Part shown: piece by piece, positions 1 to 64,000 of the stretch
How positions within the stretch are numbered: the stretch's first letter is position 1
Layout of the letters: every line of letters starts with the position of its first letter
Virus record (IMG/VR): IMGVR_UViG_3300045988_136451
Length of the DNA stretch: 64,000 bases
Source: a virus
Reading direction: 5' to 3' (one strand)
Translations under genes and position numbers: made by a program
The notes under the pieces: generated by a model
The model's input: the letters and a program-made list of their open reading frames with translations, nothing else
Told to the model about the DNA's origin: nothing
Database searches by the model: none

Positions 1-91
1 ACGTTCGCGGGCGACAGCGCGCACGGCAGCTTCGCCGTCTTCGTCTTTCCCATGACGATTCTCCTTCTCTCTTTACCGGACAGCGGCCATT

Positions 92-844
92 CTACCGCAT
101 GCTCCTTCTTCCGTCGCCGATCATCTCGGCTATCCTGCGCATCGTCGGCTCGACGAGCGCGCGTTTGTTCCACCTGCGCAGCAGCCCGCGCTCCGTCTCG
201 AACCGAACGAAGTCACGGGCATCGTCGGCTTCCGCGCCCAAAAGCACGCGGTCAACCGTCACGAACCCGCAGTCCGGGCACTTCAGGGAAGCCGAAACGT
301 AATCGGACATGGTGCCGTCTGACTTCTTCACCTCGGTCAGCAAGTCCGCATCGCAGCCGCACGCGTGGCACGGCAGGGGCGCTCCATCCTCCGCGAGGCG
401 GTTTGCCGCCCCTTCGTGGCCCAGCATCGCAAGCTCGACGGCCTCCTCTGCCGGAACGTCGGACATCGGCAGGTACGCCGCGCACGACTTCAGCGGACGA
501 TGCGCGCCCTGAAGCAGCATGATGTCGCCGAACGCCCGCGCACCGACCCTTCCGGGAAGCACCGGGCACGCCGCGAAGATGCGGCCGCCGCCCTCGTACA
601 GCTTCCAGCAGCGGGCGCAGCCCCAGCACTGCGATACCATGTACGGCTCGCGCTCGAAAAGCCCCTCCTCCGCGTTCACGTAGGTCAGCGCCTTGCCGCG
701 CAGGCCGCATTGCGGGCATGCCGCCGACATGTCGCTCAGGCTCGTCACGACCTCGACCGCGCCGCAGCTGCGGCACTCGAACGCCACGAGCCTAACGCCT
801 TCTCCCATACCGTCTCCTCTCAGAAGATCGACGGCTGCTGCCAC
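92..844 (-). CDS. Cys-rich hypothetical protein with several CxxC pairs (zinc-ribbon-like)
   Basis: 250-aa ORF on the coding strand of the island. Several CxxC pairs (CRSCG, CPQCG, CWGCARC, CHACGC, CPDCG). No recognisable catalytic motifs. Confidence 0.45.
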   Translation of the reverse strand: MAAAVDLLRGDGMGEGVRLVAFECRSCGAVEVVTSLSDMSAACPQCGLRGKALTYVNAEEGLFEREPYMVSQCWGCARCWKLYEGGGRIFAACPVLPGRVGARAFGDIMLLQGAHRPLKSCAAYLPMSDVPAEEAVELAMLGHEGAANRLAEDGAPLPCHACGCDADLLTEVKKSDGTMSDYVSASLKCPDCGFVTVDRVLLGAEADDARDFVRFETERGLLRRWNKRALVEPTMRRIAEMIGDGRRSMR

Positions 845-863
845 TCGATCTTCTCGCCGTTTC

Positions 864-1187
864 TCAGCCTTGCAGATTCAAACCTAGTTGCAGGGGGGGG
901 CACTCCTCCGAACGCGCCTCCTGCGGCCTCTGGGGCACCTTCGCGGGCGCTTTCCACCCCTCCTTGGTGTGGTACTCCGACGGGTGCCGCTCGAACTTCT
1001 GCAAGTAGTCGAGAATCTTCCCGCACGAATCGTGCCCGTAGCGGTAGAGCTTGCGCACCACCACGCACGTCAGAACCGGGTCTACCTCGTTCTCCAAGAA
1101 GCAGTCGAGGAGCGGCTTCGGGTCGTCCGGGCCGCACCTCTCCAACGCTTCGAGGAGTTCGCGGTAGCCCTTCCTCTCACCGGGCAC
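864..1187 (-). CDS. hypothetical protein
   Basis: 107-aa ORF, same strand as its neighbours. Contains a C8 run (893-900 on plus) that encodes CPPL near its C-terminus. Confidence 0.35.
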   Translation of the reverse strand: MPGERKGYRELLEALERCGPDDPKPLLDCFLENEVDPVLTCVVVRKLYRYGHDSCGKILDYLQKFERHPSEYHTKEGWKAPAKVPQRPQEARSEECPPLQLGLNLQG

Positions 1188-1303
1188 CTTCGGCCTCCCG
1201 TTCGAGCGCGCGGGCCAGCGCCTCCTCCGCGCGCCTCCCTATGTCCTCGCGCCTGCCCTTCGGCACGTTGCCCGCGCGCTCCTCGCACGCGTCGGGGCGG
1301 CGA

Positions 1304-1984
1304 TCAGACATCCTCTACCTCCTCGAAGCCGTGGTCGGAAAGCCCGCGAAGCCACACGTCGCGCCGTTCGCCGTTCTCGTCCGACAGAACCGCGCACGGG
1401 CCTCCCTCCGGGTTCACGACGGCCTCGACCCGATACCGCCTTCCGTCCTTCGCCAGCACGGCTCCGGGCGCGAAGCCTAGGTGCCCGGCCATGTCCTGCG
1501 CCGCAGCCGCCTCCTCCGCGCGCGCCCTCTCGTCAACCGCGCCGAGCGGGCGGGCGGCCTCCTTGCCCTCCATCGCCTGCGCTTCGTAGGCGGCGCTTTC
1601 GCGTTCGAGCCGTTCGATCTCGGCCCGCCATGCGCCGTCGGCCCTCTCCTCGCGGTGCGCCCGAAGGAACTCCCAATGCCCGGCTCCTTCCAGCGCCTCG
1701 TGCCGCTCGATGCTCACCAGCCTTTCCGGGTTTGCCAGCATAAGGGTGTCGGCGGGATGCAGCCCGACCTTGTTGAACTGCTCGATCACGGCCACCGGCG
1801 CGGCTTGCGCCACGGCCCAGCCGACGACGGAGAACGGCACGTCCTGATCTTCCTCGAACGCGACCTTGCTGCCGTAGAATATGGGCTTGCCGTCGGCACC
1901 TTGCGCCGAGAACAGGCCGAGCGCCCTTGCGTTCAGCGCCGCTTGGCTCCTTCCGAGCGCCCATGACGATTCGCTTCCCACCAT
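1304..1984 (-). CDS. hypothetical protein
   Basis: 226-aa ORF with balanced composition. Start uncertain because it overlaps the upstream gene end. Confidence 0.4.
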   Translation of the reverse strand: MVGSESSWALGRSQAALNARALGLFSAQGADGKPIFYGSKVAFEEDQDVPFSVVGWAVAQAAPVAVIEQFNKVGLHPADTLMLANPERLVSIERHEALEGAGHWEFLRAHREERADGAWRAEIERLERESAAYEAQAMEGKEAARPLGAVDERARAEEAAAAQDMAGHLGFAPGAVLAKDGRRYRVEAVVNPEGGPCAVLSDENGERRDVWLRGLSDHGFEEVEDV

Positions 1985-2718
1985 TTGTAATTCTCCCTTC
2001 TCGGGTATCCTTCCCGTGAGTTAATCCAATCGCATGCGGTCTGGCAGTCCCGCTTGTCGCAGAACAGGGTGTCGGAGTACAACGGGTAACAGTCGTCCTC
2101 GCCCTCGTGCTGCGTTTTGAACAGCGACGGCATGCCGCCTTCTTCCGGAAGCTCCGCGACGACGTTTTCGAGGTCGAACCGGCTTGCGCCGTCGATGTCG
2201 TCGCCCCCGCTGGGCGCGTAGTAAAGATCGCACGGCTCCGTCCCGTCTGCGCCGCTCTCGTATCTGAACCGCTTCCGCACGCTCGCCAGCACGTACTCTA
2301 CCGGCTGGTACTCGACGATGCGAACGCCGCATGTCTGGCACGTCTCGGTGTACGCGTTCCCCTGCGGCGAGGTGAACGCGATCTTGCGGTCTTCGTTGCA
2401 GTCGGGGCACTTCTCCGGCCAGTCGGTGCGAACCAAGCTGGGACGGTACGCGACGACGCGCTCCGCGAGCGCCGCAATCGCCTCTCCGAGCCATGCGTCG
2501 CGCAGCGGCTTGTCGATGCGCATGCGCGCGGAACTCAACTCGCTTTCGAGCGCCTTGCACCTTTCGCGCGTCTCATCGAGCATCCTGCGCTCCTCGTCGA
2601 GCTGGCGCTGCGTCTCTTGCAGCAGGGCCATCTCCTTCGGGTACAGCGCGCCGGTCACGAGGCGGCACACCTCCTCCGGCGTTATGTCGCGGGGAATCCC
2701 TTGCGCCTCGTCAGTCAT
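1933..2718 (-). CDS. hypothetical protein with CPDC...CQTC zinc-ribbon and N-terminal coiled coil
   Basis: ORF 1933-2757 trimmed to the internal Met (MTDEAQG). Two CxxC pairs in the central region. Confidence 0.4.
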   Translation of the reverse strand: MTDEAQGIPRDITPEEVCRLVTGALYPKEMALLQETQRQLDEERRMLDETRERCKALESELSSARMRIDKPLRDAWLGEAIAALAERVVAYRPSLVRTDWPEKCPDCNEDRKIAFTSPQGNAYTETCQTCGVRIVEYQPVEYVLASVRKRFRYESGADGTEPCDLYYAPSGGDDIDGASRFDLENVVAELPEEGGMPSLFKTQHEGEDDCYPLYSDTLFCDKRDCQTACDWINSREGYPRRENYKWWEANRHGRSEGAKRR

Positions 2719-3028
2719 CCTGCCCCTCCTTGCTCCAATCCTCGTAGCTGTCGGCAAGCGACCACAGCTTGGGGCACCCCAGCTGCTCCATGCGGTCTGC
2801 GAGCGCGCGCACGGCGTATGCGTTCTCGACCTTCATGAGGTTTTCGAGGCGCGTGCGCGCGCACGTGTCGCCCGTGCTGTACGCGACGAACGCCGTCATC
2901 CTCCCCTCGTCCACGCTCTTCACAACGCCGATCTCGCATTTGAACACGTTGCCGTCCTCGTTCATCGGCGCGTACACCACGAGGTCGCCCTTCTTGAAGA
3001 ACCCGCTCACGTACCTTTTCTCCGGCAT
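2711..3028 (-). CDS. hypothetical protein
   Basis: 105-aa ORF. ATG is preceded by RBS GAAAGGAG and a copy of the palindromic motif (3043-3058). Confidence 0.5.
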   Translation of the reverse strand: MPEKRYVSGFFKKGDLVVYAPMNEDGNVFKCEIGVVKSVDEGRMTAFVAYSTGDTCARTRLENLMKVENAYAVRALADRMEQLGCPKLWSLADSYEDWSKEGQDD

Positions 3029-3042
3029 GTCCGTCTCCTTTC

Positions 3043-3058
3043 TCGATTATTTAATTCA
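3043..3058 (-). promoter_or_regulatory. AT-rich palindromic motif copy (degenerate right arm) upstream of gene 2711-3028
   Basis: Minus strand TGAATTAAATAATCGA-GAAAGGAGACGGAC-ATG. Confidence 0.5.
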
Positions 3059-3247
3059 GGCGAGCCGACGTATCTTGCCGGTTCCCCGGAAAATATGCCA
3101 CGAGCTTACCGGCACCTTCGCCCCGCACCCTCCGCACACCAGAACGTGGTCGAACTCGAAGCGCTCGTCCCCGTCGCAGCGCAGATCGTGCTCGACAGTC
3201 CATTCCGTCGGCTTCTCGCAGCGCGGGCAGTAAAGCCAATCGTCCAC
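3056..3247 (-). CDS. small zinc-ribbon protein (CPRC...CGGCG)
   Basis: ORF track extends to 3292, but that N-terminal extension is translated through an extended -10 promoter (TGGTAAGAT, 3273-3281). A GTG at 3247 is preceded by RBS AAAGGAGG, giving a 63-aa protein with two CxxC pairs. Confidence 0.45.
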   Translation of the reverse strand: MDDWLYCPRCEKPTEWTVEHDLRCDGDERFEFDHVLVCGGCGAKVPVSSWHIFRGTGKIRRLA

Positions 3248-3264
3248 AACGGCCTCCTTTCGTC

Positions 3265-3312
3265 CTCGTGCGATCTTACCACATTCCTTCACTGTTGTCT
3301 TAACTTTTTCTC
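3265..3312 (-). promoter_or_regulatory. promoter cassette copy 1: AAGACA, 17 nt, extended -10 TGGTAAGAT
   Basis: Minus strand AAAAAGTTAAGACAACAGTGAAGGAATGTGGTAAGAT. Follows terminator 3373-3394 and precedes RBS plus GTG of gene 3056-3247. Confidence 0.55.
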
Positions 3313-3325
3313 TTAATTCTTTTTT

Positions 3326-3925
3326 TTACTTTCGTCTTTCCGCATCCTGTTGAAGAGCGGTGGAAAAGCAAAGGGGCGGCCCGATGGCCGCCCCTCTCAA
3401 TCGCCCTGAAGCCCCCCCCCGGCGCTGCTCTTCCAGCGCCTCGTCCACGCGCCTCTCGATGCGGCCTTCCACGAGCCAGCACACGACCTCCGGCACCGTG
3501 AACGGATTGGAGGCGTGCCCTCCCGTAACCTCGTCGTAGACCTTGGGCACGATGTCGAGCAGCACGCTGTAGTCGTGCAGCTCCGCAAGCACCTTCTCCT
3601 TCGAGAGCGCGCCGTCCTCGTCGGTCACGAGCCGCAGCCAGAACTCCTCGTCGAACTCGCGCCTTTCGCCCCGCTTCTTCTCCGCGACCGCGCGCCCGGT
3701 CGTGTGCTCCGTTCCGGGGAACGGCTCGAACGTCACCGTCCCGTCGCCCGACCCGTGCAGCACCGCCGCGCCCTCGTAGCAGCCGTTGCACACGTCCATG
3801 TGCGCGCCGACCGCGTACGGCTCCGTCCTCTGCCCCCATCCGTTGCGGTCGAGCCATACGGGCACCACAACGCCGACGCGGATGTCTCCGTGGCCGAACT
3901 CGCCTCCGCACACCTCGCACCTCAC
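3326..3925 (-). CDS. hypothetical protein (CEVCGG...CNGC); C-terminus set by a G9 homopolymer
   Basis: The long ORF 3326-4111 is trimmed to GTG 3925, just after the stop of the upstream gene. A G9 run (plus 3412-3420) lies 30 codons from the end. As sequenced, the frame reads through the terminator hairpin at 3373-3394. With G8 it would stop (TGA) immediately before the hairpin. Confidence 0.4.
   Translation of the reverse strand: MRCEVCGGEFGHGDIRVGVVVPVWLDRNGWGQRTEPYAVGAHMDVCNGCYEGAAVLHGSGDGTVTFEPFPGTEHTTGRAVAEKKRGERREFDEEFWLRLVTDEDGALSKEKVLAELHDYSVLLDIVPKVYDEVTGGHASNPFTVPEVVCWLVEGRIERRVDEALEEQRRGGASGRLRGAAIGPPLCFSTALQQDAERRK
3373..3394 (-). terminator. intrinsic terminator hairpin (GGGGCGGCC-ATCG-GGCCGCCCC + U-rich)
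   Basis: Perfect 9-bp GC stem, then TTTGCTTTTCC on the transcribed strand. Confidence 0.6.
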
Positions 3926-4335
3926 GGCCTTCCTCCCTTCTTCTCGGCGAGCAGCATCTTGGCGCGCATCTCCGCGTAGCCGATCTTGTTGCCGCCGCCG
4001 TCGGTCACGCTCACGCACTTGCCGAGGTGCTGGGCGCACTCGACGGCGATTGACAGGTCGCCCTCCGCCCATTCGAGCAGCCTCTTCGCGCGCATGACAC
4101 CGCAGCGGCACGCCCCGTGCACGCGCAGCACCTTCTCCGTTGTAACGTCGCTCGTCTTAGGCGCAGCGTTTGGGCACACGTCGGACGGCTCGGCGCGGCT
4201 GCTCATGACGCGCTTGCGCGTCTCTATAGGAGCGCCGGGGTACTTCGCGCAGCGGCAACGGGCAAGCGACACGTCGCCCGCGTTCCACTCGCATCCGTCG
4301 CATAGGTACCAGCACGTCGTTCCCTCGTTATCCAT
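3922..4335 (-). CDS. Cys-rich hypothetical protein
   Basis: Trimmed to MDNEGTTCWYLCDGCEW, which carries an upstream RBS AAAGGA. Twelve Cys in 138 aa. Confidence 0.4.
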   Translation of the reverse strand: MDNEGTTCWYLCDGCEWNAGDVSLARCRCAKYPGAPIETRKRVMSSRAEPSDVCPNAAPKTSDVTTEKVLRVHGACRCGVMRAKRLLEWAEGDLSIAVECAQHLGKCVSVTDGGGNKIGYAEMRAKMLLAEKKGGRP

Positions 4336-4340
4336 CTTCT

Positions 4341-4484
4341 TCAATCCTTTCTCCGCACCACGCAGAACGGCACAATGAGGAACACGAACGCGGCCAGAAC
4401 GACGAGCGCCAGCGGCACCATTGCCGCGTCCTCCATGAACCCGGCGCACCCAGACGGCTGGCGGTTCTTGTAATGCGTGCTCAT
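4341..4484 (-). CDS. small membrane protein (single TM helix)
   Basis: 47-aa product with hydrophobic stretch VPLALVVLAAFVFLIVPFCVV. Its ATG overlaps the upstream stop (ATGA). Confidence 0.35.
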   Translation of the reverse strand: MSTHYKNRQPSGCAGFMEDAAMVPLALVVLAAFVFLIVPFCVVRRKD

Positions 4485-4681
4485 AGCGGCACCCCGAGCG
4501 TCGCCTTCAAGCTGTCGCGCGCCTGCGCCTTGGTGCTTCCGCATACCGCCTCTTCGACCTCCCACCCGCATTCTTCGCAGAAGGCGAAAGCGGCGATCTT
4601 AGCTTCCTCGTACCCGGTGTACTGCGTGGCTATGCGCACCGTTGACCCGCACCTCGGGCATTCGATATCGTATTTGCTCAT
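4481..4681 (-). CDS. small zinc-ribbon protein
   Basis: 66 aa: MSKYDIECPRCGSTV...CEECGW, with two CxxC pairs. Confidence 0.45.
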   Translation of the reverse strand: MSKYDIECPRCGSTVRIATQYTGYEEAKIAAFAFCEECGWEVEEAVCGSTKAQARDSLKATLGVPL

Positions 4682-4899
4682 AGCCTGAACCTTTCTTGCG
4701 CCCAACGCCGATAGATCGCGTCGAAGCGTTCGCTGTTCTCCGCGATGTACCGCTCGGCTTCCTCGCAGTCGGGCATCCCGCCCACGTAGCAGGCGCATTC
4801 GCCGTACTCCTCGCCGAACCTCGCGTGGTCGCCCACCATGCAATCGCCGGCGCAGCTTCCTCCGCTGACCTCGAACAGGCATTCACCCGAGTAGCACAC
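4678..4899 (-). CDS. small Cys-rich protein
   Basis: GTG start chosen at 4899 after a GAGGA RBS. Nine Cys in ~74 aa. Confidence 0.35.
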   Translation of the reverse strand: MCYSGECLFEVSGGSCAGDCMVGDHARFGEEYGECACYVGGMPDCEEAERYIAENSERFDAIYRRWAQERFRL

Positions 4900-5188
4900 C
4901 GTCGTCCTCGCTTTCCATGGTTTTAGCTTCGTAGTCGATCGACATGGAGCACATGAGCTTGAATTCTCGTTCGCACACCGGGCACTCCGCCTCGTTTTCG
5001 TACTCGTCTCCGCTGATCCATCCTTCGCGATCTTCGTAATCGACTTCGAGGCGAGCGCCGCAATGCGGGCATTCGTCCGGCATGATGCGTATCCTAGCCC
5101 CGTCGAACGCCGGTGCGCTTGCAAGCGTTTCTATCTGCTCCATCGCGGCCGATTCGAGGTTCTGCGCGTATATTTTCAAGTCGCTCAT
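4883..5188 (-). CDS. small zinc-ribbon protein (CPHCG...CPVCE)
   Basis: 101-aa ORF with two CxxC pairs and an acidic composition. Confidence 0.45.
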   Translation of the reverse strand: MSDLKIYAQNLESAAMEQIETLASAPAFDGARIRIMPDECPHCGARLEVDYEDREGWISGDEYENEAECPVCEREFKLMCSMSIDYEAKTMESEDDGVLLG

Positions 5189-6360
5189 AGCGTGTTCTCC
5201 TTTTCAACAATTGCGATTCTTTCGCCAATCCATCGCATCACCGGAACTGCCATGCTGTTCCCCAGGGCCTTATAACGAGGAGCGTCGGGGCATTCGTCCG
5301 CAGACTTCCCGCGATAGGGTATGCGCGTCCATTCGTCGGGAAAGCCTTGAAGTCGCTCGCATTCGACTGGCATGAGGCGGCGAACCGATAGCCCCTGCGT
5401 TACGGAGGGCGGCATTCCGCCGCATTTGAGCGTTCCGGAGAGCTCTGTGTCGCACGCGGCATTCGCCGTATCGTCTGCCAGGCATATCACCGGTTCATTG
5501 CCCTCGATCAAAACGGCTCCGCCGTCATGGCCCCCGGTGGCGTTCGTGTAAAGGGTTTGATAGGCCCCTTCGCAATGGAACACGCGCGTCGATTGCGTAT
5601 CCCATTTGTTCAGGCAGCTGTCGTACACGACGGCTGGAACGTCAATCGTGTTCAGCGTATAGCTCACGCCTTCCTGGTTGTAGCCCACGCCGTTCTGCCC
5701 GAAGTGAGCGCCGCGCGCTATATCACCTTGGATGCAATATGGCTCTTCACAGTGCTTGCGAGCGCCGCGTAGAGCTGCGGCGGCAAGCTCCTTCCTTTTC
5801 TCCTTGCTCGATCCATGATTCCAGCGCAGGTCTTCGCCTTCAAAGAGTACTTCGGCGGCACGTTCCCCGTCACCAAGACAGCCGACAAGGAACACACGCT
5901 CGCGTCTTTGTGCCAGGTCGAAAAACTGCGCATCGAGTACTCTCCACGCCATACCGTACCCGCACGCATCCATTTCGGATAGGAGCTGTCCGAAAGCCGC
6001 CCCGCCTTCGCTCGACAACGCTCCCGGGACGTTCTCCCACACAAACCATCGTGGACGGATTGCACGAACCGCTCGTATGTACTCGAACATGAGGCCGGAT
6101 TCTCCGGCAAGCCCTTCGCGGTTTCCCGCGACGCTGAATGACTGGCATGGGCTTCCGCCTGCCACAAGGTCAATTGATCCAACTCTATCACTCCAATCAA
6201 TGCGCGTTATGTCGCCGAGGTTCGGAACGGACGGGAACCTCTCGTTAAGCACGGCGCACGCGAACGGATCTATCTCGGAGAACGCCACAGGCTCCCAGCC
6301 GAGCGGTTCCCACGCAACGCTCGCGGCCTCTATTCCGCTGAAAAGGCTGATGTACTTCAT
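5185..6360 (-). CDS. DNA (cytosine-5)-methyltransferase
   Basis: Start at MKYISLFSGIEA, with ATGA overlap to the upstream gene. Canonical C5-MTase motifs in the canonical order: FSGIEA (motif I), GGSPCQSFSVAG (PC motif IV), ENV (VI), QGFPDEW and RYKALGNSMAVPV (IX/X). Confidence 0.9.
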   Translation of the reverse strand: MKYISLFSGIEAASVAWEPLGWEPVAFSEIDPFACAVLNERFPSVPNLGDITRIDWSDRVGSIDLVAGGSPCQSFSVAGNREGLAGESGLMFEYIRAVRAIRPRWFVWENVPGALSSEGGAAFGQLLSEMDACGYGMAWRVLDAQFFDLAQRRERVFLVGCLGDGERAAEVLFEGEDLRWNHGSSKEKRKELAAAALRGARKHCEEPYCIQGDIARGAHFGQNGVGYNQEGVSYTLNTIDVPAVVYDSCLNKWDTQSTRVFHCEGAYQTLYTNATGGHDGGAVLIEGNEPVICLADDTANAACDTELSGTLKCGGMPPSVTQGLSVRRLMPVECERLQGFPDEWTRIPYRGKSADECPDAPRYKALGNSMAVPVMRWIGERIAIVEKENTL

Positions 6361-6716
6361 CGGGCACCCGCCTTCCTCGCCCTGCGCTTCTGTGCGGCCC
6401 ACTGGCTCACGGTCTTAACCGGCATCATGAGGCTTCGGGCCACGTGAGCCTCTAGCTGCGCGCCCTCGCTGCGCTCCCACCCGTCGAGCATCGCGAGGCC
6501 GTCGGCCTGCGCGATGATCGCCATGAGGGTGATCCGCATTGCCGCCGGCCACTTCTCGCCGGGTCGCACGTCCCAGTGCGGGATGCGGACGATGTAGCCG
6601 CACGCCGCCAGCTCGTCGGCTGCGGCCTCGAACGCCTCGCGGTTGTCGTTTGGCATGCCGATGAGTTCCAGCTTGTCGTCGCGGAACGTCTTGTCGATAT
6701 ACGCTATCTTAGGCAT
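6357..6716 (-). CDS. DUF4406-like (nucleoside 2-deoxyribosyltransferase-like fold) protein
   Basis: MPKIAYI...GMPNDNREAFEAA...LDGWERSEGAQLE matches the conserved pattern of the small phage DUF4406 proteins (GWE.S.GA..E). Domain assignment is from memory, not a search. Confidence 0.5.
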   Translation of the reverse strand: MPKIAYIDKTFRDDKLELIGMPNDNREAFEAAADELAACGYIVRIPHWDVRPGEKWPAAMRITLMAIIAQADGLAMLDGWERSEGAQLEAHVARSLMMPVKTVSQWAAQKRRARKAGAR

Positions 6717-7923
6717 CCTCGCCCTCCTTCTCCAAAAGCTCGTCGATCTCGTCCTGTATGAGGTGCATGCCGAGGAACCGCAGGCCGCTCGAATTGTCGA
6801 TGATCTCGCGCAGCTCGGCGCGCGCACGCTTCGACAGGCGCGGCTGCCCTTTGAGCCAGACGAGAATCTTCTTGTAGTCGCTCTTGCCGAAGGCGTTGAC
6901 GGCGGCCTCCCTGCTGGCGTTCGACGACACCTTCGCCTCCAAGCCCTCGAACTCGTCGAGCGCGTCGTCGGCGATGGCGATTATCTTGGAGACGATCTTG
7001 TTCTCCTCGTGGAACTCGCTCGCCTTGGCATCGCTGCCGAGCGCCTGCCACATGCCCTTGGTTCCGACGAACGTCCCCTCGCCGAGGCCGTTCTTCTCGA
7101 AGTAGTAGCGCTTGAAGCCCTCGCACTGGTCTTCGTCTATCTCGTCTAGGACGGAATCTGCGTCGGACACGTCCAGATGCTTCTCGTCGAACGAGTTGAC
7201 GAGCAGGCTCACGTCCCCGCACGACGTGAGGGCGCGGGCCGTAAGCTCCTTCAGCTCGTAGTGGTTGATCGCCTTGCGGTCTCGGTCGAGGCTCACGTGC
7301 TCCGGCAGGAAGTCGTAGCCGTACGCGAAGCCGGTGTCCTCCTGCACGAACAGGCCGCCGACGTAGAACTTTCCCTTGTAGCGGCTCTCCAACATGATCG
7401 TCCCGTACTCGCTCTCGCGTTTCGCGCCGATGTCGCGGCCCATGAAGCGTTCGAGGGCTATGAACCTGTCCCCGAAGGAGCGCATCATGGCGGGCGAGAT
7501 GCCGCCGATGCGGAACTCCGTGAACTCGCCGCCCGGAACGCCGGTCTCCTCCACGTCGATCTGCAACGATTCCTCGCCGAACGTCTCGGACAGGCGGAAC
7601 TCCGGTGTCCAAGTCTCCGCGTCGGTGACGACCTTCACCGGCTTGCGCTCGCGCGTCAGCACCAGAAGCGCCAGCTTGTATCCCTCGCCGTACTTCCCGA
7701 TGTAGCGCTCGTCGTCCTTGCCCGATTCGCCGAGCAGGAGCGTCGATGTCTTCAGTCGCGCGCCGTCGGTGAGAATGGACAGCGTTTCGCGGTCGTACGA
7801 CACGGACACCTCCGCCCCGTCCGCCTTCTGGTCGATGGCGTTCTGCAAAATCTCGCGGACTGCCTCCTCCACGCCCCAGCCGCTCACGTACTTGGGCGAC
7901 AGGCTCAACTCGATGGTCTTCAT
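6709..7923 (-). CDS. GHKL/Bergerat-fold ATPase domain protein
   Basis: N-terminal EAVREILQNAIDQ (N-box, ExxxNAxD), LTDGARL (D-G box) and GKYGEGYK (G2 box). ATG is preceded by RBS AAGGAGG and palindromic motif 7938-7953. Confidence 0.5.
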   Translation of the reverse strand: MKTIELSLSPKYVSGWGVEEAVREILQNAIDQKADGAEVSVSYDRETLSILTDGARLKTSTLLLGESGKDDERYIGKYGEGYKLALLVLTRERKPVKVVTDAETWTPEFRLSETFGEESLQIDVEETGVPGGEFTEFRIGGISPAMMRSFGDRFIALERFMGRDIGAKRESEYGTIMLESRYKGKFYVGGLFVQEDTGFAYGYDFLPEHVSLDRDRKAINHYELKELTARALTSCGDVSLLVNSFDEKHLDVSDADSVLDEIDEDQCEGFKRYYFEKNGLGEGTFVGTKGMWQALGSDAKASEFHEENKIVSKIIAIADDALDEFEGLEAKVSSNASREAAVNAFGKSDYKKILVWLKGQPRLSKRARAELREIIDNSSGLRFLGMHLIQDEIDELLEKEGEDA

Positions 7924-7937
7924 GGCCCTCCTTGCTC

Positions 7938-7953
7938 TCGATTAAATAATCGG
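7938..7953 (-). promoter_or_regulatory. AT-rich palindromic motif (CCGATTATTTAATCGA) upstream of GHKL ATPase gene
   Basis: Minus strand CCGATTATTTAATCGA-GAGCAAGGAGGGCC-ATG; arms CGATTA/TAATCG. Confidence 0.55.
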
Positions 7954-7954
7954 C

Positions 7955-8010
7955 CTTGACCCATCTTACCACAAGCCTTAACTCTTGTCTTAACTTTTTC
8001 TTTCTTTTTT
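7955..8010 (-). promoter_or_regulatory. promoter cassette copy 2: TTAAGACA, spacer, TGTGGTAAGAT
   Basis: ~90% identical over ~45 nt to copies at 3265-3312 and 12076-12128. Located between terminator 8027-8050 and palindromic motif 7938-7953. Confidence 0.55.
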
Positions 8011-8026
8011 TATCTTACAAAAGAAA

Positions 8027-8050
8027 AGGGGAGGGCTTGTGGCCCTCCCC
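8027..8050 (-). terminator. intrinsic terminator hairpin (GGGGAGGGC-CACAA-GCCCTCCCC + UUUUCUUUUG)
   Basis: 9-bp stem followed by a U-run, just after the stop of gene 8052-8372. Confidence 0.6.
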
Positions 8051-8051
8051 G

Positions 8052-8372
8052 TCACCACGCCGTCTGCCTGCGGAACGGGCATCTCGTCCGGGCGCACGAC
8101 TTCCTCGCCACCTCGACGGCGCAGCACGTGTTCGCCTGATCTCCGCACATAGGGGACGCCACGTGCCAGCCGGGGCCTAGAACCGTTTCGGCCAGCCGGT
8201 CGAGGGCGGCCTGCGCGTCGGTCGGCTGCGGCATGATGCCGTAGTCCCCGCCGTTGCCGGTCGCCCCGCTTTCGTCAACGAACGAGAGCGTGATCTGATA
8301 CCCTCTGTTTATGTTGTCCATCTGCTGGTCGAAGTCCTTCTTCTCCATCTTGGTCGGGAACTTCGCCTCCAT
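8052..8372 (-). CDS. hypothetical protein
   Basis: Trimmed to MEAKFPTKMEKK. Followed by an intrinsic terminator hairpin at 8027-8050. Confidence 0.35.
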   Translation of the reverse strand: MEAKFPTKMEKKDFDQQMDNINRGYQITLSFVDESGATGNGGDYGIMPQPTDAQAALDRLAETVLGPGWHVASPMCGDQANTCCAVEVARKSCARTRCPFRRQTAW

Positions 8373-8389
8373 GCTCCCGCATGCCGCCG

Positions 8390-9091
8390 TCACCCTTCGC
8401 ATGCCCCTCCTATCTCCTCCAACGTCCTGCGCTTCATGTTGCCAAGCACCTCCTCCATGGCGACGAGCCGCCGCCAGCAGTCTGGCAGGTTCTCCTTGAT
8501 CGCGCGCAGTTCCTTCTGGTTCTTGTTCTTGCAGCACCAGCACGACACCCTGTCCAAGATGTCGTACAGGCGCACGCCGTCCTGCTCCCACTCATGGCCG
8601 TGGGCGTAGCACGCGGCGAGGCAGTCGGCCTCGCGCATGCCCCAGTCAGCGAGCGGGAAGCGCTTGTAGGGCTTGCGCTCCTTTTCGAGGCGCGCCGTCT
8701 CGTCTGCGGCTATGCCGACGTACACGGTCGCCCCCCCCAGCTCCCTCTCCGCATGGCGGTCTATCGCCCGCAGCTTCTCGGTCGTGCCCCAGCGGCACGG
8801 GCCGCCGCACCAGCCGTAGCCGTGCTTGTGGACTTCGCCGGTCTTCCGGCTTTTGACCGGGCGGCAGAACATGCTCCACCAGAACGGGTCTTTGGGGCGC
8901 AGCTCGACGTAGCGGATGCCGTTCTCGCGCAGCAGCGGCAGCATGCGGTCGCGCTCGGCGTAGATCGCGTCGAACTCCATGCCCGTGTCGTAGAAGACAA
9001 CCTCGTCGAGCGGCATGCCGCGCTCGATCAGGCCGTGCAGCATGGCGAGGCTGTCCTTGCCCCAGCTGACGCTTGCGATGCAGCGCTTCAT
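8390..9091 (-). CDS. PAPS reductase / PP-loop ATP pyrophosphatase family protein
   Basis: Start MKRCIASVSWGKDSLAML; SWGKDS is the PP-loop (SGGKDS) motif. Contains an in-frame G8 run (plus 8731-8738). Family assignment is by motif. Confidence 0.75.
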   Translation of the reverse strand: MKRCIASVSWGKDSLAMLHGLIERGMPLDEVVFYDTGMEFDAIYAERDRMLPLLRENGIRYVELRPKDPFWWSMFCRPVKSRKTGEVHKHGYGWCGGPCRWGTTEKLRAIDRHAERELGGATVYVGIAADETARLEKERKPYKRFPLADWGMREADCLAACYAHGHEWEQDGVRLYDILDRVSCWCCKNKNQKELRAIKENLPDCWRRLVAMEEVLGNMKRRTLEEIGGACEG

Positions 9092-9093
9092 GG

Positions 9094-9252
9094 CTACCCT
9101 TCCCTCTCGTCGGCGCGCCTGCGCCTCGCGGCCCTCTTGTCCTGCTCGGCCTTGCACTCCGGGCCGCAGTATTTCTGGTTGCGGGAGTTCTTCGCGAACG
9201 TCCTCCCGCACACCGGGCACGTCCCCGTGCCGCGCGCCTTCCAACCGGTCAT
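9094..9252 (-). CDS. small zinc-ribbon protein (CPVCG...CGPEC)
   Basis: 52 aa. ATGA overlap with the upstream gene. Confidence 0.45.
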   Translation of the reverse strand: MTGWKARGTGTCPVCGRTFAKNSRNQKYCGPECKAEQDKRAARRRRADEREG

Positions 9253-9632
9253 CCCTCGCTCCTCTCCCTCGGCATCCCTCCACGGTAAAGCCCCGCCTCC
9301 TTCAGTCGGCGCAGGGCGAGCCGCTGCCTCGCGTTGCACCGCCCTAGGGCGCAGTCGTTCCACACGGCCACGCACCGGGTCATCTCGCACAGAGCGTCCA
9401 TGCACCCGCAGGCGGGCAGCACGTCCCACGCCTGACCCTGCTCGACGAAGCCGCGCAGGCGCATCAGCTTGCGGACGAGCCATTCCTGATGCGACGGGAC
9501 GGCGTAGTGCGGCGTTCCTCCCTCGTCGATGCACACCTCCAAGTAGTTCACGAAGGTCGCCTTGTGCGTCTCGATGTCGAAGGGGGAGCGCAGCACGCGC
9601 TGCTGCTCCGACGCTCCGGGGAGGCTACTCAT
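9249..9632 (-). CDS. hypothetical protein
   Basis: 127-aa ORF, same strand, overlapping its neighbours by a few nt. Confidence 0.45.
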   Translation of the reverse strand: MSSLPGASEQQRVLRSPFDIETHKATFVNYLEVCIDEGGTPHYAVPSHQEWLVRKLMRLRGFVEQGQAWDVLPACGCMDALCEMTRCVAVWNDCALGRCNARQRLALRRLKEAGLYRGGMPRERSEG

Positions 9633-10051
9633 CGTCCGTCTCCGTGGTCATCCAGTCCTCGACGCTGCCAAGCTCGTCTGCGGCGCACAGGATGCGCGCG
9701 AAGGGGTACTCCGGCACCTCCATGTCGCCAGCCGCCTCCAAGCCGATCACGTCGTTCAGGAGGTCGTTCGCCTCCGTGACGGCGGCGCGCCAGTCCTTCT
9801 GCGCATCGACGCTCCCGTAGGTCGCCTCGAAGATGTCGGGCTTCACGGGGTACAGCTCCCCCTTGATGCCCTTCACGATGTAGTCGCCCTTGCGCGCCGT
9901 CATGCTCCCTTCGAGCGTGCGCACCTTCGCCTCGCCGTCCGGGGTCAGGCGCAGAACGCCGCTCTCGAACGCGACGTGCCCCCCACTCCGGGGTCGCCTC
10001 CTCGCCGTAGCGCCACGCCTCGATCTCCAACGGCTTCTTCCTGTACCTCAT
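9625..10051 (-). CDS. conserved small phage protein, interrupted by a frameshift at a G6 run
   Basis: ATG at 10051 sits 5 nt after a perfect AGGAGG and encodes MRYRKKPLEIEAWRYGEEATPEW. After a G6 run (plus ~9979-9984) the sensible continuation (GHVAFESGVLRLTPDGEAKVRTLEGSMTARKGDYIVKG..., the ORF 9625-9924) is in the -1 frame. G5 would give one ~140-aa protein. Confidence 0.45.
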
Positions 10052-10218
10052 CGCCCCTCCTCGTTTTCGCACTCGTCGCATCTGTCGCTCGTCGGCTCGT
10101 AGTCTCTTATCCCCAAGTCGAGCCAGTCGCGCAAGATGCGCAGCTTGCGCGTGTCGGGTTCCTCGGGGATGACGGCCTCGTAGCGGCCTCTCTCGTCTTC
10201 CAGCTCAATTCTCGGCAT
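10048..10218 (-). CDS. hypothetical small acidic protein
   Basis: 56 aa from MPRIELEDERG; RBS AGGAG 9 nt upstream. Confidence 0.4.
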   Translation of the reverse strand: MPRIELEDERGRYEAVIPEEPDTRKLRILRDWLDLGIRDYEPTSDRCDECENEEGR

Positions 10219-10231
10219 GTCGGCGCTCCTC

Positions 10232-10453
10232 TCAATCAGTCTCGTACCGCTTGATGTCCTCGCGCCAGCGCAGCTCGTCTCCGAACCCAACGCCCTCAAG
10301 CTCGCCCGTGGAGACCACGCGCCCCTCGTCGTCCAGAGGGTACAGCGCCGTGTTGCCGTCGAACAGCGACACGACGGCTATGCGGTGCTTCAGCGTGAGG
10401 GCGGTCAGGTCTTCGAGGAACGCCGCAGCGTCCCTCGCGTCAGTCGTCCCCAT
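10232..10453 (-). CDS. hypothetical protein
   Basis: 73-aa ORF. Confidence 0.4.
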   Translation of the reverse strand: MGTTDARDAAAFLEDLTALTLKHRIAVVSLFDGNTALYPLDDEGRVVSTGELEGVGFGDELRWREDIKRYETD

Positions 10454-10733
10454 CGCAGCCGCCCTTCGGCTCGTCGAGCGCGGCCTGCGCGTCGCGCAGA
10501 GCGTCGGCGACCATGCGCCCCATGCGCCTAGCCCAGCAGAACAGCAGGAAGGCGCACAGCACGAGGAACGAGGCGTAGCACAGGAAGCCCCATGCCGCCC
10601 CGAACATCACGCCAGCGCCTATGGAGCCTACCAGCCCCGCAGCTCCGAACAGCAGGCCTCCCAGCAGCCACGAGCAGCCGATCAGCGCGTCCTCGTCCTT
10701 CTCGCTCTTGTCCACGTCGAACTCCATCCTCAT
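10440..10733 (-). CDS. small membrane protein (two predicted TM helices)
   Basis: Hydrophobic segments LIGCSWLLGGLLFGAAGLVGSIGAGVMFGAAWGFLCYASFLVLCAFLLFCW. Confidence 0.45.
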   Translation of the reverse strand: MRMEFDVDKSEKDEDALIGCSWLLGGLLFGAAGLVGSIGAGVMFGAAWGFLCYASFLVLCAFLLFCWARRMGRMVADALRDAQAALDEPKGGCDGDD

Positions 10734-11122
10734 CGCTCGCCCTCCGGCTCCGTCGGCAGCTCAATCCACCTCTTGCAGTTCTCCACGTTCTGGTCGAACG
10801 ACAGCAGCACGTCGTCCCAGCCCTCCCCGTCGGGCGGAGGGCCGAAGCTGCAAGACACCCCGGTCTCGTGCCTCTCCCCCGTGATCGTCATGACGTAGGA
10901 CAGGCGCGGCTCCTCCGCCCCGTCGCGCTTCAGCACGTCGAAGGCGTACTCGATGCCTATGGGCGTTCCAAGCCTCGCCTCCTCGCGCACCTTGGCGCGC
11001 ATGCGCTCGACGACGGCCACGAACTCGTCCGGCACCCCCGCCTCGCGCATCTCCTTCTTCCACGCCCTCGGCCCCGGCTCAACGCCGGGGACGTACCGCT
11101 GCATGCTGACCGGCCCTTCCAT
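10730..11122 (-). CDS. hypothetical protein
   Basis: Trimmed to MEGPVSMQRY. TGATG overlap with the upstream stop. Confidence 0.4.
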   Translation of the reverse strand: MEGPVSMQRYVPGVEPGPRAWKKEMREAGVPDEFVAVVERMRAKVREEARLGTPIGIEYAFDVLKRDGAEEPRLSYVMTITGERHETGVSCSFGPPPDGEGWDDVLLSFDQNVENCKRWIELPTEPEGER

Positions 11123-11397
11123 CACAGCCCCTTCCTGTGCTCGTCGTCGAGGCGCGCGTACTCCCTGCGCTCCTTCTGCGTCGATGCGCGCAGGCACGCC
11201 TCGGCCTCCTCGTCCGACACGTCGAGGCCGATGCCGTCGGGCGTGCGGAGGACGATGCGGCGCAGCCCGTTCTTCAGCGTGTACTTCATGTAGACCTTGA
11301 CCGGCGTTCCCTCCGGCGTGACCACGGGCGCGCCGTCCTCCCCGTAGGTGGTCAGGTCGCAGTCGAGGGCGTAGACGCTCCCCATGCGCTTAGTCAT
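11122..11397 (-). CDS. hypothetical protein
   Basis: Trimmed to MTKRMGSVYALDCDL. Confidence 0.4.
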   Translation of the reverse strand: MTKRMGSVYALDCDLTTYGEDGAPVVTPEGTPVKVYMKYTLKNGLRRIVLRTPDGIGLDVSDEEAEACLRASTQKERREYARLDDEHRKGL

Positions 11398-11884
11398 CGG
11401 CCCCTCCGATCTCCGCGTAGCAGCCGGGCCGCCAGCGCTCGCCCTCCACGTCCTCGGGCAGCGGCGCAACGGGGCGGATGTGCCCGTGCGAGACGTGCAG
11501 CATGTCGCAGCGGTTGCCCAGCGGCTTCAGCTCCTCCATGGCGCGAAGGGCGCGCCGCACGGTCTCCGGCAGCTTGCGCGCGTCGTCGCGCACGCCGACC
11601 GAGATGCGCAGGGAGCGACCATCGAACGGTATGCCCTCGTACGGGCCGACGGCACCGCCGCATGACAGCTGCGCGCAGAACTCGACCGTCGTGCGCATCT
11701 CCTCGCCCTCGATCTCCCCGGACGTGCTGCCGTAAAGAAGGTAGCCGCCGATCTTGCCGTTGCCCTTCGCCTCGCGCAGCATGTTCGAGCAGCGGCGCAC
11801 GGCATCGACGCTCTCGTCGTCGTCGATGCCGAACGCCTCCAAGAAGCGCTTGGCCTCCTTCAGCTCCTTGCCGTTGCCTCTCAC
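11390..11884 (-). CDS. hypothetical protein
   Basis: The track ORF (to 12085) runs through a promoter. A GTG at 11884 is preceded by RBS AAAGGAG and palindromic motif 11900-11915. Confidence 0.4.
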   Translation of the reverse strand: MRGNGKELKEAKRFLEAFGIDDDESVDAVRRCSNMLREAKGNGKIGGYLLYGSTSGEIEGEEMRTTVEFCAQLSCGGAVGPYEGIPFDGRSLRISVGVRDDARKLPETVRRALRAMEELKPLGNRCDMLHVSHGHIRPVAPLPEDVEGERWRPGCYAEIGGADD

Positions 11885-11899
11885 TCGCCGTCTCCTTTC

Positions 11900-11915
11900 T
11901 CGATTAAATAATCGG
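11900..11915 (-). promoter_or_regulatory. AT-rich palindromic motif upstream of gene 11390-11884
   Basis: CCGATTATTTAATCGA-GAAAGGAGACGGCGA-GTG. Confidence 0.55.
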
Positions 11916-12075
11916 GCCGTCGTGCTCGCCTTCGTCGGCCACAAGGCACTTGTCGTCCCCCGTCGGCGACGTAGACGAGGAACATGGCGCTCGCGCGCAA
12001 TACCTCCTTCTCGTCCCCGTCGCCCATGCCCGTGATGCTGATCTCCAAAACGGTCTCCTTCCGCTCGGTTTCGCG

Positions 12076-12128
12076 ATACGGTCATCTTACCACAAGTCTT
12101 ACACTTTTGTCTTAACTTTTTCTTTTAC
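12076..12128 (-). promoter_or_regulatory. promoter cassette copy 3 (CTTGTGGTAAGAT)
   Basis: Minus strand AAAAAGTTAAGACAAAAGTGTAAGACTTGTGGTAAGATG. The GT(T/G)TAAGA(C/T) element recurs three times at ~11-nt phasing. Confidence 0.55.
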
Positions 12129-12129
12129 A

Positions 12130-12311
12130 AACAGCGGAGGGCGCTCCCGTCCGACGGCTGAAGGGCTTCCGGCCTTTACGCGAGTTCGCCATCTGCGCTC
12201 CGATGTCGAGCGAGCCGTCACCGGCAAGGTAGCCATCGCTTTCCAGCGCCGCGTCTTGACCGCATGGGGATACGGGCGCGTGCGCGTCGCAGCCGTCGGA
12301 GAGGAGCGCCC
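12130..12311 (-). ncRNA. candidate structured non-coding RNA (no convincing ORF) flanked by 24-nt inverted repeats
   Basis: ~180-nt gap between gene 12320-12727 and promoter 12084-12125. Arms plus 12137-12160 and 12290-12313 are reverse complements (22 of 24). On the minus strand the right arm is followed by CGCUGUUUGU. The palindromic motif 12312-12327 sits at its 5' side. Confidence 0.25.
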
Positions 12312-12327
12312 TCGATTATTTAATCGG
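12312..12327 (-). promoter_or_regulatory. AT-rich palindromic motif overlapping stop of 12320-12727, upstream of the candidate ncRNA
   Basis: CCGATTAAATAATCGA, with the TAA stop inside the motif. Confidence 0.5.
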
Positions 12328-12727
12328 CGTTCGGGCGCTTCGCCACGGCAAGCGACAGAGCGTCCTCCAACAGCCCCAGCGGCGACCTCCCCGGCCAGCG
12401 CTCCGCAACCTTGTCGAGGTTGACAAGGGCCTCCATCACGATGCCGTCGGTCGTGACTATCGCCTGCTGCTGCACGACGGGCTGGCCGTCCTCGCCGACC
12501 TCGCCCGTCGGGTTCGCCCGCTGGATGCTCTGCACCGTCATGCGGTCGCCTCTGCCCGACAGCGCGCGCCACGCCCCGTCGAACGCCTCGGCGGGCGCGG
12601 TGAGCGACAGCCCGCAACCGACGCACGCGATGCGCGCGAGCGCGTCTCCCCGCACGGAGCGCCCCCAGTCCGTCGCGTCCGTCATGTCCAGCTTCCCGCC
12701 GCACAGCGGGCACCTGCTCTCCTCCAT
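12320..12727 (-). CDS. zinc-ribbon protein (CPLCGG...CVGCG)
   Basis: 135-aa ORF. Its TAA stop lies inside palindromic motif 12312-12327. Confidence 0.45.
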   Translation of the reverse strand: MEESRCPLCGGKLDMTDATDWGRSVRGDALARIACVGCGLSLTAPAEAFDGAWRALSGRGDRMTVQSIQRANPTGEVGEDGQPVVQQQAIVTTDGIVMEALVNLDKVAERWPGRSPLGLLEDALSLAVAKRPNAD

Positions 12728-12742
12728 CGTCGGTCTCCTCTC

Positions 12743-13141
12743 CTAGTAGTCGTCCCTGACCGCCGCGCAGGCCTTGCCGACCTTCAGCGCGACCTCCACG
12801 GCGCTTCCGCCCGCCTCCTTCTCCGCAGCCTCCGCGCGCATCGAGCGCGCCCACGCCAGCATGTCGGCGCAGAACTCCGCGCACCGCGCGTCGTCGAACG
12901 GCAGCGGCAGGTCGCGGCTGAAGCTGTGGCGGCGCGGCACCGGGTTGGGCAGCCTCACCGACGCTTCCTTCTCCGACACCTCGACGAAGCCCTTGCGCAG
13001 GCCCGTCTCCCTCGCCGCCTCGCACGCCTTCATCGCCACGTGCGCCAGAGACGGGCTTCCCGCCTCCATGGCCGCCTCGTACGCGTCGAACGGCTTGTCC
13101 TTCCGCTCGAACTCCATCCTTATGGCCCGCGTCACCTTCAT
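12743..13141 (-). CDS. hypothetical protein
   Basis: 132-aa ORF. Confidence 0.45.
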   Translation of the reverse strand: MKVTRAIRMEFERKDKPFDAYEAAMEAGSPSLAHVAMKACEAARETGLRKGFVEVSEKEASVRLPNPVPRRHSFSRDLPLPFDDARCAEFCADMLAWARSMRAEAAEKEAGGSAVEVALKVGKACAAVRDDY

Positions 13142-13237
13142 GGCAGCGCCTCCTTCCCACCGGCTGCTGCCGGTAAGCCTGTCTCCGAAACCCCGTTTTC
13201 AGGTCTCGACTGCTAATGTGTTTGCCTTAGCGTCCGA

Positions 13238-13636
13238 TCATGCTCCCGTTTCTGCCGATCTATCGACAGGACAGGGCACGTCGCGCCCGTCGGCGCGGAA
13301 GGGCCGCCAGACCCCTGCGGCGCGCCTCCACTCGCAGTCGGCAAGCTCCTTCGGAACGTCGTCCCACTGCCGCCAGTCGTCCGGGTCGTGGCGCGCCCAG
13401 AACTCCGACAGGTCGTAGTCCGCGCCCTCCGGGAGGTAGGGGAGCATGGGCGCTGGCCCTAAGTACTCCCCTACCAGCCTCACGGCGCGCTGGCACATGT
13501 CCGCCGCTCCCTTGGCGTAGGCCGCCCGCACCTCGTCGCGCGTCTCGTGGTACTGCTCCCGCTGGCGCATGAGGTGGTACTGAACCGTCATCGCGTCGCG
13601 CACCGTCGCCGCCGTCTGCCTCTGCTTCTTTCCCAT
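13238..13636 (-). CDS. hypothetical protein
   Basis: 132-aa ORF. Confidence 0.45.
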   Translation of the reverse strand: MGKKQRQTAATVRDAMTVQYHLMRQREQYHETRDEVRAAYAKGAADMCQRAVRLVGEYLGPAPMLPYLPEGADYDLSEFWARHDPDDWRQWDDVPKELADCEWRRAAGVWRPFRADGRDVPCPVDRSAETGA

Positions 13637-13648
13637 CGTCGTTTCCCT

Positions 13649-14092
13649 TCACCATCGTATTCCGTGCGCCGCGCGGCGCTTCAGCTCGCCCTCGAACACC
13701 GCTTTCAACGCTTCATGCCATGTGCCGAACGACGCGTACCATCCTCCGATGTGCTCCGACGGCGGCTCCTTCGGCAGCTCCATGATCTCGCCCAGCAGCC
13801 AATCGGAGGACGGGAGCCTTTTGAGCAGGTCGAGTATCGTCGAGCGGCCCATCATGGTCACGGGCTGGTAGCCGCCCTTCCATACCTCCCATTCCGACAC
13901 CCCTCCGTCGCGCCTGAAGAACCGGTCGAAGCGCTCCTTCGTTCCGGGGCTTCCGCGCCGTCGGCGAGCATGCGGCAGTCCGTGCGCCGGTCGATTGCCG
14001 GAGTTGGTGCGAACGCCGAGCGACGCTATGCGGTCGAGCACGCGTTCGTCGCGGTCGATCATGTCGTCGATGAAGTCGTCTGCCGCGCTCAC
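13649..14092 (-). CDS. hypothetical protein
   Basis: 147-aa ORF. Confidence 0.45.
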   Translation of the reverse strand: MSAADDFIDDMIDRDERVLDRIASLGVRTNSGNRPAHGLPHARRRRGSPGTKERFDRFFRRDGGVSEWEVWKGGYQPVTMMGRSTILDLLKRLPSSDWLLGEIMELPKEPPSEHIGGWYASFGTWHEALKAVFEGELKRRAAHGIRW

Positions 14093-14104
14093 GTCTGCCC
14101 CTCC

Positions 14105-14290
14105 CTACTCGAACGCAGCGTCGCGGGAAGCGTCAACCATGTCGTCGTAGTGCATGGCCTCGCGCTCCTCGAACCGCTCCCAGTACGCGCTCGCCTCGGC
14201 CTCGTACTCCTCGTAGGTGTCGAAGTCCTCCGGGTCTGGCTGGTTCTCCTCTGCCCTCATGCGGGCGTAGGCTGCTGTGAGGTTCGCCAT
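14105..14290 (-). CDS. small acidic hypothetical protein
   Basis: 61 aa. ATG preceded by RBS AAGGAG and palindromic motif 14306-14321. Confidence 0.35.
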   Translation of the reverse strand: MANLTAAYARMRAEENQPDPEDFDTYEEYEAEASAYWERFEEREAMHYDDMVDASRDAAFE

Positions 14291-14305
14291 TGTCTCTGCT
14301 CCTTC

Positions 14306-14321
14306 TCGATTATTTTATCGA
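14306..14321 (-). promoter_or_regulatory. AT-rich palindromic motif (TCGATAAAATAATCGA) upstream of gene 14105-14290
   Basis: TCGATAAAATAATCGA-GAAGGAGCAGAGACA-ATG. Confidence 0.55.
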
Positions 14322-14383
14322 CTGGGAACAGACTATCACAAATATGCTATTGTTAAAAGAAGAATTAAGAAAAAAACTAAGAT

Positions 14384-14746
14384 TTATAGATTCTGCACGG
14401 CTTCGTGCATGGCCCGCTCCATGTCGGAAGGCCCCCATACGACGAGCTGCCCCGCGCCGTCTAGGAACAAGACGGCCTCTTGGCAGCGGTCGGGAAGATG
14501 CTCCATGAGGCGCTGCACGGCCTGCCATCCTCCGCGCGCGAGCGCGTCGCGCACGGCCATGTCTATGTCTCGCTGCTCTAGCACGCCGTCTATCAGGTGG
14601 TCTAGCCCTTCGTGCTTCAGCGCCTCCCACATGCCGAACGCGTCGCCCTCCTCCTCGGCGATTCTCTCGACAAGGAGCGCCGCCGCACGGCGCTCCTCTG
14701 CGGCGCGCATGTTGTTCCTCTGCACGTGCGTCAGCCCCGCAGCCAT
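14384..14746 (-). CDS. hypothetical protein
   Basis: 120 aa. A terminator hairpin overlaps the last codons (14394-14409) and is followed by a T7 run. Confidence 0.45.
   Translation of the reverse strand: MAAGLTHVQRNNMRAAEERRAAALLVERIAEEEGDAFGMWEALKHEGLDHLIDGVLEQRDIDMAVRDALARGGWQAVQRLMEHLPDRCQEAVLFLDGAGQLVVWGPSDMERAMHEAVQNL
14394..14409 (-). terminator. hairpin (TGCACG-AAGC-CGTGCA) overlapping the last codons of gene 14384-14746, followed by a T7 run
   Basis: 6-bp stem. Downstream minus strand reads AATCTATAAATCTTAGTTTTTTTC. Confidence 0.4.
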
Positions 14747-14833
14747 GCCGCGCCTCCTCGTTCGGAAGCGCCCATGGCGCGGGGCTGCTTGTAAGACAAG
14801 AGTGAAGAAATTGAGTGCGTCATTGTAAGAGCC

Positions 14834-15055
14834 TTACTTGTCGGGGTATCCCATGCCGTCGGGGTAGAACACCTTGCACATGTTGCCGGTGCCGGTCACC
14901 TCGACCGGGTGGTTCCTCTCCTCGACGATCTCGCGGGCGCGCTCGAAGGCCGCCTCCCAGCCGTCGAACTCCCCTCCTTCGCCGAAGGGCGGGAAGCCGA
15001 TCTCCTGCGCGATCTGGATGAAGCCCTTGGGGTAGTGGAACGATGCGAACACCAT
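14834..15055 (-). CDS. hypothetical protein
   Basis: 73-aa ORF. Confidence 0.35.
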   Translation of the reverse strand: MVFASFHYPKGFIQIAQEIGFPPFGEGGEFDGWEAAFERAREIVEERNHPVEVTGTGNMCKVFYPDGMGYPDK

Positions 15056-15068
15056 TGTCCGTTCGCGG

Positions 15069-15391
15069 CTAGGCCATGGCCTTCGCCGCTTCCCCCTTCC
15101 CGGCCTTCGGAAGCGTCACCAGAGCCAGCGCCTCGTCCTGCCGGATGCTCACCTTCACGTCGATGCCCAGAGCCTCGGCTGCGGCGTTCAGGCGGTACCG
15201 GAAGGTGTGCCAGTTCTCGCGCTCCTTGTCGTCGGCCATGGGAATCTTCACGGCCTCCGCGCCCTGCTTCATCGCGATCTGGTACGCCTCTATGATCTTC
15301 AGAACGCGCTCGCTGCGCTTCTTGCCGCGCCCGTCCCCTTTGTTGACGCACTCCTCCTTGTCAAAGACAAGCTCAAAATCAGCAGCAGTCA
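15069..15391 (-). CDS. hypothetical protein
   Basis: Trimmed to MTAADFELVFDK. RBS GGAGGA 6 nt upstream. Promoter TTTACA-17-TGGTATGCT lies at 15450-15478. Confidence 0.45.
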
Positions 15392-15449
15392 TCTTATTCC
15401 TCCATCGTTTCCGTCTTCCGCTGTTTTCACAAGGTGGATTGCCTTTGAC

Positions 15450-15505
15450 AGCATACCACTTCCCCGCCCGAATGTAAAATAAGAAATTAAGAGAACAGTT
15501 AAGAC
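15450..15505 (-). promoter_or_regulatory. sigma70-type promoter TTTACA-17-TGGTATGCT with upstream TTAAGA repeats
   Basis: Minus strand GTCTTAACTGTTCTCTTAATTTCTTATTTTACATTCGGGCGGGGAAGTGGTATGCT, upstream of gene 15069-15391. Confidence 0.55.
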
Positions 15506-16146
15506 TTCCGTTCCGCCATCCGTTCCAGCTCGGCCATGCGCATGCGCCGGTCGTAGATGCGCTCGACGCGCCGCACCATAGCGTCCATCCTGTCCACCAA
15601 GTCCTTTGCCTTCTTCCAGTAGTGCGAGCAGAACTGCGCGCGCCAGCGCTCCCTCTGCGCCATGAGCGTCGCCGTGGCGGCCCTCGCGTCCACCGTGCCG
15701 GAAAGCGGCTCGTTGTACGCCTTGCTGTACACCTCGTTGTAGAACATGGTGGCGTAGGCGGCCTCGGCCTGCGCGTTGATCGACTGCTGGCTGTCGAACA
15801 CGATGTACTGCGTCGCCGCAAGCACGAACTCCTCCATGTCCTTCAGCGTGAGCTGCGTCCAGTCCTCGACGTAGCTGCCGTTCGCGTTGCGCGCGTACCC
15901 TCCGCCCGCCGCGACGGGGAGGCGCTGGCGCACCTTGGAGATGAACTGCGCCTCGATCTCGAACAGCTGGGCGTACTCGCTCGCCAGCCTCTCGTCCGCC
16001 GCCTTCAGCAGCATGTCCATCATGCGCCTGTCCTCCGGCTCGAACTTCAAGACGGAATCGAGCGGCATTGATGCCATCCCCGTCTCGTCGAGCCTCGGCT
16101 TCTCGTCCACGATCTCATCGATGGGCGGCGCTTCCCTCTCCGTCAT
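15499..16146 (-). CDS. hypothetical protein
   Basis: Trimmed to MTEREAPPIDEIV (RBS AAGGAGG). ATGA overlap with recU. Confidence 0.45.
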   Translation of the reverse strand: MTEREAPPIDEIVDEKPRLDETGMASMPLDSVLKFEPEDRRMMDMLLKAADERLASEYAQLFEIEAQFISKVRQRLPVAAGGGYARNANGSYVEDWTQLTLKDMEEFVLAATQYIVFDSQQSINAQAEAAYATMFYNEVYSKAYNEPLSGTVDARAATATLMAQRERWRAQFCSHYWKKAKDLVDRMDAMVRRVERIYDRRMRMAELERMAERKS

Positions 16147-16652
16147 AGCATTGCCTCCTTCAGCCCGTCGGTGTCGTACATCTGCCCTTTGATTCGCGGG
16201 CACTTTATCACGCTCGGCTCGTCGTCGAACGCCGCGTACGGTATCGACTTGCGACCGAGCGCCGCCATGGTCTCCTCGAAGCGAACCCACGTCCCTATGG
16301 GGACGAGGAACGCCGTGTTGAAGCTGCGCTTGTCGTCCTTGTCGTAGAAGTTGACGGCGACGAAGCCGTGAGCGTCCTCGTGGAAGCCGTCGAAGTCCAC
16401 CAGAGCGGCCCTCTGATGCTCCTGTAGGCGGTCTAAGGGCAAAGACCGTGCTGACACCGCCTTTGCCTCAACCAAGGCCGCAGAAAGGCTCTCCGCCGCT
16501 CCGAACACCCAGAAGTCCGCCTCGCTCTCCGAACTCATCGGTCGGTTGCCCGACCAGAACATCTTGTCGCTTATGCGGTGCGCCCTGAAGCCGCTGCGCT
16601 TGAAGCTCGCCAGCAGCTCGCGCTCGAACACCTTACCGTTGTCCCTCGGCAT
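16143..16652 (-). CDS. recU: Holliday junction resolvase RecU-like
   Basis: EAKAVSARSLPLDRLQEHQRAALVDF resembles the RecU catalytic region (FEAKETK..SFPL..F.DHQ). RBS GGAGG 9 nt upstream. Confidence 0.55.
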   Translation of the reverse strand: MPRDNGKVFERELLASFKRSGFRAHRISDKMFWSGNRPMSSESEADFWVFGAAESLSAALVEAKAVSARSLPLDRLQEHQRAALVDFDGFHEDAHGFVAVNFYDKDDKRSFNTAFLVPIGTWVRFEETMAALGRKSIPYAAFDDEPSVIKCPRIKGQMYDTDGLKEAML

Positions 16653-16965
16653 CGTCGGTCACCTCCACGTTCAGCCGGATGTCCGGGTTCAGCCCTAGAT
16701 GCCCCATCATCGCCGCCGCGCCGGAGAACTCCGCAAGCGCCAGCCGCATGTTGATGGACGCTTGCAGCAGCGCGTCGGCATCGGCGCGCTCGAACGCCTG
16801 CTGCGCCTCGCGCTGGAACATCTCGGCGTTCGCGGATGCCTCGCCCACGGCGTTGGCGTACGCCTCGTAGACCTCGACGACGGGTATGCTCGCGCCCTCG
16901 TCCTCCTCCACGATGAACTCGCCGTCACCGTCTATGATTATCACATCGTCGTCGGCGGTTGCCAT
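16633..16965 (-). CDS. acidic hypothetical protein
   Basis: Trimmed to MATADDDVIIIDGDGEF; RBS GGAGGG. Confidence 0.4.
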   Translation of the reverse strand: MATADDDVIIIDGDGEFIVEEDEGASIPVVEVYEAYANAVGEASANAEMFQREAQQAFERADADALLQASINMRLALAEFSGAAAMMGHLGLNPDIRLNVEVTDDAEGQR

Positions 16966-17762
16966 ATCGGTATCCCTCCTCCTCGTATCACGCCCTCGCG
17001 GCGGCAGAAGCCACGGCACGGGCAGCTCTTGAACTTCGACGTGTCGCACTCGCATTCGTAGGGAAGGAGGCTCGGGCTTCCCGCGTCAAGCGCGTCCTTG
17101 ACCTGCTGCCAACGGCGCAGCGTAGGCCCCATGTCCATCTGCTCCACCACGAACTCCTTGAAGCTGTGGGGCCTGTCCTTGCTTATGTAGAGCAGGATGC
17201 CGTACGGCAGGCCGGTCAGCATGAGGTACATGCCGAGTTGGAGGCGGTGGGCAGCGTCGGGGGCGGACAGCGACTTGAACAGGTCGGCGGTCTTGGTCTT
17301 GATCTCGATGGGCACCGGCTCCTCCACGTCGGGGAATTTCAGGATGCTGTCGATTGAACCGGCGACGCGCAGGGCCTCGTCCGTCACCTTGGCCTCGTTC
17401 TCCACGAGGTCGGGAAGCCCCTCTATGTCGGTCATGTTCTCGAACCAGTGCTGAATCATGCCGTGCAGCGCGTGCCCGATCTTGAACGTCACCTGAAGCT
17501 CCGTGTCGATCTTCTCCACCATCTGGTCGGCGTACTTCGGGTTCTTCTCGAAGTACAGGCGGCGCATGCACATAAGGCACTCGCTCGACGGGTGGAGGTT
17601 ATCGTAGTCCTTCGGCTTGTACAGGTCGTCAACCGTGTAGCTGCCGGAGTTCGGCACGAGCGCCAAGTACCGCTCGACGTACGGCACGAGGCGGGCGAAC
17701 CCGTCGGATGCCTTCGGCGGCGCTGACAGCGCGAACAGCTTTGAGCCTTCCCTAATCCTCAT
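16941..17762 (-). CDS. PD-(D/E)xK nuclease, Cas4/RecB-like, with 4-Cys cluster
   Basis: IEIKTKT (E-x-K) follows a D-containing strand. N-terminal CLMC plus C-terminal CECD...CPCRGFC fits the one-plus-three Cys arrangement of Cas4/AddB-type Fe-S nucleases. Confidence 0.5.
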   Translation of the reverse strand: MRIREGSKLFALSAPPKASDGFARLVPYVERYLALVPNSGSYTVDDLYKPKDYDNLHPSSECLMCMRRLYFEKNPKYADQMVEKIDTELQVTFKIGHALHGMIQHWFENMTDIEGLPDLVENEAKVTDEALRVAGSIDSILKFPDVEEPVPIEIKTKTADLFKSLSAPDAAHRLQLGMYLMLTGLPYGILLYISKDRPHSFKEFVVEQMDMGPTLRRWQQVKDALDAGSPSLLPYECECDTSKFKSCPCRGFCRREGVIRGGGIPIWQPPTTM

Positions 17763-18234
17763 GCACGCCCACCAGCTTCAGCATTCGCCCCAGCTCCATC
17801 GCCAAGACCTCCTCGCTCCAAGCGCCGTCGGCCATCGAGGCGACGAGCGGCAGCGCGGTCTTCTCCGATATTCCCAGCGACATCCGCACGCCCTTCTCGC
17901 ACACGGCGTAGCTGTCCCAGTTCGCCTCGTTCGCCTCCCACATCTCGCGGAAGTCGCGATGCCGCATGATTCCCACCTCGCGCCCGCTCGACAGCTTGAC
18001 CGCGACCATGGGCACGCGCATCTCGTTCATGGCCCACTCCGAGACGCTGCGCCACATCTTCGACGAGAGCGTGTACCGCTGCGTCTCGGTGTACTTGCAG
18101 TCCACGAGGAGGCGGGAGGTCTTCACGTCGCCTTTGTACCCCGTGAGGCGGCCAGACGCTTTAACGAGGTCGCCGCCTATGCGCCCGGCCATCTCCTCTT
18201 CCCAGAGCTGCCAGCCCGGTTTGCCGTAAGACAT
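17752..18234 (-). CDS. PD-(D/E)xK-like nuclease (Hjc/VRR-NUC-like), tentative
   Basis: E-rich N-terminus, then GDVKTSRLLVDCKYTE (D-x-K). G8 run (18238-18245) 3 nt upstream of the ATG acts as a G-rich SD. Confidence 0.3.
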   Translation of the reverse strand: MSYGKPGWQLWEEEMAGRIGGDLVKASGRLTGYKGDVKTSRLLVDCKYTETQRYTLSSKMWRSVSEWAMNEMRVPMVAVKLSSGREVGIMRHRDFREMWEANEANWDSYAVCEKGVRMSLGISEKTALPLVASMADGAWSEEVLAMELGRMLKLVGVHED

Positions 18235-18244
18235 TTGCCCCCCC

Positions 18245-19408
18245 CTATTCCTTGAACTCGCCAGCGCCAGCGTCGGCGGTCTTCAGGTAGCTTTCCGATT
18301 CTCCGATGACGACGGCCATGGTGTCGTCGTGCACGGCCTTGGCGAACTCCGGGTTGTCGCGCAGAAGGCCAACCATCTTCGCCTTGCCCTGCGCCTTCAC
18401 GAAGCCCTTCTCGCCCTCGGTGCCGTAGGACATCCACGAGCCGGACGTTTTCAGAACGCCGTAGGATACCGCCAAGTCCACGAGGCTGTCGGCGCTGTCA
18501 ACGCCGAACGGATGGTCTGGCGTTTCGGTGTAGTAGAACATGTACCCGGCCTCGCGGTACGGCGTTGCCAGCTTGTTCTTCCGGTTGCGCGTGATGATGC
18601 GCGTGCCGATCTTGACGCGCTCGCCGTGGATGTCGGCCCACTTGATGTCGTCGGCCTTGCCGGATGCCCTGATCTCCGTGATGGTCTTGCACATGTGCTT
18701 CAGGCCCTCTCCGCCGGAGATGATGAGGCCTCCGTGGGGCGACTTCAGGTTGATGCGGGCTTGGCCTATGTAGATGATGACGGGCAGCACAACGTCCGCA
18801 CCGGCGCGCTTGGCGTTGCTTATGCGGGTAAGCTCCGCGTTCACGCGGTTCACCATGCGCGTGATGACCCCGGCGCTACCGGCGACCTGCATGGCGTTAG
18901 CGTCGCCGCCGTCGCCCTTCTTGCCATCGACCTCAACGCCGCGCGCGACCGCGCCCAAGCTGTCAACCACGATCACGTCGAAGATGCCCTCGCGGATGAT
19001 CGCGCAGAGGCTGTTGGCGGCGTTCTCAACGGTGTCGGGGGTCGAGACCCACACGCGGTTCTTGCGCGGGTTGTCGTAGTCGAACTCTATCCCGTCGAAC
19101 TTCTCCAACCATTGCGGGGTTACGCTTCCCTCGATGTCCACGATGCACGCAAGCGCCTTCGGGTCGAACGACAGGAGACGGCCTATGGCGCAGTTGATGA
19201 GCGACGACTTGCCAGCCGAGTACTCGCCCATCACCATGTGCTGGTGCCCTCGCATCCACCCTCCGCCCAGCGCCGCATCGAGCGTGTCCGCGCCGGTCGA
19301 TATTACGCCGACCGAGTAGTCTATCTGCTGGGTCGGCACGAAGAACGAGCCGGGAGCCTCGTTCTTCAGAAGGTTGTCCAAACCTTTCTCCCTGTTCAGT
19401 CCCATCAC
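18245..19408 (-). CDS. recA: RecA/RadA-family recombinase
   Basis: LDAALGGGWMRG, then Walker A GEYSAGKSSL and Walker B VIVVDSLGA. Confidence 0.7.
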   Translation of the reverse strand: MMGLNREKGLDNLLKNEAPGSFFVPTQQIDYSVGVISTGADTLDAALGGGWMRGHQHMVMGEYSAGKSSLINCAIGRLLSFDPKALACIVDIEGSVTPQWLEKFDGIEFDYDNPRKNRVWVSTPDTVENAANSLCAIIREGIFDVIVVDSLGAVARGVEVDGKKGDGGDANAMQVAGSAGVITRMVNRVNAELTRISNAKRAGADVVLPVIIYIGQARINLKSPHGGLIISGGEGLKHMCKTITEIRASGKADDIKWADIHGERVKIGTRIITRNRKNKLATPYREAGYMFYYTETPDHPFGVDSADSLVDLAVSYGVLKTSGSWMSYGTEGEKGFVKAQGKAKMVGLLRDNPEFAKAVHDDTMAVVIGESESYLKTADAGAGEFKE

Positions 19409-22400
19409 ATTGCCTCTCTTTCTCTTTGCGGGACAACCGGCATGAAGTGCTCTAGCACGTAGTTGTCCTCGTCGTTTCTAAGCTGCTTCTTCACCTGCAT
19501 CAGGAAGTAGCAGTCCTGATCGCCGCGTATGTGGCGCTCGATCATCTCCCACATGTCCGTGAAGCACGTCACGTCGATCTGCGTGCCGTCCATGTCGCAT
19601 TTGAGGAACGCCATCGGCCTGCCCTTCTTGGTGACGATTCGCTTCACGTCCTCCAACAGCACGAGCACGTTTGCGCACGCCTCGTACGCAACGTCGTCAA
19701 GCTCGTCGGCGGAGCAGATCGAGGCCGCGTAAGGCTCGACGGCCCGCAGAACGTCCTCGTACGGGTCGAAGGTCAAGGGCATGCCTATGGCGCTCTTCTC
19801 CATCTCTATGATCTCGTCCTTGGTGAAGTCCGGCTGCTCCTGCGTGAACCGCACGGTCGAAGCGTCGCCGAACAGGTTGGCGCTCATGTCGTTGTTCTCG
19901 AACCTGTGCAGCAGGTCTTTCGCGTTGGGATGCCACTCGCGGAAGAACCTGTTCTTGACGAGGATGCGGACGACACCGTTGTTCGCGCCGCTGCGCGACT
20001 TGAAGTCCTCGAAGTCGGCGTAGGGCGCTCCCGCGAAGATGCTGCGCACGGCCTTCTCCCCTATGCCCTTCAGCGAGCCGATGCCGATGGCGATGGTGCG
20101 GTCGTCGAGGATGGCCCAGTCGTCCGATATGTTCGTCACCGACGGCATCGTGATCTGGAAGCCCTTCTTGCGGGCCTCGCGCATGTACTTCGGAAGCGCC
20201 TTCGGGTCAACCGTCTGGAAGCAGGCGCAGTAGAACTCGACGGGGTACATGAACTTCATCCACGCCGTCCAGAAGGTGATCTTCGCGTAGCTGTAGCTGT
20301 GGGCCTTGTTGAAGGAGTAGAGGCCCGATGCCTTGATCTGGTTGAAGATCACGGTCGCGTCCTCCGCCGATATGCCGCTGTGCCGCACGCACCCCTCAAC
20401 GAACTTCGGCTCCTCCGCCTCCATCTCGCGCAGCTTCTTCTTGCCGATGATCGAGCGCATGTGGTCTGCCTCCAAAGGCGTGTAGCCCGCCACCTGCTGG
20501 CATATCGCCATGGACTGCTCTTGGTAGACGATGACCCCGTACGTGTCCTTCAGGATAGGCTCTAGCTGCGGCACGACGTACGACACCTGCTCCCGCCCCA
20601 GCTTGCGGTTGATGAACACCTGCAACATCCCCGCGAGGATAACGCCGGGGCGGTAAAGCGCCACGATTGTTGACAAGTCCATGACGGAGCGCGGGGCGAG
20701 CTGCTGCGCGCAGGCCGTGATGTCCTTGCCGCCCATCTGGAAGATGCCCAGCGTGTCGCCCTCGTCGAACAGCCTCCACACCCCTTCGGGGGCCTGCGCG
20801 TCTTCGAGGGCGCGGAAGTCGATGCGCACGCCGTGGCGCTGCTCGACCATCGCCCGCGCGTTCGCGAGCGTGGACAGGTTGCGAAGCCCCAGAAGGTCGG
20901 CCTTCAGGAAGCCCAGCGCCTCGATTGCCACCTTGTCGAACTGCGCCACGATGTCGCCCGTCTTCAGCGACAGGCGCGTGGGCATCGCGCTCGAAAGCGG
21001 TATGGGGGAGACGACGTAGCCAGCCGCGTGCTGCCCCCACTGGCGCGGCACGCCGATGAGGCGCGAGACGTACTTGAAGACGTTGGGGAAGCGCTGCATC
21101 ATCGTGTCCAGCTCGCGGCGCTCCTTGTCGGACAGTATGTCGAGATGGTCGAGCCATTCCTTCGGGTTCTTCAGGGCCTTGTCGAACCGTTCCAAGGTCG
21201 CCTTGCAGCGCAGGGCCTCTTGGTGCGGAAGGCGGTAGTAGCGCGCCAAGTCCTCGAAGGCGTTCTTTATGCCGAACGTCCCGACGGTGCCCACCGCGCA
21301 CACGTGGTCTTTGCCGTACTTCTCGTTCAGGTAATCGACGACGCTGTGGCGACCGGCCACGTCGAAGTCGAGGTCGATGTCGGGAAGGCTGTCCAGCCGC
21401 CCTTCGTTGAGGAAGCGCGAGAAGATCAGGCCGCGCCCCATCGGGTCAACTTCGGTAATGCCGGTTGCCCAGCAGAGTATGGAGGCGGCGCACGACCCGC
21501 GCCCCGGCCCGACCTCCACGCCGTGCTCCTTCGCCCAGCGCGTGTAGTCCGAGACGATCAGGAAGTAGTCCGCCAGACCGTTGTCAACGATGATCGGGAA
21601 CTCGTTCTCCGCCACGTCCTTCAGGTACGGCACGAGCCGCGCCTTGTCGCCGCCCCTGTACTTGATCTTGTGGGGGTCGTCGTCGGGCAGCACCTCGCAC
21701 CCACCGGCCTTCTCGAACAGCCCCTTCGCCGTGAGGTACTTCAGGTACTCCCCGCTGTCGTCCCATCCCTCCGGCAGGGGGAACTTCGGAACCTTGTGGG
21801 AGCGGTCGAGGTCGTATTCCTCGACCATCGAGAGGAGGTGGTCTACGCCGTCGAAGCAGCGCTCCAAGTCCTCGTCGCCGATGTAGGCGAGGCGCTGGCG
21901 CACCTCGGCCTCGTCCATCATGTAGTAGTCCTGCTTCATGTGCATGTGCGTCTCGTCGTAATGCTTGCCCATGTTGCAGCCGAGCATGACGTTCTGCAAG
22001 TCGCAGTCCTGCGGACTGACGTAGTGGCTGTCGATTGCGTAGATCGTGCGGATGCCGTGCCGCTTCGCGAAGTCGAGCAGCCACATGTTGACGCTGCGCT
22101 GCTCCGGCTCGCTGTTCGTGTGAATCTCGATGAAGAACTCGTCGAAGATGGCCCGGAACCGCTCGGTGAACTCCAACGCCATCTTCTCGTCGTCGGCCTT
22201 CGCGGCCCTCGACAGGGCACCGGCGAGGCATGCGGAGCCGCATATAACGCCCTCGCGGCGCTCTCCCAAGTCCTCCCACAGCGCGTTGGTGTACGCGTCC
22301 TTCCCTTCCTCGTGCAGCCAAGCCTTCGACGAGATGTCCCAGAGGTTGTGAAGCCCCTCCAAGTTGCGCGCCCAAAGGGTCAGGTGGAAGCCCTTCTTGT

Positions 22401-22638
22401 TCGTGTTGTGGTACACGCCGTCCTTCAGGTACAGCTCGCTTCCGAGTATGGGCACGATGCCGTTGCGCTTCGCCGCCTCGAACATGGCGTAATGGCCCAC
22501 GCAATGGCCGTGGTCGGTTATCGCCTGATAGCGGCTCCCGACCTCGACCGCGCGCCTGCACATGTCCTCCGGGTCGGCGAGGCCGTCTAGGAAGCTGTAG
22601 TAGCTGTGCGCGTGAAGGTTCGCGAACTGATGAGGCAT
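19405..22638 (-). CDS. dnaE: DNA polymerase III alpha subunit (DnaE-type, N-terminal PHP domain)
   Basis: >1000 aa. PHP start MPHQFANLHAHSYYSFLDG is typical of DnaE. Start taken at the second Met (22638) behind a G8 SD-like run; the ORF track starts 21 nt upstream (MDRGGHG). Palindromic motif 22665-22680 upstream. Confidence 0.9.
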   Translation of the reverse strand: MPHQFANLHAHSYYSFLDGLADPEDMCRRAVEVGSRYQAITDHGHCVGHYAMFEAAKRNGIVPILGSELYLKDGVYHNTNKKGFHLTLWARNLEGLHNLWDISSKAWLHEEGKDAYTNALWEDLGERREGVICGSACLAGALSRAAKADDEKMALEFTERFRAIFDEFFIEIHTNSEPEQRSVNMWLLDFAKRHGIRTIYAIDSHYVSPQDCDLQNVMLGCNMGKHYDETHMHMKQDYYMMDEAEVRQRLAYIGDEDLERCFDGVDHLLSMVEEYDLDRSHKVPKFPLPEGWDDSGEYLKYLTAKGLFEKAGGCEVLPDDDPHKIKYRGGDKARLVPYLKDVAENEFPIIVDNGLADYFLIVSDYTRWAKEHGVEVGPGRGSCAASILCWATGITEVDPMGRGLIFSRFLNEGRLDSLPDIDLDFDVAGRHSVVDYLNEKYGKDHVCAVGTVGTFGIKNAFEDLARYYRLPHQEALRCKATLERFDKALKNPKEWLDHLDILSDKERRELDTMMQRFPNVFKYVSRLIGVPRQWGQHAAGYVVSPIPLSSAMPTRLSLKTGDIVAQFDKVAIEALGFLKADLLGLRNLSTLANARAMVEQRHGVRIDFRALEDAQAPEGVWRLFDEGDTLGIFQMGGKDITACAQQLAPRSVMDLSTIVALYRPGVILAGMLQVFINRKLGREQVSYVVPQLEPILKDTYGVIVYQEQSMAICQQVAGYTPLEADHMRSIIGKKKLREMEAEEPKFVEGCVRHSGISAEDATVIFNQIKASGLYSFNKAHSYSYAKITFWTAWMKFMYPVEFYCACFQTVDPKALPKYMREARKKGFQITMPSVTNISDDWAILDDRTIAIGIGSLKGIGEKAVRSIFAGAPYADFEDFKSRSGANNGVVRILVKNRFFREWHPNAKDLLHRFENNDMSANLFGDASTVRFTQEQPDFTKDEIIEMEKSAIGMPLTFDPYEDVLRAVEPYAASICSADELDDVAYEACANVLVLLEDVKRIVTKKGRPMAFLKCDMDGTQIDVTCFTDMWEMIERHIRGDQDCYFLMQVKKQLRNDEDNYVLEHFMPVVPQREREAM

Positions 22639-22664
22639 TCCGTGCCCCCCCCTATCCATGTCTC

Positions 22665-22680
22665 TCGATTATTTTATCGA
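22665..22680 (-). promoter_or_regulatory. AT-rich palindromic motif upstream of dnaE, overlapping the HNH gene stop
   Basis: TCGATAAAATAATCGA-GAGAC-ATG. The embedded TAAAAT lies 17 nt downstream of an AAGACG -35-like hexamer. Confidence 0.55.
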
Positions 22681-23171
22681 ACGTCCTTGTACGTCTTTCC
22701 ATCGCGCACCTTCTGCACCGTGCCGATGGACACTCCGAACTTTTCGGCAAGGGAGGCGAGCGTTCCGCCTCCCCTTATCTCTAAAACCTGCTCTCGCGTC
22801 AGCTTGCGCTTGTCATGATGCATGTAGTTGCCGTACGGCTCTAGCCCCTCGGCGGCGCGTCGTGCCGCATCGGCCCTGCGATGGCACGCAGTGCACATCC
22901 ACTCGACCTCCAACGGCTTCGCGTAATCGTCATGGTGCGCCTCTATGCGCTTCTCCGGCGCTGTCGCCCCGCATTTTGAGCAAACCTGCGGGTTGACCAA
23001 CACCCCGGCCTTTATGGCCTCATAAACGGCTCTCTGGGCATTCTGCTTAGTTGGGTTCTTTGAGCATGTTTTCAGCCTAGTCCCCAAAACTTTCTCCGGG
23101 TGTTCGAGCTTATACCTACGAACTCGCTCTTTGACCTTTTCTTTGTCAACTAGGTAATACTTGCCTTGCAT
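22674..23171 (-). CDS. HNH homing endonuclease with C-terminal HTH
   Basis: CSKCG...EAHHDDY...WMCTACH is an HNH/zinc motif; LASLAEKFGVSIGTVQKV looks like an HTH. Locally AT-rich codons. Own consensus promoter at 23209-23237. Free-standing between dnaE and ssb. Confidence 0.7.
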   Translation of the reverse strand: MQGKYYLVDKEKVKERVRRYKLEHPEKVLGTRLKTCSKNPTKQNAQRAVYEAIKAGVLVNPQVCSKCGATAPEKRIEAHHDDYAKPLEVEWMCTACHRRADAARRAAEGLEPYGNYMHHDKRKLTREQVLEIRGGGTLASLAEKFGVSIGTVQKVRDGKTYKDVR

Positions 23172-23208
23172 GGGGCTACCGCCTTTCTACTAATTCGGCA
23201 ATAGCCCC

Positions 23209-23237
23209 ATTATGCATCAATACTTATACCATGTCAA
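23209..23237 (-). promoter_or_regulatory. near-consensus promoter TTGACA-17-CATAAT driving the free-standing HNH endonuclease
   Basis: Minus strand TTGACATGGTATAAGTATTGATGCATAAT, between the SSB-like gene stop and the HNH start. Confidence 0.6.
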
Positions 23238-23241
23238 TCCG

Positions 23242-24561
23242 CTAAAAAGGGATATCCTCGTCGTAGACGGAAGCGCCGACGCTACCGGCAGCGTCAGTCC
23301 ACGGCACCGTAGCAGCCGGTTGCTGCGGCGCGGCCTGCGCGGGCTGCGGCGCGGGCTGGACTGGCTGCGGCTGCATGGGCTGCGAGCCGACCGGCTGCGG
23401 CATGTACGCGCTTTGCACGGGTGCCGCTGCGGGCTGCTGTGGAGCCGTCTGCGGGGCGTACTGCTGCTGGGAGGGCATCGGTGCGGGCTGGGACGCAACC
23501 GGGGCCGCAGGGGCGCTCTGAACGCCCTGCGGGGCCATCGGGGGCTGCATGGGCACGGAAGCCGGAGCCTGCGCGAACTGCTGCGTCGGAGCGGCGTACC
23601 CCTGCTGCGCGGGCGCTCCGTAGGCGGCTGCGGGCTGGGCGGCTGCTGCGAGCGTGCTCTGGGCGGCACCGGCGAGCGTCGAGGGCGCATAGCCCGGAAC
23701 CGCACCGTCTTCCGGCGTGAAGCCGGGGACGTAGATTCCCTTGCTCGTGTAGTACTGCGGCGTGCCCTTGAAGGAAACGTGCTCCGCGAGGGTGCGCGTC
23801 ATGTACGGACGGTAGCGCTCGATGTCCACCACTTCGGCGGGGCGCTGAATCTTGGTCACGACGTAGGTGCGCATGTCGCTGCGGTACACCTCGTAGTCGT
23901 AGTACGTGATCGGGTCGCAGAAGTCGTCGTCCTTGCTGGTGAGCTGCGCCCAGAAGTTGGAGTACGCCTGATCGACGATCACGACGTTCGGCACCATCGC
24001 GCCGTTGCGCTCCACCATCTCGTCCTCGATGCTCACGATCTGCTCGACCGGCATGCCGCGCCCGTCGGTTCCGCGCTCGCGGTTCACCTTGCGGATGACG
24101 GCGTAGGCGCACATGCGGTCTTGCGGGACGTTGGCCCCCATGTACTTCGTGCCGTCGCGCTTCGTCTTCTCGACCTGCGTCTGGCACAGGGGGCACGCGT
24201 AGGGCTGGTTGTTGTCGATGTCGTCGAGGCACAGGACGTAGCCCCCGTTCGGGATGTAATGGAAGCCGCCGCCGCGCACGCCCTCCTTCACCGTGATAAC
24301 GTCGGTGTCCGCGAAGGGGCGCTGGCAGATGGGGCACACGGGGTTCTGCCCCGTCTGCTCCTTCGTGCGGTTCCACATGTCCTGCGGAATCTCGATGTTG
24401 CACGAGCATCCGACCGACGCGTGGTTGACCACCACGTTGTCCACCATCGGGGACAGGAAGCGCAGCACCGCGCTCGAACCTATGTCCAGCTTGAAATAGC
24501 CGTAGCCCGAAGAACCCTTGTTCTCCGCGTTCTGCGCAAAGCGCTCTACCAATGAACTCAT
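23242..24561 (-). CDS. putative ssDNA-binding protein with SSB-type C-terminal tail (DEDIPF)
   Basis: Ends ...VYDEDIPF, the SSB acidic-tip signature, after a ~170-aa Q/P/A-rich linker. The N-terminal ~270 aa carries two CxxC pairs (CPICQ, CPLCQ), unusual for an OB-fold SSB. RBS AGAGGA. Confidence 0.45.
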   Translation of the reverse strand: MSSLVERFAQNAENKGSSGYGYFKLDIGSSAVLRFLSPMVDNVVVNHASVGCSCNIEIPQDMWNRTKEQTGQNPVCPICQRPFADTDVITVKEGVRGGGFHYIPNGGYVLCLDDIDNNQPYACPLCQTQVEKTKRDGTKYMGANVPQDRMCAYAVIRKVNRERGTDGRGMPVEQIVSIEDEMVERNGAMVPNVVIVDQAYSNFWAQLTSKDDDFCDPITYYDYEVYRSDMRTYVVTKIQRPAEVVDIERYRPYMTRTLAEHVSFKGTPQYYTSKGIYVPGFTPEDGAVPGYAPSTLAGAAQSTLAAAAQPAAAYGAPAQQGYAAPTQQFAQAPASVPMQPPMAPQGVQSAPAAPVASQPAPMPSQQQYAPQTAPQQPAAAPVQSAYMPQPVGSQPMQPQPVQPAPQPAQAAPQQPAATVPWTDAAGSVGASVYDEDIPF

Positions 24562-25133
24562 ATCGTTCCTCTTTCTCGTTGTTGTTTCTCGAACAATGCC
24601 ATCAGGACGTGCGCCATGTACTTTTGGGCTTTTCGACCACTTTCGATCATGAAGATTCTTTCGGTCTCTATCGCATATTGACGTTCGACGCGCTTCCTGA
24701 TGCCCACCTCTACCTGCATTCGTATCCTGCGCACCTGCGCAGCTTCAAGAACGTACTGTGCCCAAGCATCGACCTCCGTCTCGTCCTCGTCGGACATCAC
24801 CATGTCCGGCTCCTTGTAATATGCCGTCCTCGCGCCGCGAGGCGGCGCGACAGGCCCTATCTCGACCCGCTCCGGCACCAGCGCCACTTCCACGCTGAAC
24901 GCCGTCGCAGGCGGTCTCGCATCGTACTCCGCCCTAGCCGACGGGTCGGTGAGCGTCCGGTAGGCCCTGTACACCTCCACGAACTCGTCTTCCGAGCCTC
25001 CGTGGTCGGGGTGGGCCTCCATGAGGCGCTTCTTCGCCGCCTCCTTCAGCTCGGCATCGTCGGCATCGGGCGGCACGCCTATGAGGCGGTAGTAGCCCTC
25101 CGAATCGTGGCGCGCCCTCGGCACGTGCACCAT
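24558..25133 (-). CDS. J-domain (DnaJ-like) protein
   Basis: YYRLIGVPPDADDAELKEAAKKRLMEAHPDHGGSEDEFVEVYRAYRTLTDPSARAEYD is a complete J domain with the HPD motif. Start uncertain; it may lie upstream. Confidence 0.6.
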   Translation of the reverse strand: MVHVPRARHDSEGYYRLIGVPPDADDAELKEAAKKRLMEAHPDHGGSEDEFVEVYRAYRTLTDPSARAEYDARPPATAFSVEVALVPERVEIGPVAPPRGARTAYYKEPDMVMSDEDETEVDAWAQYVLEAAQVRRIRMQVEVGIRKRVERQYAIETERIFMIESGRKAQKYMAHVLMALFEKQQRERGTI

Positions 25134-25188
25134 CTCGGTGCCCGACCAGAAGAACGCGTCGCCGCCCGTCGCCGAGAGAACCAGCCCC

Positions 25189-25353
25189 CTAGGGACGGTC
25201 TTCGCCCTCTGGGGCTGCTTCGGGCGCGGCGCTTTCGTCAAGATCGACGACCTGTTCGGAACCCTCACCCTCACCATCGGCTCCCGCCTTCCGCTCCTCC
25301 TCGGCGACCTTCACCGCCGACGGCTTCTCCGCACTGTACTTCCTGAACGCCAT
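25189..25353 (-). CDS. small acidic hypothetical protein
   Basis: Trimmed to MAFRKYSAEKP with RBS AAAGGAG. Extended -10 promoter TGGTATGAT just upstream. Confidence 0.35.
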   Translation of the reverse strand: MAFRKYSAEKPSAVKVAEEERKAGADGEGEGSEQVVDLDESAAPEAAPEGEDRP

Positions 25354-25379
25354 TTCCGTCTCCTTTCGTCGGGGCGGCA

Positions 25380-25430
25380 ATCATACCATGGCTGTAAGCC
25401 AAAAGTTAAAACAAAAAGTTAAGAATACGC
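25380..25430 (-). promoter_or_regulatory. extended -10 promoter TGGTATGAT with upstream TCTTAACTTTT direct repeats
   Basis: Minus strand TTCTTAACTTTTTGTTTTAACTTTTGGCTTACAGCCATGGTATGAT, upstream of gene 25189-25353. Confidence 0.5.
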
Positions 25431-26351
25431 CCATGACGGCACGACTTCCCTTCCGTACACCGCCTCCCAGCATTCGCGCTTCGTCATCGCCGCCGGGTCG
25501 TCCCGCGTCGGAAGGACGGAGAAGACCTTGCAGAACGGCTCCAACATGCGCATGGCACGCAGCGTACCGGCGTGGCCCGCCTCGTCCGGGTCGTAGAAGA
25601 CCAGCACGCTGTCGAACTTCTGGCGTATCAGGCGGGCCTGACCGTCGGACAGCTGGCACCCGAACGATGCCACCGGGTTGGGGAAACCGTACTGATCGAG
25701 CATGATTGCCGAAAGCGGTGCCTCCACCAAGATGCAGCTGTCGCCCTGCGAAGCGTTGTCGTATCCGAACAGGATGATCTCGCGAGCCATGTCCTTGCTG
25801 TGGAGCCACTTCGGGAACACGTCGTTCGTGAGGGCGCGGGCCGTCCACCCGACCAGCTTGCCGCCGAAGAAGACGGGCACGACGGCTCTGTTCATCGAAG
25901 GGTCGTAGCCGAGCCTCCACTTCGCCACCGTCTGGTCGTTGAAGCCGCGCTCGCGCCAGTACGGGCAATCGTGCCTAGTCCACTCCTCAACGTCGCGCTC
26001 CAACGGCGTGAGCGTCACGGACTTGTATGAGCTTCCCGCCATGAGCTGCTGAATCTCCGAGAACGACAGGTCGCCGTACAGGAGCCGGAGCGCCTGCGAG
26101 CGCGAGCATGAACGCTGCCTCATCACCAAGCCCGCAGCGTCCCCGCTGAAGCCGCAGCTGAAGCAGTGGTGGCGCAGCGTGTTCAGGTTGATCGACCACG
26201 ACGGCTTCTTGTCGCCGTGCCGATGGTTCTCCGGGCACGGGCACGATGCCCACAGCTCGTCCCCGCTGATATATGAGTTCTTCAGCTCCAAAAGGTCTAT
26301 CAGCTTAGACGAATGAACCGGTCGCACATCGCACCTCCTCTTATGCCGCAT
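25419..26351 (-). CDS. dnaG: DNA primase (DnaG-type: CHC2 zinc finger plus TOPRIM)
   Basis: CPCPENHRHGDKKPSWSIN...HHCFSCGFSGD is a CHC2 Zn finger. ILVEAPLSAIML...VLVFYDPDEAG matches TOPRIM E and DxD. A GTG at ~26327 sits 6 nt after AGGAGG and may be the true start. Confidence 0.75.
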   Translation of the reverse strand: MRHKRRCDVRPVHSSKLIDLLELKNSYISGDELWASCPCPENHRHGDKKPSWSINLNTLRHHCFSCGFSGDAAGLVMRQRSCSRSQALRLLYGDLSFSEIQQLMAGSSYKSVTLTPLERDVEEWTRHDCPYWRERGFNDQTVAKWRLGYDPSMNRAVVPVFFGGKLVGWTARALTNDVFPKWLHSKDMAREIILFGYDNASQGDSCILVEAPLSAIMLDQYGFPNPVASFGCQLSDGQARLIRQKFDSVLVFYDPDEAGHAGTLRAMRMLEPFCKVFSVLPTRDDPAAMTKRECWEAVYGREVVPSWAYS

Positions 26352-26353
26352 CG

Positions 26354-26369
26354 TCGATTATTTTATCGG
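26354..26369 (-). promoter_or_regulatory. AT-rich palindromic motif upstream of primase gene; TAAAAT sits 17 nt from TTTACC
   Basis: GCTTTACC-17 nt-TAAAATAATCGACG-ATG. The motif doubles as a -10 element here. Confidence 0.55.
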
Positions 26370-26413
26370 ATGTTAAAGAAAAGGTAAAGCAAGAATTAAG
26401 ACAATAATGAAGA

Positions 26414-28759
26414 TTATCGGATGGTGCGCGGGTTGCCGTTGTCGTCCCTCATGAGGTCGATGAGGGCTTGGTACTTCAGCTCCCATCGCAGCTTGTAGCC
26501 CATCCTCCCGTAACGTCGGGTCTTCAGCGTGACGAGCTTCATCACGCTTATGTTCTCCTCCTCCTCGGTGCACCCCAGCGCCCAGATAACGTCCGCAAGC
26601 TGCTCGACAACCGACGAGTGCGCGATGTCCTGCGCGGTGCCTATGCCGTCCTTCGCGTTCTTAACGCCCTCTCGCGTCATCTGGTGGAGCAGCAGCACCG
26701 GCATCTTCTGGTTGTCCGAAGGCGACGCTATGAGGTTCTTCAGCGTGTAGATGCAGTCAGCCGTCTGCTCGTAAAGCGACTGAATCTTCGGGTTCTTCTT
26801 CACGAACTGAAGCTGGTCGATCACGACGAAGTTGCATCCGCACATCTTGGCGTTCTGGATGAGGGCGCTCGGCGTGCGCTCCGGCATGGGCGGCTGGTCG
26901 ATGACGAGCTTTCCGGGCAGGCCGCCTATCTCGTCGCGCGCCCTGTCGAGGGCCTGAACGTAGCGCGGCATCTCGATGCCCTTCAGGAACTTATCGACGG
27001 GAACCACGATCTGATCGCGGTTGACGTGCAGAAGCTCCGTGCGCCGCCCGATGTCGTAGGGGTCTAGCTCCAAGCTGGCGAAGTAGACGTTCCATCCTTG
27101 CCGCGCCGCCTCCAAGGCGGTCTTGGCGGCGAACCACGTGTTGTGCGTCACGATGTAATCGTCCGTCAGGTAAAGATGCTCCGGGTCGTCAACCATGATG
27201 CATTGCATCTCCGTGTCGAAGCCCAAGTCCTCGACATCGACTATCGAGACGTAGCGGTGAAGGAACTTGCGATTCGCAACGGCATCGTGCGCGCGCTCGC
27301 GACATTCGTGCTTGCCGGATGACGTGATGCTTTCGGCGGTCATCACCGACACAACCCATTCGTCCGACTTACCGGCACGGCGTTTCATTCGCGCCCGCGC
27401 GCACATTCCCAGCGAGCGGCACAACGACACGACATCATCAGCAAGCCTCTTTGAAGCCGTCGAGTAGGTCTTGCCTCCGTTGCCCATCATGCACCCGTCC
27501 GTGTCCATAAGGCCGCGAAGCAGGTCAAAACGCTGCTCTGCCGATGCTCCAAGGTAGTCGGCTGGAATGAACTTCTCATAAGATTTCACGTTCAGCCCAA
27601 GATCGACGACCGCGCTTGAAAGCGGGTTCATGTTCCACTTCGGCAGGTACGATATTCCATAAGAGCAGTTATCGGCGTTGACCTTCTTGACAGCGTAGTC
27701 TTCGCCCAGTCTCTCGCAAAGACTGTTCACCACATCGTCCTCGACGCTCGAAAACGCAAGCGAGCCTCCGGGAACCTGTGATAGGCATCCGTCGCCGATG
27801 AGCACGCCGAGCACGTAGGGGTCGATTGGAAGCTCCTTGCGCGACATCTCAACGGCATCATTGACCGGCACCCTCCAACGATACGCCTTGCCGCTCATCA
27901 GGCCACGCGCGATCATCTCGCCGAGCGTCATGGTGCGCTCCGAAACGCAAGGAATGCCGTTCGCCTTCGTCTTGTACGCCGTCGTCCACAAATGGTCGAT
28001 GCAGCAATCGGCATGTCGCCCGTCGGCAAGATGCACCCGGTACGCACGCTTTTTGCCCTGCGGGTACACTCCTATAACCCGTGCAAGCGTGCCTCGGCGC
28101 GTTCGCACCTTGTCGCCTACGCGAATCTCGCCCATCGGCTTGAACCCATGCTCCGTGAGAACCTTCGAGTAAAGCGGCTGGGCCTTGCCCTTGCCCGTCG
28201 GGGCGACGAGAACCGCAAGCTCGCCGGGCTTGATGCCGCCCGTCTCCACGTTCAGCTCCTCGAAGGGGTACGGCGCGCCGACCTCGGCCAGCTTCGCGTT
28301 CGCCATCTTCTTGTACAGCTCCATGCTCTCGCCGTCGCCGTACACGATCTTCTGCTGCCTCGGCGTTACGTTGTCAACGATCACGGACAGGGTGTCGCGC
28401 AGCATCTTCACCTTCTGCTCCGCGTCAAGCCCCATGTTCTCAACGCCCATGCGCAGCGCGTCGGTAAGCTGGAACTCGCAGTACTGGTCTTTGAGCTTCT
28501 TCGACAGGTACGACGGCGCGGCACCTGCCGCCCCCTGCGTCAGCGCGTCGTAGTCGGGGAACCGCTCGCGCAGCACGTCGAGCGTGGGCGCTCCCCTCAT
28601 GGCCGCGAAGTTCAGGAAGTAGTCGCTGGCGAAGCTGTACATCTCCGCCATCTTCGGGTCGGCGAACTGCGACGCGTCGATGCCCGATTGGTAGTAGACC
28701 ATGAGGGCGTTCGGGTCGGTCAAGGTCGCGGCGATCTCCGTCTCTACGTCGAGGGCCAT
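26414..28759 (-). CDS. dnaB: DnaB-family replicative helicase interrupted by an intein in the Walker A motif
   Basis: The track ORF (to 29395) carries a 210-aa Arg-rich bogus extension. True start MALDVE (TAATG overlap with the dnaC-like gene). Splicing out 27140-28183 restores LVAPTGKGK|TWFAAKTALEAA, a canonical A-x4-GKT P-loop. Downstream FVVIDQLQFV is a DnaB-type Walker B. Confidence 0.8.
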   Translation of the reverse strand: MALDVETEIAATLTDPNALMVYYQSGIDASQFADPKMAEMYSFASDYFLNFAAMRGAPTLDVLRERFPDYDALTQGAAGAAPSYLSKKLKDQYCEFQLTDALRMGVENMGLDAEQKVKMLRDTLSVIVDNVTPRQQKIVYGDGESMELYKKMANAKLAEVGAPYPFEELNVETGGIKPGELAVLVAPTGKGKAQPLYSKVLTEHGFKPMGEIRVGDKVRTRRGTLARVIGVYPQGKKRAYRVHLADGRHADCCIDHLWTTAYKTKANGIPCVSERTMTLGEMIARGLMSGKAYRWRVPVNDAVEMSRKELPIDPYVLGVLIGDGCLSQVPGGSLAFSSVEDDVVNSLCERLGEDYAVKKVNADNCSYGISYLPKWNMNPLSSAVVDLGLNVKSYEKFIPADYLGASAEQRFDLLRGLMDTDGCMMGNGGKTYSTASKRLADDVVSLCRSLGMCARARMKRRAGKSDEWVVSVMTAESITSSGKHECRERAHDAVANRKFLHRYVSIVDVEDLGFDTEMQCIMVDDPEHLYLTDDYIVTHNTWFAAKTALEAARQGWNVYFASLELDPYDIGRRTELLHVNRDQIVVPVDKFLKGIEMPRYVQALDRARDEIGGLPGKLVIDQPPMPERTPSALIQNAKMCGCNFVVIDQLQFVKKNPKIQSLYEQTADCIYTLKNLIASPSDNQKMPVLLLHQMTREGVKNAKDGIGTAQDIAHSSVVEQLADVIWALGCTEEEENISVMKLVTLKTRRYGRMGYKLRWELKYQALIDLMRDDNGNPRTIR
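27140..28183 (-). mobile_element. intein (Ala1-type) with LAGLIDADG homing endonuclease, inserted in helicase P-loop
   Basis: 348 aa. Block A AQPLYSKVLTEHG aligns to C-h-x-x-D-T-x-h-L-x-x-D-G with Ala at position 1. Two LAGLIDADG motifs (LGVLIGDGCL, LRGLMDTDGCM). C-terminal DDYIVTHN followed by the +1 nucleophile Thr. Confidence 0.7.
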
Positions 28760-29583
28760 TACCATATCCTCCCGCCGCGTCGGCGCTCGCGCGCTTTCTC
28801 GCGCATGTCCTCGCCGTCCACGCGCACGAGGTCGAAGCTCTCCGTGAACAACGATAGGACGTACTTGTTGTAGGCGGTCTCCAACCCCGAAGGGCACGAC
28901 AGGTTCGTCGTGACGATGGTGGGCCGCGACTGCTGCGTGCGCACGCGCAGAAGGTTCTCGATCTGCCCTATGGCGTAGTCGGTGCCCTTCGCGCCGAAGC
29001 CTCCCTCTATCTCCTTGCCGAGGTCGTCTAGGACGAGGACGCGGGCAGCGTCTATCTTGCGCTTGTACCACTTCGCGTACTTCGCGTTGTTCCACCCCCG
29101 CTTCGTGTTCTCGATGTAGTCCTTGGCCGTGGTCATGTAGCACTCGATGCCGCGCCGCACGGCCTCCTTCAGGGCGAAGGAGGCGAGCATCGTCTTCCCC
29201 GTGCCAGCCTTGCCGAACATGACGAACCCGCGCCCTTCGAGCATGTTCACGTCGAGCGCGTCGATGTATCCCTTCACGAACGCCTGCGCGTTCCGGTCTC
29301 CGAAATAGTCGTTCCAGTTCAAGCGCTGGTAGGTGAGGCCGATGCCCGCGTTCAGGTAGTGCTTGTAACGCTGTAGCTGGTCGGCGCAGTTGCACCGCAT
29401 CAGCGCGCCGTCAACGACCACCGTGCCGTCCACCCCCTCGCCGCAGTTCTTCATGCAGGTGGGGCAGAAGTACAGGTGGCTCGCTCCGAGGTCGGGGTAA
29501 ACCTCGTACAGCTCGTCAGCGTCGTCCTGCGACAGCGCCATGTCCACGAGGGCCGAATCTTCGAGCCTCCCCGTCACATCCAT
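28759..29583 (-). CDS. DnaC/IstB-like AAA+ helicase loader
   Basis: Trimmed to MDVTGRLED (RBS AAGGAG 6 nt upstream). N-terminal Zn finger CPTCMKNC...CNC. Walker A GKAGTGKTML and Walker B LVLDDLG. Confidence 0.7.
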   Translation of the reverse strand: MDVTGRLEDSALVDMALSQDDADELYEVYPDLGASHLYFCPTCMKNCGEGVDGTVVVDGALMRCNCADQLQRYKHYLNAGIGLTYQRLNWNDYFGDRNAQAFVKGYIDALDVNMLEGRGFVMFGKAGTGKTMLASFALKEAVRRGIECYMTTAKDYIENTKRGWNNAKYAKWYKRKIDAARVLVLDDLGKEIEGGFGAKGTDYAIGQIENLLRVRTQQSRPTIVTTNLSCPSGLETAYNKYVLSLFTESFDLVRVDGEDMREKARERRRGGRIW

Positions 29584-29933
29584 AGGTTCTCCTTGCCCTC
29601 GTCCGCCTTCAGCTCCGTCAGCGCAAGATCGGTGAGCCACCGGAATCGCTTCGAGAACATTTCCTTGCCAACGGGGTTCCCGCGGTTGCGCCCCTTCCAC
29701 TTCGAGAAGACGAACCGGGTTATCCTCGCCGCGTCCTCCGCGCCGTAGTCGCGGACGAACTGCTGCACGCTGCGCATCACCGGCGCGGTGAACATGGTGC
29801 GCTGCTGCATGGGGTCTACGTTGAAGAACTCGATGTAGCCCTTGCGGAAGATGTCGAACACCTTCCTCGCGTCGTCGTCCGTCGCGTATATGTTATGCGG
29901 TGTACCCGCTATCGCCGCCAAGTCCACTGGCAT
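29574..29933 (-). CDS. hypothetical protein
   Basis: ~120 aa. Confidence 0.4.
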   Translation of the reverse strand: MPVDLAAIAGTPHNIYATDDDARKVFDIFRKGYIEFFNVDPMQQRTMFTAPVMRSVQQFVRDYGAEDAARITRFVFSKWKGRNRGNPVGKEMFSKRFRWLTDLALTELKADEGKENLWM

Positions 29934-30384
29934 CACACACCTTGCCTATAACGTCTGCGGCCTCCTCCGGCCCCAGCTCCAACACAACCCCTCCGAAAGG
30001 CCCCCACAGGCTCTCTCCGACCTTGAAAACGAAGTCCAGAGGGAAGGCACCGTAAACCGCCTCATGCTCCTCTAGCAGCGTCCTGTACGGCTCGCCGCCG
30101 TCCGTGAGGTCTGCAACGTCGAACGGCGTGTCCCGGTGCACGACCAGCTGCAACGGGCGGTACAGATGGGCGAGGCCGCGCACGGCCTCGTTGACCATCA
30201 TCGCGTCGCATAGGAGCTGGTTCACCGAGAAGGCCGCTGCGGCCACGTCGCCCATGGCGAACGGGGTCTTCCTGCGGTACACCTCGAACACGCTGTTCGC
30301 ATGCCTCACGCAGGGGACGAACCGGCGGGCGAACGCCGCGCGCTCCAACGCGTCCCCTCCCGTCACGGCCACGTTGAGAATCAT
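29893..30384 (-). CDS. hypothetical protein
   Basis: 163 aa. ATGA overlap with the upstream gene. Confidence 0.4.
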   Translation of the reverse strand: MILNVAVTGGDALERAAFARRFVPCVRHANSVFEVYRRKTPFAMGDVAAAAFSVNQLLCDAMMVNEAVRGLAHLYRPLQLVVHRDTPFDVADLTDGGEPYRTLLEEHEAVYGAFPLDFVFKVGESLWGPFGGVVLELGPEEAADVIGKVCDASGLGGDSGYTA

Positions 30385-30692
30385 CGCCGCGCCGCCGCCT
30401 GCTGCTGCGCGAGCATCGCCTTGTTGGCGATCTTCTGCGCGATGCTGTCTATCTCCTCCTCGCAGATGGCCTCGCAGTCATGGTTCATCTGGTGCATGAC
30501 GGCGGCGAGGTATTCCGTTGGCGGGTAGCCGGGGCCGATCTTGGCCGTCAGGGCCGCGCCCTTCTTTATCCAGTCGCCGTTGGGGGACTGGATGGAGAAG
30601 TTCACGCTTATCTCCGCCTCGACATGGTACACGCCGAGCTGCGCCGTGGTCTGCGGCTGGCCCTGCTGCGGCGCGGTCTGCTGCCCCTCCAT
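30381..30692 (-). CDS. hypothetical protein
   Basis: 103 aa with a Q-rich N-terminus. Confidence 0.4.
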   Translation of the reverse strand: MEGQQTAPQQGQPQTTAQLGVYHVEAEISVNFSIQSPNGDWIKKGAALTAKIGPGYPPTEYLAAVMHQMNHDCEAICEEEIDSIAQKIANKAMLAQQQAAARR

Positions 30693-30693
30693 G

Positions 30694-31281
30694 CTACTTC
30701 ACCACCAGAGACGATGCGATCTTGCCCTGCGCGGCGGCCTTCTCGTCGGCCTTGGAGAACTGGCGCAGCATGGTCTTGAAGGTGGCGGGGACGCTCACGG
30801 AGACCTCCGGGTCGTCGAACAGCTCCTTCGGCACCTTCAGGTTCTGGCCGAGCATCGCCTGCTCCAACTTCGCCTCGTCGATCTCGCGGGGCATCGAGAC
30901 GGGGCGCGTGACCGACTTGAAAGCGTCCCAAGCCCTGCCGCTGCGGTCGTTGATGTCCTCTTCGTAGAGGCGGCACAGACCGGCGAGAAGCCCCTGCTCG
31001 GTGATGTCAACGGCCTCCTTGCGCGCGAACTCGCGGCACACCTTCTTCTGCTCCTCCATGCCGTACACGGACACGGGGGTTCCGTTGTCGGTGTACTCCT
31101 CCGTGAGGCGCGCCGCCTCTTCCTTCATGGCCTCGTATTCGAGTTCGGCGATCTCCGCCGCCTTCTTCTTCTCGGCGTACAGCTTCACGAAGGCGTTTGC
31201 CTTCGCCGGGTCTGACAGGTCTTTGGGCTGGTAGTCTTGGATTGCGAGGACTTCCTTGCCGACCTTGATGATCTCTGCCAT
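30694..31281 (-). CDS. hypothetical protein
   Basis: Trimmed to MAEIIKVGK (RBS AAGGAG 8 nt). Promoter TTTACA-17-TAACAT, with a hairpin palindrome in the spacer, immediately upstream. Confidence 0.45.
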   Translation of the reverse strand: MAEIIKVGKEVLAIQDYQPKDLSDPAKANAFVKLYAEKKKAAEIAELEYEAMKEEAARLTEEYTDNGTPVSVYGMEEQKKVCREFARKEAVDITEQGLLAGLCRLYEEDINDRSGRAWDAFKSVTRPVSMPREIDEAKLEQAMLGQNLKVPKELFDDPEVSVSVPATFKTMLRQFSKADEKAAAQGKIASSLVVK

Positions 31282-31319
31282 CGTTCCATCTCCTTTTGTT
31301 GGTTGCAATGACAAGTCAT

Positions 31320-31378
31320 ATGTTAAACGGTCTCGCGACCGTTGTAAAGATAAAAGTTAAGAATAAAAGTTAAGACTT
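31320..31378 (-). promoter_or_regulatory. promoter TTTACA-17-TAACAT with perfect 7-bp hairpin (AACGGTC GCGA GACCGTT) in the spacer and tandem TCTTAACTTTTAT repeats upstream
   Basis: Minus strand GTCTTAACTTTTATTCTTAACTTTTATCTTTACAACGGTCGCGAGACCGTTTAACAT, upstream of gene 30694-31281. Confidence 0.5.
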
Positions 31379-31718
31379 ACTGCACGACATCCCATGTCTC
31401 GCCGCCGTCTGCGGACTGCGTGATGAAGGTGCTCGGCGGGAAGTTCGCGACGGCGTAGTCAACCATCGCCTTCAGCTTGGACGGGTCTCGGTCGAATATC
31501 TCGAAGCCGATCTGCGGGGCGCTCCCCGACTGCGCCATCACGGCCAGAAGCTCCAAGCCGGTGCAGGTGATGCAGTCCCACGAGAAGGCCAGCCAGCCGA
31601 TGCCGTGGTTAAGCTCTACGGCGCGGGGGTCGTCCGTCCACACGTAGTTCGTCCTCATGTTCTCCGGCGTGCGCGCCAGCCACACGTTGATGCGCGCCGC
31701 TACGAATCTGCGTCCCAT
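31377..31718 (-). CDS. hypothetical protein
   Basis: 113 aa; RBS GGAG. Confidence 0.45.
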   Translation of the reverse strand: MGRRFVAARINVWLARTPENMRTNYVWTDDPRAVELNHGIGWLAFSWDCITCTGLELLAVMAQSGSAPQIGFEIFDRDPSKLKAMVDYAVANFPPSTFITQSADGGETWDVVQ

Positions 31719-31727
31719 TCCCGCTCC

Positions 31728-33488
31728 TTAAAAGCCGAGTAAGTATTCCATGTCGTTCATCATATCATTCTCGCCAGCCGCTTCATACTCGCCTATGCCC
31801 ATCTCCTGCGCCAGCGCCTTGCGGCCCGCCATGGTCTCCTCTATGCGCTCCTCGATTGTGTCGCGCGTCACGAAGCGGTATATGGTCACGCAGTCGTGCT
31901 TGGAGCTGATGCGGTGGATGCGGTCGCTGCGCTGCTGGTAGCGCGAATGCAGCGGCGGCGTGTCGTAGTGGAGCAGGTAGCGCCCCTCCGGAAGGTCTAT
32001 GCCCTCGCGCCCAGCGTCGGACATGAGCATGAGGTTGTAGGTGCTCCCCTCTCGGAAAGACCGCTCGATCACGCCGCGCTGCGCGTCCGTCTGCCCTCCC
32101 ATGTACATGAGCGGGCGGTAGCGCTCCAAGTGCTTCGACAGCGGTATGAGGCAGTTGTGCGTGTGCTGGGCGAACACCACCATCTTCTCGCCGCCTCCCA
32201 TGATCTGGTCTACCAGCTCCTCGGTCGCCTTCAGCTTCTCGCTGTTCTTAGACCCCGCAAGCTCCGGCGCGTGGCGCTGCACTATCCGGCGAATCTCGCG
32301 CAGCTGCTCGTCCCAGAACGGGTTGTCGCCTTCGTAGCGCCACACGTCCTCCATCAGAAGAACCTCCGGCATCCTGCACACGCGCTGAAGCATGAGCATG
32401 AACAGCGAGCGCTGCTTCTCGTCCCGGTCTACGCTGCCGCCGTACGCGGCGATCTCGTCGTACAGGGCGCGCTCCGGCGGCGACAGCTCCAAGTCAAGCA
32501 CGATCTCCTGACGCTTGGGGAACTCCGCCGCTATCTCCGGGTTGGTCTTCTCCGCCATGAACACGCGGGGAGCCGAAAGCAGCCCCATAACGTCGAGGTT
32601 CTGGAAGCCGAGGTAGCGGTTCCACATGTCGCGCTCGCCGTTGCCGTACGTGAAGTAGTGCTCGAAGTCCTTCACGGTGCCGTAGATCGAGGCATCGAGG
32701 ATGCGCCATTCGTTGTAGTAGTCCTCCGGGCTTTTCTCCAACGGCGTGGCGGTCAGGCCGCACTTGAACCTGATGTCGAGCGTCTTTTCCAGCTTCTTGA
32801 ACTTCTGGTGGCGGGGCCGCGCTCGGCTCTTCAACCGCTGAACCTCGTCGTACACGAAGAAAAGGTGCTTCCCGCGCAGGGCGCGCTCTATGAAGTTCCA
32901 GTCCTTCGTGTTGGTTCGGTCGTAGTTGACGACCCATATGTCGGAATCGTCGGTGTTGTACCACGCTTGGCGCTTCGCGGGCTTCGCGTTGCGGTTGACC
33001 GTGCCGACCGTCAGGCTCGTCGCCTTCTCCAACCACGGCACCCACTGCTTGACGAGCGGGGCCGGGCAGAACACCACGATCTTATCGACGGTGCCACGGT
33101 CGAACTCGCGCACGGCGAGCATCGTCCCCATGGCCGTCTTCCCCGTCCCGCACGAGCATATGAGCATGGTGTTGGGAACTCCGTCGAGCGCGTGGCCGCA
33201 TCTGTTCTGAAACCTCTTCAGCTCGAACGGGAGCGTGAGGGACGGAGATTCGATGGGCGATTCGTCGCGCACCTGCCGCAAGCGCTCCGCCGCCCGCTCC
33301 GTGAACATGACCTCCATCGTCCTCGCCATGGTCTGGCACAGCTCGACGATGCGGTCGGAGTTCTTCAGCAGATGGTCGCGGGCGAGTATCCCGCTGTGGA
33401 CGAACGGCATCAGCGCCGCCTCGTCGCCGTTGATCTTGAACTGCCCTCGGAACTCCTCGGACAGGTCAACGCAGACCGTCTCTTTCAA
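31728..33488 (-). CDS. SNF2/SF2-family helicase
   Basis: Motifs in SF2 order: I ICSCGTGKT, II VYDEVQRL (DExx), III GLTATPLEKSPEDYYN, V LMLMSDAGREGIDL, VI QQRSDRIHRIS. TTG start after GGAGG. Confidence 0.75.
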   Translation of the reverse strand: MKETVCVDLSEEFRGQFKINGDEAALMPFVHSGILARDHLLKNSDRIVELCQTMARTMEVMFTERAAERLRQVRDESPIESPSLTLPFELKRFQNRCGHALDGVPNTMLICSCGTGKTAMGTMLAVREFDRGTVDKIVVFCPAPLVKQWVPWLEKATSLTVGTVNRNAKPAKRQAWYNTDDSDIWVVNYDRTNTKDWNFIERALRGKHLFFVYDEVQRLKSRARPRHQKFKKLEKTLDIRFKCGLTATPLEKSPEDYYNEWRILDASIYGTVKDFEHYFTYGNGERDMWNRYLGFQNLDVMGLLSAPRVFMAEKTNPEIAAEFPKRQEIVLDLELSPPERALYDEIAAYGGSVDRDEKQRSLFMLMLQRVCRMPEVLLMEDVWRYEGDNPFWDEQLREIRRIVQRHAPELAGSKNSEKLKATEELVDQIMGGGEKMVVFAQHTHNCLIPLSKHLERYRPLMYMGGQTDAQRGVIERSFREGSTYNLMLMSDAGREGIDLPEGRYLLHYDTPPLHSRYQQRSDRIHRISSKHDCVTIYRFVTRDTIEERIEETMAGRKALAQEMGIGEYEAAGENDMMNDMEYLLGF

Positions 33489-33517
33489 CGCGCCTCCATC
33501 TCCCTTGGTTTTCCTCT

Positions 33518-33546
33518 AGTGTAAGACAAGAAGTTAAGAAAATCAA
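33518..33546 (-). promoter_or_regulatory. promoter TTGATT-17-TACACT upstream of SNF2 helicase gene
   Basis: Minus strand TTGATTTTCTTAACTTCTTGTCTTACACT, directly downstream of terminator 33556-33584. Confidence 0.5.
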
Positions 33547-33555
33547 GTAAAAGAA

Positions 33556-33584
33556 GAACCCCCTCGGATTGCCGTAGGGGGTTC
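33556..33584 (-). terminator. strong intrinsic terminator (GAACCCCCT-ACGGCAATCCG-AGGGGGTTC + UUCUUUU)
   Basis: 9-bp stem with an 11-nt loop and a U-rich tail, ~50 nt after the stop of fibre gene 33638-35526. Marks the end of the structural operon. Confidence 0.65.
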
Positions 33585-33637
33585 TCGGCGCTCATTCAAG
33601 CAAGGAGATGGAATCACGCCTCGCTCATTATACCTCA

Positions 33638-35526
33638 TCAGAAGAAGGAATACATGTAGTTTATCGTGTGCGTCGTGCTTCCCCCGACCGCGCTCTTGTA
33701 CGTCACGACTATCTCGCCGTGCGAAAGGTCGATGGATGCCGGGAATGTCAGCGCTATGTCCTTCCCGACCGTGGCCGTTATGCCCGTCTGGGCCGTCTCG
33801 GAGCCGGGGTAGAAGCCGTTCACCTTGACCGACGATATGAAGGCCGTCGGCAGGACGGAGGGGTCGTAGCTCGCCTCCCCTTCGTATATGACGTACGCGC
33901 TGACGTGTATGGTGCGCGCCTGCACGCCGATCATGTTGAGCTGGTCGGTGACGCGCAGCCCGTCGGGGCCGACGTAGTACACGTCCGCGTAGCTGGCGAT
34001 GGCGTTGAACCTCGCGGTCTTCGCCGCCACTCCGGGGAAGGTGATTCCGAGCGTGTTGTTCGAGGTCGTCGCCGTCCCCTTCCAATGCACGAGGTAGTCG
34101 TTCCCCGCCACCGTCTCGAAGTCGGTGAGCGTCTTGGAGAACGTCGGCTTGTAGGCGCTCATGTACTTGTCGTGGACGCTCTTCACGTCCCCCGTTGACA
34201 GGCTCAAATGCGGGTTCAGCAGCACGTAGGAAGACGTGCTCCATATCGCCGCGCCGAAGCTGGCGCTCGGAAGGTAGAACTCGGCTCCGTCCATACTGCC
34301 CTGCGCGTCAGAATAGTAGAAGTAGCCGGGGTCGAACGCCGTGATGGCGGCCAGAGAGCTTGTTATGGCGAGCGTCGCCGTGCTCTGGTTCACCTTGACC
34401 GTGAGCGTCGCCGTGCCAGCGGCCACGTAATCGACGGAGCAGGTCTTGCCGACGGTCATGCGGAACGCCGTCGTGTTGCTTATCGTCCACGTCGCCGCCG
34501 ACGAGCCGTTGCGCGTGTCGTACCGGATGTCGCCGATGACGTAGGTCGCGTAGAACTCGTTCGTATAGCTCACGTAGTCCGTCGCGCCGAGGCGGTTGAT
34601 CTTCAGCTCCTTTATGTGGGGGTCGAGCGCAACGCCGGAGCTGTCGATGGCGGAGACCGTGTACGTCTTGGAAGGGTCGTAGTTCTCCAACTGGTAGGAG
34701 GTGAGGCGCGTCTTGCCCACCAGCTTGTCGTCCGCGTAGATGTAGTAGACGAACACGCCGTTGCCGCCCTTCGCCTCCGTCCACGTCGCATAGCCGACAA
34801 TCGACACGGCGAAGTCGCTCTCGCCGTCTGCGGTGTTCCACGTGAGCGCGTCAGGCGTTCCGAGCTGGTAGTCGGGCTGCGGTATGAGGGCGAACGCCTG
34901 AAGCCATTCCTCCGGGTTGTTGCTCATGACGCGCGCCTTCAGCGTGTTCGTCGGGCGCGGGAGCGTCATCCGGGAGTAGGCCTTGTTCGGAAGGTCGTAC
35001 CACTGGTACCACTTGTTGCCGCCGTCCGGGCTGAACTCCCACAGGAGGTTCGAGTAGAGGAACATCGAGTTGTCGAACCACGCGGTTCCCGCGCCGGTCG
35101 TGTACAGATCGAACGAGAGGCCCACGCTCTCCGTGGTGTCGTCGTTCTTGCCCCAGCTGCGCCCCTTCTCCATCTCCTGCGGGTAGTAGCCGAACGTCTG
35201 GCGCGTATGGTACTCCGGGCCTTCGCCCTGCGGGCCGATCTCGTCGAGGACGGCGAACATGTTAGCGCCCGTCGTCGCGCGCGGGTCGGTGGGCGGCTCG
35301 AACGTGGGTGTCCACGCCGACTTGGTGCGGGCGAAGAAGCGGGCGGCCTCGTCCACCGTCTTGCGCTCGCCGATGCCGGTCTCCACCGACGGGTCGAACA
35401 CGTTGTAGGAGTATTCGCCGAGCCGCCTCTGCCCGTAGCGCACCATGCGCACGAAGCCCTTGGCGGGCTTCCCGTCCTCGAAGCAGTTTCCTATCCTCAT
35501 CGTAGGGTTCACAGCGTCCTCCATTT
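33638..35526 (-). CDS. putative tail fibre / receptor-binding protein (Ser/Thr/Gly-rich beta-rich repeats)
   Basis: ~630 aa. C-terminal half has many T/S/G-rich beta-strand-like segments (TWTISNTTAF, TATLTVKV...). Position in the structural block. A strong terminator follows at 33556-33584. Confidence 0.4.
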
Positions 35527-36894
35527 GCCGCGAGCGAAGACGTAGACCGCCTCCGATTCTCTCCACTTGCCGTTGACGTACACGCTCGCGAGGCCCTGAT
35601 GCCATCTCGCGCCGTTCGGAACGTCGTAGCGCCATATCAGGCCGCCGTAGTAATCGACGACCGCCTGAACGTCCGCGCCGTTGCGCATATGAACCGCGCG
35701 CCCCTTCGCGTCGTAGGAGCGCAGCGTGAACGTCTGGGAGGTGCGCGGCCTCTGCCGCTTCAAAGCCACCTCGACCGACTTGATTCCGGCCTGCTCGCTT
35801 CGGGCATCGGATGCCTTCCACGAGCGCACGAGGCCGTCAACGCTCCCCACAAGCTCGTAGCGCGCCACGGGGTAGGAGCCGTCTTCCCAGCCGGAGTAGT
35901 AGAACCTCACGGTCTCCCCGGCGCACAGAACCTCGTTCCGCGTTCCCCTGCGACCGATGCACCAGAGCTGCGTCGGGCCGTAGCTGGGTATCTCGAAGTA
36001 GGACACCGCGTCAGACCAAGCGACCTGCTTGCTCCACGCCTGACCGTCGTAGGTGCGGATGCCGAAGAACAGCTTGTCGCCCGTCTTGATGTCGAAGAAC
36101 GACGACGGCTGAACGCTGGCCGACGTGCTGCCGATGCCCTCGACCGCCCGCACGAACTTCGCGTGCTGCGCAACGGTGTCGGGGTTGCGAGCGCCCGACG
36201 GCACCGAATCGCCACGGTAGACGAACAGGTCGTACCCCTTCGCGCCGTTGCAGCGGTTCCACGACACCGCCACGGGCTGCGTGGCGGCTTGGATTATCTC
36301 GATCTTCGGAGGCTCGGCCTTGACATACGACGGGGTTGCGGGGCGCGGGTACGCGCCCTCGTGCCACGTGACGGTGTACATGCCGTCCTTGTTGTTCATG
36401 AACGCGCCGTCCTGCGGGCACGGCCTGCTGGCGTAGTAGCCTTGGCCGTAGCGCCCTTCCCAGTTCGTGATCTCGTTGTCCTCGAAGCTGCCCGTCCACG
36501 GGCGCACGATCATGGGGCATATCGTCAGGTTCTCGTCGTCGGTTCCTATGGGAACGTCCGCGTCGAAGACGGTGTAGGGGCCGTGCCACATGGTGCCGTC
36601 CCGGTCTCCGGCCCACGAGCCGTTAAGCCCCCAGTCGGCGTACTGCCCCCAGAACTTCCGCCCGCTCTTGATGGTCGCGCTCTGGTACACGCCGTTGACC
36701 CAGCACTGGTGCCCGATGGCGTAGCTGAAGAACGAGTTGTAGTACCTCATGCGAACCCAGCACTTTATGCGCACATGGGTGGAGCGCGCGGTGCGGCCCC
36801 ACGTCTCCACGGTGTAGCTGTACATGGTGTTGGGCTGTCCGTTGCTCTGCGTCCAGCCCTCTAGCGGCATGCCTTTGACGAACCATCCCATCAT
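35509..36894 (-). CDS. putative tail-associated (fibre/lectin-like) protein, Trp/Gly-rich
   Basis: 461 aa, W/Y/G-rich with no catalytic motifs. Lies in the structural block next to the fibres. Confidence 0.4.
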   Translation of the reverse strand: MMGWFVKGMPLEGWTQSNGQPNTMYSYTVETWGRTARSTHVRIKCWVRMRYYNSFFSYAIGHQCWVNGVYQSATIKSGRKFWGQYADWGLNGSWAGDRDGTMWHGPYTVFDADVPIGTDDENLTICPMIVRPWTGSFEDNEITNWEGRYGQGYYASRPCPQDGAFMNNKDGMYTVTWHEGAYPRPATPSYVKAEPPKIEIIQAATQPVAVSWNRCNGAKGYDLFVYRGDSVPSGARNPDTVAQHAKFVRAVEGIGSTSASVQPSSFFDIKTGDKLFFGIRTYDGQAWSKQVAWSDAVSYFEIPSYGPTQLWCIGRRGTRNEVLCAGETVRFYYSGWEDGSYPVARYELVGSVDGLVRSWKASDARSEQAGIKSVEVALKRQRPRTSQTFTLRSYDAKGRAVHMRNGADVQAVVDYYGGLIWRYDVPNGARWHQGLASVYVNGKWRESEAVYVFARGKWRTL

Positions 36895-37460
36895 CTCACC
36901 GCCATATCTTCATATCTCCAAACATATCCAGCAGCCGTATGATGTCCACGTTTCCCGCTGCATATTAGGTATATGTTTTGAACGGTCGTCGATACATTTC
37001 TCGCCGCATCCGCAATGGAAGAGAAACGACCGATTTCCTTGCCACTCAACGGGTCTATCTGAACAACCGCCCTGCCACGCTGCTCGGTTTTGCTCCTCCT
37101 CATGCGCTCTTTCGTCGGGGCGTAATTGATATTGTCGGATGCAGTGACCCATTCGAGATTCGACACTCGGTTATTCGACCTGTCGCAATCAATATGGTTT
37201 ATAAAGGGCTTGCCGTCATCGTTCTGAATGAATGCAGCCGCTACAAGACGATGGACAAGCGCATTCTCAACGTTCTTGTTTCGGGTCAGCCGAACCACCA
37301 TGTAGCCGTTGGACATGACCTTCTGCTTTAGCACAATTCCCGCATATTCACGAACCGTGCCGTTCCTGTACCTAACAATTCGGTCAAGACTTCGCACGCG
37401 TCCAAGATCACTCACCTGATAGCAGCCCTCGTAGCCCTTTATGTCGCGCCACTCTTCCAT
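36891..37460 (-). CDS. HNH homing endonuclease (NUMOD4 plus HNH_3 type)
   Basis: WRDIKGYEGCYQVSDLGRVRS (NUMOD4), then HRLVAAAF...INHIDCDRSNNRVSNLEWVTASDN (HNH_3). AT-rich codon island inside the structural operon. Confidence 0.75.
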   Translation of the reverse strand: MEEWRDIKGYEGCYQVSDLGRVRSLDRIVRYRNGTVREYAGIVLKQKVMSNGYMVVRLTRNKNVENALVHRLVAAAFIQNDDGKPFINHIDCDRSNNRVSNLEWVTASDNINYAPTKERMRRSKTEQRGRAVVQIDPLSGKEIGRFSSIADAARNVSTTVQNIYLICSGKRGHHTAAGYVWRYEDMAVR

Positions 37461-37472
37461 CGTATGCATCCT

Positions 37473-38069
37473 TTAGTCGATGTAACGAATGTACAGATCG
37501 CCGTCGCGCAGGTCTTTCGGCAGCGATGCCCTGTCCGGGTCTGCCGTGCCGTAGAAGATGCGGTAGAGGTCGGTGATCTGGCTCATGGTGTGGGTGTGAA
37601 CCTTGGCGGCGGCGGGAAGCGTAACGTCTTCAGCGCCGTCGATGAACGTGTCGGCAGCGCCGTCTATCTTGATCGTGAAGCCGGGGTCGAGCTTCCCCGA
37701 CGCGCTGGCGCTGTCGGCGTTGGGGACGTGCTCCGGCGTTGGATGGTAGTGCTGGGTCGTGACCCATCGCGTCATGCCTCCGGGCTTGCCGTCGTCCGCG
37801 CGCTTCTGAAGGTAGGCATCGACCATGAAGGTGCCGTCGGCGGGAACGGTCGCCACCACGATGGGGTCGCCGTTCTCGTCCTTGCCGACGGTTATGTTCG
37901 CGCTGCCCCCGTTCGAGACGAGCTTGGCCTTCTCGATCTTGTCGAAGATCGCGCCGCCCACCTGTTTGCGGAACAGCGCCACGTCCTGCGCGGTGTCGGC
38001 CTCCCCCTGCTGCGGGGCCGGGAAGTCCCAATCTCGGTCGGCTGCGTCGATTTCGAGGGTGTAGGCCAT
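37473..38069 (-). CDS. hypothetical tail-associated protein
   Basis: Trimmed to MAYTLEIDAADR (RBS AAGGAG 8 nt). Confidence 0.4.
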   Translation of the reverse strand: MAYTLEIDAADRDWDFPAPQQGEADTAQDVALFRKQVGGAIFDKIEKAKLVSNGGSANITVGKDENGDPIVVATVPADGTFMVDAYLQKRADDGKPGGMTRWVTTQHYHPTPEHVPNADSASASGKLDPGFTIKIDGAADTFIDGAEDVTLPAAAKVHTHTMSQITDLYRIFYGTADPDRASLPKDLRDGDLYIRYID

Positions 38070-38080
38070 CTTACCTCTCC

Positions 38081-41000
38081 TTAGTACACGCCGTTGTCGT
38101 AGACGGCTTCGTTGTACACGTTGTTTATGCACTCGCGCTGCACGCCGTCAATCCACACGTCCATGCTGCGCCTGTTCTTGTCGTTCGGGTCGATGCGCCC
38201 CGGCGCGGAATGCACCGGCTCGCTGCCCTGCTCGCCCCATTGTATCAGCACGTAGGACTTCACGCCCGCCTTGAACGGCGCGGGGCTTTTGTCCGCGAAG
38301 GTGTTCACGAAGCCGTCAGGCTCGACTATGCGCACCATGAGCTGCTGTTCGTAGGTGTAGACGCTGAAGCGCCTGCTCTCGTCCATGTAGTCGATGATGT
38401 AGCGCTCCTCGGCGGTGCCGCGCTGCCCCGACGGCACGCGGGCCAATGCCTCGTCCGGGATGTACTCGAACGTCAGGAAGCCCGCGCCAGCGTCGATGCG
38501 GAACGCCTCCTCGATCTGAAGCGACGCTTCCGCGTCGTCGATGTGAGCGCCCTTCTTCGCCTCGTAGGATATGGTTCCCCTCGGGTCGTTCACGGCCATC
38601 TCGTAGCACGGCTGCTCCAAGGGCTTGAACACCTTGTGGTAGTCCCTCATCGGAGCGCGCGTCTCGTTCGGGTTCCCGAAGTACACGTAGTACGCCCCCA
38701 CGAACTGGTTGAGGTCGTAGTCGTAGTAGCCCTCCGCTTTCGTGCCTGCGGGAATCTCGTCCTGCACCCGGAACCACAGCTCCATGTTGTCCGTGATGTC
38801 GCAGTCGATCTCTTGGCACTCCACGCCGTTGTAGTAGATCACGCGGAAGTCCTTCAGGTCTTGGCGCACCATGGGCGCTGTCTGCGCCCGCAGGATGGAG
38901 AAGTCGATGTTCGGCACGAACACCGTGGTTCCGGTCGGCACGAAGCCCGACAGCGGTATGCGCAGGCGGTAGTCGTACGCGTTGCTCCACCACATGCCGC
39001 CGGTCTGGGGCGTGAACACCGTGCCGATGGTCGTCCACTTGCCGCCCTCGACTTCGTAGCGCATGTTGAACACTTCCTCGTCGGAGAGGTCTTTGCAGCG
39101 CAGGTTCCACGTCCGCGCCTCGACGCTGAACACGTCAACCTGAACCGACGCTATGGCCTGCGAGCGGACGAGCTTGCTCTGCGACTGTATGCCGATCTCG
39201 TCGCCGTCGTCGGGTGCCGGTGTGTACGGTGTCGCCTTGCTCCCCGATTCCAGCTTCAGGGTGCCCTTCCTCACCTCGACCCATTTGGTAGCGTCGTACG
39301 AAGCGAGCCCGTAGAACAGCAGGACTTGGTAGTTCGTCCTGACGTTCGCGTTCGCCATGCTGAACGTCCATTCGTACCTGTTCCACTCGGTCTCCGACAT
39401 GGCGGACGGGTTCTTCGACGCTATCGACACGTTCGGTGCCGTCTTCTGCAAGAAGTAGAACGAGCCGAACGAATCTATGTTCCCACGGTACTCGAAGGAC
39501 AGCGTTACCGTCTCGCCGTCCTGCACGCAGCCGGGGAACGCGAGCGGCACCGACATGTTCGCGCCTCTGCCGAACGTCAGGCGCAGGGCCTCCCCCACGT
39601 CGGTCAGCTTGCCCGAACTTGCGATGTACATGCTTATGCCGTCCTGCCCGTTCGCCGTCGCCGTTATGGGCATCTCCTTGGTGAACTTCAGCAGGTTCAC
39701 CCCCGGCCCGCTGGCGGGAGCGTCCATCTTCAGCACGGTTCCCGAAACGCCGAACTCGGTGCTCTCAACCTCGGCGTTCAGGCCGCTCCACTCCTCGATC
39801 ATGTCGGAAGGGTGGTCGAACACCTCGCGCGGCGGGTTCTGGTTCACGGCGAAGTCGAAGCTCTTGAACGCCACCGCGCTGTTCATGTTGACGAACTCCA
39901 AGCTGTTCATCTCCTCGGTGGAGGGAACCATGCGCTCGTCGCGCGTCAGCTCGAAGCCCACGTTCTTGTCGATCACCGAAGCGTCGTTGGCGAACGCTAG
40001 GAACTCGCTGTCAGGCTCGACCGCCGCGCGGAGGCCCGACAGGCCGAACGACACCTCGCGTATGGCCGCGACGAACGCAAGCTCGTCGGAGCGCTCGCGG
40101 CGCACGGTCTTGTAGGCGTGCCGCCCGTCTTCGTAGAAGCGCATCTTCACCGTCTTGCCCTCGACCGGCTCGCGCGGCGACTGCGGAAGCTGCCGCTCGT
40201 AGCGCATGTTCTCCGCGAGGACGGAGCTGATCGCCCCGTTGTCCGTGAAGCGCCAGCTCGCCGGTGTCACCAGCGAGGGGAGGTACAGGGGATTGTAGCT
40301 CTGCGATATGATGTCCTCGATGCCGCGCTGGCGCTCGGCCTCTTGGTAGATGTTCGACGTTCCGATGGCATCGTACACCCCGAGCCGGTCTTCGTAGATC
40401 GGGCTGTCCTGCGTGGTGAGGAGCTGGCGGTACAGCTCGGTCGCGTAGGTGCTGGCGGGCTGCTGCTCGAAGTAGTGCTTCACCTCGTAGGGGTATTCCA
40501 GCTCCTCGACCTCGATGCCGTCCGACACAACCGTGTAGGGGATGGCCGACAGGCCGGTGAACTCCAACTTGACGAACGTGCACTTGCGCAGCGGCAGCGA
40601 GTAGTCGGCGCTCTGCAAGGAGTACACGGCGGGGTACGGCTTCCACGATGCCGTCTCCCAGTCGCCGTCCTCCGTCGAGTAGACGTTCATCTGGCATCCG
40701 CCGTAAACCGCGTCGATTCTCATGGAGTTCACGCGCGAGGCGTTGCCGCTCGCGTCCCTCAAATCGAACACGAGCCATTCTAAGGCGCTCTGCGTGACGT
40801 TCGGCTTGCTGCACCAGAACGTGGACGGCATGCCGTCGTGCAGCCTCTCCGGGCCGCTCACGGCCATCTCCGTCTCCACCTTGTTGCCGAACGGGTCGGA
40901 GAACACGGCGGGCGCGAAGTCATCTGCGTCCATCACGTCGTAATGGAGCGACAGACCGGCCATGTCTATGGAGAACGGGAAGTCGTCGGCCTTCAGAGCG

Positions 41001-42469
41001 CCGTCCGGCAGCGTCTTGTAGTAGGGCGCTTCGAGGCGCGTGAAGACGAGGCGGAAGCCGTAGGCCGTCGCGAGGTTGAAGCGGAACGTAACCGTCGCCA
41101 TGTCGCCCGTCACCGAAGCGCCGCCCCACGAGCGCGAGGTGTAGGACAGCGGCGTGCCAAGCTCGTTGGTGAGCCGAAGCCACGTTCCGGCCTCCTCGTC
41201 CACGAGGACGTACGGGACGATCTCCACGGGCTTCTTCGACACCTCGAACTCCAAGCGGTTCACCGGCACGCCCTTCTGAAGGCGAACCTCGAACCACTCG
41301 TGCGGCCTGTCCGCCGGATAGGCCTCGTCGCTCGACCAGATGCGCGAGCTGCGCGCGTCCTCGCTGAACTGGCGCTGCACGACGAGGATGTACTCGACGG
41401 GGTACGACCAGTCCACCATGCCGTCGGAGCCGTAGTACGAAGCGCTGTAAAGGCGGCTCGCAACGTCGGACACGGCGTTCGCCGCCTTCTGCAAGTCCGT
41501 CCGCTCCGACGTGCCGAGCGACCTGAACGCCGCCGCATGGCGCACGTCGTACGCCCCTATGTGCTCCGTCGATGCCGTCGCGTCCTCGATGGTGTAGGTG
41601 AAGTCGAACGTCTCCTCCTGATGGTTCACGAGGGCCTGCGTGGGGGCCTCGCGCCGCTCGTTGGGGGAGACCCACAGGTTCAGGTCGTCGTCAACGTCGT
41701 ACTCCCAGTCGGGCCGCCCCGTGACGTAGCGCTTGATCTGCCACAGGGAGCTTGACGCGAAGACATCTGCCACGGGCACGTCGGAATCGGGCCTCGTCTC
41801 CAAGATGAGGCTGTTGAAGAACTCGTCGCGCTGCACGACGGTTATGACCGCATCCTGCGGCCTTATCCTCTTCGTTACCTTGTTGATGTTGTAGCGCTCC
41901 GCCTCGGTCACCTCGTCGGCATCGACGACCACAACGTACTCGTTGTAGTCGGCCTGCGGGTACACGCCGGGCCGAAGGCTCGCCTGATCGCCGTCGTCCA
42001 CGTTGACGCTCTCGTAGAACTTCCACGCTTCGAGAACCTTGCACGGCTTTCCGCACGCCGCCTCCGATGCGAGGCGTATGCCGAAGGCGGTGCCGCCGTA
42101 CTGGAAGGCCGTCACGTACTTGTGGATGCGCGCGCGGTACTTGGCATCCTTCGCGTCGGCCTCGTCCTCCTGCTCCTTCGTGACGAGGCGCGTGCGCGGG
42201 TCGAACGCGTACGATTCGCTTTCCAGCCGCCTGAAGCCGAGCACGCGACCGTAGAACTCGTCGAGGTCGTTGTAGTGCGTCTCGTCGAGGCTCGTCTGCA
42301 AGCGCTTCAGCATGAGGTGGTTGCGCGCGGCCTCGACACCAGCGCCGCCGCAGAGAGCGTCGAGCAGGCGCACCATGTGCGACGAGCGCTTCTTGCTGTA
42401 GACCTCCTCCGGGAGGCCGGAAAGGTACTCCGCCCTGTTCGTCGGGCGCAGCTTGTTCACGCCGCCCAT
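38081..42469 (-). CDS. large tail fibre / host-specificity protein
   Basis: 1462 aa. Largest ORF, located after the baseplate-J-like gene. Confidence 0.45.
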   Translation of the reverse strand: MGGVNKLRPTNRAEYLSGLPEEVYSKKRSSHMVRLLDALCGGAGVEAARNHLMLKRLQTSLDETHYNDLDEFYGRVLGFRRLESESYAFDPRTRLVTKEQEDEADAKDAKYRARIHKYVTAFQYGGTAFGIRLASEAACGKPCKVLEAWKFYESVNVDDGDQASLRPGVYPQADYNEYVVVVDADEVTEAERYNINKVTKRIRPQDAVITVVQRDEFFNSLILETRPDSDVPVADVFASSSLWQIKRYVTGRPDWEYDVDDDLNLWVSPNERREAPTQALVNHQEETFDFTYTIEDATASTEHIGAYDVRHAAAFRSLGTSERTDLQKAANAVSDVASRLYSASYYGSDGMVDWSYPVEYILVVQRQFSEDARSSRIWSSDEAYPADRPHEWFEVRLQKGVPVNRLEFEVSKKPVEIVPYVLVDEEAGTWLRLTNELGTPLSYTSRSWGGASVTGDMATVTFRFNLATAYGFRLVFTRLEAPYYKTLPDGALKADDFPFSIDMAGLSLHYDVMDADDFAPAVFSDPFGNKVETEMAVSGPERLHDGMPSTFWCSKPNVTQSALEWLVFDLRDASGNASRVNSMRIDAVYGGCQMNVYSTEDGDWETASWKPYPAVYSLQSADYSLPLRKCTFVKLEFTGLSAIPYTVVSDGIEVEELEYPYEVKHYFEQQPASTYATELYRQLLTTQDSPIYEDRLGVYDAIGTSNIYQEAERQRGIEDIISQSYNPLYLPSLVTPASWRFTDNGAISSVLAENMRYERQLPQSPREPVEGKTVKMRFYEDGRHAYKTVRRERSDELAFVAAIREVSFGLSGLRAAVEPDSEFLAFANDASVIDKNVGFELTRDERMVPSTEEMNSLEFVNMNSAVAFKSFDFAVNQNPPREVFDHPSDMIEEWSGLNAEVESTEFGVSGTVLKMDAPASGPGVNLLKFTKEMPITATANGQDGISMYIASSGKLTDVGEALRLTFGRGANMSVPLAFPGCVQDGETVTLSFEYRGNIDSFGSFYFLQKTAPNVSIASKNPSAMSETEWNRYEWTFSMANANVRTNYQVLLFYGLASYDATKWVEVRKGTLKLESGSKATPYTPAPDDGDEIGIQSQSKLVRSQAIASVQVDVFSVEARTWNLRCKDLSDEEVFNMRYEVEGGKWTTIGTVFTPQTGGMWWSNAYDYRLRIPLSGFVPTGTTVFVPNIDFSILRAQTAPMVRQDLKDFRVIYYNGVECQEIDCDITDNMELWFRVQDEIPAGTKAEGYYDYDLNQFVGAYYVYFGNPNETRAPMRDYHKVFKPLEQPCYEMAVNDPRGTISYEAKKGAHIDDAEASLQIEEAFRIDAGAGFLTFEYIPDEALARVPSGQRGTAEERYIIDYMDESRRFSVYTYEQQLMVRIVEPDGFVNTFADKSPAPFKAGVKSYVLIQWGEQGSEPVHSAPGRIDPNDKNRRSMDVWIDGVQRECINNVYNEAVYDNGVY

Positions 42470-42470
42470 G

Positions 42471-44465
42471 CTACATCCACCCCTGCTGCGTGCGGCTGTA
42501 GAAATGGACGTACTGGACGTAGAAGCATTCGTTGCCCTTCTGCCTGAAGTCGGTCGTGTACTGCGCCTTCTGCGTCTTCCCGTCGCGTTCGTACTCCACG
42601 ATGCCGTACGCGCCGAAGGTGCCGGAGCCGTCGGCCACCTTACCGGCAGCGTCGGCCTGCGTCGAAACCCTCACGTTATCGACACCGGCGACGTTGGCCG
42701 CCACCGTCTCGATGTCGGAGAACTGGATTGTCTGGCCGAACGGAAGCGAGTTGGCCCAGTCTATCACGGCCTTCTCCACCGATGCCTTTATCGCGTCCCG
42801 CGTGTACACGCTGAACATGAGCGTGAGGTGAACGCCGTACCTGCGTCGGCGCACCTCGTGAACCAGCGTGTTGGCCGTGACCACGCTCTGCTTCCCCACG
42901 AGCTTCTGCACCTCGGAGGGCACCGTGTTGTAGACGAACGGGATGTTCAGCGGTGTCTCGTTGGTCAAGCTGATGTTCGTGCCAGCCGGAACGAAACTGT
43001 TCTTATCGCCGCTGTAGGTGCCCATAAGCTCCACAGCGTCCATGGCGCGCGAGCTGCCGTCTCGGTTCGCGTAGCCGGAATCGTACAGCATGCGGAACTG
43101 CTTGCCTTCTTGCAGGATGATGTCCGCGCCGACGTTTATCATGCCGTTGTAAGAGCGCATGACGGGCTGGTAGGACAGGGGTATGTACAGATTGTTCTCG
43201 GTCGGCATCGTCCCGTCGTCGTGCCGCCAGTTCCCACGGTTCTGCGCCGTGACGAGCTTGTTGAAGTCGATGAACTGAAGGTCGGCGACCGTCTGCCCGC
43301 TCTCGCCGTCCACGAACACCTCGACCGTCTTGATGCCGCCACGGTTCAGGTTGGACAGGTAGTCGTACTCGATGGTGATGAAGTCGCCGATGCTCGCCGC
43401 CTTGTAGACGTAGGACACCAGAACGGTCTGGCCCACGTAGTCGGCGGGGAACGAGGACGTTATCGTGATCTGGTTCCCGGACACCGTGAAGCCCGTCGTG
43501 ATCGGCGTAACGCCGTCGTTCGACGTGATGCCGGACACGCGCAGGACGTTGGGCTGCGAAAGCGAGTAGGAGTTGCCCCGCATGACGGGGCCGATAAGCT
43601 CGGTCGTCGCCACGTCGTGGAAGGTTATCACGGCGTTCTCCGCGTCAACGTCGTACTCGCCGCGAGAGTACAGCTTGTCGGTGTCCGCGTTGCGCACCCA
43701 GAAGCGGTTCTGCACATCGAGCATTTCGGCAACCTCGTCGATTGAGTACGTCGCCGTGTAGTTGCTCTGGACTGCCACCGTCTCCGTCCACGTGCTCTCC
43801 TGCCCGATGACCGATGCGCGGCTGTCGGCGGCATGCGCGAGCGCGAGGCCCAAGTACTGGTCTACGGTGCCGAACTCGCCACGGAATATCGTGTTCACGA
43901 TTCGGGTGCGGAACTCCGCGTCCGTCTCCAAGTCGCGCCCGCCGGTCATGGGGAGGTCGTTCGTCACGCCGAAGTAGCCGGTGTAGCTCACGGAGTACGT
44001 GACGGTGTTGGCCGCGACGTTCGCCGCGCTGCCAGCGACGGTGGCGACCACGGGTATCTCCGCCTTGGTGACCCCCTTCGCCATCTCCTGATAGCTCGTC
44101 GTCTGGAAGTACACGGCGGCCTGCGTCGCGGTCGCGGGCTTGTAGAACTGCGCGCCGTAGGCTATCGCCTGCACGCTGTCGGCGTTGTCGCGCGTGATGG
44201 AGATTGTGCCGCTCGCCGCCTGCGCCTGCTGGCGCGCGAAGCCGAACATCGCGCCGAAAGCGTCAAGCTCGGAGCCGCTGTAGGAATCGACCGACCACAG
44301 GGTGGTCGTTGTGTTCTCGTCAACCACGAGGCTCGCGAGCTGCGATGCCACGGCGGTGATGATCTTGCGCGTCGGAGTGCCGAGCGTCGTGCTCAACGTG
44401 GGGTCTACCGTCGCGAGCTGGTTTATGATGCTGGCCTCGAATTGCGCCTGCGTTTGTGCTGCCAT
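42471..44465 (-). CDS. baseplate J-like protein (tentative)
   Basis: 664 aa, positioned between a small gpW/XkdS-like gene and the large fibre, as in PBSX/P2-type baseplate clusters. Assignment by synteny and size only. Confidence 0.35.
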   Translation of the reverse strand: MAAQTQAQFEASIINQLATVDPTLSTTLGTPTRKIITAVASQLASLVVDENTTTTLWSVDSYSGSELDAFGAMFGFARQQAQAASGTISITRDNADSVQAIAYGAQFYKPATATQAAVYFQTTSYQEMAKGVTKAEIPVVATVAGSAANVAANTVTYSVSYTGYFGVTNDLPMTGGRDLETDAEFRTRIVNTIFRGEFGTVDQYLGLALAHAADSRASVIGQESTWTETVAVQSNYTATYSIDEVAEMLDVQNRFWVRNADTDKLYSRGEYDVDAENAVITFHDVATTELIGPVMRGNSYSLSQPNVLRVSGITSNDGVTPITTGFTVSGNQITITSSFPADYVGQTVLVSYVYKAASIGDFITIEYDYLSNLNRGGIKTVEVFVDGESGQTVADLQFIDFNKLVTAQNRGNWRHDDGTMPTENNLYIPLSYQPVMRSYNGMINVGADIILQEGKQFRMLYDSGYANRDGSSRAMDAVELMGTYSGDKNSFVPAGTNISLTNETPLNIPFVYNTVPSEVQKLVGKQSVVTANTLVHEVRRRRYGVHLTLMFSVYTRDAIKASVEKAVIDWANSLPFGQTIQFSDIETVAANVAGVDNVRVSTQADAAGKVADGSGTFGAYGIVEYERDGKTQKAQYTTDFRQKGNECFYVQYVHFYSRTQQGWM

Positions 44466-44474
44466 GCCTTCTCC

Positions 44475-44912
44475 TTAGAGCGTCTGCGCGACGGAGACCT
44501 GCGTGGCCGCCGCCGTGCTCACGATGACGAGGACGTTCACGTTCGTGCCGGTCGCGCTGACCGTTATGCTGTTGAGGGTGGAAACTATGTCGTCGTCCGT
44601 CCAGACCTGTAGGAACTCGTTGTCCGAGAGGCGCTGCTTGTCCCTTGCGATCTGCTCGTTCTGGGCCGCTATGTAGTTCGTCACGACGCGGTTGACCTCC
44701 GAGCGGATGGCCGTCAGGTTGTCGTCGAACGCGGGTGCCCCTATGTAGTTCCAGAGGTCGGAGCCGAACTTGGGGTAGACGGCATCCGTGCCGATAGGTT
44801 CGAGCAGCCAAAGCGCCATCTCCTGCTGGATGCGCGCGGCCCCCTCGACCATCACGGGCTTGCCGTCCCCTCCTATGACTATATCGCCATCCGCGACCTT
44901 GATACACTTCAT
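44475..44912 (-). CDS. small baseplate protein (gpW/XkdS-like, tentative)
   Basis: 145 aa. N-terminal VADGDIVIGGDG fits the DUF2634/gpW-like pattern. Synteny supports it. Confidence 0.35.
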   Translation of the reverse strand: MKCIKVADGDIVIGGDGKPVMVEGAARIQQEMALWLLEPIGTDAVYPKFGSDLWNYIGAPAFDDNLTAIRSEVNRVVTNYIAAQNEQIARDKQRLSDNEFLQVWTDDDIVSTLNSITVSATGTNVNVLVIVSTAAATQVSVAQTL

Positions 44913-44980
44913 GCGGTCGTCTCCTTACCCTAGTCGTCTTACGGACATTCTAGCAGCAAGGGCGGTCGGCGGCGACGGCC

Positions 44981-46864
44981 TTACGCGTCGCGGGAAACGG
45001 AGAACACGAACAGCTCGCTCGCAAGCTCGGTGAGCATGCTTTCCGCGAGAACGTCTATCCCCATGTACACGTGCCTGTCGCGGACGAGGACGGGTGCGTT
45101 CACGACCACATTGACAATGTTTTCAGCGCTCTGCACCTGATCGTAGCCCGTCGCCCTCCCCTTTCCCATGACGGTGAGCAGCCCGGTTGCCCCAAGCCCT
45201 ATGTAGAACGAGCGGTCGTAGTCCGAAACCAAGCCGCCGTCGAGCGTGACCGAGTAGATGTACTCGCGGATGTTCGCTGCGCTCTCGCCGAACAGGCCGA
45301 CGAACGGGTACGGTCGCATCTCCACGGTGTCGTCCACGTAGTATCCGCACCGACCGACGAGGCAGACGTACTTCCCGCCGCTCTCGATTATTTTATCGAC
45401 AACCGCAATCGCGTCGGCCTCCATGTTCGACACCATGAACAGGCATGTGGCGGCGTTCCGGCTGTACTTGTCCTCATGCTTCAGATCGTCATCGAAGAGA
45501 ACCCTCATGCGGTTGCTCGTCTTGTCGATCATGAGCGATGCCATGGAGTACCACGCCTCCATGTACGACACGTTGGCCTCGGTCTGCCAGTTCGCCGCCT
45601 GAAGCGAGCGCATGGACAGCGCCATGCCGTTGTAATCGGAGGCGTTGCGCTCCGATATGCGGTACTTGTCCATCGCGGCCCACAGCTCGATCACCTTCTC
45701 GTCCGATAGAAGGCGGTAGTCGGAGTAGTCGCCCACGACGACCTGCGAGGCGTTGTACTTCGCGAGCACGGAGAACATTCCGTCGGGCTGCGTTATGTCG
45801 GGCACGTCGAGCACGAATACCGGCTTGCACGCCTCCCCGATGCGGCAGCACACGGCGGTCAACGCCTCGAAGCTGCGAAGCTCGCTCTGCTCGTCGGTGC
45901 TCTTCTGGTACTTCATGGGCATGCCCGCATAGGCCCAGCCGTACGTGCCGAAGTCGGACGCTATGCCGCTCCTCGCATACCCGGCACCGTCGGAATCGAC
46001 TAGGCAGTAGGCGTAGTCGGGAACTATTGCCGTGAGGGCCGTCTGCCCTATCTTGGACTTGATCGAGACGCACAGCGCGCGCTGCTCCTCCGCGAGGAAC
46101 GAGCGCCACAGCAGGTAGTCGTCGTCCACCCCGTTGATGACGTAGCGGTCGCTGGGCATGACGCGGTTCCGCTCGTAGAAGTTCCTGTCAGCCGTCGCGT
46201 TGCGGTCGTATCGCAGACCGGCAAGCCCGATGCCGTCGAGGCAGTACCCGTACACGTCGGTTCCGTGCATCGTGCGCAGCTCGTCGATGAGGGCGGTGAG
46301 CGCGTCCTTCGCCCCGGACGGCGAAAACATGCGCGAGTACTCGCCCGTGCTCGACCTCTGCTGGTACGGATGGAAGTCGGGGTTCGTCGTGTCGCTCCAC
46401 AACTCTGACGACACGGCGCACGTCACGGCCACGTTGCGGTGCCTGAAACGGTCGAGCAGCTGCTTCAGAACCGGGTTCTTGCCCAGCCCGTAATCGGCGG
46501 CGACCTCGCTGTCCCAGTAAACCATGCCGTCCTTTGCGACGGTCAGAAGCACCTCGTCGAAGCCTGCGGACGCTATGTCCTCGACCACGACCCGCTCCTT
46601 GCCCACGCAGTCCGCCGCGTTCAGGCGGATGGCGTACCGCATCACGTTCGTCTCGCCGTTGGTGACGCGGTTCCACAGCTTCCACTTGTTCGAGGCGATG
46701 CGCTGGATGAGCCACACTTCGTTGACCTTCGGCGGCTGGTCGAAGCCCGACAGGTCGAACGATATGGTGAGCTTGCCGGTCTGCGTCATGCATGTTATTC
46801 CGTCGCTGCCAACGTTGGTTATCATCGCGGGCAGCATCTCGTTCTTGTTCATGTTCCTCTGCAT
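44981..46864 (-). CDS. hypothetical virion-associated protein (possible glycosidase-like)
   Basis: 627 aa. Carries an internal copy of the palindromic motif (~45384-45399, encoding VDKIIES). Confidence 0.4.
   Translation of the reverse strand: MQRNMNKNEMLPAMITNVGSDGITCMTQTGKLTISFDLSGFDQPPKVNEVWLIQRIASNKWKLWNRVTNGETNVMRYAIRLNAADCVGKERVVVEDIASAGFDEVLLTVAKDGMVYWDSEVAADYGLGKNPVLKQLLDRFRHRNVAVTCAVSSELWSDTTNPDFHPYQQRSSTGEYSRMFSPSGAKDALTALIDELRTMHGTDVYGYCLDGIGLAGLRYDRNATADRNFYERNRVMPSDRYVINGVDDDYLLWRSFLAEEQRALCVSIKSKIGQTALTAIVPDYAYCLVDSDGAGYARSGIASDFGTYGWAYAGMPMKYQKSTDEQSELRSFEALTAVCCRIGEACKPVFVLDVPDITQPDGMFSVLAKYNASQVVVGDYSDYRLLSDEKVIELWAAMDKYRISERNASDYNGMALSMRSLQAANWQTEANVSYMEAWYSMASLMIDKTSNRMRVLFDDDLKHEDKYSRNAATCLFMVSNMEADAIAVVDKIIESGGKYVCLVGRCGYYVDDTVEMRPYPFVGLFGESAANIREYIYSVTLDGGLVSDYDRSFYIGLGATGLLTVMGKGRATGYDQVQSAENIVNVVVNAPVLVRDRHVYMGIDVLAESMLTELASELFVFSVSRDA
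45384..45399 (-). promoter_or_regulatory. AT-rich palindromic motif copy inside coding sequence of gene 44981-46864
   Basis: TCGATAAAATAATCGAGAG encodes VDKIIES in frame. A full 17+ nt match is very unlikely by chance in 64 kb of GC-rich DNA. Confidence 0.4.
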
Positions 46865-46865
46865 G

Positions 46866-48284
46866 TCACTTCTCCCACGAGACCATGCCGGGGAACCGAG
46901 TGTCGCCCTTCTCGCACTGCGGGCACACGAGCGTCACGCTCGTGCTGTACTGGCCCGCGTTCGGGCCTCCGCTGTGCTGCACGTTGGTGACGTACCCGGA
47001 AAGCCCCAAGCTCTTCACCTTCACGCGCATGCCGGGCCAGATGTTCGGCATCCACGTTATCTGCAAGCTCATCTGGTACTGGTTGGCCCAGTTTCGCATG
47101 AACTCGTACAGCGCGTAAAGGAACGGGAGGATGTACTGCGGGTTCGCGTCCGTCCCTCCGCTCGTCCCGCTGTCGTTCGGCTTCTCGATGACGTGCTGAA
47201 GCTGCTTCTTGGCGGGCCTCGCCCCGTAGCGGCGGTACAGCTCGCGCGGCGTGAACCGCCACTCCTCGCCCTCCGGTATGTTGATGAGCTTCTTCAGCAG
47301 CTCGCTCGGCTCGTTCGATATGGCGTTCTCCCCGACATCGTTCAAAACGCCCGACGACAAGGCGGCTGTGTTGCTCTCGATGGACACCACGCCCTGCGTG
47401 AGCGCCCATTGCATGTCGGAGGTCTGGCCGCTGCTTGTGAGGTACTGCCCGCCGGTGTTCACGCCTGCGCAGAACTGATGGCTCACGAACGTGTCGTCGG
47501 ACTGGGTTATCTTCAGGTCGATCAGCTCGATGTCGTCGAGCAGAAGGCACGGCGTGTTGCCAGAAACGCCCCAGTAGTCGGGATACCACGCCATGAAGGT
47601 ACCGTCCGGCCCGGCCATCACCGTGCGCATGGACGAGTTGAATATGTCCTTGACCGTGTTCCACACCGGCTCGTCGTTCGCCAGCGCGCGCTCGCCGACG
47701 AGCAGCTGGGATGCCGCCGCGTTCATCGTGTCGCCGAAGCTCGATGCGAAGAACCACGCCGTCGAGGCGAGGGAGCCTGACGAGGAGTTCGCCCCTCCGC
47801 CCTGCGCCTCGGCCTCCTCGGTGCTGTCAGCATCGCCGCCGTACTCGCTCGCCGTTATTCCGTCCTTGCTCTGAACGTACCTCGGCGTAACAAACAAGAA
47901 GCCGCCGCTGTCGTACACGTTCACCGACAAGTTGTACTTCAGGGCATAGGACGATATTGCGTTGACGGCGTTCAACTTGGTTCGCTCGCCAACGTCGATA
48001 AGGGAGAACTCCCATGCAAGCCCGTAGCCGAAATAATGTATGTACTGCAAGAACTTGACGTTGCCGTCCTCGGCCCACCTCTCGGCGCTCTCCTTTGACA
48101 CGTAGCCTGAATAGCCGAAGTCTATGGTAAGCCCGTTGTAGTTCTTTTCGAGGTCTGCCGCAAACAGGCGACACGCCGCCTCGAACGCGCCTTGGAGGCC
48201 GTTCGTGCCCTCTCCGCGCGTTTCGGCCTCGTTAACCCCCGCGTACTTGTCGTCGTCGGTTGGCACGAAGTACTTCCCTAGCAT
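46866..48284 (-). CDS. hypothetical virion-associated protein
   Basis: Trimmed to MLGKYFVPTDDD (RBS GGAGGA 5 nt; start overlaps upstream stop). Confidence 0.4.
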   Translation of the reverse strand: MLGKYFVPTDDDKYAGVNEAETRGEGTNGLQGAFEAACRLFAADLEKNYNGLTIDFGYSGYVSKESAERWAEDGNVKFLQYIHYFGYGLAWEFSLIDVGERTKLNAVNAISSYALKYNLSVNVYDSGGFLFVTPRYVQSKDGITASEYGGDADSTEEAEAQGGGANSSSGSLASTAWFFASSFGDTMNAAASQLLVGERALANDEPVWNTVKDIFNSSMRTVMAGPDGTFMAWYPDYWGVSGNTPCLLLDDIELIDLKITQSDDTFVSHQFCAGVNTGGQYLTSSGQTSDMQWALTQGVVSIESNTAALSSGVLNDVGENAISNEPSELLKKLINIPEGEEWRFTPRELYRRYGARPAKKQLQHVIEKPNDSGTSGGTDANPQYILPFLYALYEFMRNWANQYQMSLQITWMPNIWPGMRVKVKSLGLSGYVTNVQHSGGPNAGQYSTSVTLVCPQCEKGDTRFPGMVSWEK

Positions 48285-48285
48285 C

Positions 48286-49431
48286 CTATCCTCCGAACTG
48301 GTCGTACGCCGACCGGGCATATGCGATGCGCTTCTCCATCATGGGGACGGAACCGCGCGTGTACACCCGCTCGAACGCCTCCGTTGCCCATGGCAGATCG
48401 GTGATCGCCTTGAACTGGTCGAACGTCATCTTCTCCGCTATCCACGCCTGCGCGCCGTTCGGATACGTGTAAACTCCGTTGCCGGTGAAAGCGTCGAACT
48501 GGGCGGGTGCCTCGCTGACGAAGAACAAGAGCTGCGCCTGTATGTCCGTCCATTCGGTGCCGCGCTCCGACGCGAAGGCGCACAGGTCGCTGAACCGGCC
48601 AGAACCGGCCTCCCACTGAAGCAGCCCGCGTCCGGGGCCTCCGCCTCCTTGGCACGCCGCCGGGTCTACGCCGCTCTCCTGCTGCATGTTCCCGATCACG
48701 CCAGCCGCCGCCTGCTTGCTGAAGCCTTGGCTCATGCAGAAGTTCCACACCACCTCCGCGTTGCTGTTGCCGCTGAAGTCGGCAGCGCCGCCGGACGACG
48801 AGCCTCCGCTTGCGCCGCCTATGGTCGGCCCCGACGTTTGGAGCATCGCGTAAATCTGCGCCACCATGTCCGCGCCTTGGGTGTCCGATAGCTTCGCTTG
48901 GTACATGGATGTCGCCCACTCGATCACGTCGCTCGGTATCTGGCCCACGCTGATCTTCGACGCGGGCCAGTCCGCGACCGCTTGGAGCACCTTGACCCCG
49001 CTCTTCCAATAGCCGCCGTCCTGCTCCGCATCGTCCTGTCCACGGTAGACGAGCCAGAAGCTCTCCTCCAAGCCCGCGTCCCAGTAGAGCTTCTGCAAGC
49101 GGTACAGGACATCGCGCCCCCTTATCTCAACCTCGTCGGTGTTGAGGTTGTAGTAAGGGGCCTTCGTGACGTAGCCCGCGAGGACTTGGTAGCGGTCGGC
49201 CTTGGAGAGGTATATGGCTATCTTGTCCATGGGCATGAGAAGCCCGGTGTACTTCTTCCCCTCGTTCTTCAGATGCAGGATGAAGTCGCTCGAATCGTCC
49301 GTCTTCAGGTTGACGGTGAACCGCGTGATGTCGTCCGAGAGGTCGTACGCGGTCGTCCTCCCGTCGCGCGTCAGCGACACGTTGGCCTCGACCATGGGGG
49401 TGTATGTAAGGATAGCCGTCATGGCTGACAT
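48286..49431 (-). CDS. tail-associated cell-wall hydrolase: conserved N-terminal module plus lysozyme/transglycosylase-like C-terminus (paralog A)
   Basis: N-terminus MTAILTYTPMV...SVGQIPSDVIEWATSMYQAKLSDTQGADMV is shared with 53364-54455 and 54452-55552. C-terminal GVIGNMQQESGVDP...GRGLLQW resembles phage tail lysozyme / lytic transglycosylase motifs. Confidence 0.5.
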   Translation of the reverse strand: MSAMTAILTYTPMVEANVSLTRDGRTTAYDLSDDITRFTVNLKTDDSSDFILHLKNEGKKYTGLLMPMDKIAIYLSKADRYQVLAGYVTKAPYYNLNTDEVEIRGRDVLYRLQKLYWDAGLEESFWLVYRGQDDAEQDGGYWKSGVKVLQAVADWPASKISVGQIPSDVIEWATSMYQAKLSDTQGADMVAQIYAMLQTSGPTIGGASGGSSSGGAADFSGNSNAEVVWNFCMSQGFSKQAAAGVIGNMQQESGVDPAACQGGGGPGRGLLQWEAGSGRFSDLCAFASERGTEWTDIQAQLLFFVSEAPAQFDAFTGNGVYTYPNGAQAWIAEKMTFDQFKAITDLPWATEAFERVYTRGSVPMMEKRIAYARSAYDQFGG

Positions 49432-49472
49432 TCTACCATTCGCGGCGCTCCCCCTCCATGCAGCTCGGCACC

Positions 49473-49488
49473 TCGATTATTTTATCGA
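49473..49488 (-). promoter_or_regulatory. AT-rich palindromic motif overlapping stop of C39-like peptidase gene, upstream of hydrolase paralog A
   Basis: TCGATAAAATAATCGA, with the TAA stop inside the motif. Confidence 0.5.
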
Positions 49489-50184
49489 GCGGAGACTGTA
49501 GAAGTAGAGCCACTGCGTGGCGTTAAGCTCCTCATCGGAATAAGGGCGCTGCGAGTTGTCGCCGCTCTTGGGGTCGCGGACGCGAACGTCGCCGTCGAAG
49601 CTCTGCCACAGCAGCACGACGTGGCCGCCGTAGCAGTTGCCCTGCCCGCCGAGCTGCCCGGTCATACCTGCGAACACCACCGCGCCGTCCGCGCACTCCG
49701 CCAGCGCCTCGTCGAGCGTCCAGTAGATTTCGGAGCCGTCGAGGCCGTAAGCCTCCTCCGCGTACGCGCAGAACTTGCCGGGGTCGTTGACCCCATCGGT
49801 CAGGCACGTGTCGCCAACGACCGCCGCGAGGTCGCGCGGGTAGGTGATCTGGTTCGTAAGGTACTCTATCGCCATGGCGGCGCACACGAGGCCGCACCCG
49901 GCCTGCGAGATCGACGAGCCTGCGTACTCGATTCCTCCCCACTGCGGGTCGTCCTGAAGGTACAGCGGCATGTTGTAGCCCGTCGGTATGGCCCTCTGGG
50001 CCTCTGTGGCGGGCGCTGGGAGGTCGTTAGCGTCGAAGTCGAGATAGGGTTCATCTTCGAGCCAAACGGGGGTTCTGGGAGGCTCTGCGTCCGTCTGTGG
50101 CACATCGGAGAAAACCGAATAGCCGATGATCGCCGCGAACAGCGCGGCGACCGCCAGACATTTTATGTAGCCGTTTCGTCTCAT
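49477..50184 (-). CDS. membrane-anchored papain-like (peptidase C39-like) cysteine peptidase, possible SAR-type lysin
   Basis: N-terminal TM/signal-anchor IKCLAVAALFAAIIGYSVF. Then QDDPQWG...SQAGCGLVCAAMAIEY, a C39-like active-site Cys. Its stop lies inside palindromic motif 49473-49488. Confidence 0.45.
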   Translation of the reverse strand: MRRNGYIKCLAVAALFAAIIGYSVFSDVPQTDAEPPRTPVWLEDEPYLDFDANDLPAPATEAQRAIPTGYNMPLYLQDDPQWGGIEYAGSSISQAGCGLVCAAMAIEYLTNQITYPRDLAAVVGDTCLTDGVNDPGKFCAYAEEAYGLDGSEIYWTLDEALAECADGAVVFAGMTGQLGGQGNCYGGHVVLLWQSFDGDVRVRDPKSGDNSQRPYSDEELNATQWLYFYSLRSIK

Positions 50185-50217
50185 GGCCGATGATTATACC
50201 CCAGCGGGAGCCAAGCG

Positions 50218-50637
50218 TCACCCGGTTCGCTCCCACAGCGGCACCGCCACCGACAACGGCATGTTGTTGTGAGGCCGGTTCTGCGCCATGGGCACGTCGT
50301 CCCTGTGGTTCTCCTCGTCGTTGATGAAGCCCCACCCGGAGGTACCGGTGCCTTGGAAGAACTCGACCCCCGACATGCTCGAACCAGAGGCTAGGTTGCA
50401 CAGGAGCGCGTGCGCATGCCACGGAAGCTCCGCAGCGGTGAGCGCGTGCGCGTTCTCCCCGTACCTTCCGCCCGTCCGGTACGTGCCGCCAGCCGCCACG
50501 AGGTACACGCCCTCGTCGTGGCGCTCCCACGTGGTGCCGGGCCACTCCGCGTTCGGGTCGCCCTTGCAGAACACGAACTCGCCGACGGCGTGCGGGCAGT
50601 AAACGGAGCGCTTCGGCCCGAAGAGGATGCTAGTCAC
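50218..50637 (-). CDS. tail-collar-domain (MdpB-like) protein, paralog 1
   Basis: YCPHAVGEF...WPGTTWERHDEG...ENAHALTAAELPWHAH...PHNNMP family signature. GTG start after AAGGAGG. Confidence 0.5.
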   Translation of the reverse strand: MTSILFGPKRSVYCPHAVGEFVFCKGDPNAEWPGTTWERHDEGVYLVAAGGTYRTGGRYGENAHALTAAELPWHAHALLCNLASGSSMSGVEFFQGTGTSGWGFINDEENHRDDVPMAQNRPHNNMPLSVAVPLWERTG

Positions 50638-50649
50638 GATGCGCCTCCT

Positions 50650-51126
50650 TCAGAGCGAGAAGCCCCCCCCCGACGTGCACTTCCACACGTAGGCTGCGAT
50701 GTACGGCGGAACGTTGTTGTGAGGCTTGTCGCCGCCCGTGTAGTAAATCAGGTTCTGCACCCAGTTCGACCACGCCCCCTCCGTGTAGGCCACGGTGCCG
50801 TCGTCCACCCTGTAGTCCCCGGAAGCGCTCATGTTGAACTTCTTCCCGTTCGGATTGTCGGGGGAGTGCGTGTGCCGGGGCATCTCATCGACCGTGAGGA
50901 CGTGCGCGGCCTCGCCGCCCGTGCTGCCGACTGCGTACGCTCCGGAGGCCGCGCCCGCGCACACGAACGTCCCGGCGGCCAAAAGCTCCCACTTCGTCCC
51001 CGGCCATCTTGCTGACGGGTCGGTGTCCGACAGCGTGAAGTACAGGTCTCCCGCGTCGTACGGGCACAAGACCGATTTACCGCCGCCGCTCTGAACCTTG
51101 ACCGTCATAGCGGCATCGCCCCGCAC
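50650..51126 (-). CDS. tail-collar-domain protein, paralog 2 (G9 run at C-terminus)
   Basis: Same family (WPGTKW...AAHVLTVDEMPRHTH...KPHNNVPPYIAAYVWK). G9 run (plus 50663-50671) encodes SGGG, 4 codons before the stop. Confidence 0.5.
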   Translation of the reverse strand: MRGDAAMTVKVQSGGGKSVLCPYDAGDLYFTLSDTDPSARWPGTKWELLAAGTFVCAGAASGAYAVGSTGGEAAHVLTVDEMPRHTHSPDNPNGKKFNMSASGDYRVDDGTVAYTEGAWSNWVQNLIYYTGGDKPHNNVPPYIAAYVWKCTSGGGFSL

Positions 51127-51129
51127 AGA

Positions 51130-51531
51130 TCACGCGGTGCGCCTCCACAGCGGGACGCATACGGAGTACGGCATGTTGTTGTGGGGCTGGCCTCCGCCCG
51201 TGTGGACGGAACTGCTGTCAATCCAGTTGTTGCCAGAAACAGCGGCGTACCTCCCCGTGTTGCCGCCCTTCGACAGCTCGACGTTCCAGTTGTTGCCGCC
51301 GTCGCCGGTGTGGCTGTGGCTCGGAATCTCCTCGATGGTGAGGATGTGCGAGTTCTCCCCACGGTTCGTGAGCGTCTTGAAGTTGTCGCCGGAAGAGACG
51401 AGGTAGGTTGCCTCCTCGTATCTGGCCCATGTGGTGCCGGGCCACTCGCCGTTGGGGTCGAACTCGCAGTGCAGCCACGTTCCAACAGGATGCGGGCAGT
51501 AGTAGCCCTTCCCCTTGACGTTAAGCCGCAT
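51130..51531 (-). CDS. tail-collar-domain protein, paralog 3
   Basis: YCPHPVGTWLHCEFDPNGEWPGTTWARY...ENSHILTIEEIPSHSH...QPHNNMPYSVCVPLWRRTA. Confidence 0.5.
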   Translation of the reverse strand: MRLNVKGKGYYCPHPVGTWLHCEFDPNGEWPGTTWARYEEATYLVSSGDNFKTLTNRGENSHILTIEEIPSHSHTGDGGNNWNVELSKGGNTGRYAAVSGNNWIDSSSVHTGGGQPHNNMPYSVCVPLWRRTA

Positions 51532-51549
51532 GGCGCATCACGGAGGCGG

Positions 51550-51987
51550 CTATGCCCCCCCCCTGATCGTGCGCAGGTTTATCTTCACGGGCCAATTAGA
51601 CCCGTTGCAGGTTCCGTCGACATCGGAGAACGTCACCTTCGTCCCGGATATGGCGGCCCTCGCGCGCCAAAGGCACGAGTTGCCCCCAATCGCGGTTCCG
51701 AAATGGAGGTCTACCGTCTTGCCGTTCGGTGAGTACACGCGGAAGGTCGGGAGCCAAACGCCGTCTTCGTACATGAACTCGAAGTCGAGCCACTGGTAGC
51801 TCGCGGCGCTCGCGCTCAACGCGTACACGTTGCCGTTGCTCAAAAGATGGCTGCCGCTCCACAAGGTCGCTACGCCCTGCTTCGAGTACGGGATGGTCGG
51901 TATCTTCGCGAGCGTGAGCGTCGGTATCTGCGCGATGTTGAGCACGGGCGTTTGAACGCCGGACGAGTTACGGTACTTCAGGTACAT
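51550..51987 (-). CDS. hypothetical protein within the collar-paralog array (unrelated sequence; G9 run at C-terminus)
   Basis: Start MYLKYRNSSGV after AGGAGG. Ends ...RTIRGGA, with a G9 run (plus 51555-51563) in the last four codons. Confidence 0.4.
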   Translation of the reverse strand: MYLKYRNSSGVQTPVLNIAQIPTLTLAKIPTIPYSKQGVATLWSGSHLLSNGNVYALSASAASYQWLDFEFMYEDGVWLPTFRVYSPNGKTVDLHFGTAIGGNSCLWRARAAISGTKVTFSDVDGTCNGSNWPVKINLRTIRGGA

Positions 51988-52007
51988 CTCATGCCTCCTC
52001 TCGGAGG

Positions 52008-52445
52008 CTACGCGGTGCGCCTCCACATATCGACGGAAAGGTACGGGGGCCTGTTCTCATGCGGCTTGTTCCTTCCGGGGAGCCGAACGTACGTATCTTC
52101 CCACTTGACCTTACCGTATTCGCTCGCAATGCCCCAAGCGTCTGCTCCGCCGCTATTGTCGCGCTGCTTCGATTGCAGATTGATTTGCGGCAAAGCGTCT
52201 GCCGACAACGTGACGGAGGCAGCGCCTCCGGTCTTGCCGACGGCGTAATCGCCGGTCGTCGCGCCTCCGCTCGACACGAGGAAGGTGCCCGCAGCGATGC
52301 GCGTCCAAGTCGTCCCCGGCCAGAGAGCGGACGGCGTGACGTTGGATGCGCTGATGTAAACCCCTCCCACCGGGAACGGGCAGAACTGCTGAACGGATGC
52401 TCCGTTGCGCCATTTGAGGACGGACAGGTTAGCCATGCAGACCAC
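52008..52445 (-). CDS. tail-collar-domain protein, paralog 4
   Basis: FCPFPVGGVYIS...WPGTTWTRIAAG...VTLSADALPQ...KPHENRPPYLSVDMWRRTA. Confidence 0.45.
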   Translation of the reverse strand: MVCMANLSVLKWRNGASVQQFCPFPVGGVYISASNVTPSALWPGTTWTRIAAGTFLVSSGGATTGDYAVGKTGGAASVTLSADALPQINLQSKQRDNSGGADAWGIASEYGKVKWEDTYVRLPGRNKPHENRPPYLSVDMWRRTA

Positions 52446-52457
52446 CGCCCGAAGATG

Positions 52458-52870
52458 CTACGCGGTGCGCTTCCACATGTACACGGCGAGCCAAGGCGGC
52501 ATGTTGTTGTGCGCCGCGCCGCGCCGCCGGTATTTGCGATTCCGCCGTCCTGCCACCTGCTGCTGGGCGGCGACGGAGTATGCCACTCCCAGCCCCATGT
52601 GGCGACGTTGCCGCCGTCCTCGACCGCAAGAAGCTGATGATGATGGCTCGGCATCTCGTCGATTGTGAGCACGTGCGTGTTGGAGCCGTACGTATTGTTG
52701 ACCTTGTAGGTGTCGCCCGCCGAGACGAGGTAATGGCCCTCTCCATGCCGATGCCACGTCGTGCCCGGCCAGACCGCGTTGGGGTCGTACAGGCAGAAAA
52801 GGCACGTGCCGACAGGGAACGGGCAGTACTCCTCGAACGACGCGCCTTGGCGGAACTTGATCTTAGCCAC
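52458..52870 (-). pseudogene. tail-collar-domain protein, paralog 5, split by a +1 frameshift
   Basis: N-terminus MAKIKFRQGASFEEYCPFPVGTCLFCLYDPNAVWPGTTWHRH...HVLTIDEMPSHHH is in one frame. The family C-terminus ...AAHNNMPPWLAVYMWKRTA is in the +1 frame. The switch occurs in the GC-rich stretch ACCGGCGGCGCGGCGCGCAC (~52575-52600). Confidence 0.4.
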
Positions 52871-52885
52871 GGGAAGCCTCCCGCG

Positions 52886-53308
52886 CTACGCCGTCCTCTT
52901 CCAGACGTTGACGGAGATATGCAGGGGGTAGTAATCTGCCCCCCCTCCCGTCGCTCTACAGGCATCCATGTCCCAGTTGTACTTTTTATCTTGGGCGATC
53001 CATGGCGGGTAAGAGCCTCTAAGCGTTGTCGTACCAGCCTCGCTGTTGTAGCCGTAATACTCGTGAGTATGCGACGGCATCTGCGCGATGCCTATCTTCT
53101 TCGAGCCTCCGGTTGAACCCGCTGCGGCATAACCGGCCGTTCCGGCGCAAGCCAGTACGCCGCCCGTCAGCTTCGCCCACGAACCGCCCAAGACGGTGGC
53201 GGGGTTCTCCGAGCCGACGGTGAGGTAGAGGCTGTTCACCGGGTACACGAGGTCGAGCATCGTCTTGCCGATGCCGCCCTCCAGATGGAACCCGCTCAAT
53301 CTTGCCAT
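52886..53308 (-). CDS. tail-collar-domain protein, paralog 6
   Basis: Start after AGGAGG. ...KKIGIAQMPSHTH...YYPLHISVNVWKRTA. Confidence 0.45.
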   Translation of the reverse strand: MARLSGFHLEGGIGKTMLDLVYPVNSLYLTVGSENPATVLGGSWAKLTGGVLACAGTAGYAAAGSTGGSKKIGIAQMPSHTHEYYGYNSEAGTTTLRGSYPPWIAQDKKYNWDMDACRATGGGADYYPLHISVNVWKRTA

Positions 53309-53363
53309 TGCCGCCTCCTGTGGTGTCGAATGCTGAAATGATAGCACAGGGCCGCGCGCTCGG

Positions 53364-54455
53364 CTACGCCGCCTTCTCGTAGCGGAAGAAGTGCGTCCAG
53401 CTGCCGGAGATTTTCACCACGGATATCTCGTCGCCCGTCTGGTCTCCGCCCTGCCCGTATATGCCGCCGTCCTCGGCGCTGTGAGCGCCCGCCGTCTCGC
53501 CGTTGCCGATATACCATTCCGTGTGAGCGGCGCGCCACATGATGTCGCCGCGCTTCAGCGAGCCGACGTTGCCGTCGTACGGGTACATCTTCCATCCGAT
53601 GGGCGGAAGAACCTCCTGCATGCGCGTCGTGTTGAACGTCCAGCTTCCAAGCTCCTCGCGCGTCCATCCACCGGCGAGGAGCGAGTAGAAGACCAATGAC
53701 GAGCAGTCGTAGTCGGGGTTCCCGTCGCGGTTCCCCTGACTGTACCCGTGGCTGTCGTCGTTGCATATCTGTATGGCCCACTGCACGGCCTTCTCGACCG
53801 CCTCGTACGAGGCGGTTCCCCCTCCGGCTGACGACGAGCCGCCGGAGCCTATGGCGGGGCCTGACGTTTGCAGCATCTTGTAAATCTGGTTCACCATGTC
53901 CGCGCCTTGGGTGTCGGCCAGCTTGACGCGGTACATCGACGTTGCGAACTCGATCACGTCGTCGGGCAGCTGCCCTATGGCGATCTTCGACGCGTCCCAG
54001 TTGGCGACGTTGGTGAGCACGTTCGCCCCCACGCGCCAGTACTCATCGTGCGTCTTCCACGTCGAGCTGTTCGTGAACAGGAGCTGCTGCGATTCGTACA
54101 GCCCCGCGTCCCAGTAGAGCGCTTGGAGGCGGTAGAGCGCGCACTTCCCGGACATCTCGAAGTCGGCGTTGTAAAGCCGCCAGAAGTCGCACTTGGTGAT
54201 GTACCCGGCGAAGACCGGGTACTCGTCGCCCTTGGACAGGCGTATGACGATTCTGTCCATGGGGGTGAACGCCCCGTTGTACTTCCCTCCCTTGTTCTGA
54301 AGGGACAGGGAGAACGTGGAGCAGCTATCGACGTTCAGGTTTATCTTGAAGCCGGTGATGTCGTCGGTGAGGTCGTACGCGCGCACGGAGCCGTCCGGCT
54401 GGCGCACCGCCACCTCGGCCTTGACCATCGGCGTGTAGGCGAGTATGGCCGTCAT
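53364..54455 (-). CDS. tail-associated cell-wall hydrolase: conserved N-terminal module plus NlpC/P60-like C-terminus (paralog B)
   Basis: N-terminus MTAILAYTPMVKAEV... is shared with paralogs A and C. C-terminal ...YDCSSLVFYSL... resembles the NlpC/P60 catalytic Cys context (YDCSGF). Confidence 0.5.
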   Translation of the reverse strand: MTAILAYTPMVKAEVAVRQPDGSVRAYDLTDDITGFKINLNVDSCSTFSLSLQNKGGKYNGAFTPMDRIVIRLSKGDEYPVFAGYITKCDFWRLYNADFEMSGKCALYRLQALYWDAGLYESQQLLFTNSSTWKTHDEYWRVGANVLTNVANWDASKIAIGQLPDDVIEFATSMYRVKLADTQGADMVNQIYKMLQTSGPAIGSGGSSSAGGGTASYEAVEKAVQWAIQICNDDSHGYSQGNRDGNPDYDCSSLVFYSLLAGGWTREELGSWTFNTTRMQEVLPPIGWKMYPYDGNVGSLKRGDIMWRAAHTEWYIGNGETAGAHSAEDGGIYGQGGDQTGDEISVVKISGSWTHFFRYEKAA

Positions 54456-55552
54456 GGCAGAAGCCCCGGCCTGCACGGATAGGCCTCGTCGAGTATAACG
54501 CCGCCGTTCCAGCCCCACCCGGTGCCCTGCGGCACGTAGGTGTTGCCGGAGTTCACCCATTCCGTCAGCGACCACTCGTGCACGTACCCTATGTTGTCGA
54601 GAACCACGCCGTTGCCGACGTAGATTCCCACATGGCCGTACACGCATCCGGGGTTGCCGGAGTTGTCCCAGCCGTAGCCGAACACGGCTGCTCCGACCTT
54701 GACCTTGCTCCAATCCGTCGATGCGCCCCACGCCCGCGCCGCCTCGCGCGCCGAAGACTTGCGGGGTATCTTGATTCCGGCAGCGTCGAACACGTCGTCA
54801 ACCCACTTCTGGCAGAAGCCGCCCTGCGTGGTTATGCCGTACCTCTCGGAGTTCTTCGCGACCTCGACGATCTTCTTCTGCGCCTCGGTCACGTCGCCGT
54901 CGAACACGTCCCCGCCGAGGCCCCCGATGTCCCCCGTCGCCTCCGTGAAGGTAGGCCCCGACACCTGCAACATCGAGTAGATTTGATTCACCATGTCGGC
55001 TCCCTGCGTGTCGGCCAGCCTCGCATCGTACATCGACAGCGCCCACTCGATGACCTCGGTCGGTATCTGGCCCACGCTGATGCGCTCGGCGGGCCAACCG
55101 GCGACGCTCATCAGGACGTTGGCTGCGGCGCGCCAGTAGCCGCCGTCCTGATCGGAGCTTTCGGCGCTCTGGAAAGTGACAAGCTCGCGAGACGCGAGAA
55201 GGCCGCTGTCCCAGTAAAGGGCCTGCAAGCGCCATAGAACGTCCTTGCCCGTTATGGTGACGGGCTGCGAGTTCAGCATGAACATGGGAACCTTCGTGAC
55301 GTAGCCCGCTAGGACTTGGTAGCGGTTCGCCTTGGAGAGGTATATGGCTATCGCGTCCATGGGCTTGAACGCCCCGTCGTACTTGCCGCCGACGTTCTGA
55401 AGCGTGAGCGAGAACGTGGAGCAGCCGTCGGTGTTCAGCGTCACGGAGAAGTCGGTGATGTCGTCGGTGAGGTCGTAGTACTTGTAGCCGTTCGCCGTCT
55501 GCGCCCTCACCTGCGCGCTCACCATCGGCGTGTAGGCGAGTATGGCCGTCAT
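54452..55552 (-). CDS. tail-associated cell-wall hydrolase: conserved N-terminal module plus CHAP/NlpC-like C-terminus (paralog C)
   Basis: Shared N-terminal module. C-terminal GGFCQKWV...YGHVGIYVGNG is a Cys...His papain-like (CHAP-type) arrangement. Confidence 0.5.
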   Translation of the reverse strand: MTAILAYTPMVSAQVRAQTANGYKYYDLTDDITDFSVTLNTDGCSTFSLTLQNVGGKYDGAFKPMDAIAIYLSKANRYQVLAGYVTKVPMFMLNSQPVTITGKDVLWRLQALYWDSGLLASRELVTFQSAESSDQDGGYWRAAANVLMSVAGWPAERISVGQIPTEVIEWALSMYDARLADTQGADMVNQIYSMLQVSGPTFTEATGDIGGLGGDVFDGDVTEAQKKIVEVAKNSERYGITTQGGFCQKWVDDVFDAAGIKIPRKSSAREAARAWGASTDWSKVKVGAAVFGYGWDNSGNPGCVYGHVGIYVGNGVVLDNIGYVHEWSLTEWVNSGNTYVPQGTGWGWNGGVILDEAYPCRPGLLP

Positions 55553-56061
55553 GCCCCGGTCGCCTCCCCACGGAACGCAGCGTCGCCCTGCGCCTTGATA
55601 TCGTCCTGCTCAACCTTGTCGGCGGGGATGTCGCCAACGCCTCCGGTGTTCTCGCTCTCGTTGCCCTCCTCGCCCGTCTCGTCCTTGACGATGACGCACT
55701 GGTAGGAGTTCTGATAGACGGAATCGCCGAACTTCACGTCAACCGGGAAGCTGGTGAACGCGATGGAGTAGGACTTCTTTATGACGGGGATGGACAGCAC
55801 CATGTGGCTCGGCTTGGTCATCGAGGTGAGGTACATGTGGTACTCGGCTATCCAGCGCGAGAACTCCAAGTACTCCTCCCGGCTCCTGAACGCGAGGCCG
55901 AGCGTTATGTCGCTCTTGCGCCAGTTGCGGGGGTACGCCGTCTGCCCCTGCCGCGCGTACGACGTTGCCGTGAGGCCGAGCGACATGCCGAAGGCGAAGT
56001 CCTCGACTATGACATCCTTGCTCCTGCCGTTGTACGTCAGCGTCCCGTTGAACGTTCCCAT
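55549..56061 (-). CDS. hypothetical baseplate-region protein
   Basis: 170 aa, between the hydrolase paralogs and the post-TMP gene. Confidence 0.4.
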   Translation of the reverse strand: MGTFNGTLTYNGRSKDVIVEDFAFGMSLGLTATSYARQGQTAYPRNWRKSDITLGLAFRSREEYLEFSRWIAEYHMYLTSMTKPSHMVLSIPVIKKSYSIAFTSFPVDVKFGDSVYQNSYQCVIVKDETGEEGNESENTGGVGDIPADKVEQDDIKAQGDAAFRGEATGA

Positions 56062-56062
56062 G

Positions 56063-56776
56063 TCAGCTCACCCTGTTGTAGGAGCCGTCTTCGTTCCACA
56101 CGTAGCGAACCATCTCCGACGTGCCGCCCGACACTTCGAGGCGCACCACGCCGTCGTCGGTCGTGACCTCTCCCTCGTCGTTCTGCCTGATCTTCTCGTA
56201 CTGCTCGTAGAGGCTCGCGCCGTAAGCATCGTAGCTCCCGCTGTTCTCCACGACCTGCTTCAGCGCCTTCAGCATGTCTTCCCAGTTGTTCGTGTCGGGC
56301 GTGTTGTACACGCTGCGCGTCCACCCAACGCCGTCGGGGATGGCGTTGAGCGCGTCGGTCGCCACGATCTCCTTGATGGTGTCGAAGCCGGTATCGACGA
56401 AGAACGTGAGCTGGTAGCTTATGGCCGCGACCTTCGGGCTGTAGCTGAACTTCGACACGTCCTTCAGGAACACCTTCCCGTTCCATCCGAGCACCGGGAA
56501 GTAGAACGTGACCGGGTTGCCGGTGTCCACGTGGTACTGCATGATGTCGGCCATCTTCTGCTGGAACTCCTCCATGCGCTGGTAGCGGTTCTCGTTCGTG
56601 AGGCCGCGCGCCGAGAGGTAGCCGGTGATGGTGAGGTCGCTGATGTTGCGCGCGATGATCTGGACGACGGTGCCGCCCTTCGTCTGAATCTTGTTCGTCT
56701 TCAGCTCGTAGCCCCATTTCGCCGTGCTGGGGTCGATGCCGAACGCGTAGTTGCCGAGCCTCGCCGTAGCCATCAC
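56063..56776 (-). CDS. hypothetical baseplate/distal-tail protein (first gene after tape measure)
   Basis: 237 aa. ATGA overlap with the TMP stop. Confidence 0.4.
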   Translation of the reverse strand: MMATARLGNYAFGIDPSTAKWGYELKTNKIQTKGGTVVQIIARNISDLTITGYLSARGLTNENRYQRMEEFQQKMADIMQYHVDTGNPVTFYFPVLGWNGKVFLKDVSKFSYSPKVAAISYQLTFFVDTGFDTIKEIVATDALNAIPDGVGWTRSVYNTPDTNNWEDMLKALKQVVENSGSYDAYGASLYEQYEKIRQNDEGEVTTDDGVVRLEVSGGTSEMVRYVWNEDGSYNRVS

Positions 56777-58983
56777 ATGCCCCCGTTGTCCGACTGCATC
56801 TGCTCGCGCCCGTTCTCGACCATGATGGCGAGCACCTTTTCAGCGTCGTCCTGCCACCTCACGGTCAGCGCCACGGGCGTTTCTCCCGTGTCGGAATCGG
56901 AGTAGCCGTACCACGCGCCCTTGTCCTGCCAGTCGAACTTGCCCGACAGGAACGACGCAGCGCCCGTCTGGTTGCCGAGCCAGTCCTTGCCGTACTCGCC
57001 GTAAGACCACGCGGTGTCGCTGAACATGCGGGCCATGCCCTCGTCGGTCATCCCGGCCATGTCCTCTGCGGTCACTTCGCCGGAAAGCTCCATGGCCTGC
57101 ATGAAGATGGCCTTCTCGTCGTCCGACAGGCTCGCGTAGTCCTTCGACAGGATGTCCTTCAGAACCGCGTCGCCCTTCTTGTCGCCCATGCTAAGGCCGC
57201 TCACGTAGTTGGACATCCCGCTGACCTCGATGATGCCCGCCTCGGAGTACGTGTTGATGCTCGATGCCTCGGTGCTTCCGCCAAGCTCCTTCGCACGTTC
57301 GAGCATGGAGTTCACGCCGTCGCCGCCCACCGATTCCTGCTGGGCGCGGTTCGCGCCGCCCACGAGAACGTCGGACAGCATGTCGAACACCCCGTCGGGG
57401 TCTTCTATGAGGCTCATTGGAAGCTGCTTCATGCCGAACAGGGACGCGAGCTGCTGCTGCACGCTTATCTGCTTCGCCATGCCGTCGATGCCGAGGCCGC
57501 TTGCGCTCTTCAGCTCGCCCACCACGCTGTTGAACTTGTCCCGGTCGCCGCTCATGACCGCGCCGATGAGCGCTTCCACGTCGCCGCCCTTCGTCTGCGC
57601 GGCGTACCCGACCGTCTGCTGTATGGCGGCTGCGTACGCCTGACCGGTGTCCATGCCCTGCGCGATGTTCTGCGACACGTTGTTCTGGAACATGGGGTTG
57701 CTCCCGTACGCGCTTATGAAGCCGTTGGCGGCGCTGTAGGTGTTGCCGCTCGCGTCGCCGAAGAAGCGGGTGAGGTCAACGCCGACCTCCTGCGCCTCGA
57801 CCGACGAGCCGGTAAGCCCCTCCATGGTCTTCGCGAAGCCCTCCTGCTGCTCCTGTATGGACGACAGGGACGCGCCCGTGCTCTCCGCCACCTGCGCGAG
57901 CGTGTCGAACTTCTCGTTCAGGTAATCGACGCTCTTGCCGCCCTTCACGACGGCCTTCACGTACTCGTCGGTCGCCTTCGAGGCGGACAGGCCGCGCTCC
58001 TGCGTCGCGTTCACGACCCAATCGTATCCCTGTCCGTACGTCTCGCTGCCGTAGGTCGCGCCGCCCGACATGAGGCCCTGCTGAATCGTCTGCACGTCCT
58101 TGTCCGAGAGGTTGGTCGTGAACTCCGTGAGCTTCGACTGGATGCCCTGCTCCACGCCGACGTTGAGGTTGCCGGTGCCGCCGGTCGCCTCCAACGAGGC
58201 GTTCTTCAGACCTTGGAACTGGTCGATGCCGCTCTCCACGAGGTTGAGACCCGCAACGGCGGTGCCGAGCACCGCGCCCACGGGGCCGAGGAACTTCAGC
58301 ACGCCGCCCGCCTTTGAAAGGACGTTGGCGATGGTGCCCATGCCGCGCGTGCCGCCAGCCCCCAGAGCGCCTATGACGGACGTAGCGCCCTGCGCGACCT
58401 CCGCTGCGGTTCCCGCGCCCTGCATGACGCGATCTGCCGTGCTAGGCCCTTCATAGCTCTCCACAAGCCTATCGAAGGAGCTTTGCTGCGCAGACGCGCT
58501 GCCCTGACGCACGACGTTCGAGTACAGCTTGTCCATGAACTCGTCGTCGCGCGCCCGCATGTCCTCCGCCATCTGTCGGCGGTCGTCGTCGAGGGCGCGT
58601 ATGAACTCATCGACCTTCTTGGTTCGCTCCGCCTGCTCCTTGTCGATCTTCTCCTGAAGACTGGCGAACGTCTCCCTCGTCTCGCGAGCGGCATCCGTCT
58701 GCTCCTCAACCGCCTTGGTGAGTTCGGGGGTTTCGAGAACCATGGCCGCGCCGGTGCCGTTGCCGTCGATGCCGACGCTGCCGCCTAGGTCGCGTATCTC
58801 CTCGATGTAGTCTTGGAACACCCCTATCTGCTTGGTCATCTTATCGACCTCGGAGACGAGGGAGGTTGCCGCCTCCTCGACAACGCTCTTCGACGCGTCG
58901 GCGCGCTGCACCAGCTCGCCCATGCGCTGCGCAACGTCCGTGGAGGACGTTACGGGCCTGCGTACCACGTTGTCTTCGGCCAT
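56773..58983 (-). CDS. tail tape measure protein
   Basis: 736 aa, A/G/Q-rich with long predicted helical stretches (IGALGAGGTRGMGTIANVLSKAGGVLKFLGPVGAVLG...). Sits immediately downstream of the G/GT chaperone pair. Confidence 0.65.
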   Translation of the reverse strand: MAEDNVVRRPVTSSTDVAQRMGELVQRADASKSVVEEAATSLVSEVDKMTKQIGVFQDYIEEIRDLGGSVGIDGNGTGAAMVLETPELTKAVEEQTDAARETRETFASLQEKIDKEQAERTKKVDEFIRALDDDRRQMAEDMRARDDEFMDKLYSNVVRQGSASAQQSSFDRLVESYEGPSTADRVMQGAGTAAEVAQGATSVIGALGAGGTRGMGTIANVLSKAGGVLKFLGPVGAVLGTAVAGLNLVESGIDQFQGLKNASLEATGGTGNLNVGVEQGIQSKLTEFTTNLSDKDVQTIQQGLMSGGATYGSETYGQGYDWVVNATQERGLSASKATDEYVKAVVKGGKSVDYLNEKFDTLAQVAESTGASLSSIQEQQEGFAKTMEGLTGSSVEAQEVGVDLTRFFGDASGNTYSAANGFISAYGSNPMFQNNVSQNIAQGMDTGQAYAAAIQQTVGYAAQTKGGDVEALIGAVMSGDRDKFNSVVGELKSASGLGIDGMAKQISVQQQLASLFGMKQLPMSLIEDPDGVFDMLSDVLVGGANRAQQESVGGDGVNSMLERAKELGGSTEASSINTYSEAGIIEVSGMSNYVSGLSMGDKKGDAVLKDILSKDYASLSDDEKAIFMQAMELSGEVTAEDMAGMTDEGMARMFSDTAWSYGEYGKDWLGNQTGAASFLSGKFDWQDKGAWYGYSDSDTGETPVALTVRWQDDAEKVLAIMVENGREQMQSDNGGM

Positions 58984-58984
58984 G

Positions 58985-59350
58985 CTACACTCCCTGCTGC
59001 TCCATCATCCGCATAAGGCCCTCCATGGTGTCGGACGTGATGCACACGTCGTCCGCCTCCTGCGACTTGCGCCATTGGCGCATCTCAATCGACTTCTGGT
59101 AGCTGTCCGGGTGCTCGTAGGAAAGCCAGAAGTCCTTGTCCTCCCTATTATCGAGGAGTTCGCGCGCCCGTTCAAGACGCTTGGCGATGTCGAGCGCCGT
59201 GATCTGCACGACGTTCAGGTCTCCTTCGAGCATCCGCCGATGATAGGCCTGCTGGCACTGCGAGAAGGCGAGCGCGACACCTCGCGGCAGCTCGTCCTCG
59301 CTGCCAGTCAGGCCGATTATTTTTTTAGCGCGCCCGCCACCTCGGCGCAC
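58985..59350 (-). CDS. tail assembly chaperone, T-frame (reached by -1 frameshift from the G gene)
   Basis: Overlaps the G gene by 34 nt in the -1 frame. The A7 slippery run lies in the overlap. Confidence 0.55.
   Translation of the reverse strand: MRRGGGRAKKIIGLTGSEDELPRGVALAFSQCQQAYHRRMLEGDLNVVQITALDIAKRLERARELLDNREDKDFWLSYEHPDSYQKSIEMRQWRKSQEADDVCITSDTMEGLMRMMEQQGV
59317..59332 (-). other. programmed -1 ribosomal frameshift site (A AAA AAA) for the G/GT chaperone fusion
   Basis: Minus strand reads GCGCUAAAAAAAUAAUCGGC. The A7 run (plus ~59320-59326) is in the last two sense codons of the G frame. A -1 slip continues ...ALKK IIGLTGSEDELP... in the T frame. Confidence 0.6.
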
Positions 59351-59721
59351 GACCTGCTCATGGCCTTGTACTCGTCGTAAAGGAACTCGACGACCGTGGC
59401 GTACCAGTTCTTCATCTGCTCCGCCTTGGTCGCGATGGGGTCTACCTCCGGCTGTATGCCGCCGAGCATCGACTGGCCGTCAACGCTCTGCACCGCCGCC
59501 GCGACGGTGTAGAGCTTCAGAGCGCTTATCTCGTTGCGGCAACCCACGTACTCGCGCGTGAGCTGCCCCACGCGCAGCTCCTCGCCCTGCGTGAGCGTCT
59601 TCAGCGCGATCTTGTGCCCCGCGTACTCAACGGTCTTCGTCATGGCCCCGACGTAAAGCAGCCCTAGGAAGGGCTGCTTGTATTCTTCGGGGAAGACCTC
59701 GCCGATAGCTTTCTCGGCCAT
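59317..59721 (-). CDS. tail assembly chaperone, G-frame
   Basis: Trimmed to MAEKAIGEVFPEEYK (RBS GGGAGG 8 nt). Ends ...GALKK* on CUA AAA AAA UAA. Confidence 0.55.
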   Translation of the reverse strand: MAEKAIGEVFPEEYKQPFLGLLYVGAMTKTVEYAGHKIALKTLTQGEELRVGQLTREYVGCRNEISALKLYTVAAAVQSVDGQSMLGGIQPEVDPIATKAEQMKNWYATVVEFLYDEYKAMSRSCAEVAGALKK

Positions 59722-59741
59722 TGTTCGTCCTCCCTGTCGCG

Positions 59742-60317
59742 TTAGTATGTGATGCCGCCTGCGGTGTCGCGCTCGGCGACGGTGAGCGTCTGCACGAGGC
59801 GGCGGGTGTACTTGATCTCGATGTCCACGGTCATCTCCATGGTGCGGCTCTCGAACGTCTCCGGCTGGATGCAGTTCGTGATGACCGCGCCTTCGTAGGT
59901 GATGACCCTCCAAAGGTTGTCGCTCGCGCCGCTACCGGCCCGCTCGAACTTCTTCACGAGGATGCGGTTGCCCGCCTTGCGCTGCGCCTCGAACACCTCG
60001 TAGATGTTCACGAGGCGGTTGGCCTCCGTGGGGCCGCCGAGCACGTTGGTGTTCTCCAACGCCGTCGCGATGCCCTCCTTTCCCCAGAGCTGCCATACGC
60101 GGCAGCGGATGGTGCCGGAGCCTTGCACGACGGGCGGAACGATCTCGACGGGGCAGAACGAGCCTACCGGGATGATGTCAACGGCGCTCGTGACGGCGGT
60201 GCCGGGGGTGTCGGTCGCCTGCGCCATGAAGCGCATGGGCTTGGTGGAACCCCCTTCGTCGCCGATGGCGATGAACGTGTTGCCGCCGCCTGCGACGCGT
60301 ACTTGGGAATCAGGCAT
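59742..60317 (-). CDS. tail tube protein (tentative)
   Basis: 191 aa, immediately after the sheath gene and before the chaperones. RBS AAGGAG 8 nt. Confidence 0.5.
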   Translation of the reverse strand: MPDSQVRVAGGGNTFIAIGDEGGSTKPMRFMAQATDTPGTAVTSAVDIIPVGSFCPVEIVPPVVQGSGTIRCRVWQLWGKEGIATALENTNVLGGPTEANRLVNIYEVFEAQRKAGNRILVKKFERAGSGASDNLWRVITYEGAVITNCIQPETFESRTMEMTVDIEIKYTRRLVQTLTVAERDTAGGITY

Positions 60318-60330
60318 TTCTCACTCCTTC

Positions 60331-62262
60331 CTAGACTGCGGTGGTGCCGTTGATGGAGAACTTGATGTAGATGCGGTTGATGCCGTAGGTCGGCGTGTAC
60401 CCCAAGCTGATGTTCACCTGCGTGGGGTCGGTCGCATCCTGCTCCACCGACGGGTCGGTGTACTCGGTCAGGTACCCGTCGGTCTGCATGCGCGACAGGA
60501 GCGCGGCGGTGCTGGACTTGATGTCGAGGAGCACCTGCGCGGTGGCGACAGAGCCGATGAAGCCCGACGCGAACGCGCGGCGCAGCGACTTCACGATGTA
60601 GAGCTTGCACATCTGGATGTTCAGCTCGCGCTTGACGACGGACGCGGTGGACGTGGTGATTCCTTGGATGACCGTCATGGCCGCGTTGATGTAGTCGATG
60701 AACAGAAGGCCGTTGTTCACTTGGTTCGTCTTGACCGTGGTGGTGAACGTCTCGTTCGGGCCGTACAGCCCGAGCACCTTCTTGTGCGTGAGCGGGTTGT
60801 ACTGCGCCATGGATGACGCGAGACCGGCGACCGCCGCCGCGCCGTAGAAACCGGCGATTGCCTCGACCACGTTGGTCTGGCGGTTGCGGAACTGGAACGT
60901 CGCGGGCGAGACCAGCACGCAGTCCTCGCTCGCGATGGACTTCGCGTAGGCGATCATCTGGTCGGAGGTCACGGCCTCCTCGGTTCCGTCAGCGCCCATG
61001 AACGCTATGCGCTCGTCCGCGTTCTCCTTCATGGTGCGGATGTGCGCCTGCGCGGCGTTCCACACCTCCGGTGAGCCGGACACGGGGACAACGATGTCGA
61101 TTCCCGAGACCTTGGTAAGCTGCTCGAACGCGTCCTCGAACGACTGGACGGTGTAGGTCGCGGCGCTGCCGCCCTGCGTGGCCGGGTTGCACGCAGCCGC
61201 GTAGAAGCCCGACAGGCCGCACAGCGACGCGATGTAGATCGCGAGGGACAGCGGGGACTGCACGTTGCCCGCAGCGTCCCACGGCACGCCGTACACGTCG
61301 ATGCACTCGTTGTAGGACGCGAAGTACTGCGGTGCGGTGTAAGCGTCCCCCTTGTAGTTGTACGAAACGACAACGCGGTCGCCGCTGCGGATGCCGCAAT
61401 AGGCGTACGCGGCGTACATGTAGTTGCCCTTCGATTCGTCGAACGTCGGGATGCGGCTCGACGGCGTGCGCGATATGCGCCCCGTCTGGTAGTCCACAAC
61501 GAAGTCGATGCCCTCGACGTATCCGCCCTCGACCTGACCGCTGCCGTTGCCGTCCGGAGTGTCGCCGTAGGCGTTGCCGTCGGTCGCGCTGGACACGATG
61601 ACCACGGTGCTCTCGCCCGATTCGTCCTTCGACACGTAGGGATGGGAGAGCGTGTAGGCCGCCTCGCCGTTGAGCTGGACAGGCTCCGCCGTCGCCCAGT
61701 CGAACGATATGGACAGCTTGGTGTTGTTCGCCAGCGCCCCGCCGATCTTGGACGAGAACGTGCCCGTCTGGTAGTTGATGATGTAGTCGGTTCCCTCCAC
61801 GTAGTTCTTCGACTTGTCGTCCTTGACCACGACCGTACCGGCGATGACGAAGCCCTCGATGGGGTTGTTCTCGCCGTCGAAGAGGATGGAGAAGCTGGGC
61901 TGCGCGGAGAAATAGGTGTACTGCTTCTCCGTCACGGTATTCTTCGTGGTTGTGCTGCGCAGCAGCTTTCGCGCGATTGTCGCCTTCTGGTCTGCGCCCT
62001 GCACGACGGTGTAGTCCTGCTCGTTCACGAACTGAACGCCGCTGGACGCACTTGTGACGGTGTAGCTGTCGGCTATAACGCCCGCGTTGTTCAGCGGCAC
62101 AGCGGTCACGCCTTCGAGCGTGATCTGCTGCGTGGCCGTGCGGAAGCCGATTGCGGGGCCGACGAAAGCGACCACGGCGTTCCCACCCACTGTGGTATTC
62201 AGACGGGGGCCTTCTACTTCCTCCGTGTAGATACCCGGCAGCGAGTTGTTCAAATCAGCCAT
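60331..62262 (-). CDS. contractile tail sheath protein
   Basis: Trimmed to MADLNNSLPGIYTEEV (RBS AAGGAG). The N-terminal PG(I/V)Y(T/I)EE motif and ~640-aa size are typical of phage sheath proteins. Confidence 0.65.
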   Translation of the reverse strand: MADLNNSLPGIYTEEVEGPRLNTTVGGNAVVAFVGPAIGFRTATQQITLEGVTAVPLNNAGVIADSYTVTSASSGVQFVNEQDYTVVQGADQKATIARKLLRSTTTKNTVTEKQYTYFSAQPSFSILFDGENNPIEGFVIAGTVVVKDDKSKNYVEGTDYIINYQTGTFSSKIGGALANNTKLSISFDWATAEPVQLNGEAAYTLSHPYVSKDESGESTVVIVSSATDGNAYGDTPDGNGSGQVEGGYVEGIDFVVDYQTGRISRTPSSRIPTFDESKGNYMYAAYAYCGIRSGDRVVVSYNYKGDAYTAPQYFASYNECIDVYGVPWDAAGNVQSPLSLAIYIASLCGLSGFYAAACNPATQGGSAATYTVQSFEDAFEQLTKVSGIDIVVPVSGSPEVWNAAQAHIRTMKENADERIAFMGADGTEEAVTSDQMIAYAKSIASEDCVLVSPATFQFRNRQTNVVEAIAGFYGAAAVAGLASSMAQYNPLTHKKVLGLYGPNETFTTTVKTNQVNNGLLFIDYINAAMTVIQGITTSTASVVKRELNIQMCKLYIVKSLRRAFASGFIGSVATAQVLLDIKSSTAALLSRMQTDGYLTEYTDPSVEQDATDPTQVNISLGYTPTYGINRIYIKFSINGTTAV

Positions 62263-62336
62263 GGGTACTCTCCTTCGATTGCTCGACATTGACAATGACC
62301 CCATTTTAGACGAGAAAGATGCCCTCCGCCATGCCC

Positions 62337-63026
62337 TTAGATCGCAGGCTCGACGAACATGCCCTCCTCCGCCTGCTTCTCGCCCGTGATTATCACGTCA
62401 AGCTCGTCGGCGTCTATCATGAGATGCAGCTTGATCTTCTCGATGAACGTGGGGTTCACGCGGTCGATGTAGTAGAACTCGCCGCGCACCTTGAACGAGA
62501 ACTGCTTGAACACCGTCACCAAGTCGTCGTCCCACGGAGTGCCCTTGCTGTCGTTGTTCGTCGTGTTCGATAGCGTCGCCATGTTAGGCTCTATGTTCAC
62601 GTACGGGTTGTCCCGCAGGCACTGGCGGTACTTCGGGTCGATTCCGATTCCGCTCACGATGCAGTCGGCGAGGATGGCACCCTCGACGGGGGAGTTCGCG
62701 TACACGTCGATGGTCACCCTGCCGCTGAAAACGTAGGCCGCAACGTCAACCCTGCCGCCGGTGCTCTTGTCGGTCACCATGACCCACTCGTTCGGGGCGG
62801 CTGGCTGGAAGTCCTCGTTCACGTATCCCACGCGGACGTAGGGCCACGCCTCGGCCACGATGGGGTAGTCCGATTCGACCTTCAGGTCTTTGTAGCCGTG
62901 GACGGCGACCATCTCGGGAGATTGCAGGAACTTCCTGATGCTGTCGGTCGCAGCCGTAAGGCAGCTGTAGAAGTACCCCACGTGCTTCGGCTCGTGCCAT
63001 ACCATGTGCCCGTCGTTACTCATCAA
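62337..63026 (-). CDS. hypothetical virion protein (upstream of sheath)
   Basis: 229-aa ORF. Confidence 0.4.
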   Translation of the reverse strand: MMSNDGHMVWHEPKHVGYFYSCLTAATDSIRKFLQSPEMVAVHGYKDLKVESDYPIVAEAWPYVRVGYVNEDFQPAAPNEWVMVTDKSTGGRVDVAAYVFSGRVTIDVYANSPVEGAILADCIVSGIGIDPKYRQCLRDNPYVNIEPNMATLSNTTNNDSKGTPWDDDLVTVFKQFSFKVRGEFYYIDRVNPTFIEKIKLHLMIDADELDVIITGEKQAEEGMFVEPAI

Positions 63027-63990
63027 TCCACTCCATCATCCCGCCGACGAAGGCGTAGTCTATGTCCTCGCTGTGCATCGCTATCGCGTCGTCTATCGCG
63101 TCGGCGATGAACTGCACGGGGCCGTGGCCCGGATGCACCCAGCTCCTCGATTGGCGCGTCTCCGGCATAAGCTCGCCGTCCTGACCGCGCACCCAGTACG
63201 TCTTCTCGCCCTTGCGCCACTGGTTGATGTTCGTCACCTTGCGGAACACGAGCTGGCCGCCGATCACCATGGGGACGGTGTTGTGCGTGACTATGTAATC
63301 GTTCGTGACGTACAACCCGTCCGCACTATCGACGAGGATGCAACGGCACTCCTCGCGTCCGGAAAAGGAAACGCTCTTGAATCTCCTGCACCAACACTTT
63401 GCGCTCTGATGCGCAACGTTGTCAAGATAGCGCTTCAGCTTCTTTTCGTAAGGGGCGAGGAACGGCACAACGCCGTTGTCGAACCTCATCTCGACGATGT
63501 ACGCCACACCGTTTCGATATTTGCCGCTGCGCCTGTCCTCGTGAATATACGCATGGCCTCCGAGCGAAAGCGCTAGGCTCCGCACCTGCACCGCGAGGTC
63601 GCGGCACACCGTGGTGTACTGGCATATCGCACCGCGAGCGGCGCACGAGCCGTCCGTGTCCATGAGGCCCTGCAATAGAAGGACGCGATCTTCGACGCAC
63701 GAAAGCATGTACTCTTCTGGGATGGTCTTGCCGTATGCGTCATGCCCCCATAGTCCGAGCGACCTGAACGCATCTATGAGCGGCGATGTCGAATTGCCGC
63801 CGCGCCCCCAACGCGACGGCGCGGCATTGTAGCCGGGAGCGCCGCACGCCAACGCTATTCTAGCTCCATCTTCAGCGACCGCATGGGGGGTGACGCACTC
63901 CGGCACGAACCTCATGAACGTGTCGATGCCAGCCCCGTCATAACAGCAGAAGTACGGATACGGCCCCCGGAGGCATCCATCGCCTATCAT
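63016..63990 (-). CDS. C-terminal part of an intein-containing virion/packaging protein (gene continues beyond the window)
   Basis: The frame is open to the window edge. 63280-63990 is the intein C-terminal half (LAGLIDADG motifs MIGDGCL and LLQGLMDTDGS, terminal NDYIVTHN|T). 63016-63279 is the C-extein (TVPMVIGGQLVFRKV...). Confidence 0.55.
   Translation of the reverse strand: MIGDGCLRGPYPYFCCYDGAGIDTFMRFVPECVTPHAVAEDGARIALACGAPGYNAAPSRWGRGGNSTSPLIDAFRSLGLWGHDAYGKTIPEEYMLSCVEDRVLLLQGLMDTDGSCAARGAICQYTTVCRDLAVQVRSLALSLGGHAYIHEDRRSGKYRNGVAYIVEMRFDNGVVPFLAPYEKKLKRYLDNVAHQSAKCWCRRFKSVSFSGREECRCILVDSADGLYVTNDYIVTHNTVPMVIGGQLVFRKVTNINQWRKGEKTYWVRGQDGELMPETRQSRSWVHPGHGPVQFIADAIDDAIAMHSEDIDYAFVGGMMEWIDE
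63280..63990 (-). mobile_element. intein (partial; LAGLIDADG endonuclease plus C-terminal splicing block), related to the helicase intein
   Basis: C-terminal block LYVTNDYIVTHNT is near-identical to the helicase intein LYLTDDYIVTHNT. Truncated by the window edge. Confidence 0.6.
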
Positions 63991-64000
63991 CGCTCCGACA

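Follow-up and report, generated by a model that had tools for sequence, protein, structure and literature searches.

We report that the Walker A motif of a phage DnaB-like replicative helicase is interrupted by an insert which, with high confidence, is a class 3 intein carrying a double-motif LAGLIDADG homing endonuclease and which, judged from its sequence, should be able both to splice and to cleave DNA. The insert was found in a window of 64,000 nucleotides of viral DNA (IMG/VR record IMGVR_UViG_3300045988_136451; the window is the whole stretch that was analysed), which shows ~99.7-100% identity to Eggerthella phage LE2-3, an isolated phage (GenBank record MW679026.1). The helicase gene and its parts, all on the minus strand, are as follows, with a slash marking the splice junction here and below.

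26414..28759, (-): DnaB-like replicative helicase precursor CDS, 781 aa plus stop (LE23_120, QXJ36720.1)
28184..28759, (-): helicase N-extein, 192 aa, ending ...VLVAPTGKGK, the first half of Walker A; aligns collinearly with P0001, an allele that lacks the intein
27140..28183, (-): 348-aa class 3 intein (AQPLYSK...DDYIVTHN; 1,044 bp) with a homing endonuclease of LAGLIDADG type, set into the helicase Walker A with Lys before it and Thr after it (GKGK/T)
26417..27139, (-): helicase C-extein, 241 aa (TWFAAK...PRTIR), forming the remainder of the DnaB_C ATPase domain

The helicase CDS showed 0 mismatches to its GenBank counterpart, which is labelled 'DNA helicase' in a record that holds no intein feature. 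Deletion of the insert joins ...VLVAPTGKGK to TWFAAK... and restores Walker A, GKGKT (APTGKGKT), as an earlier note on this DNA had proposed. The score against DnaB_C (Pfam PF03796) rose from 41.4 bits with the insert to 63.2 bits after its removal, and the coverage of the profile changed from positions 33-251 to a contiguous 3-251 of 255 (E 3.3e-17). After excision of the insert, the host protein has a RecA-type ATPase domain of the DnaB_C family whose Walker A is intact, and the predicted spliced helicase is 433 aa long. The reading of 27140-28183 in that note as an intein with LAGLIDADG motifs in the helicase P-loop is thus borne out by exact coordinates, by the gain in DnaB_C and by the profile matches given below.

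The same uninterrupted protein is encoded by natural relatives. Loci L003 and L004, about 99% identical at the nucleotide level, are without exactly these 1,044 bp and encode a helicase (P0001) with 100% identity to the sequence predicted for the joined exteins; over 1,302 nt they differ from the exteins at only 5 positions, all synonymous, the nearest lying 44 nt from the junction. A second lineage holds the same plus/minus pair (P0350 vs P0336, 1 aa difference), and the insert was absent from 35 of the 36 helicase homologues found. These intein-free alleles may represent either the ancestral state or precise losses.

Within the insert all four splicing blocks and both endonuclease motifs were located on the minus strand.

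28145..28183, (-): splicing block A, with Ala, a non-nucleophile, as residue 1 (codon 28181-28183); 106 of the 118 aligned family members also have Ala here
27980..28021, (-): splicing block B (GRHADCCIDHLWTT); His64 at B:10 (27992-27994) and Trp66 at B:12 (27986-27988), which supplies the W of WCT
27782..27811, (-): first LAGLIDADG motif (LGVLIGDGCL) with catalytic Asp131; Asp in 118 of 118 family members
27488..27523, (-): second LAGLIDADG motif (LLRGLMDTDGCM) with catalytic Asp229 (LMDTDG); Asp in 117 of 118 family members
27167..27211, (-): splicing block F (EMQCIMVDDPEHLYL); Cys328 at F:4 (27200-27202), the predicted first nucleophile, Cys in 118 of 118 family members
27137..27157, (-): splicing block G (YIVTHN) and the +1 codon; Thr346 at G:5, His347, Asn348 and Thr+1 (27137-27139)

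Blocks A, B, F and G are all present, with His64, His347, Asn348 and Thr+1 in place, and Thr+1 doubles as the Thr of Walker A. His64 and Trp66 align to His65 and Trp67 of MP-Be, the 'DnaB' intein of Mycobacteriophage Bethlehem and prototype of class 3 (Tori et al. 2010, PMC2807308), His being kept in 118 and Trp in 113 of 118 family members, while Cys328 aligns to the essential MP-Be Cys320. The class 3 signature positions are kept in 113-118 of 118 relatives, in which the block B His, the C-terminal His-Asn and the +1 residue are invariant. The two LAGLIDADG motifs lie in a single chain with both catalytic Asp present. The insert is no chance resemblance: it matched LAGLIDADG_3 (Pfam, E 1.7e-9) and Hom_end and, in NCBIfam models that include an intein, the part of the model which represents it (PRK07773, E 3.9e-18). 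Furthermore, an AlphaFold2 model of the intein (pLDDT 91.3, pTM 0.91) gave as its best Foldseek matches the inteins TliVMA, PI-SceI and PI-PfuI (E 1e-17 to 1e-11), followed by the class 3 mini-inteins MchDnaB1 and Msm DnaBi1 and also by I-DmoI; the predicted HINT fold of the model matches that of solved inteins. The GC3 of this intein, and of a second one described below, is 0.73 as compared with 0.87-0.93 in their exteins, a gap which reflects foreign composition.

At the DNA level, the freed intein would cut, at the GK/T-coding site, those helicase alleles of co-infecting relatives which have no intein, and recombinational repair would then copy the intein into the cut allele. The allelic helicase intein of a sister lineage shares 74.7% amino acid identity and keeps all the key residues; compared with it, pN/pS was 0.159/0.842 for the whole intein, 0.203/0.796 for the endonuclease domain and 0.021/1.04 for the C-terminal splicing region. 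Outside the LE2-3 phage clade, no donor intein is known at above 75% identity. Among nine near-identical natural variants, the intein accounts for 15 of the 16 amino acid changes (binomial p = 5e-5), and 11 of these 15, together with a one-residue insertion, lie in the endonuclease domain (residues 106-309); C231R and V127M, which adjoin the LAGLIDADG motifs, are among the variant changes. The endonuclease could be drifting, with the intein now nearly fixed. An unlikely alternative to an active homing endonuclease is that splicing is kept while the endonuclease is inactive or decaying, the intein having entered a late phase of the homing cycle in which it is only inherited vertically. The concentration of variant changes in the intein and mostly in the endonuclease domain would fit such a state, as would the finding that this domain is the part least conserved against the sister allele (69.6%); the intein-bearing allele also dominates public data, where the exact precursor protein was found in 656 contigs and intein-free helicase alleles in about 9, so that few targets would be left. 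On the other hand, both catalytic Asp are intact and near-invariant in the family, the endonuclease pN/pS of ~0.25 indicates long-term purifying selection, empty alleles whose target sequence has not changed are still in circulation, and the intein holds no frameshifts or stops.

It is exceedingly improbable that the insert is a native or degenerate helicase domain which does not splice, a pseudogene like Arth_1007, with the 781-aa protein working or idling unspliced. Intein pseudogenes of this class exist (PMC3196547) and the GenBank record annotates no intein, but the insert parts Lys from Thr in Walker A, it is missing from homologues of 36-100% identity, all its catalytic residues are preserved, with purifying selection acting on them, and the phage is viable and abundant; a permanently split P-loop is hard to reconcile with 656 contigs against ~9 and with an isolated phage. 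Intein-free alleles, which the earlier note had suggested looking for, were found at both intein sites of this phage, in the helicase (L003/L004) and in LE23_82, the host gene of the second intein (P0340, P0037/L005), and therefore a native helicase domain is ruled out.

The helicase intein and the second intein share the features which define class 3. In both, residue 1 is a non-nucleophilic Ala, the WCT triplet is complete (Trp66/Cys328/Thr346 in the helicase intein and Trp66/Cys338/Thr356 in the LE23_82 intein, aligned to MP-Be Trp67/Cys320/Thr339), and the +1 residue is Thr, where Ser or Thr and rarely Cys is expected. The Trp/Cys/Thr triplet together with Thr+1 thus places both inteins in class 3, with the block F Cys as the first nucleophile. 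The earlier note had correctly taken Ala as the first residue and Thr at +1 to indicate a non-canonical splicing route, which these residues indeed require. Its term 'Ala1-type' holds for the residue; the KlbA (class 2) route implied by it does not, as the WCT triplet and Thr+1 are those of class 3. In a class 2 intein the +1 residue would attack the N-junction directly, with no block F nucleophile, and we give this hardly any credence here: residue 1 is Ala, as in archaeal KlbA inteins (PMC2807308), but Trp at B:12, Cys at F:4 and Thr at G:5 combined with Thr+1 are the exact class 3 covariation. KlbA inteins do not belong to the group with the WCT triplet, and their F:4 residue is Asp (Asp147 of Mja KlbA) (PMC2807308); membership in class 2 was rejected for the helicase intein, which has Ala1 yet carries Cys at F:4, Thr at +1 and the full WCT. 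As the WCT triplet grafted onto a class 1 intein was insufficient for splicing (PMC7664689), the motif by itself is no proof of activity.

The splicing of the helicase precursor can be proposed by borrowing its protein-level steps from the established class 3 pathway. The thiol of Cys328 (F:4) would attack the Lys(-1)-Ala1 bond, assisted by His64 and Trp66 of block B, to give a thioester-linked block F branched intermediate. The N-extein would then be transferred to the hydroxyl of Thr+1, after which cyclisation of Asn348 would release the intein, and an O-to-N acyl shift would form the Lys-Thr bond, leaving the 433-aa helicase with its P-loop intact.

The second intein, which the earlier note had recognised as a related, truncated LAGLIDADG intein at the window edge, is indeed cut there. 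Its N-terminal 118 aa and its N-extein, which lie outside the window, were taken from the ~99.7% identical MW679026.1.

63280..64000, (-): second class 3 intein, C-terminal 240 aa of 358 aa in full, cut by the window edge
63016..63279, (-): LE23_82 C-extein, 87 aa (TVPMVIGG...EWIDE) plus stop; 'PhoH family protein' in GenBank

The part inside the window carries the LAGLIDADG motifs AMIGDGCL and LLQGLMDTDGSC, block F (ECRCILVD) and block G (YIVTHN), matches LAGLIDADG_3 (E 3.4e-7) and ends NDYIVTHN/T at 63280. It is inserted at a P-loop-like site, 'LYGK/T'. With these 240 aa as query, 9,141 relatives were retrieved, none of them close, the best full-coverage identity being about 40%. The spliced LE23_82 is 181 aa long and matches phrog_2819 contiguously across the junction, and P0340 is exactly this spliced sequence, an intein-free allele. 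Another empty allele (P0037/L005) shows 9 clustered substitutions at the target (-4 to +23) and has lost the +1 nucleophile (Val), which makes it a candidate immune site. No PhoH (PF02562) match at E <= 1 was obtained with either the precursor or the spliced product, and the 'PhoH' label probably derives from the many PhoH proteins which carry related inteins. The extein gave nothing in Pfam (E <= 1) or in a PDB profile search, phrog_2819 being the sole match, and nothing in Foldseek with its AlphaFold model, which is of low confidence (pLDDT 63.8). LE23_82 is a non-ATPase protein of the head-tail module without assigned function (phrog_2819); the host had been described earlier as a structural or packaging protein, and no such protein can be recognised in this 181-aa product.

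The two inteins had also been taken as evidence of recent spread within the genome, a view which could not be upheld. Both start AQPL, end [DN]DYIVTHN/T, follow G-K and have a GC3 of about 0.73, as recent copies might. However, they share only 33-37% amino acid identity, their DNA similarity is confined to the ends (about 60 nt and 33 nt), and the second intein ranks 107th of 117 among the relatives of the helicase intein, which is closer to the P-loop inteins in loader proteins of other phages (46-48%) and to the SNF2 P-loop intein of a sister phage (58%); the common terminus, '[FY]IVTHN/T', is conserved across the whole family. We regard recent copying between these two genes as very unlikely, and the LE23_82 intein is an anciently diverged member of the same family. 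The reconstructed 60-nt target sites of the two inteins agree at only 19 of 60 positions, and hence they are not one common target.

A wider form of movement was considered, for which one further site in the window is relevant.

33120..33155, (-): unoccupied SNF2-helicase P-loop, ICSCGTGK/TAMGT, junction 33138/33137; occupied in the sister-phage locus L010

The SNF2 intein of L010 is the closest non-allelic relative of the helicase intein (58% identity), and in DNA the two ends of the helicase intein are 79% and 87% identical to it, as compared with 73% and 77% to the allelic helicase intein. It is possible, and we propose it only tentatively, that one P-loop-homing class 3 lineage, besides homing from allele to allele, hops ectopically between genes in the clade of Eggerthella gut phages, and that its inteins perhaps recombine with each other as well; the candidate sites would be the SNF2 helicase, the DnaB-like helicase, the loader family and the 'GK/T' look-alike of LE23_82. 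If this is true, these phages, with exact plus/minus alleles at both intein sites of the window and a SNF2 site that is filled in the sister phage and empty here, would offer a natural system in which intein homing, ectopic transposition and the immunity of target sites could be measured in a phage population of the human gut.

Some practical consequences, though minor ones, follow for MW679026.1, in which LE23_120 is without intein annotation and LE23_82 is mislabelled PhoH through intein similarity: modelling or expressing these proteins requires the spliced sequences of 433 aa (helicase) and 181 aa (LE23_82). The natural alleles with and without the intein, which are matched and flanked by identical sequence, are ideal substrates for homing assays. 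An Eggerthella (Coriobacteriia) gut phage is added to the hosts of class 3 P-loop inteins, no mention of inteins in Eggerthella phages having been found in the literature searched, and the locus agrees with the proposed phage reservoir of class 3 inteins. The understanding of how inteins work is unchanged by it.

Among known systems, the helicase intein resembles MP-Be in the absence of a residue-1 nucleophile, in WCT at B:12/F:4/G:5, in His at B:10, in the His-Asn end and Thr+1, in a LAGLIDADG endonuclease placed between blocks B and F, in size (348 aa vs 341 aa for MP-Be) and in its host, a phage ATPase. It differs in that the two are only 27-31% identical, that MP-Be starts with Pro after Gln whereas the LE2-3 intein starts with Ala after the GK of Walker A, that the LE2-3 intein, unlike MP-Be, has a conserved Cys-Cys pair just ahead of its block B His, and that MP-Be lies in a 903-aa ORF, gp11 (AY500153), adjoining the portal gene. 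Kelley et al. describe a terminase intein of Bethlehem, TerL1-c, which lies outside the P-loop in the gene that they number gp10; we infer it to be MP-Be. Bethlehem gp52 was rejected as the location of the prototype; the gp52 intein has Cys as its first residue and a phosphoesterase as host, and the class 3 prototype is in gp11. Msm DnaBi1 (PDB 6BS8) and MchDnaB1 (PDB 6RIX) are likewise class 3 inteins in a DnaB P-loop, with the +1 Ser/Thr of the P-loop serving also as the splicing nucleophile (PMC6195587, PMC7664689), but they are mini-inteins without endonuclease in bacterial chromosomal DnaB and match weakly in sequence (E 1e-3 to 2e-4). The inteins of the Enterococcus phage 156 helicase and of the DnaB of a Stx2a-converting phage share Ala1, WCT, ...THN/T, LAGLIDADG and the position after GK of a helicase Walker A; they are 31-35% identical to the LE2-3 intein and are unannotated as inteins there. 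PI-SceI, TliVMA and PI-PfuI have the same HINT splicing and LAGLIDADG domains (Foldseek TM 0.6-0.7), but differ in having Cys1, the class 1 pathway, Asp rather than Cys at F:4 and 15-20% identity.

The nearest likeness is to metagenomic inteins of the form GK/AQPL...THN/T, which have the same architecture and junction and occupy the P-loops of PhoH, DnaC/IstB-like loader, terminase, SNF2, RecA and AAA proteins. The closest of these (46-48% identity) are in loader proteins homologous to LE23_119; they differ in being non-allelic, in other host genes, and none exceeds 50% identity outside the LE2-3 clade. In IMG/VR the helicase intein matched a single identical locus, along with 35 relatives of about 29% identity. 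Of the best 120 database relatives, 113 show the Walker-A-like ([GSA][KR]/[TS]) ...THN architecture, and the same 120 include 102 with Ala1, 104 with Thr+1 and 84 with the exact GK/T context. The helicase intein is an ordinary class 3 member of this large known family, which targets the P-loops of ATPases.

We found the window to be 99.5-100% identical to Eggerthella phage LE2-3 (MW679026.1, 111,961 bp, host E. lenta DSM 2243), a cultured phage isolate. The helicase CDS is without any difference in the two, but 11 substitutions were noticed in the 4,001 nt of window 60000-64000, and therefore the window DNA is probably a very close variant of MW679026.1 or another assembly. The public record MW679026.1 holds no annotation of the intein which interrupts its helicase gene.

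26414-28759, minus strand: DnaB-like helicase gene, 781 aa, with 'DNA helicase' as its sole annotation
28183 down to 27140, minus strand: helicase insert AQPLYSK...DDYIVTHN, 348 aa, between ...VLVAPTGKGK and TWFAAK...

The position proposed for the insert in the earlier note was base-exact, the residues quoted there filling precisely 28183-27140. With the insert in place the helicase matched Pfam DnaB_C at 41.4 bits over profile positions 33-251 only, while after its removal the match rose to 63.2 bits and was contiguous over positions 3-251 of 255. The insert itself matched LAGLIDADG_3 (E 1.7e-9) and Hom_end, and also the intein portions of NCBIfam intein-containing models, PRK07773 (E 3.9e-18), GyrA_w_intein and others. 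The hypothetical spliced helicase, used as query, retrieved 36 homologues, of which 35 are ~403-442 aa long and therefore free of the insert, while the remaining one, P0005 (309 aa), represents part of the intein-bearing allele. P0001 (433 aa) showed 100% identity to the predicted ligation product and is encoded by two metagenomic contigs, L003 and L004, from phages ~99% identical to the window; across 1,302 nt their helicase genes show five synonymous substitutions relative to the spliced window gene, and the 1,044 bp are precisely missing. The same plus/minus pair was noticed in a sister lineage, where P0350 with the intein and P0336 without it differ by 1 aa. Furthermore, an AlphaFold2 model of the helicase intein, made from an alignment of 41 sequences (pLDDT 91.3, pTM 0.91), gave as its best PDB matches the endonuclease-bearing inteins TliVMA, PI-SceI and PI-PfuI (E 1e-17 to 1e-11), followed by mini-inteins including class 3 MchDnaB1 and Msm DnaBi1, and then I-DmoI. 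The earlier note had left room for homologues revealing a native helicase domain; because of the gain in DnaB_C match, the intein-free homologues and alleles, the intein matches and the predicted fold, this alternative fails, and the insert is a discrete intein.

Class 3 inteins are defined by a non-nucleophilic residue 1, covarying Trp (B:12), Cys (F:4) and Thr (G:5), and Ser or Thr at +1, the F:4 Cys being the obligate first nucleophile of their pathway, while the Ala1 KlbA inteins (class 2), with Asp at F:4, do not belong to this WCT group (PMC2807308). The class 3 prototype MP-Be, the mycobacteriophage Bethlehem 'DnaB' intein, was taken from AY500153 and aligned with both LE2-3 inteins, that of the helicase and a second one in the head-tail-module protein LE23_82. 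Despite its historical name, MP-Be was located in AY500153 gp11, a 903-aa ORF adjoining the portal gene; we infer that it is the same intein as the Bethlehem terminase intein TerL1-c, assigned by Kelley et al. to gp10 in their numbering (PMC5050341).

Key residues of MP-Be, the helicase intein and the LE23_82 intein, in that order
Residue 1: Pro1, Ala1, Ala1
Block B His: His65, His64, His64
Block B Trp: Trp67, Trp66, Trp66
Block F Cys: Cys320, Cys328, Cys338
Block G Thr: Thr339, Thr346, Thr356
Penultimate His: His340, His347, His357
Terminal Asn: Asn341, Asn348, Asn358
+1 residue: Thr, Thr, Thr

As judged by these residues, both LE2-3 inteins are class 3. The label 'Ala1-type' used previously thus holds as a description, since Ala1 is present, but not as a KlbA mechanism, given the WCT triplet with Cys at F:4 and Thr+1. 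We also observed a Cys shortly before the block B His (helicase-intein residues 60-61, window 27995-28006, minus strand; C-C-x-[ED]-H-L-W), which is kept in 103/118 of the subfamily, as Cys-Cys in 76/118, but is lacking in the MP-Be prototype. Together with the catalytic block F Cys it could form a redox or metal switch, of the sort described for Msm DnaBi1 (PMC6195587).

Only the final 240 residues of the second intein lie in the window (63280-64000), and the complete LE23_82 gene (539 aa) was read from the near-identical GenBank record MW679026.1. Its junctions are ...FPMKSLYGK/AQPLSEP...NDYIVTHN/TVPMVIGG... (slash, splice junction), enclosing an intein of 358 aa, and the spliced protein (181 aa) matched phrog_2819 (unknown function) contiguously through the junction. 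Intein-free homologues exist, and P0340 is exactly the spliced sequence with unchanged flanks; hence the search for intein-free alleles advised earlier succeeded at both sites (P0001 on L003/L004 for the helicase, P0340 for LE23_82). The gene is located between those for the major capsid and the tail sheath, and Pfam, PDB profile and fold searches gave no identity for its product. The GenBank name 'PhoH family protein' (window 63016-64000) is unsupported, as neither the precursor nor the exteins contain a PhoH domain; most likely it is an artefact of related inteins residing in many PhoH proteins. The insertion site does not qualify as a Walker A, since the invariant Gly seven positions upstream is replaced by Met; it does have G-K/T in common with P-loops. 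A distant metagenomic homologue, P0199 (550 aa; hhalign probability 97.6% across the junction), has a class 3 LAGLIDADG intein at the equivalent ...EGK/T position, and therefore the insertion point is recurrent in this protein family. In another intein-free allele (P0037/L005, 98% aa identity; L005:98-643 vs L002:4366-5985), 9 of 14 nucleotide differences lie between -4 and +23 of the insertion point and include Thr+1 to Val, a cluster which suggests a cleavage-resistant target or flank co-conversion.

Recent intra-genome spread between the two inteins, as proposed in the earlier note, was unsupported: they share 33-37% identity, their DNA likeness is confined to the termini (~60 nt and 33 nt), which are conserved family-wide, and a ranking of the helicase intein's relatives puts the second intein 107th of 117. 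Non-allelic movement in a broader sense does have support. The nearest extra-clade relatives of the helicase intein (46-48% identity) reside in loader-protein P-loops; these loaders are homologues of LE23_119, encoded directly upstream of the helicase. A third class 3 intein, of 344 aa, was found in the sister-phage contig L010 (JGI 3300076584; L010:4279-7092), where it occupies the P-loop of an SNF2 helicase (CSCGTGK/AQPLYSK...YIVTHN/TAMG). With the LE2-3 helicase intein it shares 58% identity overall and 79.5% over the first 75 residues; at the DNA level it shows 79.0% identity over the first 205 nt and 87.3% over the last 110 nt, against 72.7% and 77.3% for the allelic L010 helicase intein. 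The corresponding window site is empty.

33120-33155, minus strand: empty SNF2 site, junction between 33138 and 33137, intein absent

Four indirect lines of evidence suggest that the helicase intein is functional. The ORF is intact with a full set of catalytic residues, the phage is a cultured isolate, and the exact 781-aa precursor occurs on 656 contigs against ~9 for intein-free alleles. The allelic L010 intein shares 74.7% aa identity (exteins 85% and 95%) and all key residues, and nonsynonymous change between the two is far under synonymous, with pN/pS of 0.159/0.842 for the whole intein, 0.203/0.796 for the endonuclease domain and 0.021/1.04 for the C-terminal splicing region. In the opposite direction, nine near-identical natural variants carry 15 of 16 distinct aa changes inside the intein (45% of length; binomial p = 5e-5), with 0/16 at catalytic residues. 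This concentration could stem from weaker constraint or, as the intein is now nearly fixed, from early endonuclease decay; we consider this main rival unlikely in view of the intact ORF, the retained catalytic residues and the endonuclease-domain ratio. Synonymous divergence between the LE2-3 and L010 genes is higher in the intein (pS 0.84, saturated) than in the exteins (pS 0.41), and therefore the allelic inteins are probably older than the host-gene divergence or were separately acquired. GC3 is ~0.73 in both LE2-3 inteins against 0.87-0.93 in the exteins (genome 63% GC), which is consistent with a foreign origin of both.

Other recognisable or putative endonuclease genes were also noticed.

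36891-37469, minus strand: free-standing HNH homing-endonuclease gene, 192 aa (NUMOD4 E 2.9e-16, HNH_3 E 6.8e-9)
22674-23171, minus strand: 165-aa ORF between the DnaJ-module and DNA pol III alpha genes (CSKCG...HHDDY...CTACHRR)

The HNH gene is a clean indel, missing from the ~99% identical contig L003. The 165-aa ORF gave no Pfam match, and its Cys/His motifs are reminiscent of an HNH nuclease; its region is absent in L003 and partly replaced in L004. In the sister phage (L010:15494-19718) a GIY-YIG endonuclease gene splits DNA polymerase III alpha into ORFs of 459 and 657 aa, while the window gene (19405-22659, 1,084 aa) is uninterrupted.

The helicase intein alone, used as query, retrieved 482 proteins at E <= 1e-10. 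Among the best 120 of these, 113 have a full-length intein whose junction is Walker-A-like ([GSA][KR]/[TS]) and whose C-terminus reads ...THN; the majority of the 113 start AQPL, Ala is the first residue in 102, Thr+1 is present in 104 and the exact GK/T context in 84. Hosts of the relatives include PhoH, IstB/DnaC-like loaders, terminases, SNF2, RecA and other AAA proteins. An alignment of 118 sequences shows little or no variation at the key positions: His B:10, Cys F:4, Thr G:5, His-Asn and the first LAGLIDADG Asp in 118/118 each, the second LAGLIDADG Asp in 117/118 and Trp B:12 in 113/118. The element in the helicase P-loop, a class 3 intein equipped with a LAGLIDADG endonuclease, comes from a large and well characterised family. 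The worth of the finding lies in the annotation correction and in the existence of matched natural alleles with and without the intein. Among cultured phages, Enterococcus phage 156 (GGGK/ALVD...ATHN/T) and Stx2a-converting phages (GMGK/AMAL...YIVTHN/T) have an intein at the same helicase position, GK/T has been called a 'classic' P-loop insertion (PMC5050341), and mycobacterial DnaB likewise carries a class 3 P-loop intein (PMC6195587).

Follow-up and report, generated by a model that had tools for sequence, protein, structure and literature searches.

Variable repeat tracts in a modular cassette of putative receptor-binding head genes of an LE2-3-like Eggerthella phage

Introduction

Can a row of small, diverged tail-tip genes interrupted by runs of G act as a set of host-recognition proteins that a phage switches by changing the length of the runs? 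The question is raised by a cassette in a 64,000-nt stretch of viral DNA (IMG/VR record IMGVR_UViG_3300045988_136451), the whole of which is referred to here as the window. Work by Sorensen et al. in 2021 reportedly found polyG-tract phase-variable receptor-binding genes in Campylobacter Fletchervirus phages, with ON/OFF subpopulations. PolyG control of receptor-binding genes in Campylobacter phages is described in this sense in two papers that cite that work (Sorensen 2021, as cited in PMC10877375 and PMC10579305), and contingency loci have been reported in the coliphages T2 and T4 (Gomez, Barrick and Waters, 2025, bioRxiv 10.1101/2025.10.21.683753). On the side of the host, E. lenta evades a phage through reversible switching of capsule gene clusters (PMC13131767).

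Results

The cassette lies in the baseplate module of an LE2-3-like phage

The cassette occupies positions 50218-53308 on the minus strand and comprises six paralogous genes for proteins of 133-152 aa, one of them frameshifted, and one gene for a protein of different fold (Table 1). Eggerthella phage LE2-3, a 112-kb myovirus on which no publication was found in the literature by name or accession, matches the window at ~99.5% identity (97.7-99.7% over ~53 kb). The lytic E. lenta phage PhiKL11 was rejected as the source, being a siphovirus of 44 kb. The cassette is situated between genes for tail-associated lysins and the gp25-like and Baseplate_J genes, and the first-pass annotation was right to place an array of tail-tip-domain paralogs in the baseplate module between tail-associated lysins. 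An IMG/VR search with the flanking 235-aa protein recovered one locus only. Promoters and terminators were no more numerous in the cassette than in shuffled sequence; the sole promoter-like site (50221-50193) is located where w1 ends (3') and precedes the next gene (49477-50184). A 1462-aa protein encoded downstream of the cassette has a weak match to the F5/8 type C domain (E 0.0019, below the Pfam cut-off). In LE2-3 the annotation of this region contains a 306-aa fusion ORF (LE23_93) and locus-tag numbering with gaps, and that genome also has a second head cluster with poly-C tracts in promoter spacers.

Table 1. Genes and repeat tracts of the cassette, in positions of the window.
Feature	Position	Strand	Description
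w1	50218-50637	-	139 aa, Gp10_C-type paralog; PF21939 26.7 bits; PHROG 5717 E 1.4e-8
w2	50650-51108	-	152 aa, Gp10_C-type paralog; PF21939 46.5 bits
w3	51130-51531	-	133 aa, Gp10_C-type paralog; PF21939 25.2 bits; PHROG 24267 E 1e-12
w4	51550-51987	-	145 aa, different fold, beta-sandwich receptor-binding head (model)
w5	52008-52436	-	142 aa, Gp10_C-type paralog; PF21939 55.3 bits, E 1.8e-14
w6	52458-52870	-	Gp10_C-type paralog, out of frame; N-terminal part PF21939 26.1 bits
w7	52886-53308	-	140 aa, intact Gp10_C-type paralog; PF21939 50.0 bits, E 7.5e-13
G5 tract of w1	50367-50371	-	internal; G4 or G6 in other genomes
G9 tract of w2	50663-50671	-	short tail past last conserved residues (…VWKCTS-GGGFSL, then stop)
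G9 tract of w4	51555-51563	-	last codons (RGGA, then stop)
(GGCGC)3 pentanucleotide repeat of w6	52511-52525	-	frameshift site
G7 tract of w7	52939-52945	-	internal, in frame; GGG motif before last strand ADYYPLHISVNVWKRTA

The paralogs belong to the Gp10_C family

The six genes had been singled out as adjacent, diverged paralogs with a common skeleton, one of them frameshifted, and our comparison agrees: pairwise identities are 22-43%, and the motifs CP.PVG, WPGTTW, H.LT..EMP.H.H, PHNNMPP and W(K/R)RTA were recovered. The H.H motif would correspond in position to the metal-binding site that related fibre proteins of phages have on their threefold axis; w5 lacks it and has QINLQ in its place. 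The same annotation had assigned the proteins to the Collar domain (MdpB-like), and this assignment has to be replaced, as PF07484 gave no match at E ≤ 1 with any of eight query segments and all six paralogs matched PF21939 (Gp10_C, the T4 gp10 C-terminal head domain) in a Pfam HMM search. Three of them (w2, w5 and w7) score above the gathering cut-off of 27 bits, while w1, w3 and the N-terminal part of w6 fall just below it (E ~1e-5) and are clear paralogs of the rest. Within the window and LE2-3, no copies of Gp10_C were found outside the cassette.

A profile of the family aligned with the C-terminal domain of T4 gp10 (residues 406-602) with a probability of 94.5% (hhalign, E 7.5e-8), and the similarity holds at the level of both profile and fold. 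Against the collar of T4 gp12 the probability was 1% (E 0.049), which is not significant, with the PVG motif of the family placed on gp12 residues 335-359 (IPVGAIMMW…). A Collar/MdpB (COG4675) identity was rejected on the strength of this comparison and the PF07484 search. Direct sequence search of w5 against solved structures returned chance-level matches only (best E 0.07). By Pfam, profile and best fold match, the paralogs share a domain family with the head domains of the T4 baseplate proteins gp10, gp11 and gp12 (PDB 2FKK, 1EL6). In T4 each of these proteins exists as one copy, is large (602, 219 and 527 aa, respectively) and has a long N-terminal part; the domain here stands alone behind only ~15-20 residues and is multiplied 5-13 times.

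The interleaved gene w4 had been described as unrelated. Its fold is indeed different, but it models as a receptor-binding head in its own right, and the predicted structure has the fold of known receptor-binding heads, those of Staphylococcus phages K and phi812 (PDB 5M9F, 9EUF), from which w4 differs in lacking a long shaft at 145 aa and 17% identity. The six heads are assigned to the T4 gp10-C fold family and w4 to the phage K/phi812 head fold. All the head proteins begin with a short N-terminal peptide (xxLKYRxGSGG-like) and contain little beyond one head domain. The motif is also present in w4 and is therefore common to both head types; since different head types share it, the peptide may dock them to one baseplate site. 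From such short motifs and homology we infer a location in the virion, a trimeric state and a common N-terminal anchor for the head proteins, which would bind receptors and would serve as alternative rather than co-assembled tips.

The set of heads is modular

Comparison of 25 related loci, with flanks defined as ±100 nt, showed that the number of paralogs per cassette ranges from 5 to 13. The window is without 835 bp of LE2-3 (LE23_96 and most of LE23_97), lost through recombination between paralog 3' ends, and 44 contigs carry a chimera of the w3 N-terminal and w1 C-terminal parts (P0172). In w6 and w7 the central loop has been replaced between flanks that are still 92-99% identical; that of w7 (52945-53070) has no blastn match to LE2-3, while its flanks are 92-98% identical. 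The exact w7 protein was found on 42 contigs, and homologues of w5 on metagenomic phage contigs of 50-133 kb.

Such a set might consist of fixed structural parts, each paralog having its own place at the baseplate periphery in the manner of T4 gp10, gp11 and gp12, and some linking larger fibres to it as adaptors. Among solved structures the nearest relative is the C-terminal domain of T4 gp10, which has a connecting, structural role and does not bind a receptor, and the downstream 1462-aa protein could be the main fibre. We nevertheless regard fixed parts as unlikely: near-identical phages differ in copy number and composition, central loops are swapped wholesale, w4 has a receptor-binding fold (in the model) behind the same N-terminal motif, and the frequent OFF states described below would not be tolerated by fixed parts.

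Repeat tracts lie at internal and 3' sites

The two G9 runs lie exactly where they had been reported (Table 1), and three further repeats had been missed, namely the G7 of w7, the (GGCGC)3 of w6 and the G5 of w1. Each of the five is located within a reading frame or between two neighbouring genes. Changes in G-run length had been predicted to alter C-termini or to read into the neighbouring gene, and the computed products bear this out. For w2 these are 152 aa with G9, 157 aa with G8, where the stop overlaps the GTG start of w1, and 159 aa with G10. For w4 the product has 145 aa with G9; with G10 it extends to 155 aa and terminates 10 nt into w3, and with G8 it becomes a 293-aa read-through across w3. 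Because both tracts lie after the folded domains, the functional effect of such changes is uncertain.

It is at the internal tracts, those of w7, w6 and w1, that a change in length would switch a head on or off. In w7, G7 or G10 encodes the full protein, G8 a product of 148 aa, and G6 or G9 a read-through of ~292 aa across w6. The N-terminal part of w6 is in one frame and its C-terminal AAHNNMPPWLAVYMWKRTA in another; two GGCGC units instead of three restore TGGAAHNNMPPW, and the gene minus one unit is an uninterrupted 135-aa paralog. In w1, both G4 and G6 break the frame.

Matches to G8 are more frequent in the window than in shuffled sequence (10 against 3.0 ± 2.4, with at least 10 in 2 of 100 shuffles). 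Three of the nine G/C runs of at least 7 in the window fall inside the 3.1-kb cassette (binomial p = 0.008), as do 5 of 16 in LE2-3, where the cassette measures 4 kb (p = 2e-4). Among glycine codons in the long genes of the window, GGC accounts for 63% and GGG for only 21%. As Shine-Dalgarno sequences the two cassette G9 tracts were rejected, since ~23-25 nt separate them from the start codon that follows; in addition, w1, which starts with GTG, has its own AAGGAGG. Such a role is plausible for the intergenic G tracts that follow recA and precede the gene for DNA polymerase.

Tract lengths vary between otherwise identical sequences

Across the related loci, tracts of G6-G10 recur at two fixed sites, the Gly-Gly-Gly that leads into the last conserved strand and the gene's 3' end, and diverged paralogs as well as lineages further removed (L009, L011/L012) keep both positions. 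Loci with identical ±100-nt flanks differ in tract length, and the reading frame of many paralogs is shifted. Within groups of identical flanks the lengths were 8/6 (A), 9/9/8 (C), 9 in twelve and 8 in two (D), 9/9/7 (F) and 8/9/9/9 (G); for w1 they were 5 in nine, 6 in three and 4 in two. Overall, 11 loci have G5 at the w1 tract, 4 have G6 and 2 have G4, almost always between identical flanks, and the w2 tract is G9 in 13 loci and G8 in 3, with identical flanks in 14; in LE2-3 it is G8. The w4 tract is G8 in 5 loci, G9 in 6 and G12 in one protein, and its G10 form is represented by protein clusters of 71, 35, 20, 52 and 12 members. The window allele of w7 also occurs as a 292-aa form (G6, 3 contigs), a 300-aa form in the same shifted frame (2 further contigs) and a 147-aa form (G5, 2 contigs), and the LE2-3-type allele of this tract as G9 (four times), G8, G6 (twice) and G10. 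The proposal that G tracts act as a switch thus finds support in length variation between identical flanks across the 25 loci, although the two G9 tracts on which it was built lie past the folded domains.

Apparent differences of this kind could arise from homopolymer errors in sequencing or assembly. Library PCR is prone to errors in homopolymers of 8-10, one contig (L006) stops within a run of G, and the clean single-base indels between near-identical sequences of the window and LE2-3 are all in homopolymers of at least 8, an observation that also speaks for tracts of variable length. Errors are nonetheless a very improbable explanation, as the same out-of-frame alleles recur across independent studies and with more than one assembler: the isolate genome and three metagenomes agree on G9 for tract A, and (GGCGC)3 is found in three assemblies, with the identical frameshifted w6 allele on the independent contigs L017 and L020. 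Moreover, G4, G5 and G6 vary too, where Illumina errors are negligible, each length variant is backed by many contigs, and the variants are seen also as protein variants in many independent assemblies.

Alternatively, the paralogs could be dispensable duplicates in functionless decay, frameshifted at their most mutable sites, the tract polymorphism being neutral noise. The variable number of paralogs would fit, as would the plaque-purified isolate LE2-3, which has two out-of-frame paralogs yet infects its host, and the window-type w6 allele, seen only frameshifted in three assemblies. Downstream of the tract, though, the OFF (G9) allele differs from the ON (G7) allele of the window by 5 synonymous and 0 non-synonymous changes, and since these differences are synonymous only, OFF alleles are not decaying. 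Long G runs also occupy the same codon positions in paralogs of 22-43% identity and in lineages of ~56-70% identity, and persist even though GGC is the preferred glycine codon, where neutral runs should erode by point mutation. Finally, the same allele is found in nature both ON and OFF. Decay is accordingly held to be unlikely.

At the internal sites, consensus sequences mostly show G9, which is out of frame: ~15 need -1, 4 are in frame and 4 need +1, which a simple ON-favoured switch would not predict. This distribution would suit recoding, in which G9 is the normal state and synthesis of the complete head depends on programmed -1 ribosomal frameshifting at G_GGG_GGG, or on slippage of RNA polymerase adding one G, at a low, fixed stoichiometry for the affected heads. 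Most internal tracts are G9 or G6, of the same frame class and in need of exactly -1; the -1 frame downstream is under purifying selection; and G_GGG_GGG within the G9 tracts fits the X_XXY_YYZ slippery pattern, formally only. Recoding is hard to reconcile with variation at the DNA level between identical flanks, which includes in-frame G7/G10 and +1-class G8, and with a 0-frame product that would be an undefined protein running for ~150 codons through the next gene. No stimulatory RNA structure was found in the 70 nt after tract A of LE2-3 (-23.5 kcal/mol against -22.5 ± 3.3 in shuffles, z -0.31). G9 is the commonest length regardless of coding consequence, and since this holds at non-coding and 3'-tail tracts too, the preference is not tied to frame. 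We therefore consider recoding, by either route, quite unlikely.

Discussion

We favour, with a probability of about 0.6, the reading that the tracts are slipped-strand contingency loci and that, in an LE2-3-like myophage of E. lenta, they act on small receptor-binding head proteins encoded as a modular set within the baseplate module, by analogy with the Campylobacter phages. Simple repeats at set positions, one of them pentanucleotide and the others runs of G5-G10, would change length by polymerase slippage during replication. Slippage at an internal site would remove or restore the last strand of a head (OFF or ON), and at a 3' site would alter the C-terminal tail or send ribosomes out of frame through the next gene. 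If so, a phage population would always be a mixture of variants displaying different subsets of heads, a form of bet-hedging against a host surface polysaccharide that itself switches. Tract switching is probably an answer to a host that varies its own surface, and we infer that it is fast and adaptive.

A more elaborate version, which we hold to be doubtful, would make the cassette a library that shuffles itself and works in combinations, its head-only receptor-binding modules all using one docking site through the common N-terminal peptide. Internal tracts would each switch single heads and 3'-end tracts would couple neighbours: read-through from one head would occlude the next start, so that neighbouring heads would tend to alternate in expression. 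New chimeras would form by recombination at the conserved WPGTTW and PHNNMPP motifs, and the cassette and the poly-C head cluster of LE2-3 might together make up a multi-layer phase-variation programme mirroring capsule switching by the host.

By what is reported of them, the Campylobacter Fletchervirus phages resemble the contingency-locus reading in having G runs of variable length within host-recognition genes, ON/OFF subpopulations and a host that itself phase-varies its capsule. They reportedly differ in having a few large receptor-binding proteins, where here many stand-alone, head-only paralogs are gathered in one cassette. In the present case the host is an actinobacterium of the gut, Gram-positive and high in GC, and the tracts lie at a conserved glycine triplet before the last strand and at 3' ends from which neighbours may be read through. 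At the T2/T4 loci, too, the polymerase slips on short homopolymers within phage genes and the resulting frameshifts are reversible and serve as bet-hedging; in that survey, however, repeats are under-represented in tail-fibre genes (0.77x expected) and the cases mostly concern escape from host defence, whereas here they are concentrated in a tail-tip cassette and would concern host recognition. The G segment of Mu, the C segment of P1 and the diversity-generating retroelement of Bordetella phage BPP-1 also provide phage-encoded variation of the receptor-binding end within a population; in contrast to these invertible cassettes and to BPP-1, variation here would come from changes in repeat length and recombination between paralogs.

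The cassette genes are mis-called by current annotation pipelines. E. lenta, a drug-metabolising bacterium, is prevalent in the gut, and this phage family is abundant in human gut metagenomes, the exact w1 protein being unchanged on 644 contigs. With defined variable loops, heads of ~135 aa offer a compact system for studying how receptor specificity evolves. If the heads are indeed switchable receptor binders, one phage stock would be a mixture of host-range variants, which would bear on phage isolation, host-range assays and any therapeutic use. Polymorphic tracts of this kind would then be the phage-side counterpart of reversible capsule switching by the host (PMC13131767), and would extend polyG-controlled host recognition from Campylobacter phages to phages of Gram-positive gut bacteria.

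The cassette encodes Gp10_C heads and lies within a baseplate module

Six of the seven small cassette genes (w1–w7) carry a common skeleton and one gene, w4, is interleaved among them, in agreement with the first-pass annotation; pairwise identity among the six paralogs is 22–43%. The annotation had further labelled the paralogs as Collar/MdpB-like, which is not supported. A Pfam profile search gave no match to PF07484 (Collar) at E ≤ 1 for any paralog, whereas PF21939 (Gp10_C, the C-terminal domain of gp10 in the T4 baseplate) matched all six, three of them above the gathering cut-off and the other three at most 2 bits from it. In PHROG, the matching regions were the C-termini of tail and tail-fibre proteins. 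The PF21939 matches and the lack of a PF07484 match thus indicate a head of the gp10/gp11/gp12 type. In T4 these three heads are considered relatives of one another, and several fibre proteins bind a metal on the threefold axis through H.H motifs.

Eggerthella phage LE2-3 (MW679026, a 112-kb myovirus with isolation host E. lenta DSM 2243) shares 97.7–99.7% identity with the window over ~53 kb; no publication on LE2-3 was found by phage name or accession. In the direction of transcription the genes encode the tail sheath, a putative tape-measure protein of 736 aa (so assigned from its position, with no Pfam match), two tail-associated lysins with a common N-terminal region, the head cassette, a 235-aa protein, a third lysin with an N-terminus of this type, two large proteins, a gp25-like protein, Baseplate_J and a 1462-aa protein whose match to the F5/8 type C domain is weak (E 0.0019) and falls short of the Pfam cut-off. 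This flanking gene order places the cassette within the baseplate module. The three lysin paralogs bracketing it share an N-terminal region of ~210 aa (MTAILAYTPMV…; PHROG 2810) and differ in their catalytic ends (Phage_lysozyme2, Amidase_5/ELLD and NlpC/P60). Elsewhere, an HNH homing-endonuclease-like gene is inserted among the tail genes, where the alignment to LE2-3 breaks, and one stretch with no LE2-3 match includes a 405-aa ORF carrying GGSPCQSFS, a motif typical of C5 cytosine DNA methyltransferases, and a G8 run inside another ORF.

Coordinates of the cassette genes, repeats and associated features (window positions unless a record is named)
Feature	Coordinates	Strand	Remark
Lysin, NlpC/P60	54452–55552
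Lysin, Amidase_5	53364–54437
w7	52886–53308	minus
w6	52458–52870	minus	split over two frames
w5	52008–52436	minus
w4	51550–51987	minus	only cassette gene without the skeleton
w3	51130–51531	minus
w2	50650–51108	minus
w1	50218–50637	minus
235-aa protein	49477–50184		weak Peptidase_C39-like match
Lysin, Phage_lysozyme2	48286–49431
w7 central loop	52945–53070
w6 central loop	52514–52644
G7	52939–52945		inside w7, in frame
(GGCGC)3	52511–52525		w6 frameshift site
G9	51555–51563
G9	50663–50671
G5	50367–50371		in w1
HNH gene	36891–37469		NUMOD4 + HNH_3
Palindrome variant	~22665–22685		cgataaaataatcga
G8	22645–22652		coding strand
G8	18238–18245
Stretch with no LE2-3 match	4917–11561
G8	8731–8738
405-aa ORF	5185–6402		GGSPCQSFS
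C9	3412–3420		C5 in LE2-3
T8	3320–3327		T9 in LE2-3
LE23_93	L001:9891–10811		LE2-3 record
LE23_36–39	L002:16824–18902	minus	LE2-3 record, outside window
Palindromes	~57040–57060, ~100850–100865		LE2-3 record
Contig end	L006:1–8		metagenomic contig

Cassettes differ in copy number and are rearranged

Exact-protein look-ups and one metagenome scan added 23 loci, drawn from human-gut and other assemblies, to the window and LE2-3, for a comparison set of 25. The same flanking genes surround the cassette in every locus, and the number of Gp10_C paralogs ranges from 5 to 13, the maximum occurring in locus L026. Compared with LE2-3, 835 bp are missing from the window, comprising LE23_96 and most of LE23_97, with the junction in the repeated 3′ end common to the paralogs. 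On 44 contigs a chimera joins the N-terminus of w3 to the body of w1 at WPGTTW, and between the window and LE2-3 nucleotide similarity is undetectable in the central loops of w6 and w7, whose flanks are 92–99% identical. The w1 protein recurs without change on 644 contigs of up to 122 kb, and the LE2-3-like phage family is abundant, with several hundred metagenomic contigs of about 115–120 kb.

G tracts are concentrated in the cassette

Both G9 runs of the first-pass annotation were found at exactly the positions it gave, and the cassette contains three repeats absent from it: the G7 run in w7, the G5 run in w1 and (GGCGC)3 in w6, where deleting one unit yields a 135-aa paralog with no interruption. 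Runs of G6–G10 were found in all compared loci, including the distant lineages L009 and L011/L012. They have two main positions, one at a Gly-Gly-Gly directly ahead of the last conserved strand (profile position ~121–123) and the other directly past the domain end or the stop codon; L011/L012 have an additional run in an N-terminal GGG. In LE2-3, tracts lie at 70747, 71244, 72067, 73029 and 73921. G/C runs of at least 7 are concentrated in the cassette, which holds 3/9 of those in the window (p = 0.008) and 5/16 of those in LE2-3 (p = 2e-4), rising to 9/16 when a second cluster of small tail genes, LE23_36–39, is included (p = 4e-8). GGG is a minority glycine codon in the window (21%).

Tract length varies between loci

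At the DNA level, homologous tracts differ in length between loci: tract A (w7-type, internal) is G9 ×4, G8, G6 ×2 and G10, with G7 in the window; B (3′ end of a w6-type gene) G9 ×3 and G8 ×2; C (w4, 3′ end) G9 ×6 and G8 ×5; D (w2, 3′ end) G9 ×13 and G8 ×3; F (internal) G9 ×4 and G7; and G (LE23_97-type, internal) G9 ×3 and G8. G9 is the commonest length at all of these tracts. The internal tract of w1 is G5 ×11, G6 ×4 and G4 ×2. By frame, about 15 internal tracts need a −1 shift, 4 are in frame and 4 fall in the +1 class, a skew not expected of a simple switch that favours ON. Since lengths vary inside groups of loci with identical ±100-nt flanks, tract length changes faster than point substitution. 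Clean single-base indels between the near-identical parts of the window and LE2-3 all lie in homopolymers of at least 8.

The predicted alternative protein ends also occur as protein variants in many assemblies. For w4 these are RGGA* (G9), RGGGIAASVMRHAA* (G10; clusters of 71, 35, 20, 52 and 12 members) and RGGGA* (G12); for w2, products of 152 aa (G9; two sequence variants on 80 and 269 contigs) and 157 aa (G8; 9 contigs); and for the window allele of w7, products of 140 aa (G7; at least 42 contigs), 292 aa (G6) and 147 aa (G5). Sequencing artefact, the fourth-ranked explanation of the length differences, is very improbable. One 50-kb metagenomic contig (L006) terminates exactly within a cassette G run, as expected if the tract was heterogeneous in the sample and broke the assembly graph.

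Outside the cassette, a C tract and a T tract also differ in length between the window and LE2-3 within sequence that is ~98% identical. A G8 run occupies codons 3–5 of a long DNA polymerase III alpha ORF (G9 in LE2-3, where the annotated start is further downstream) and another lies directly past the recA stop, 5 nt ahead of the next ATG (again G9 in LE2-3); both may be ribosome-binding sites of variable length. The palindrome TCGATTATTTAATCGA, a possible operator or promoter element, adjoins two LE2-3 G runs, one past the major capsid gene and one ahead of the polymerase gene, and has a variant in the window.

Tract length is predicted to switch heads ON or OFF

From the reading frames, w7 is predicted to encode a full head with G7 or G10, a product of 148 aa lacking the last strand with G8, and a read-through of ~292 aa over w6 with G6 or G9. 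The w4 product would be 145 aa with G9, 155 aa with G10, its stop lying 10 nt into w3, and 293 aa with G8, out of frame over all of w3. The tails of w2 are short at every length (152, 157 or 159 aa), and with G8 its stop codon overlaps the GTG at which w1 begins. These predicted products bear out the proposal that slippage alters C-termini or reads into the neighbouring gene. Clear ON/OFF switching of heads would clearly be a matter of the internal tracts, rather than of the G9 tracts at 3′ ends.

Many paralogs are out of frame (OFF) in consensus sequences, chiefly at G9 tracts. Downstream of tract A, OFF alleles and the ON allele of the window encode the same 17 residues and differ at five codons, all synonymously; downstream of tract F there is one synonymous and no non-synonymous difference. 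This pattern argues against decay of the out-of-frame copies, and neutral decay of the paralogs, ranked second, is accordingly an unlikely account. It fits either frequent return to the ON state or frameshift decoding. The latter, whether by programmed −1 frameshifting or transcriptional slippage at G_GGG_GGG, is formally possible and ranked third, a little less probable still: no stimulatory structure was found downstream of a G9 tract (fold against shuffles, z −0.31), the 0-frame product would be an undefined extension of ~150 codons, and non-coding tracts favour G9 equally. We therefore rank first slipped-strand contingency switching of the cassette heads, to which we give a probability of roughly 60%. 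The first-pass observation stands and its reading holds in part, correctly proposing tail-tip heads and repeat-driven variation but assigning the wrong domain family. Whether the heads would act as alternative receptor binders or as fixed structural parts is a distinct issue, and we consider the fixed-parts reading unlikely.

The G tracts also account for mis-annotation of LE2-3, where an out-of-frame head and the next gene are merged as a 306-aa ‘tail protein’, LE23_93, and LE23_97 is called with the wrong C-terminus; locus tags 94 and 95 are absent.

Small tail proteins have similar N-termini

The N-terminus of w4 (MYLKYRNSSGV…; MTTIKVKSGSS… in other alleles) resembles those of w6 (MAKIKFRQGAS), w2 (MTVKVQSGGGKS) and LE23_36–39 (MAKLKYRGSGGVVELLD), and this short peptide is a putative common docking element, with the neighbouring 484-aa (46866–48320) and 627-aa (44981–46864) proteins and Baseplate_J as candidate partners. 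LE23_36–39 are four paralogous tail genes of ~150 aa with MAKLKYRGSGG-type N-termini, each preceded on the coding strand by TTGACA, 7 nt, C8 or C9 and then (T/A)GTTACGAT. These sites are promoter-like, with the poly-C run within the −35/−10 spacer, a classic layout for transcriptional phase variation.

Relation to known switching systems

Receptor-binding genes under polyG control in Campylobacter Fletchervirus phages (Sorensen et al., 2021, as cited in PMC10877375 and PMC10579305) are the closest precedent. Contingency loci have been reported in phages T2 and T4 in a 2025 preprint, in which simple repeats were under-represented in coliphage tail-fibre genes (bioRxiv 10.1101/2025.10.21.683753); the Eggerthella phage head cassette has the opposite pattern. 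Several features set it apart from the precedents: a Gram-positive gut bacterium of high GC content as host, a single cassette of 5–13 stand-alone paralogs, each only a head, as target, tracts placed at a conserved glycine triplet and at 3′ ends coupling neighbouring genes, and slippage joined with paralog recombination and loop replacement. E. lenta evades a different phage by switching its capsule gene clusters reversibly (PMC13131767), which offers a plausible selective reason for switchable phage heads.
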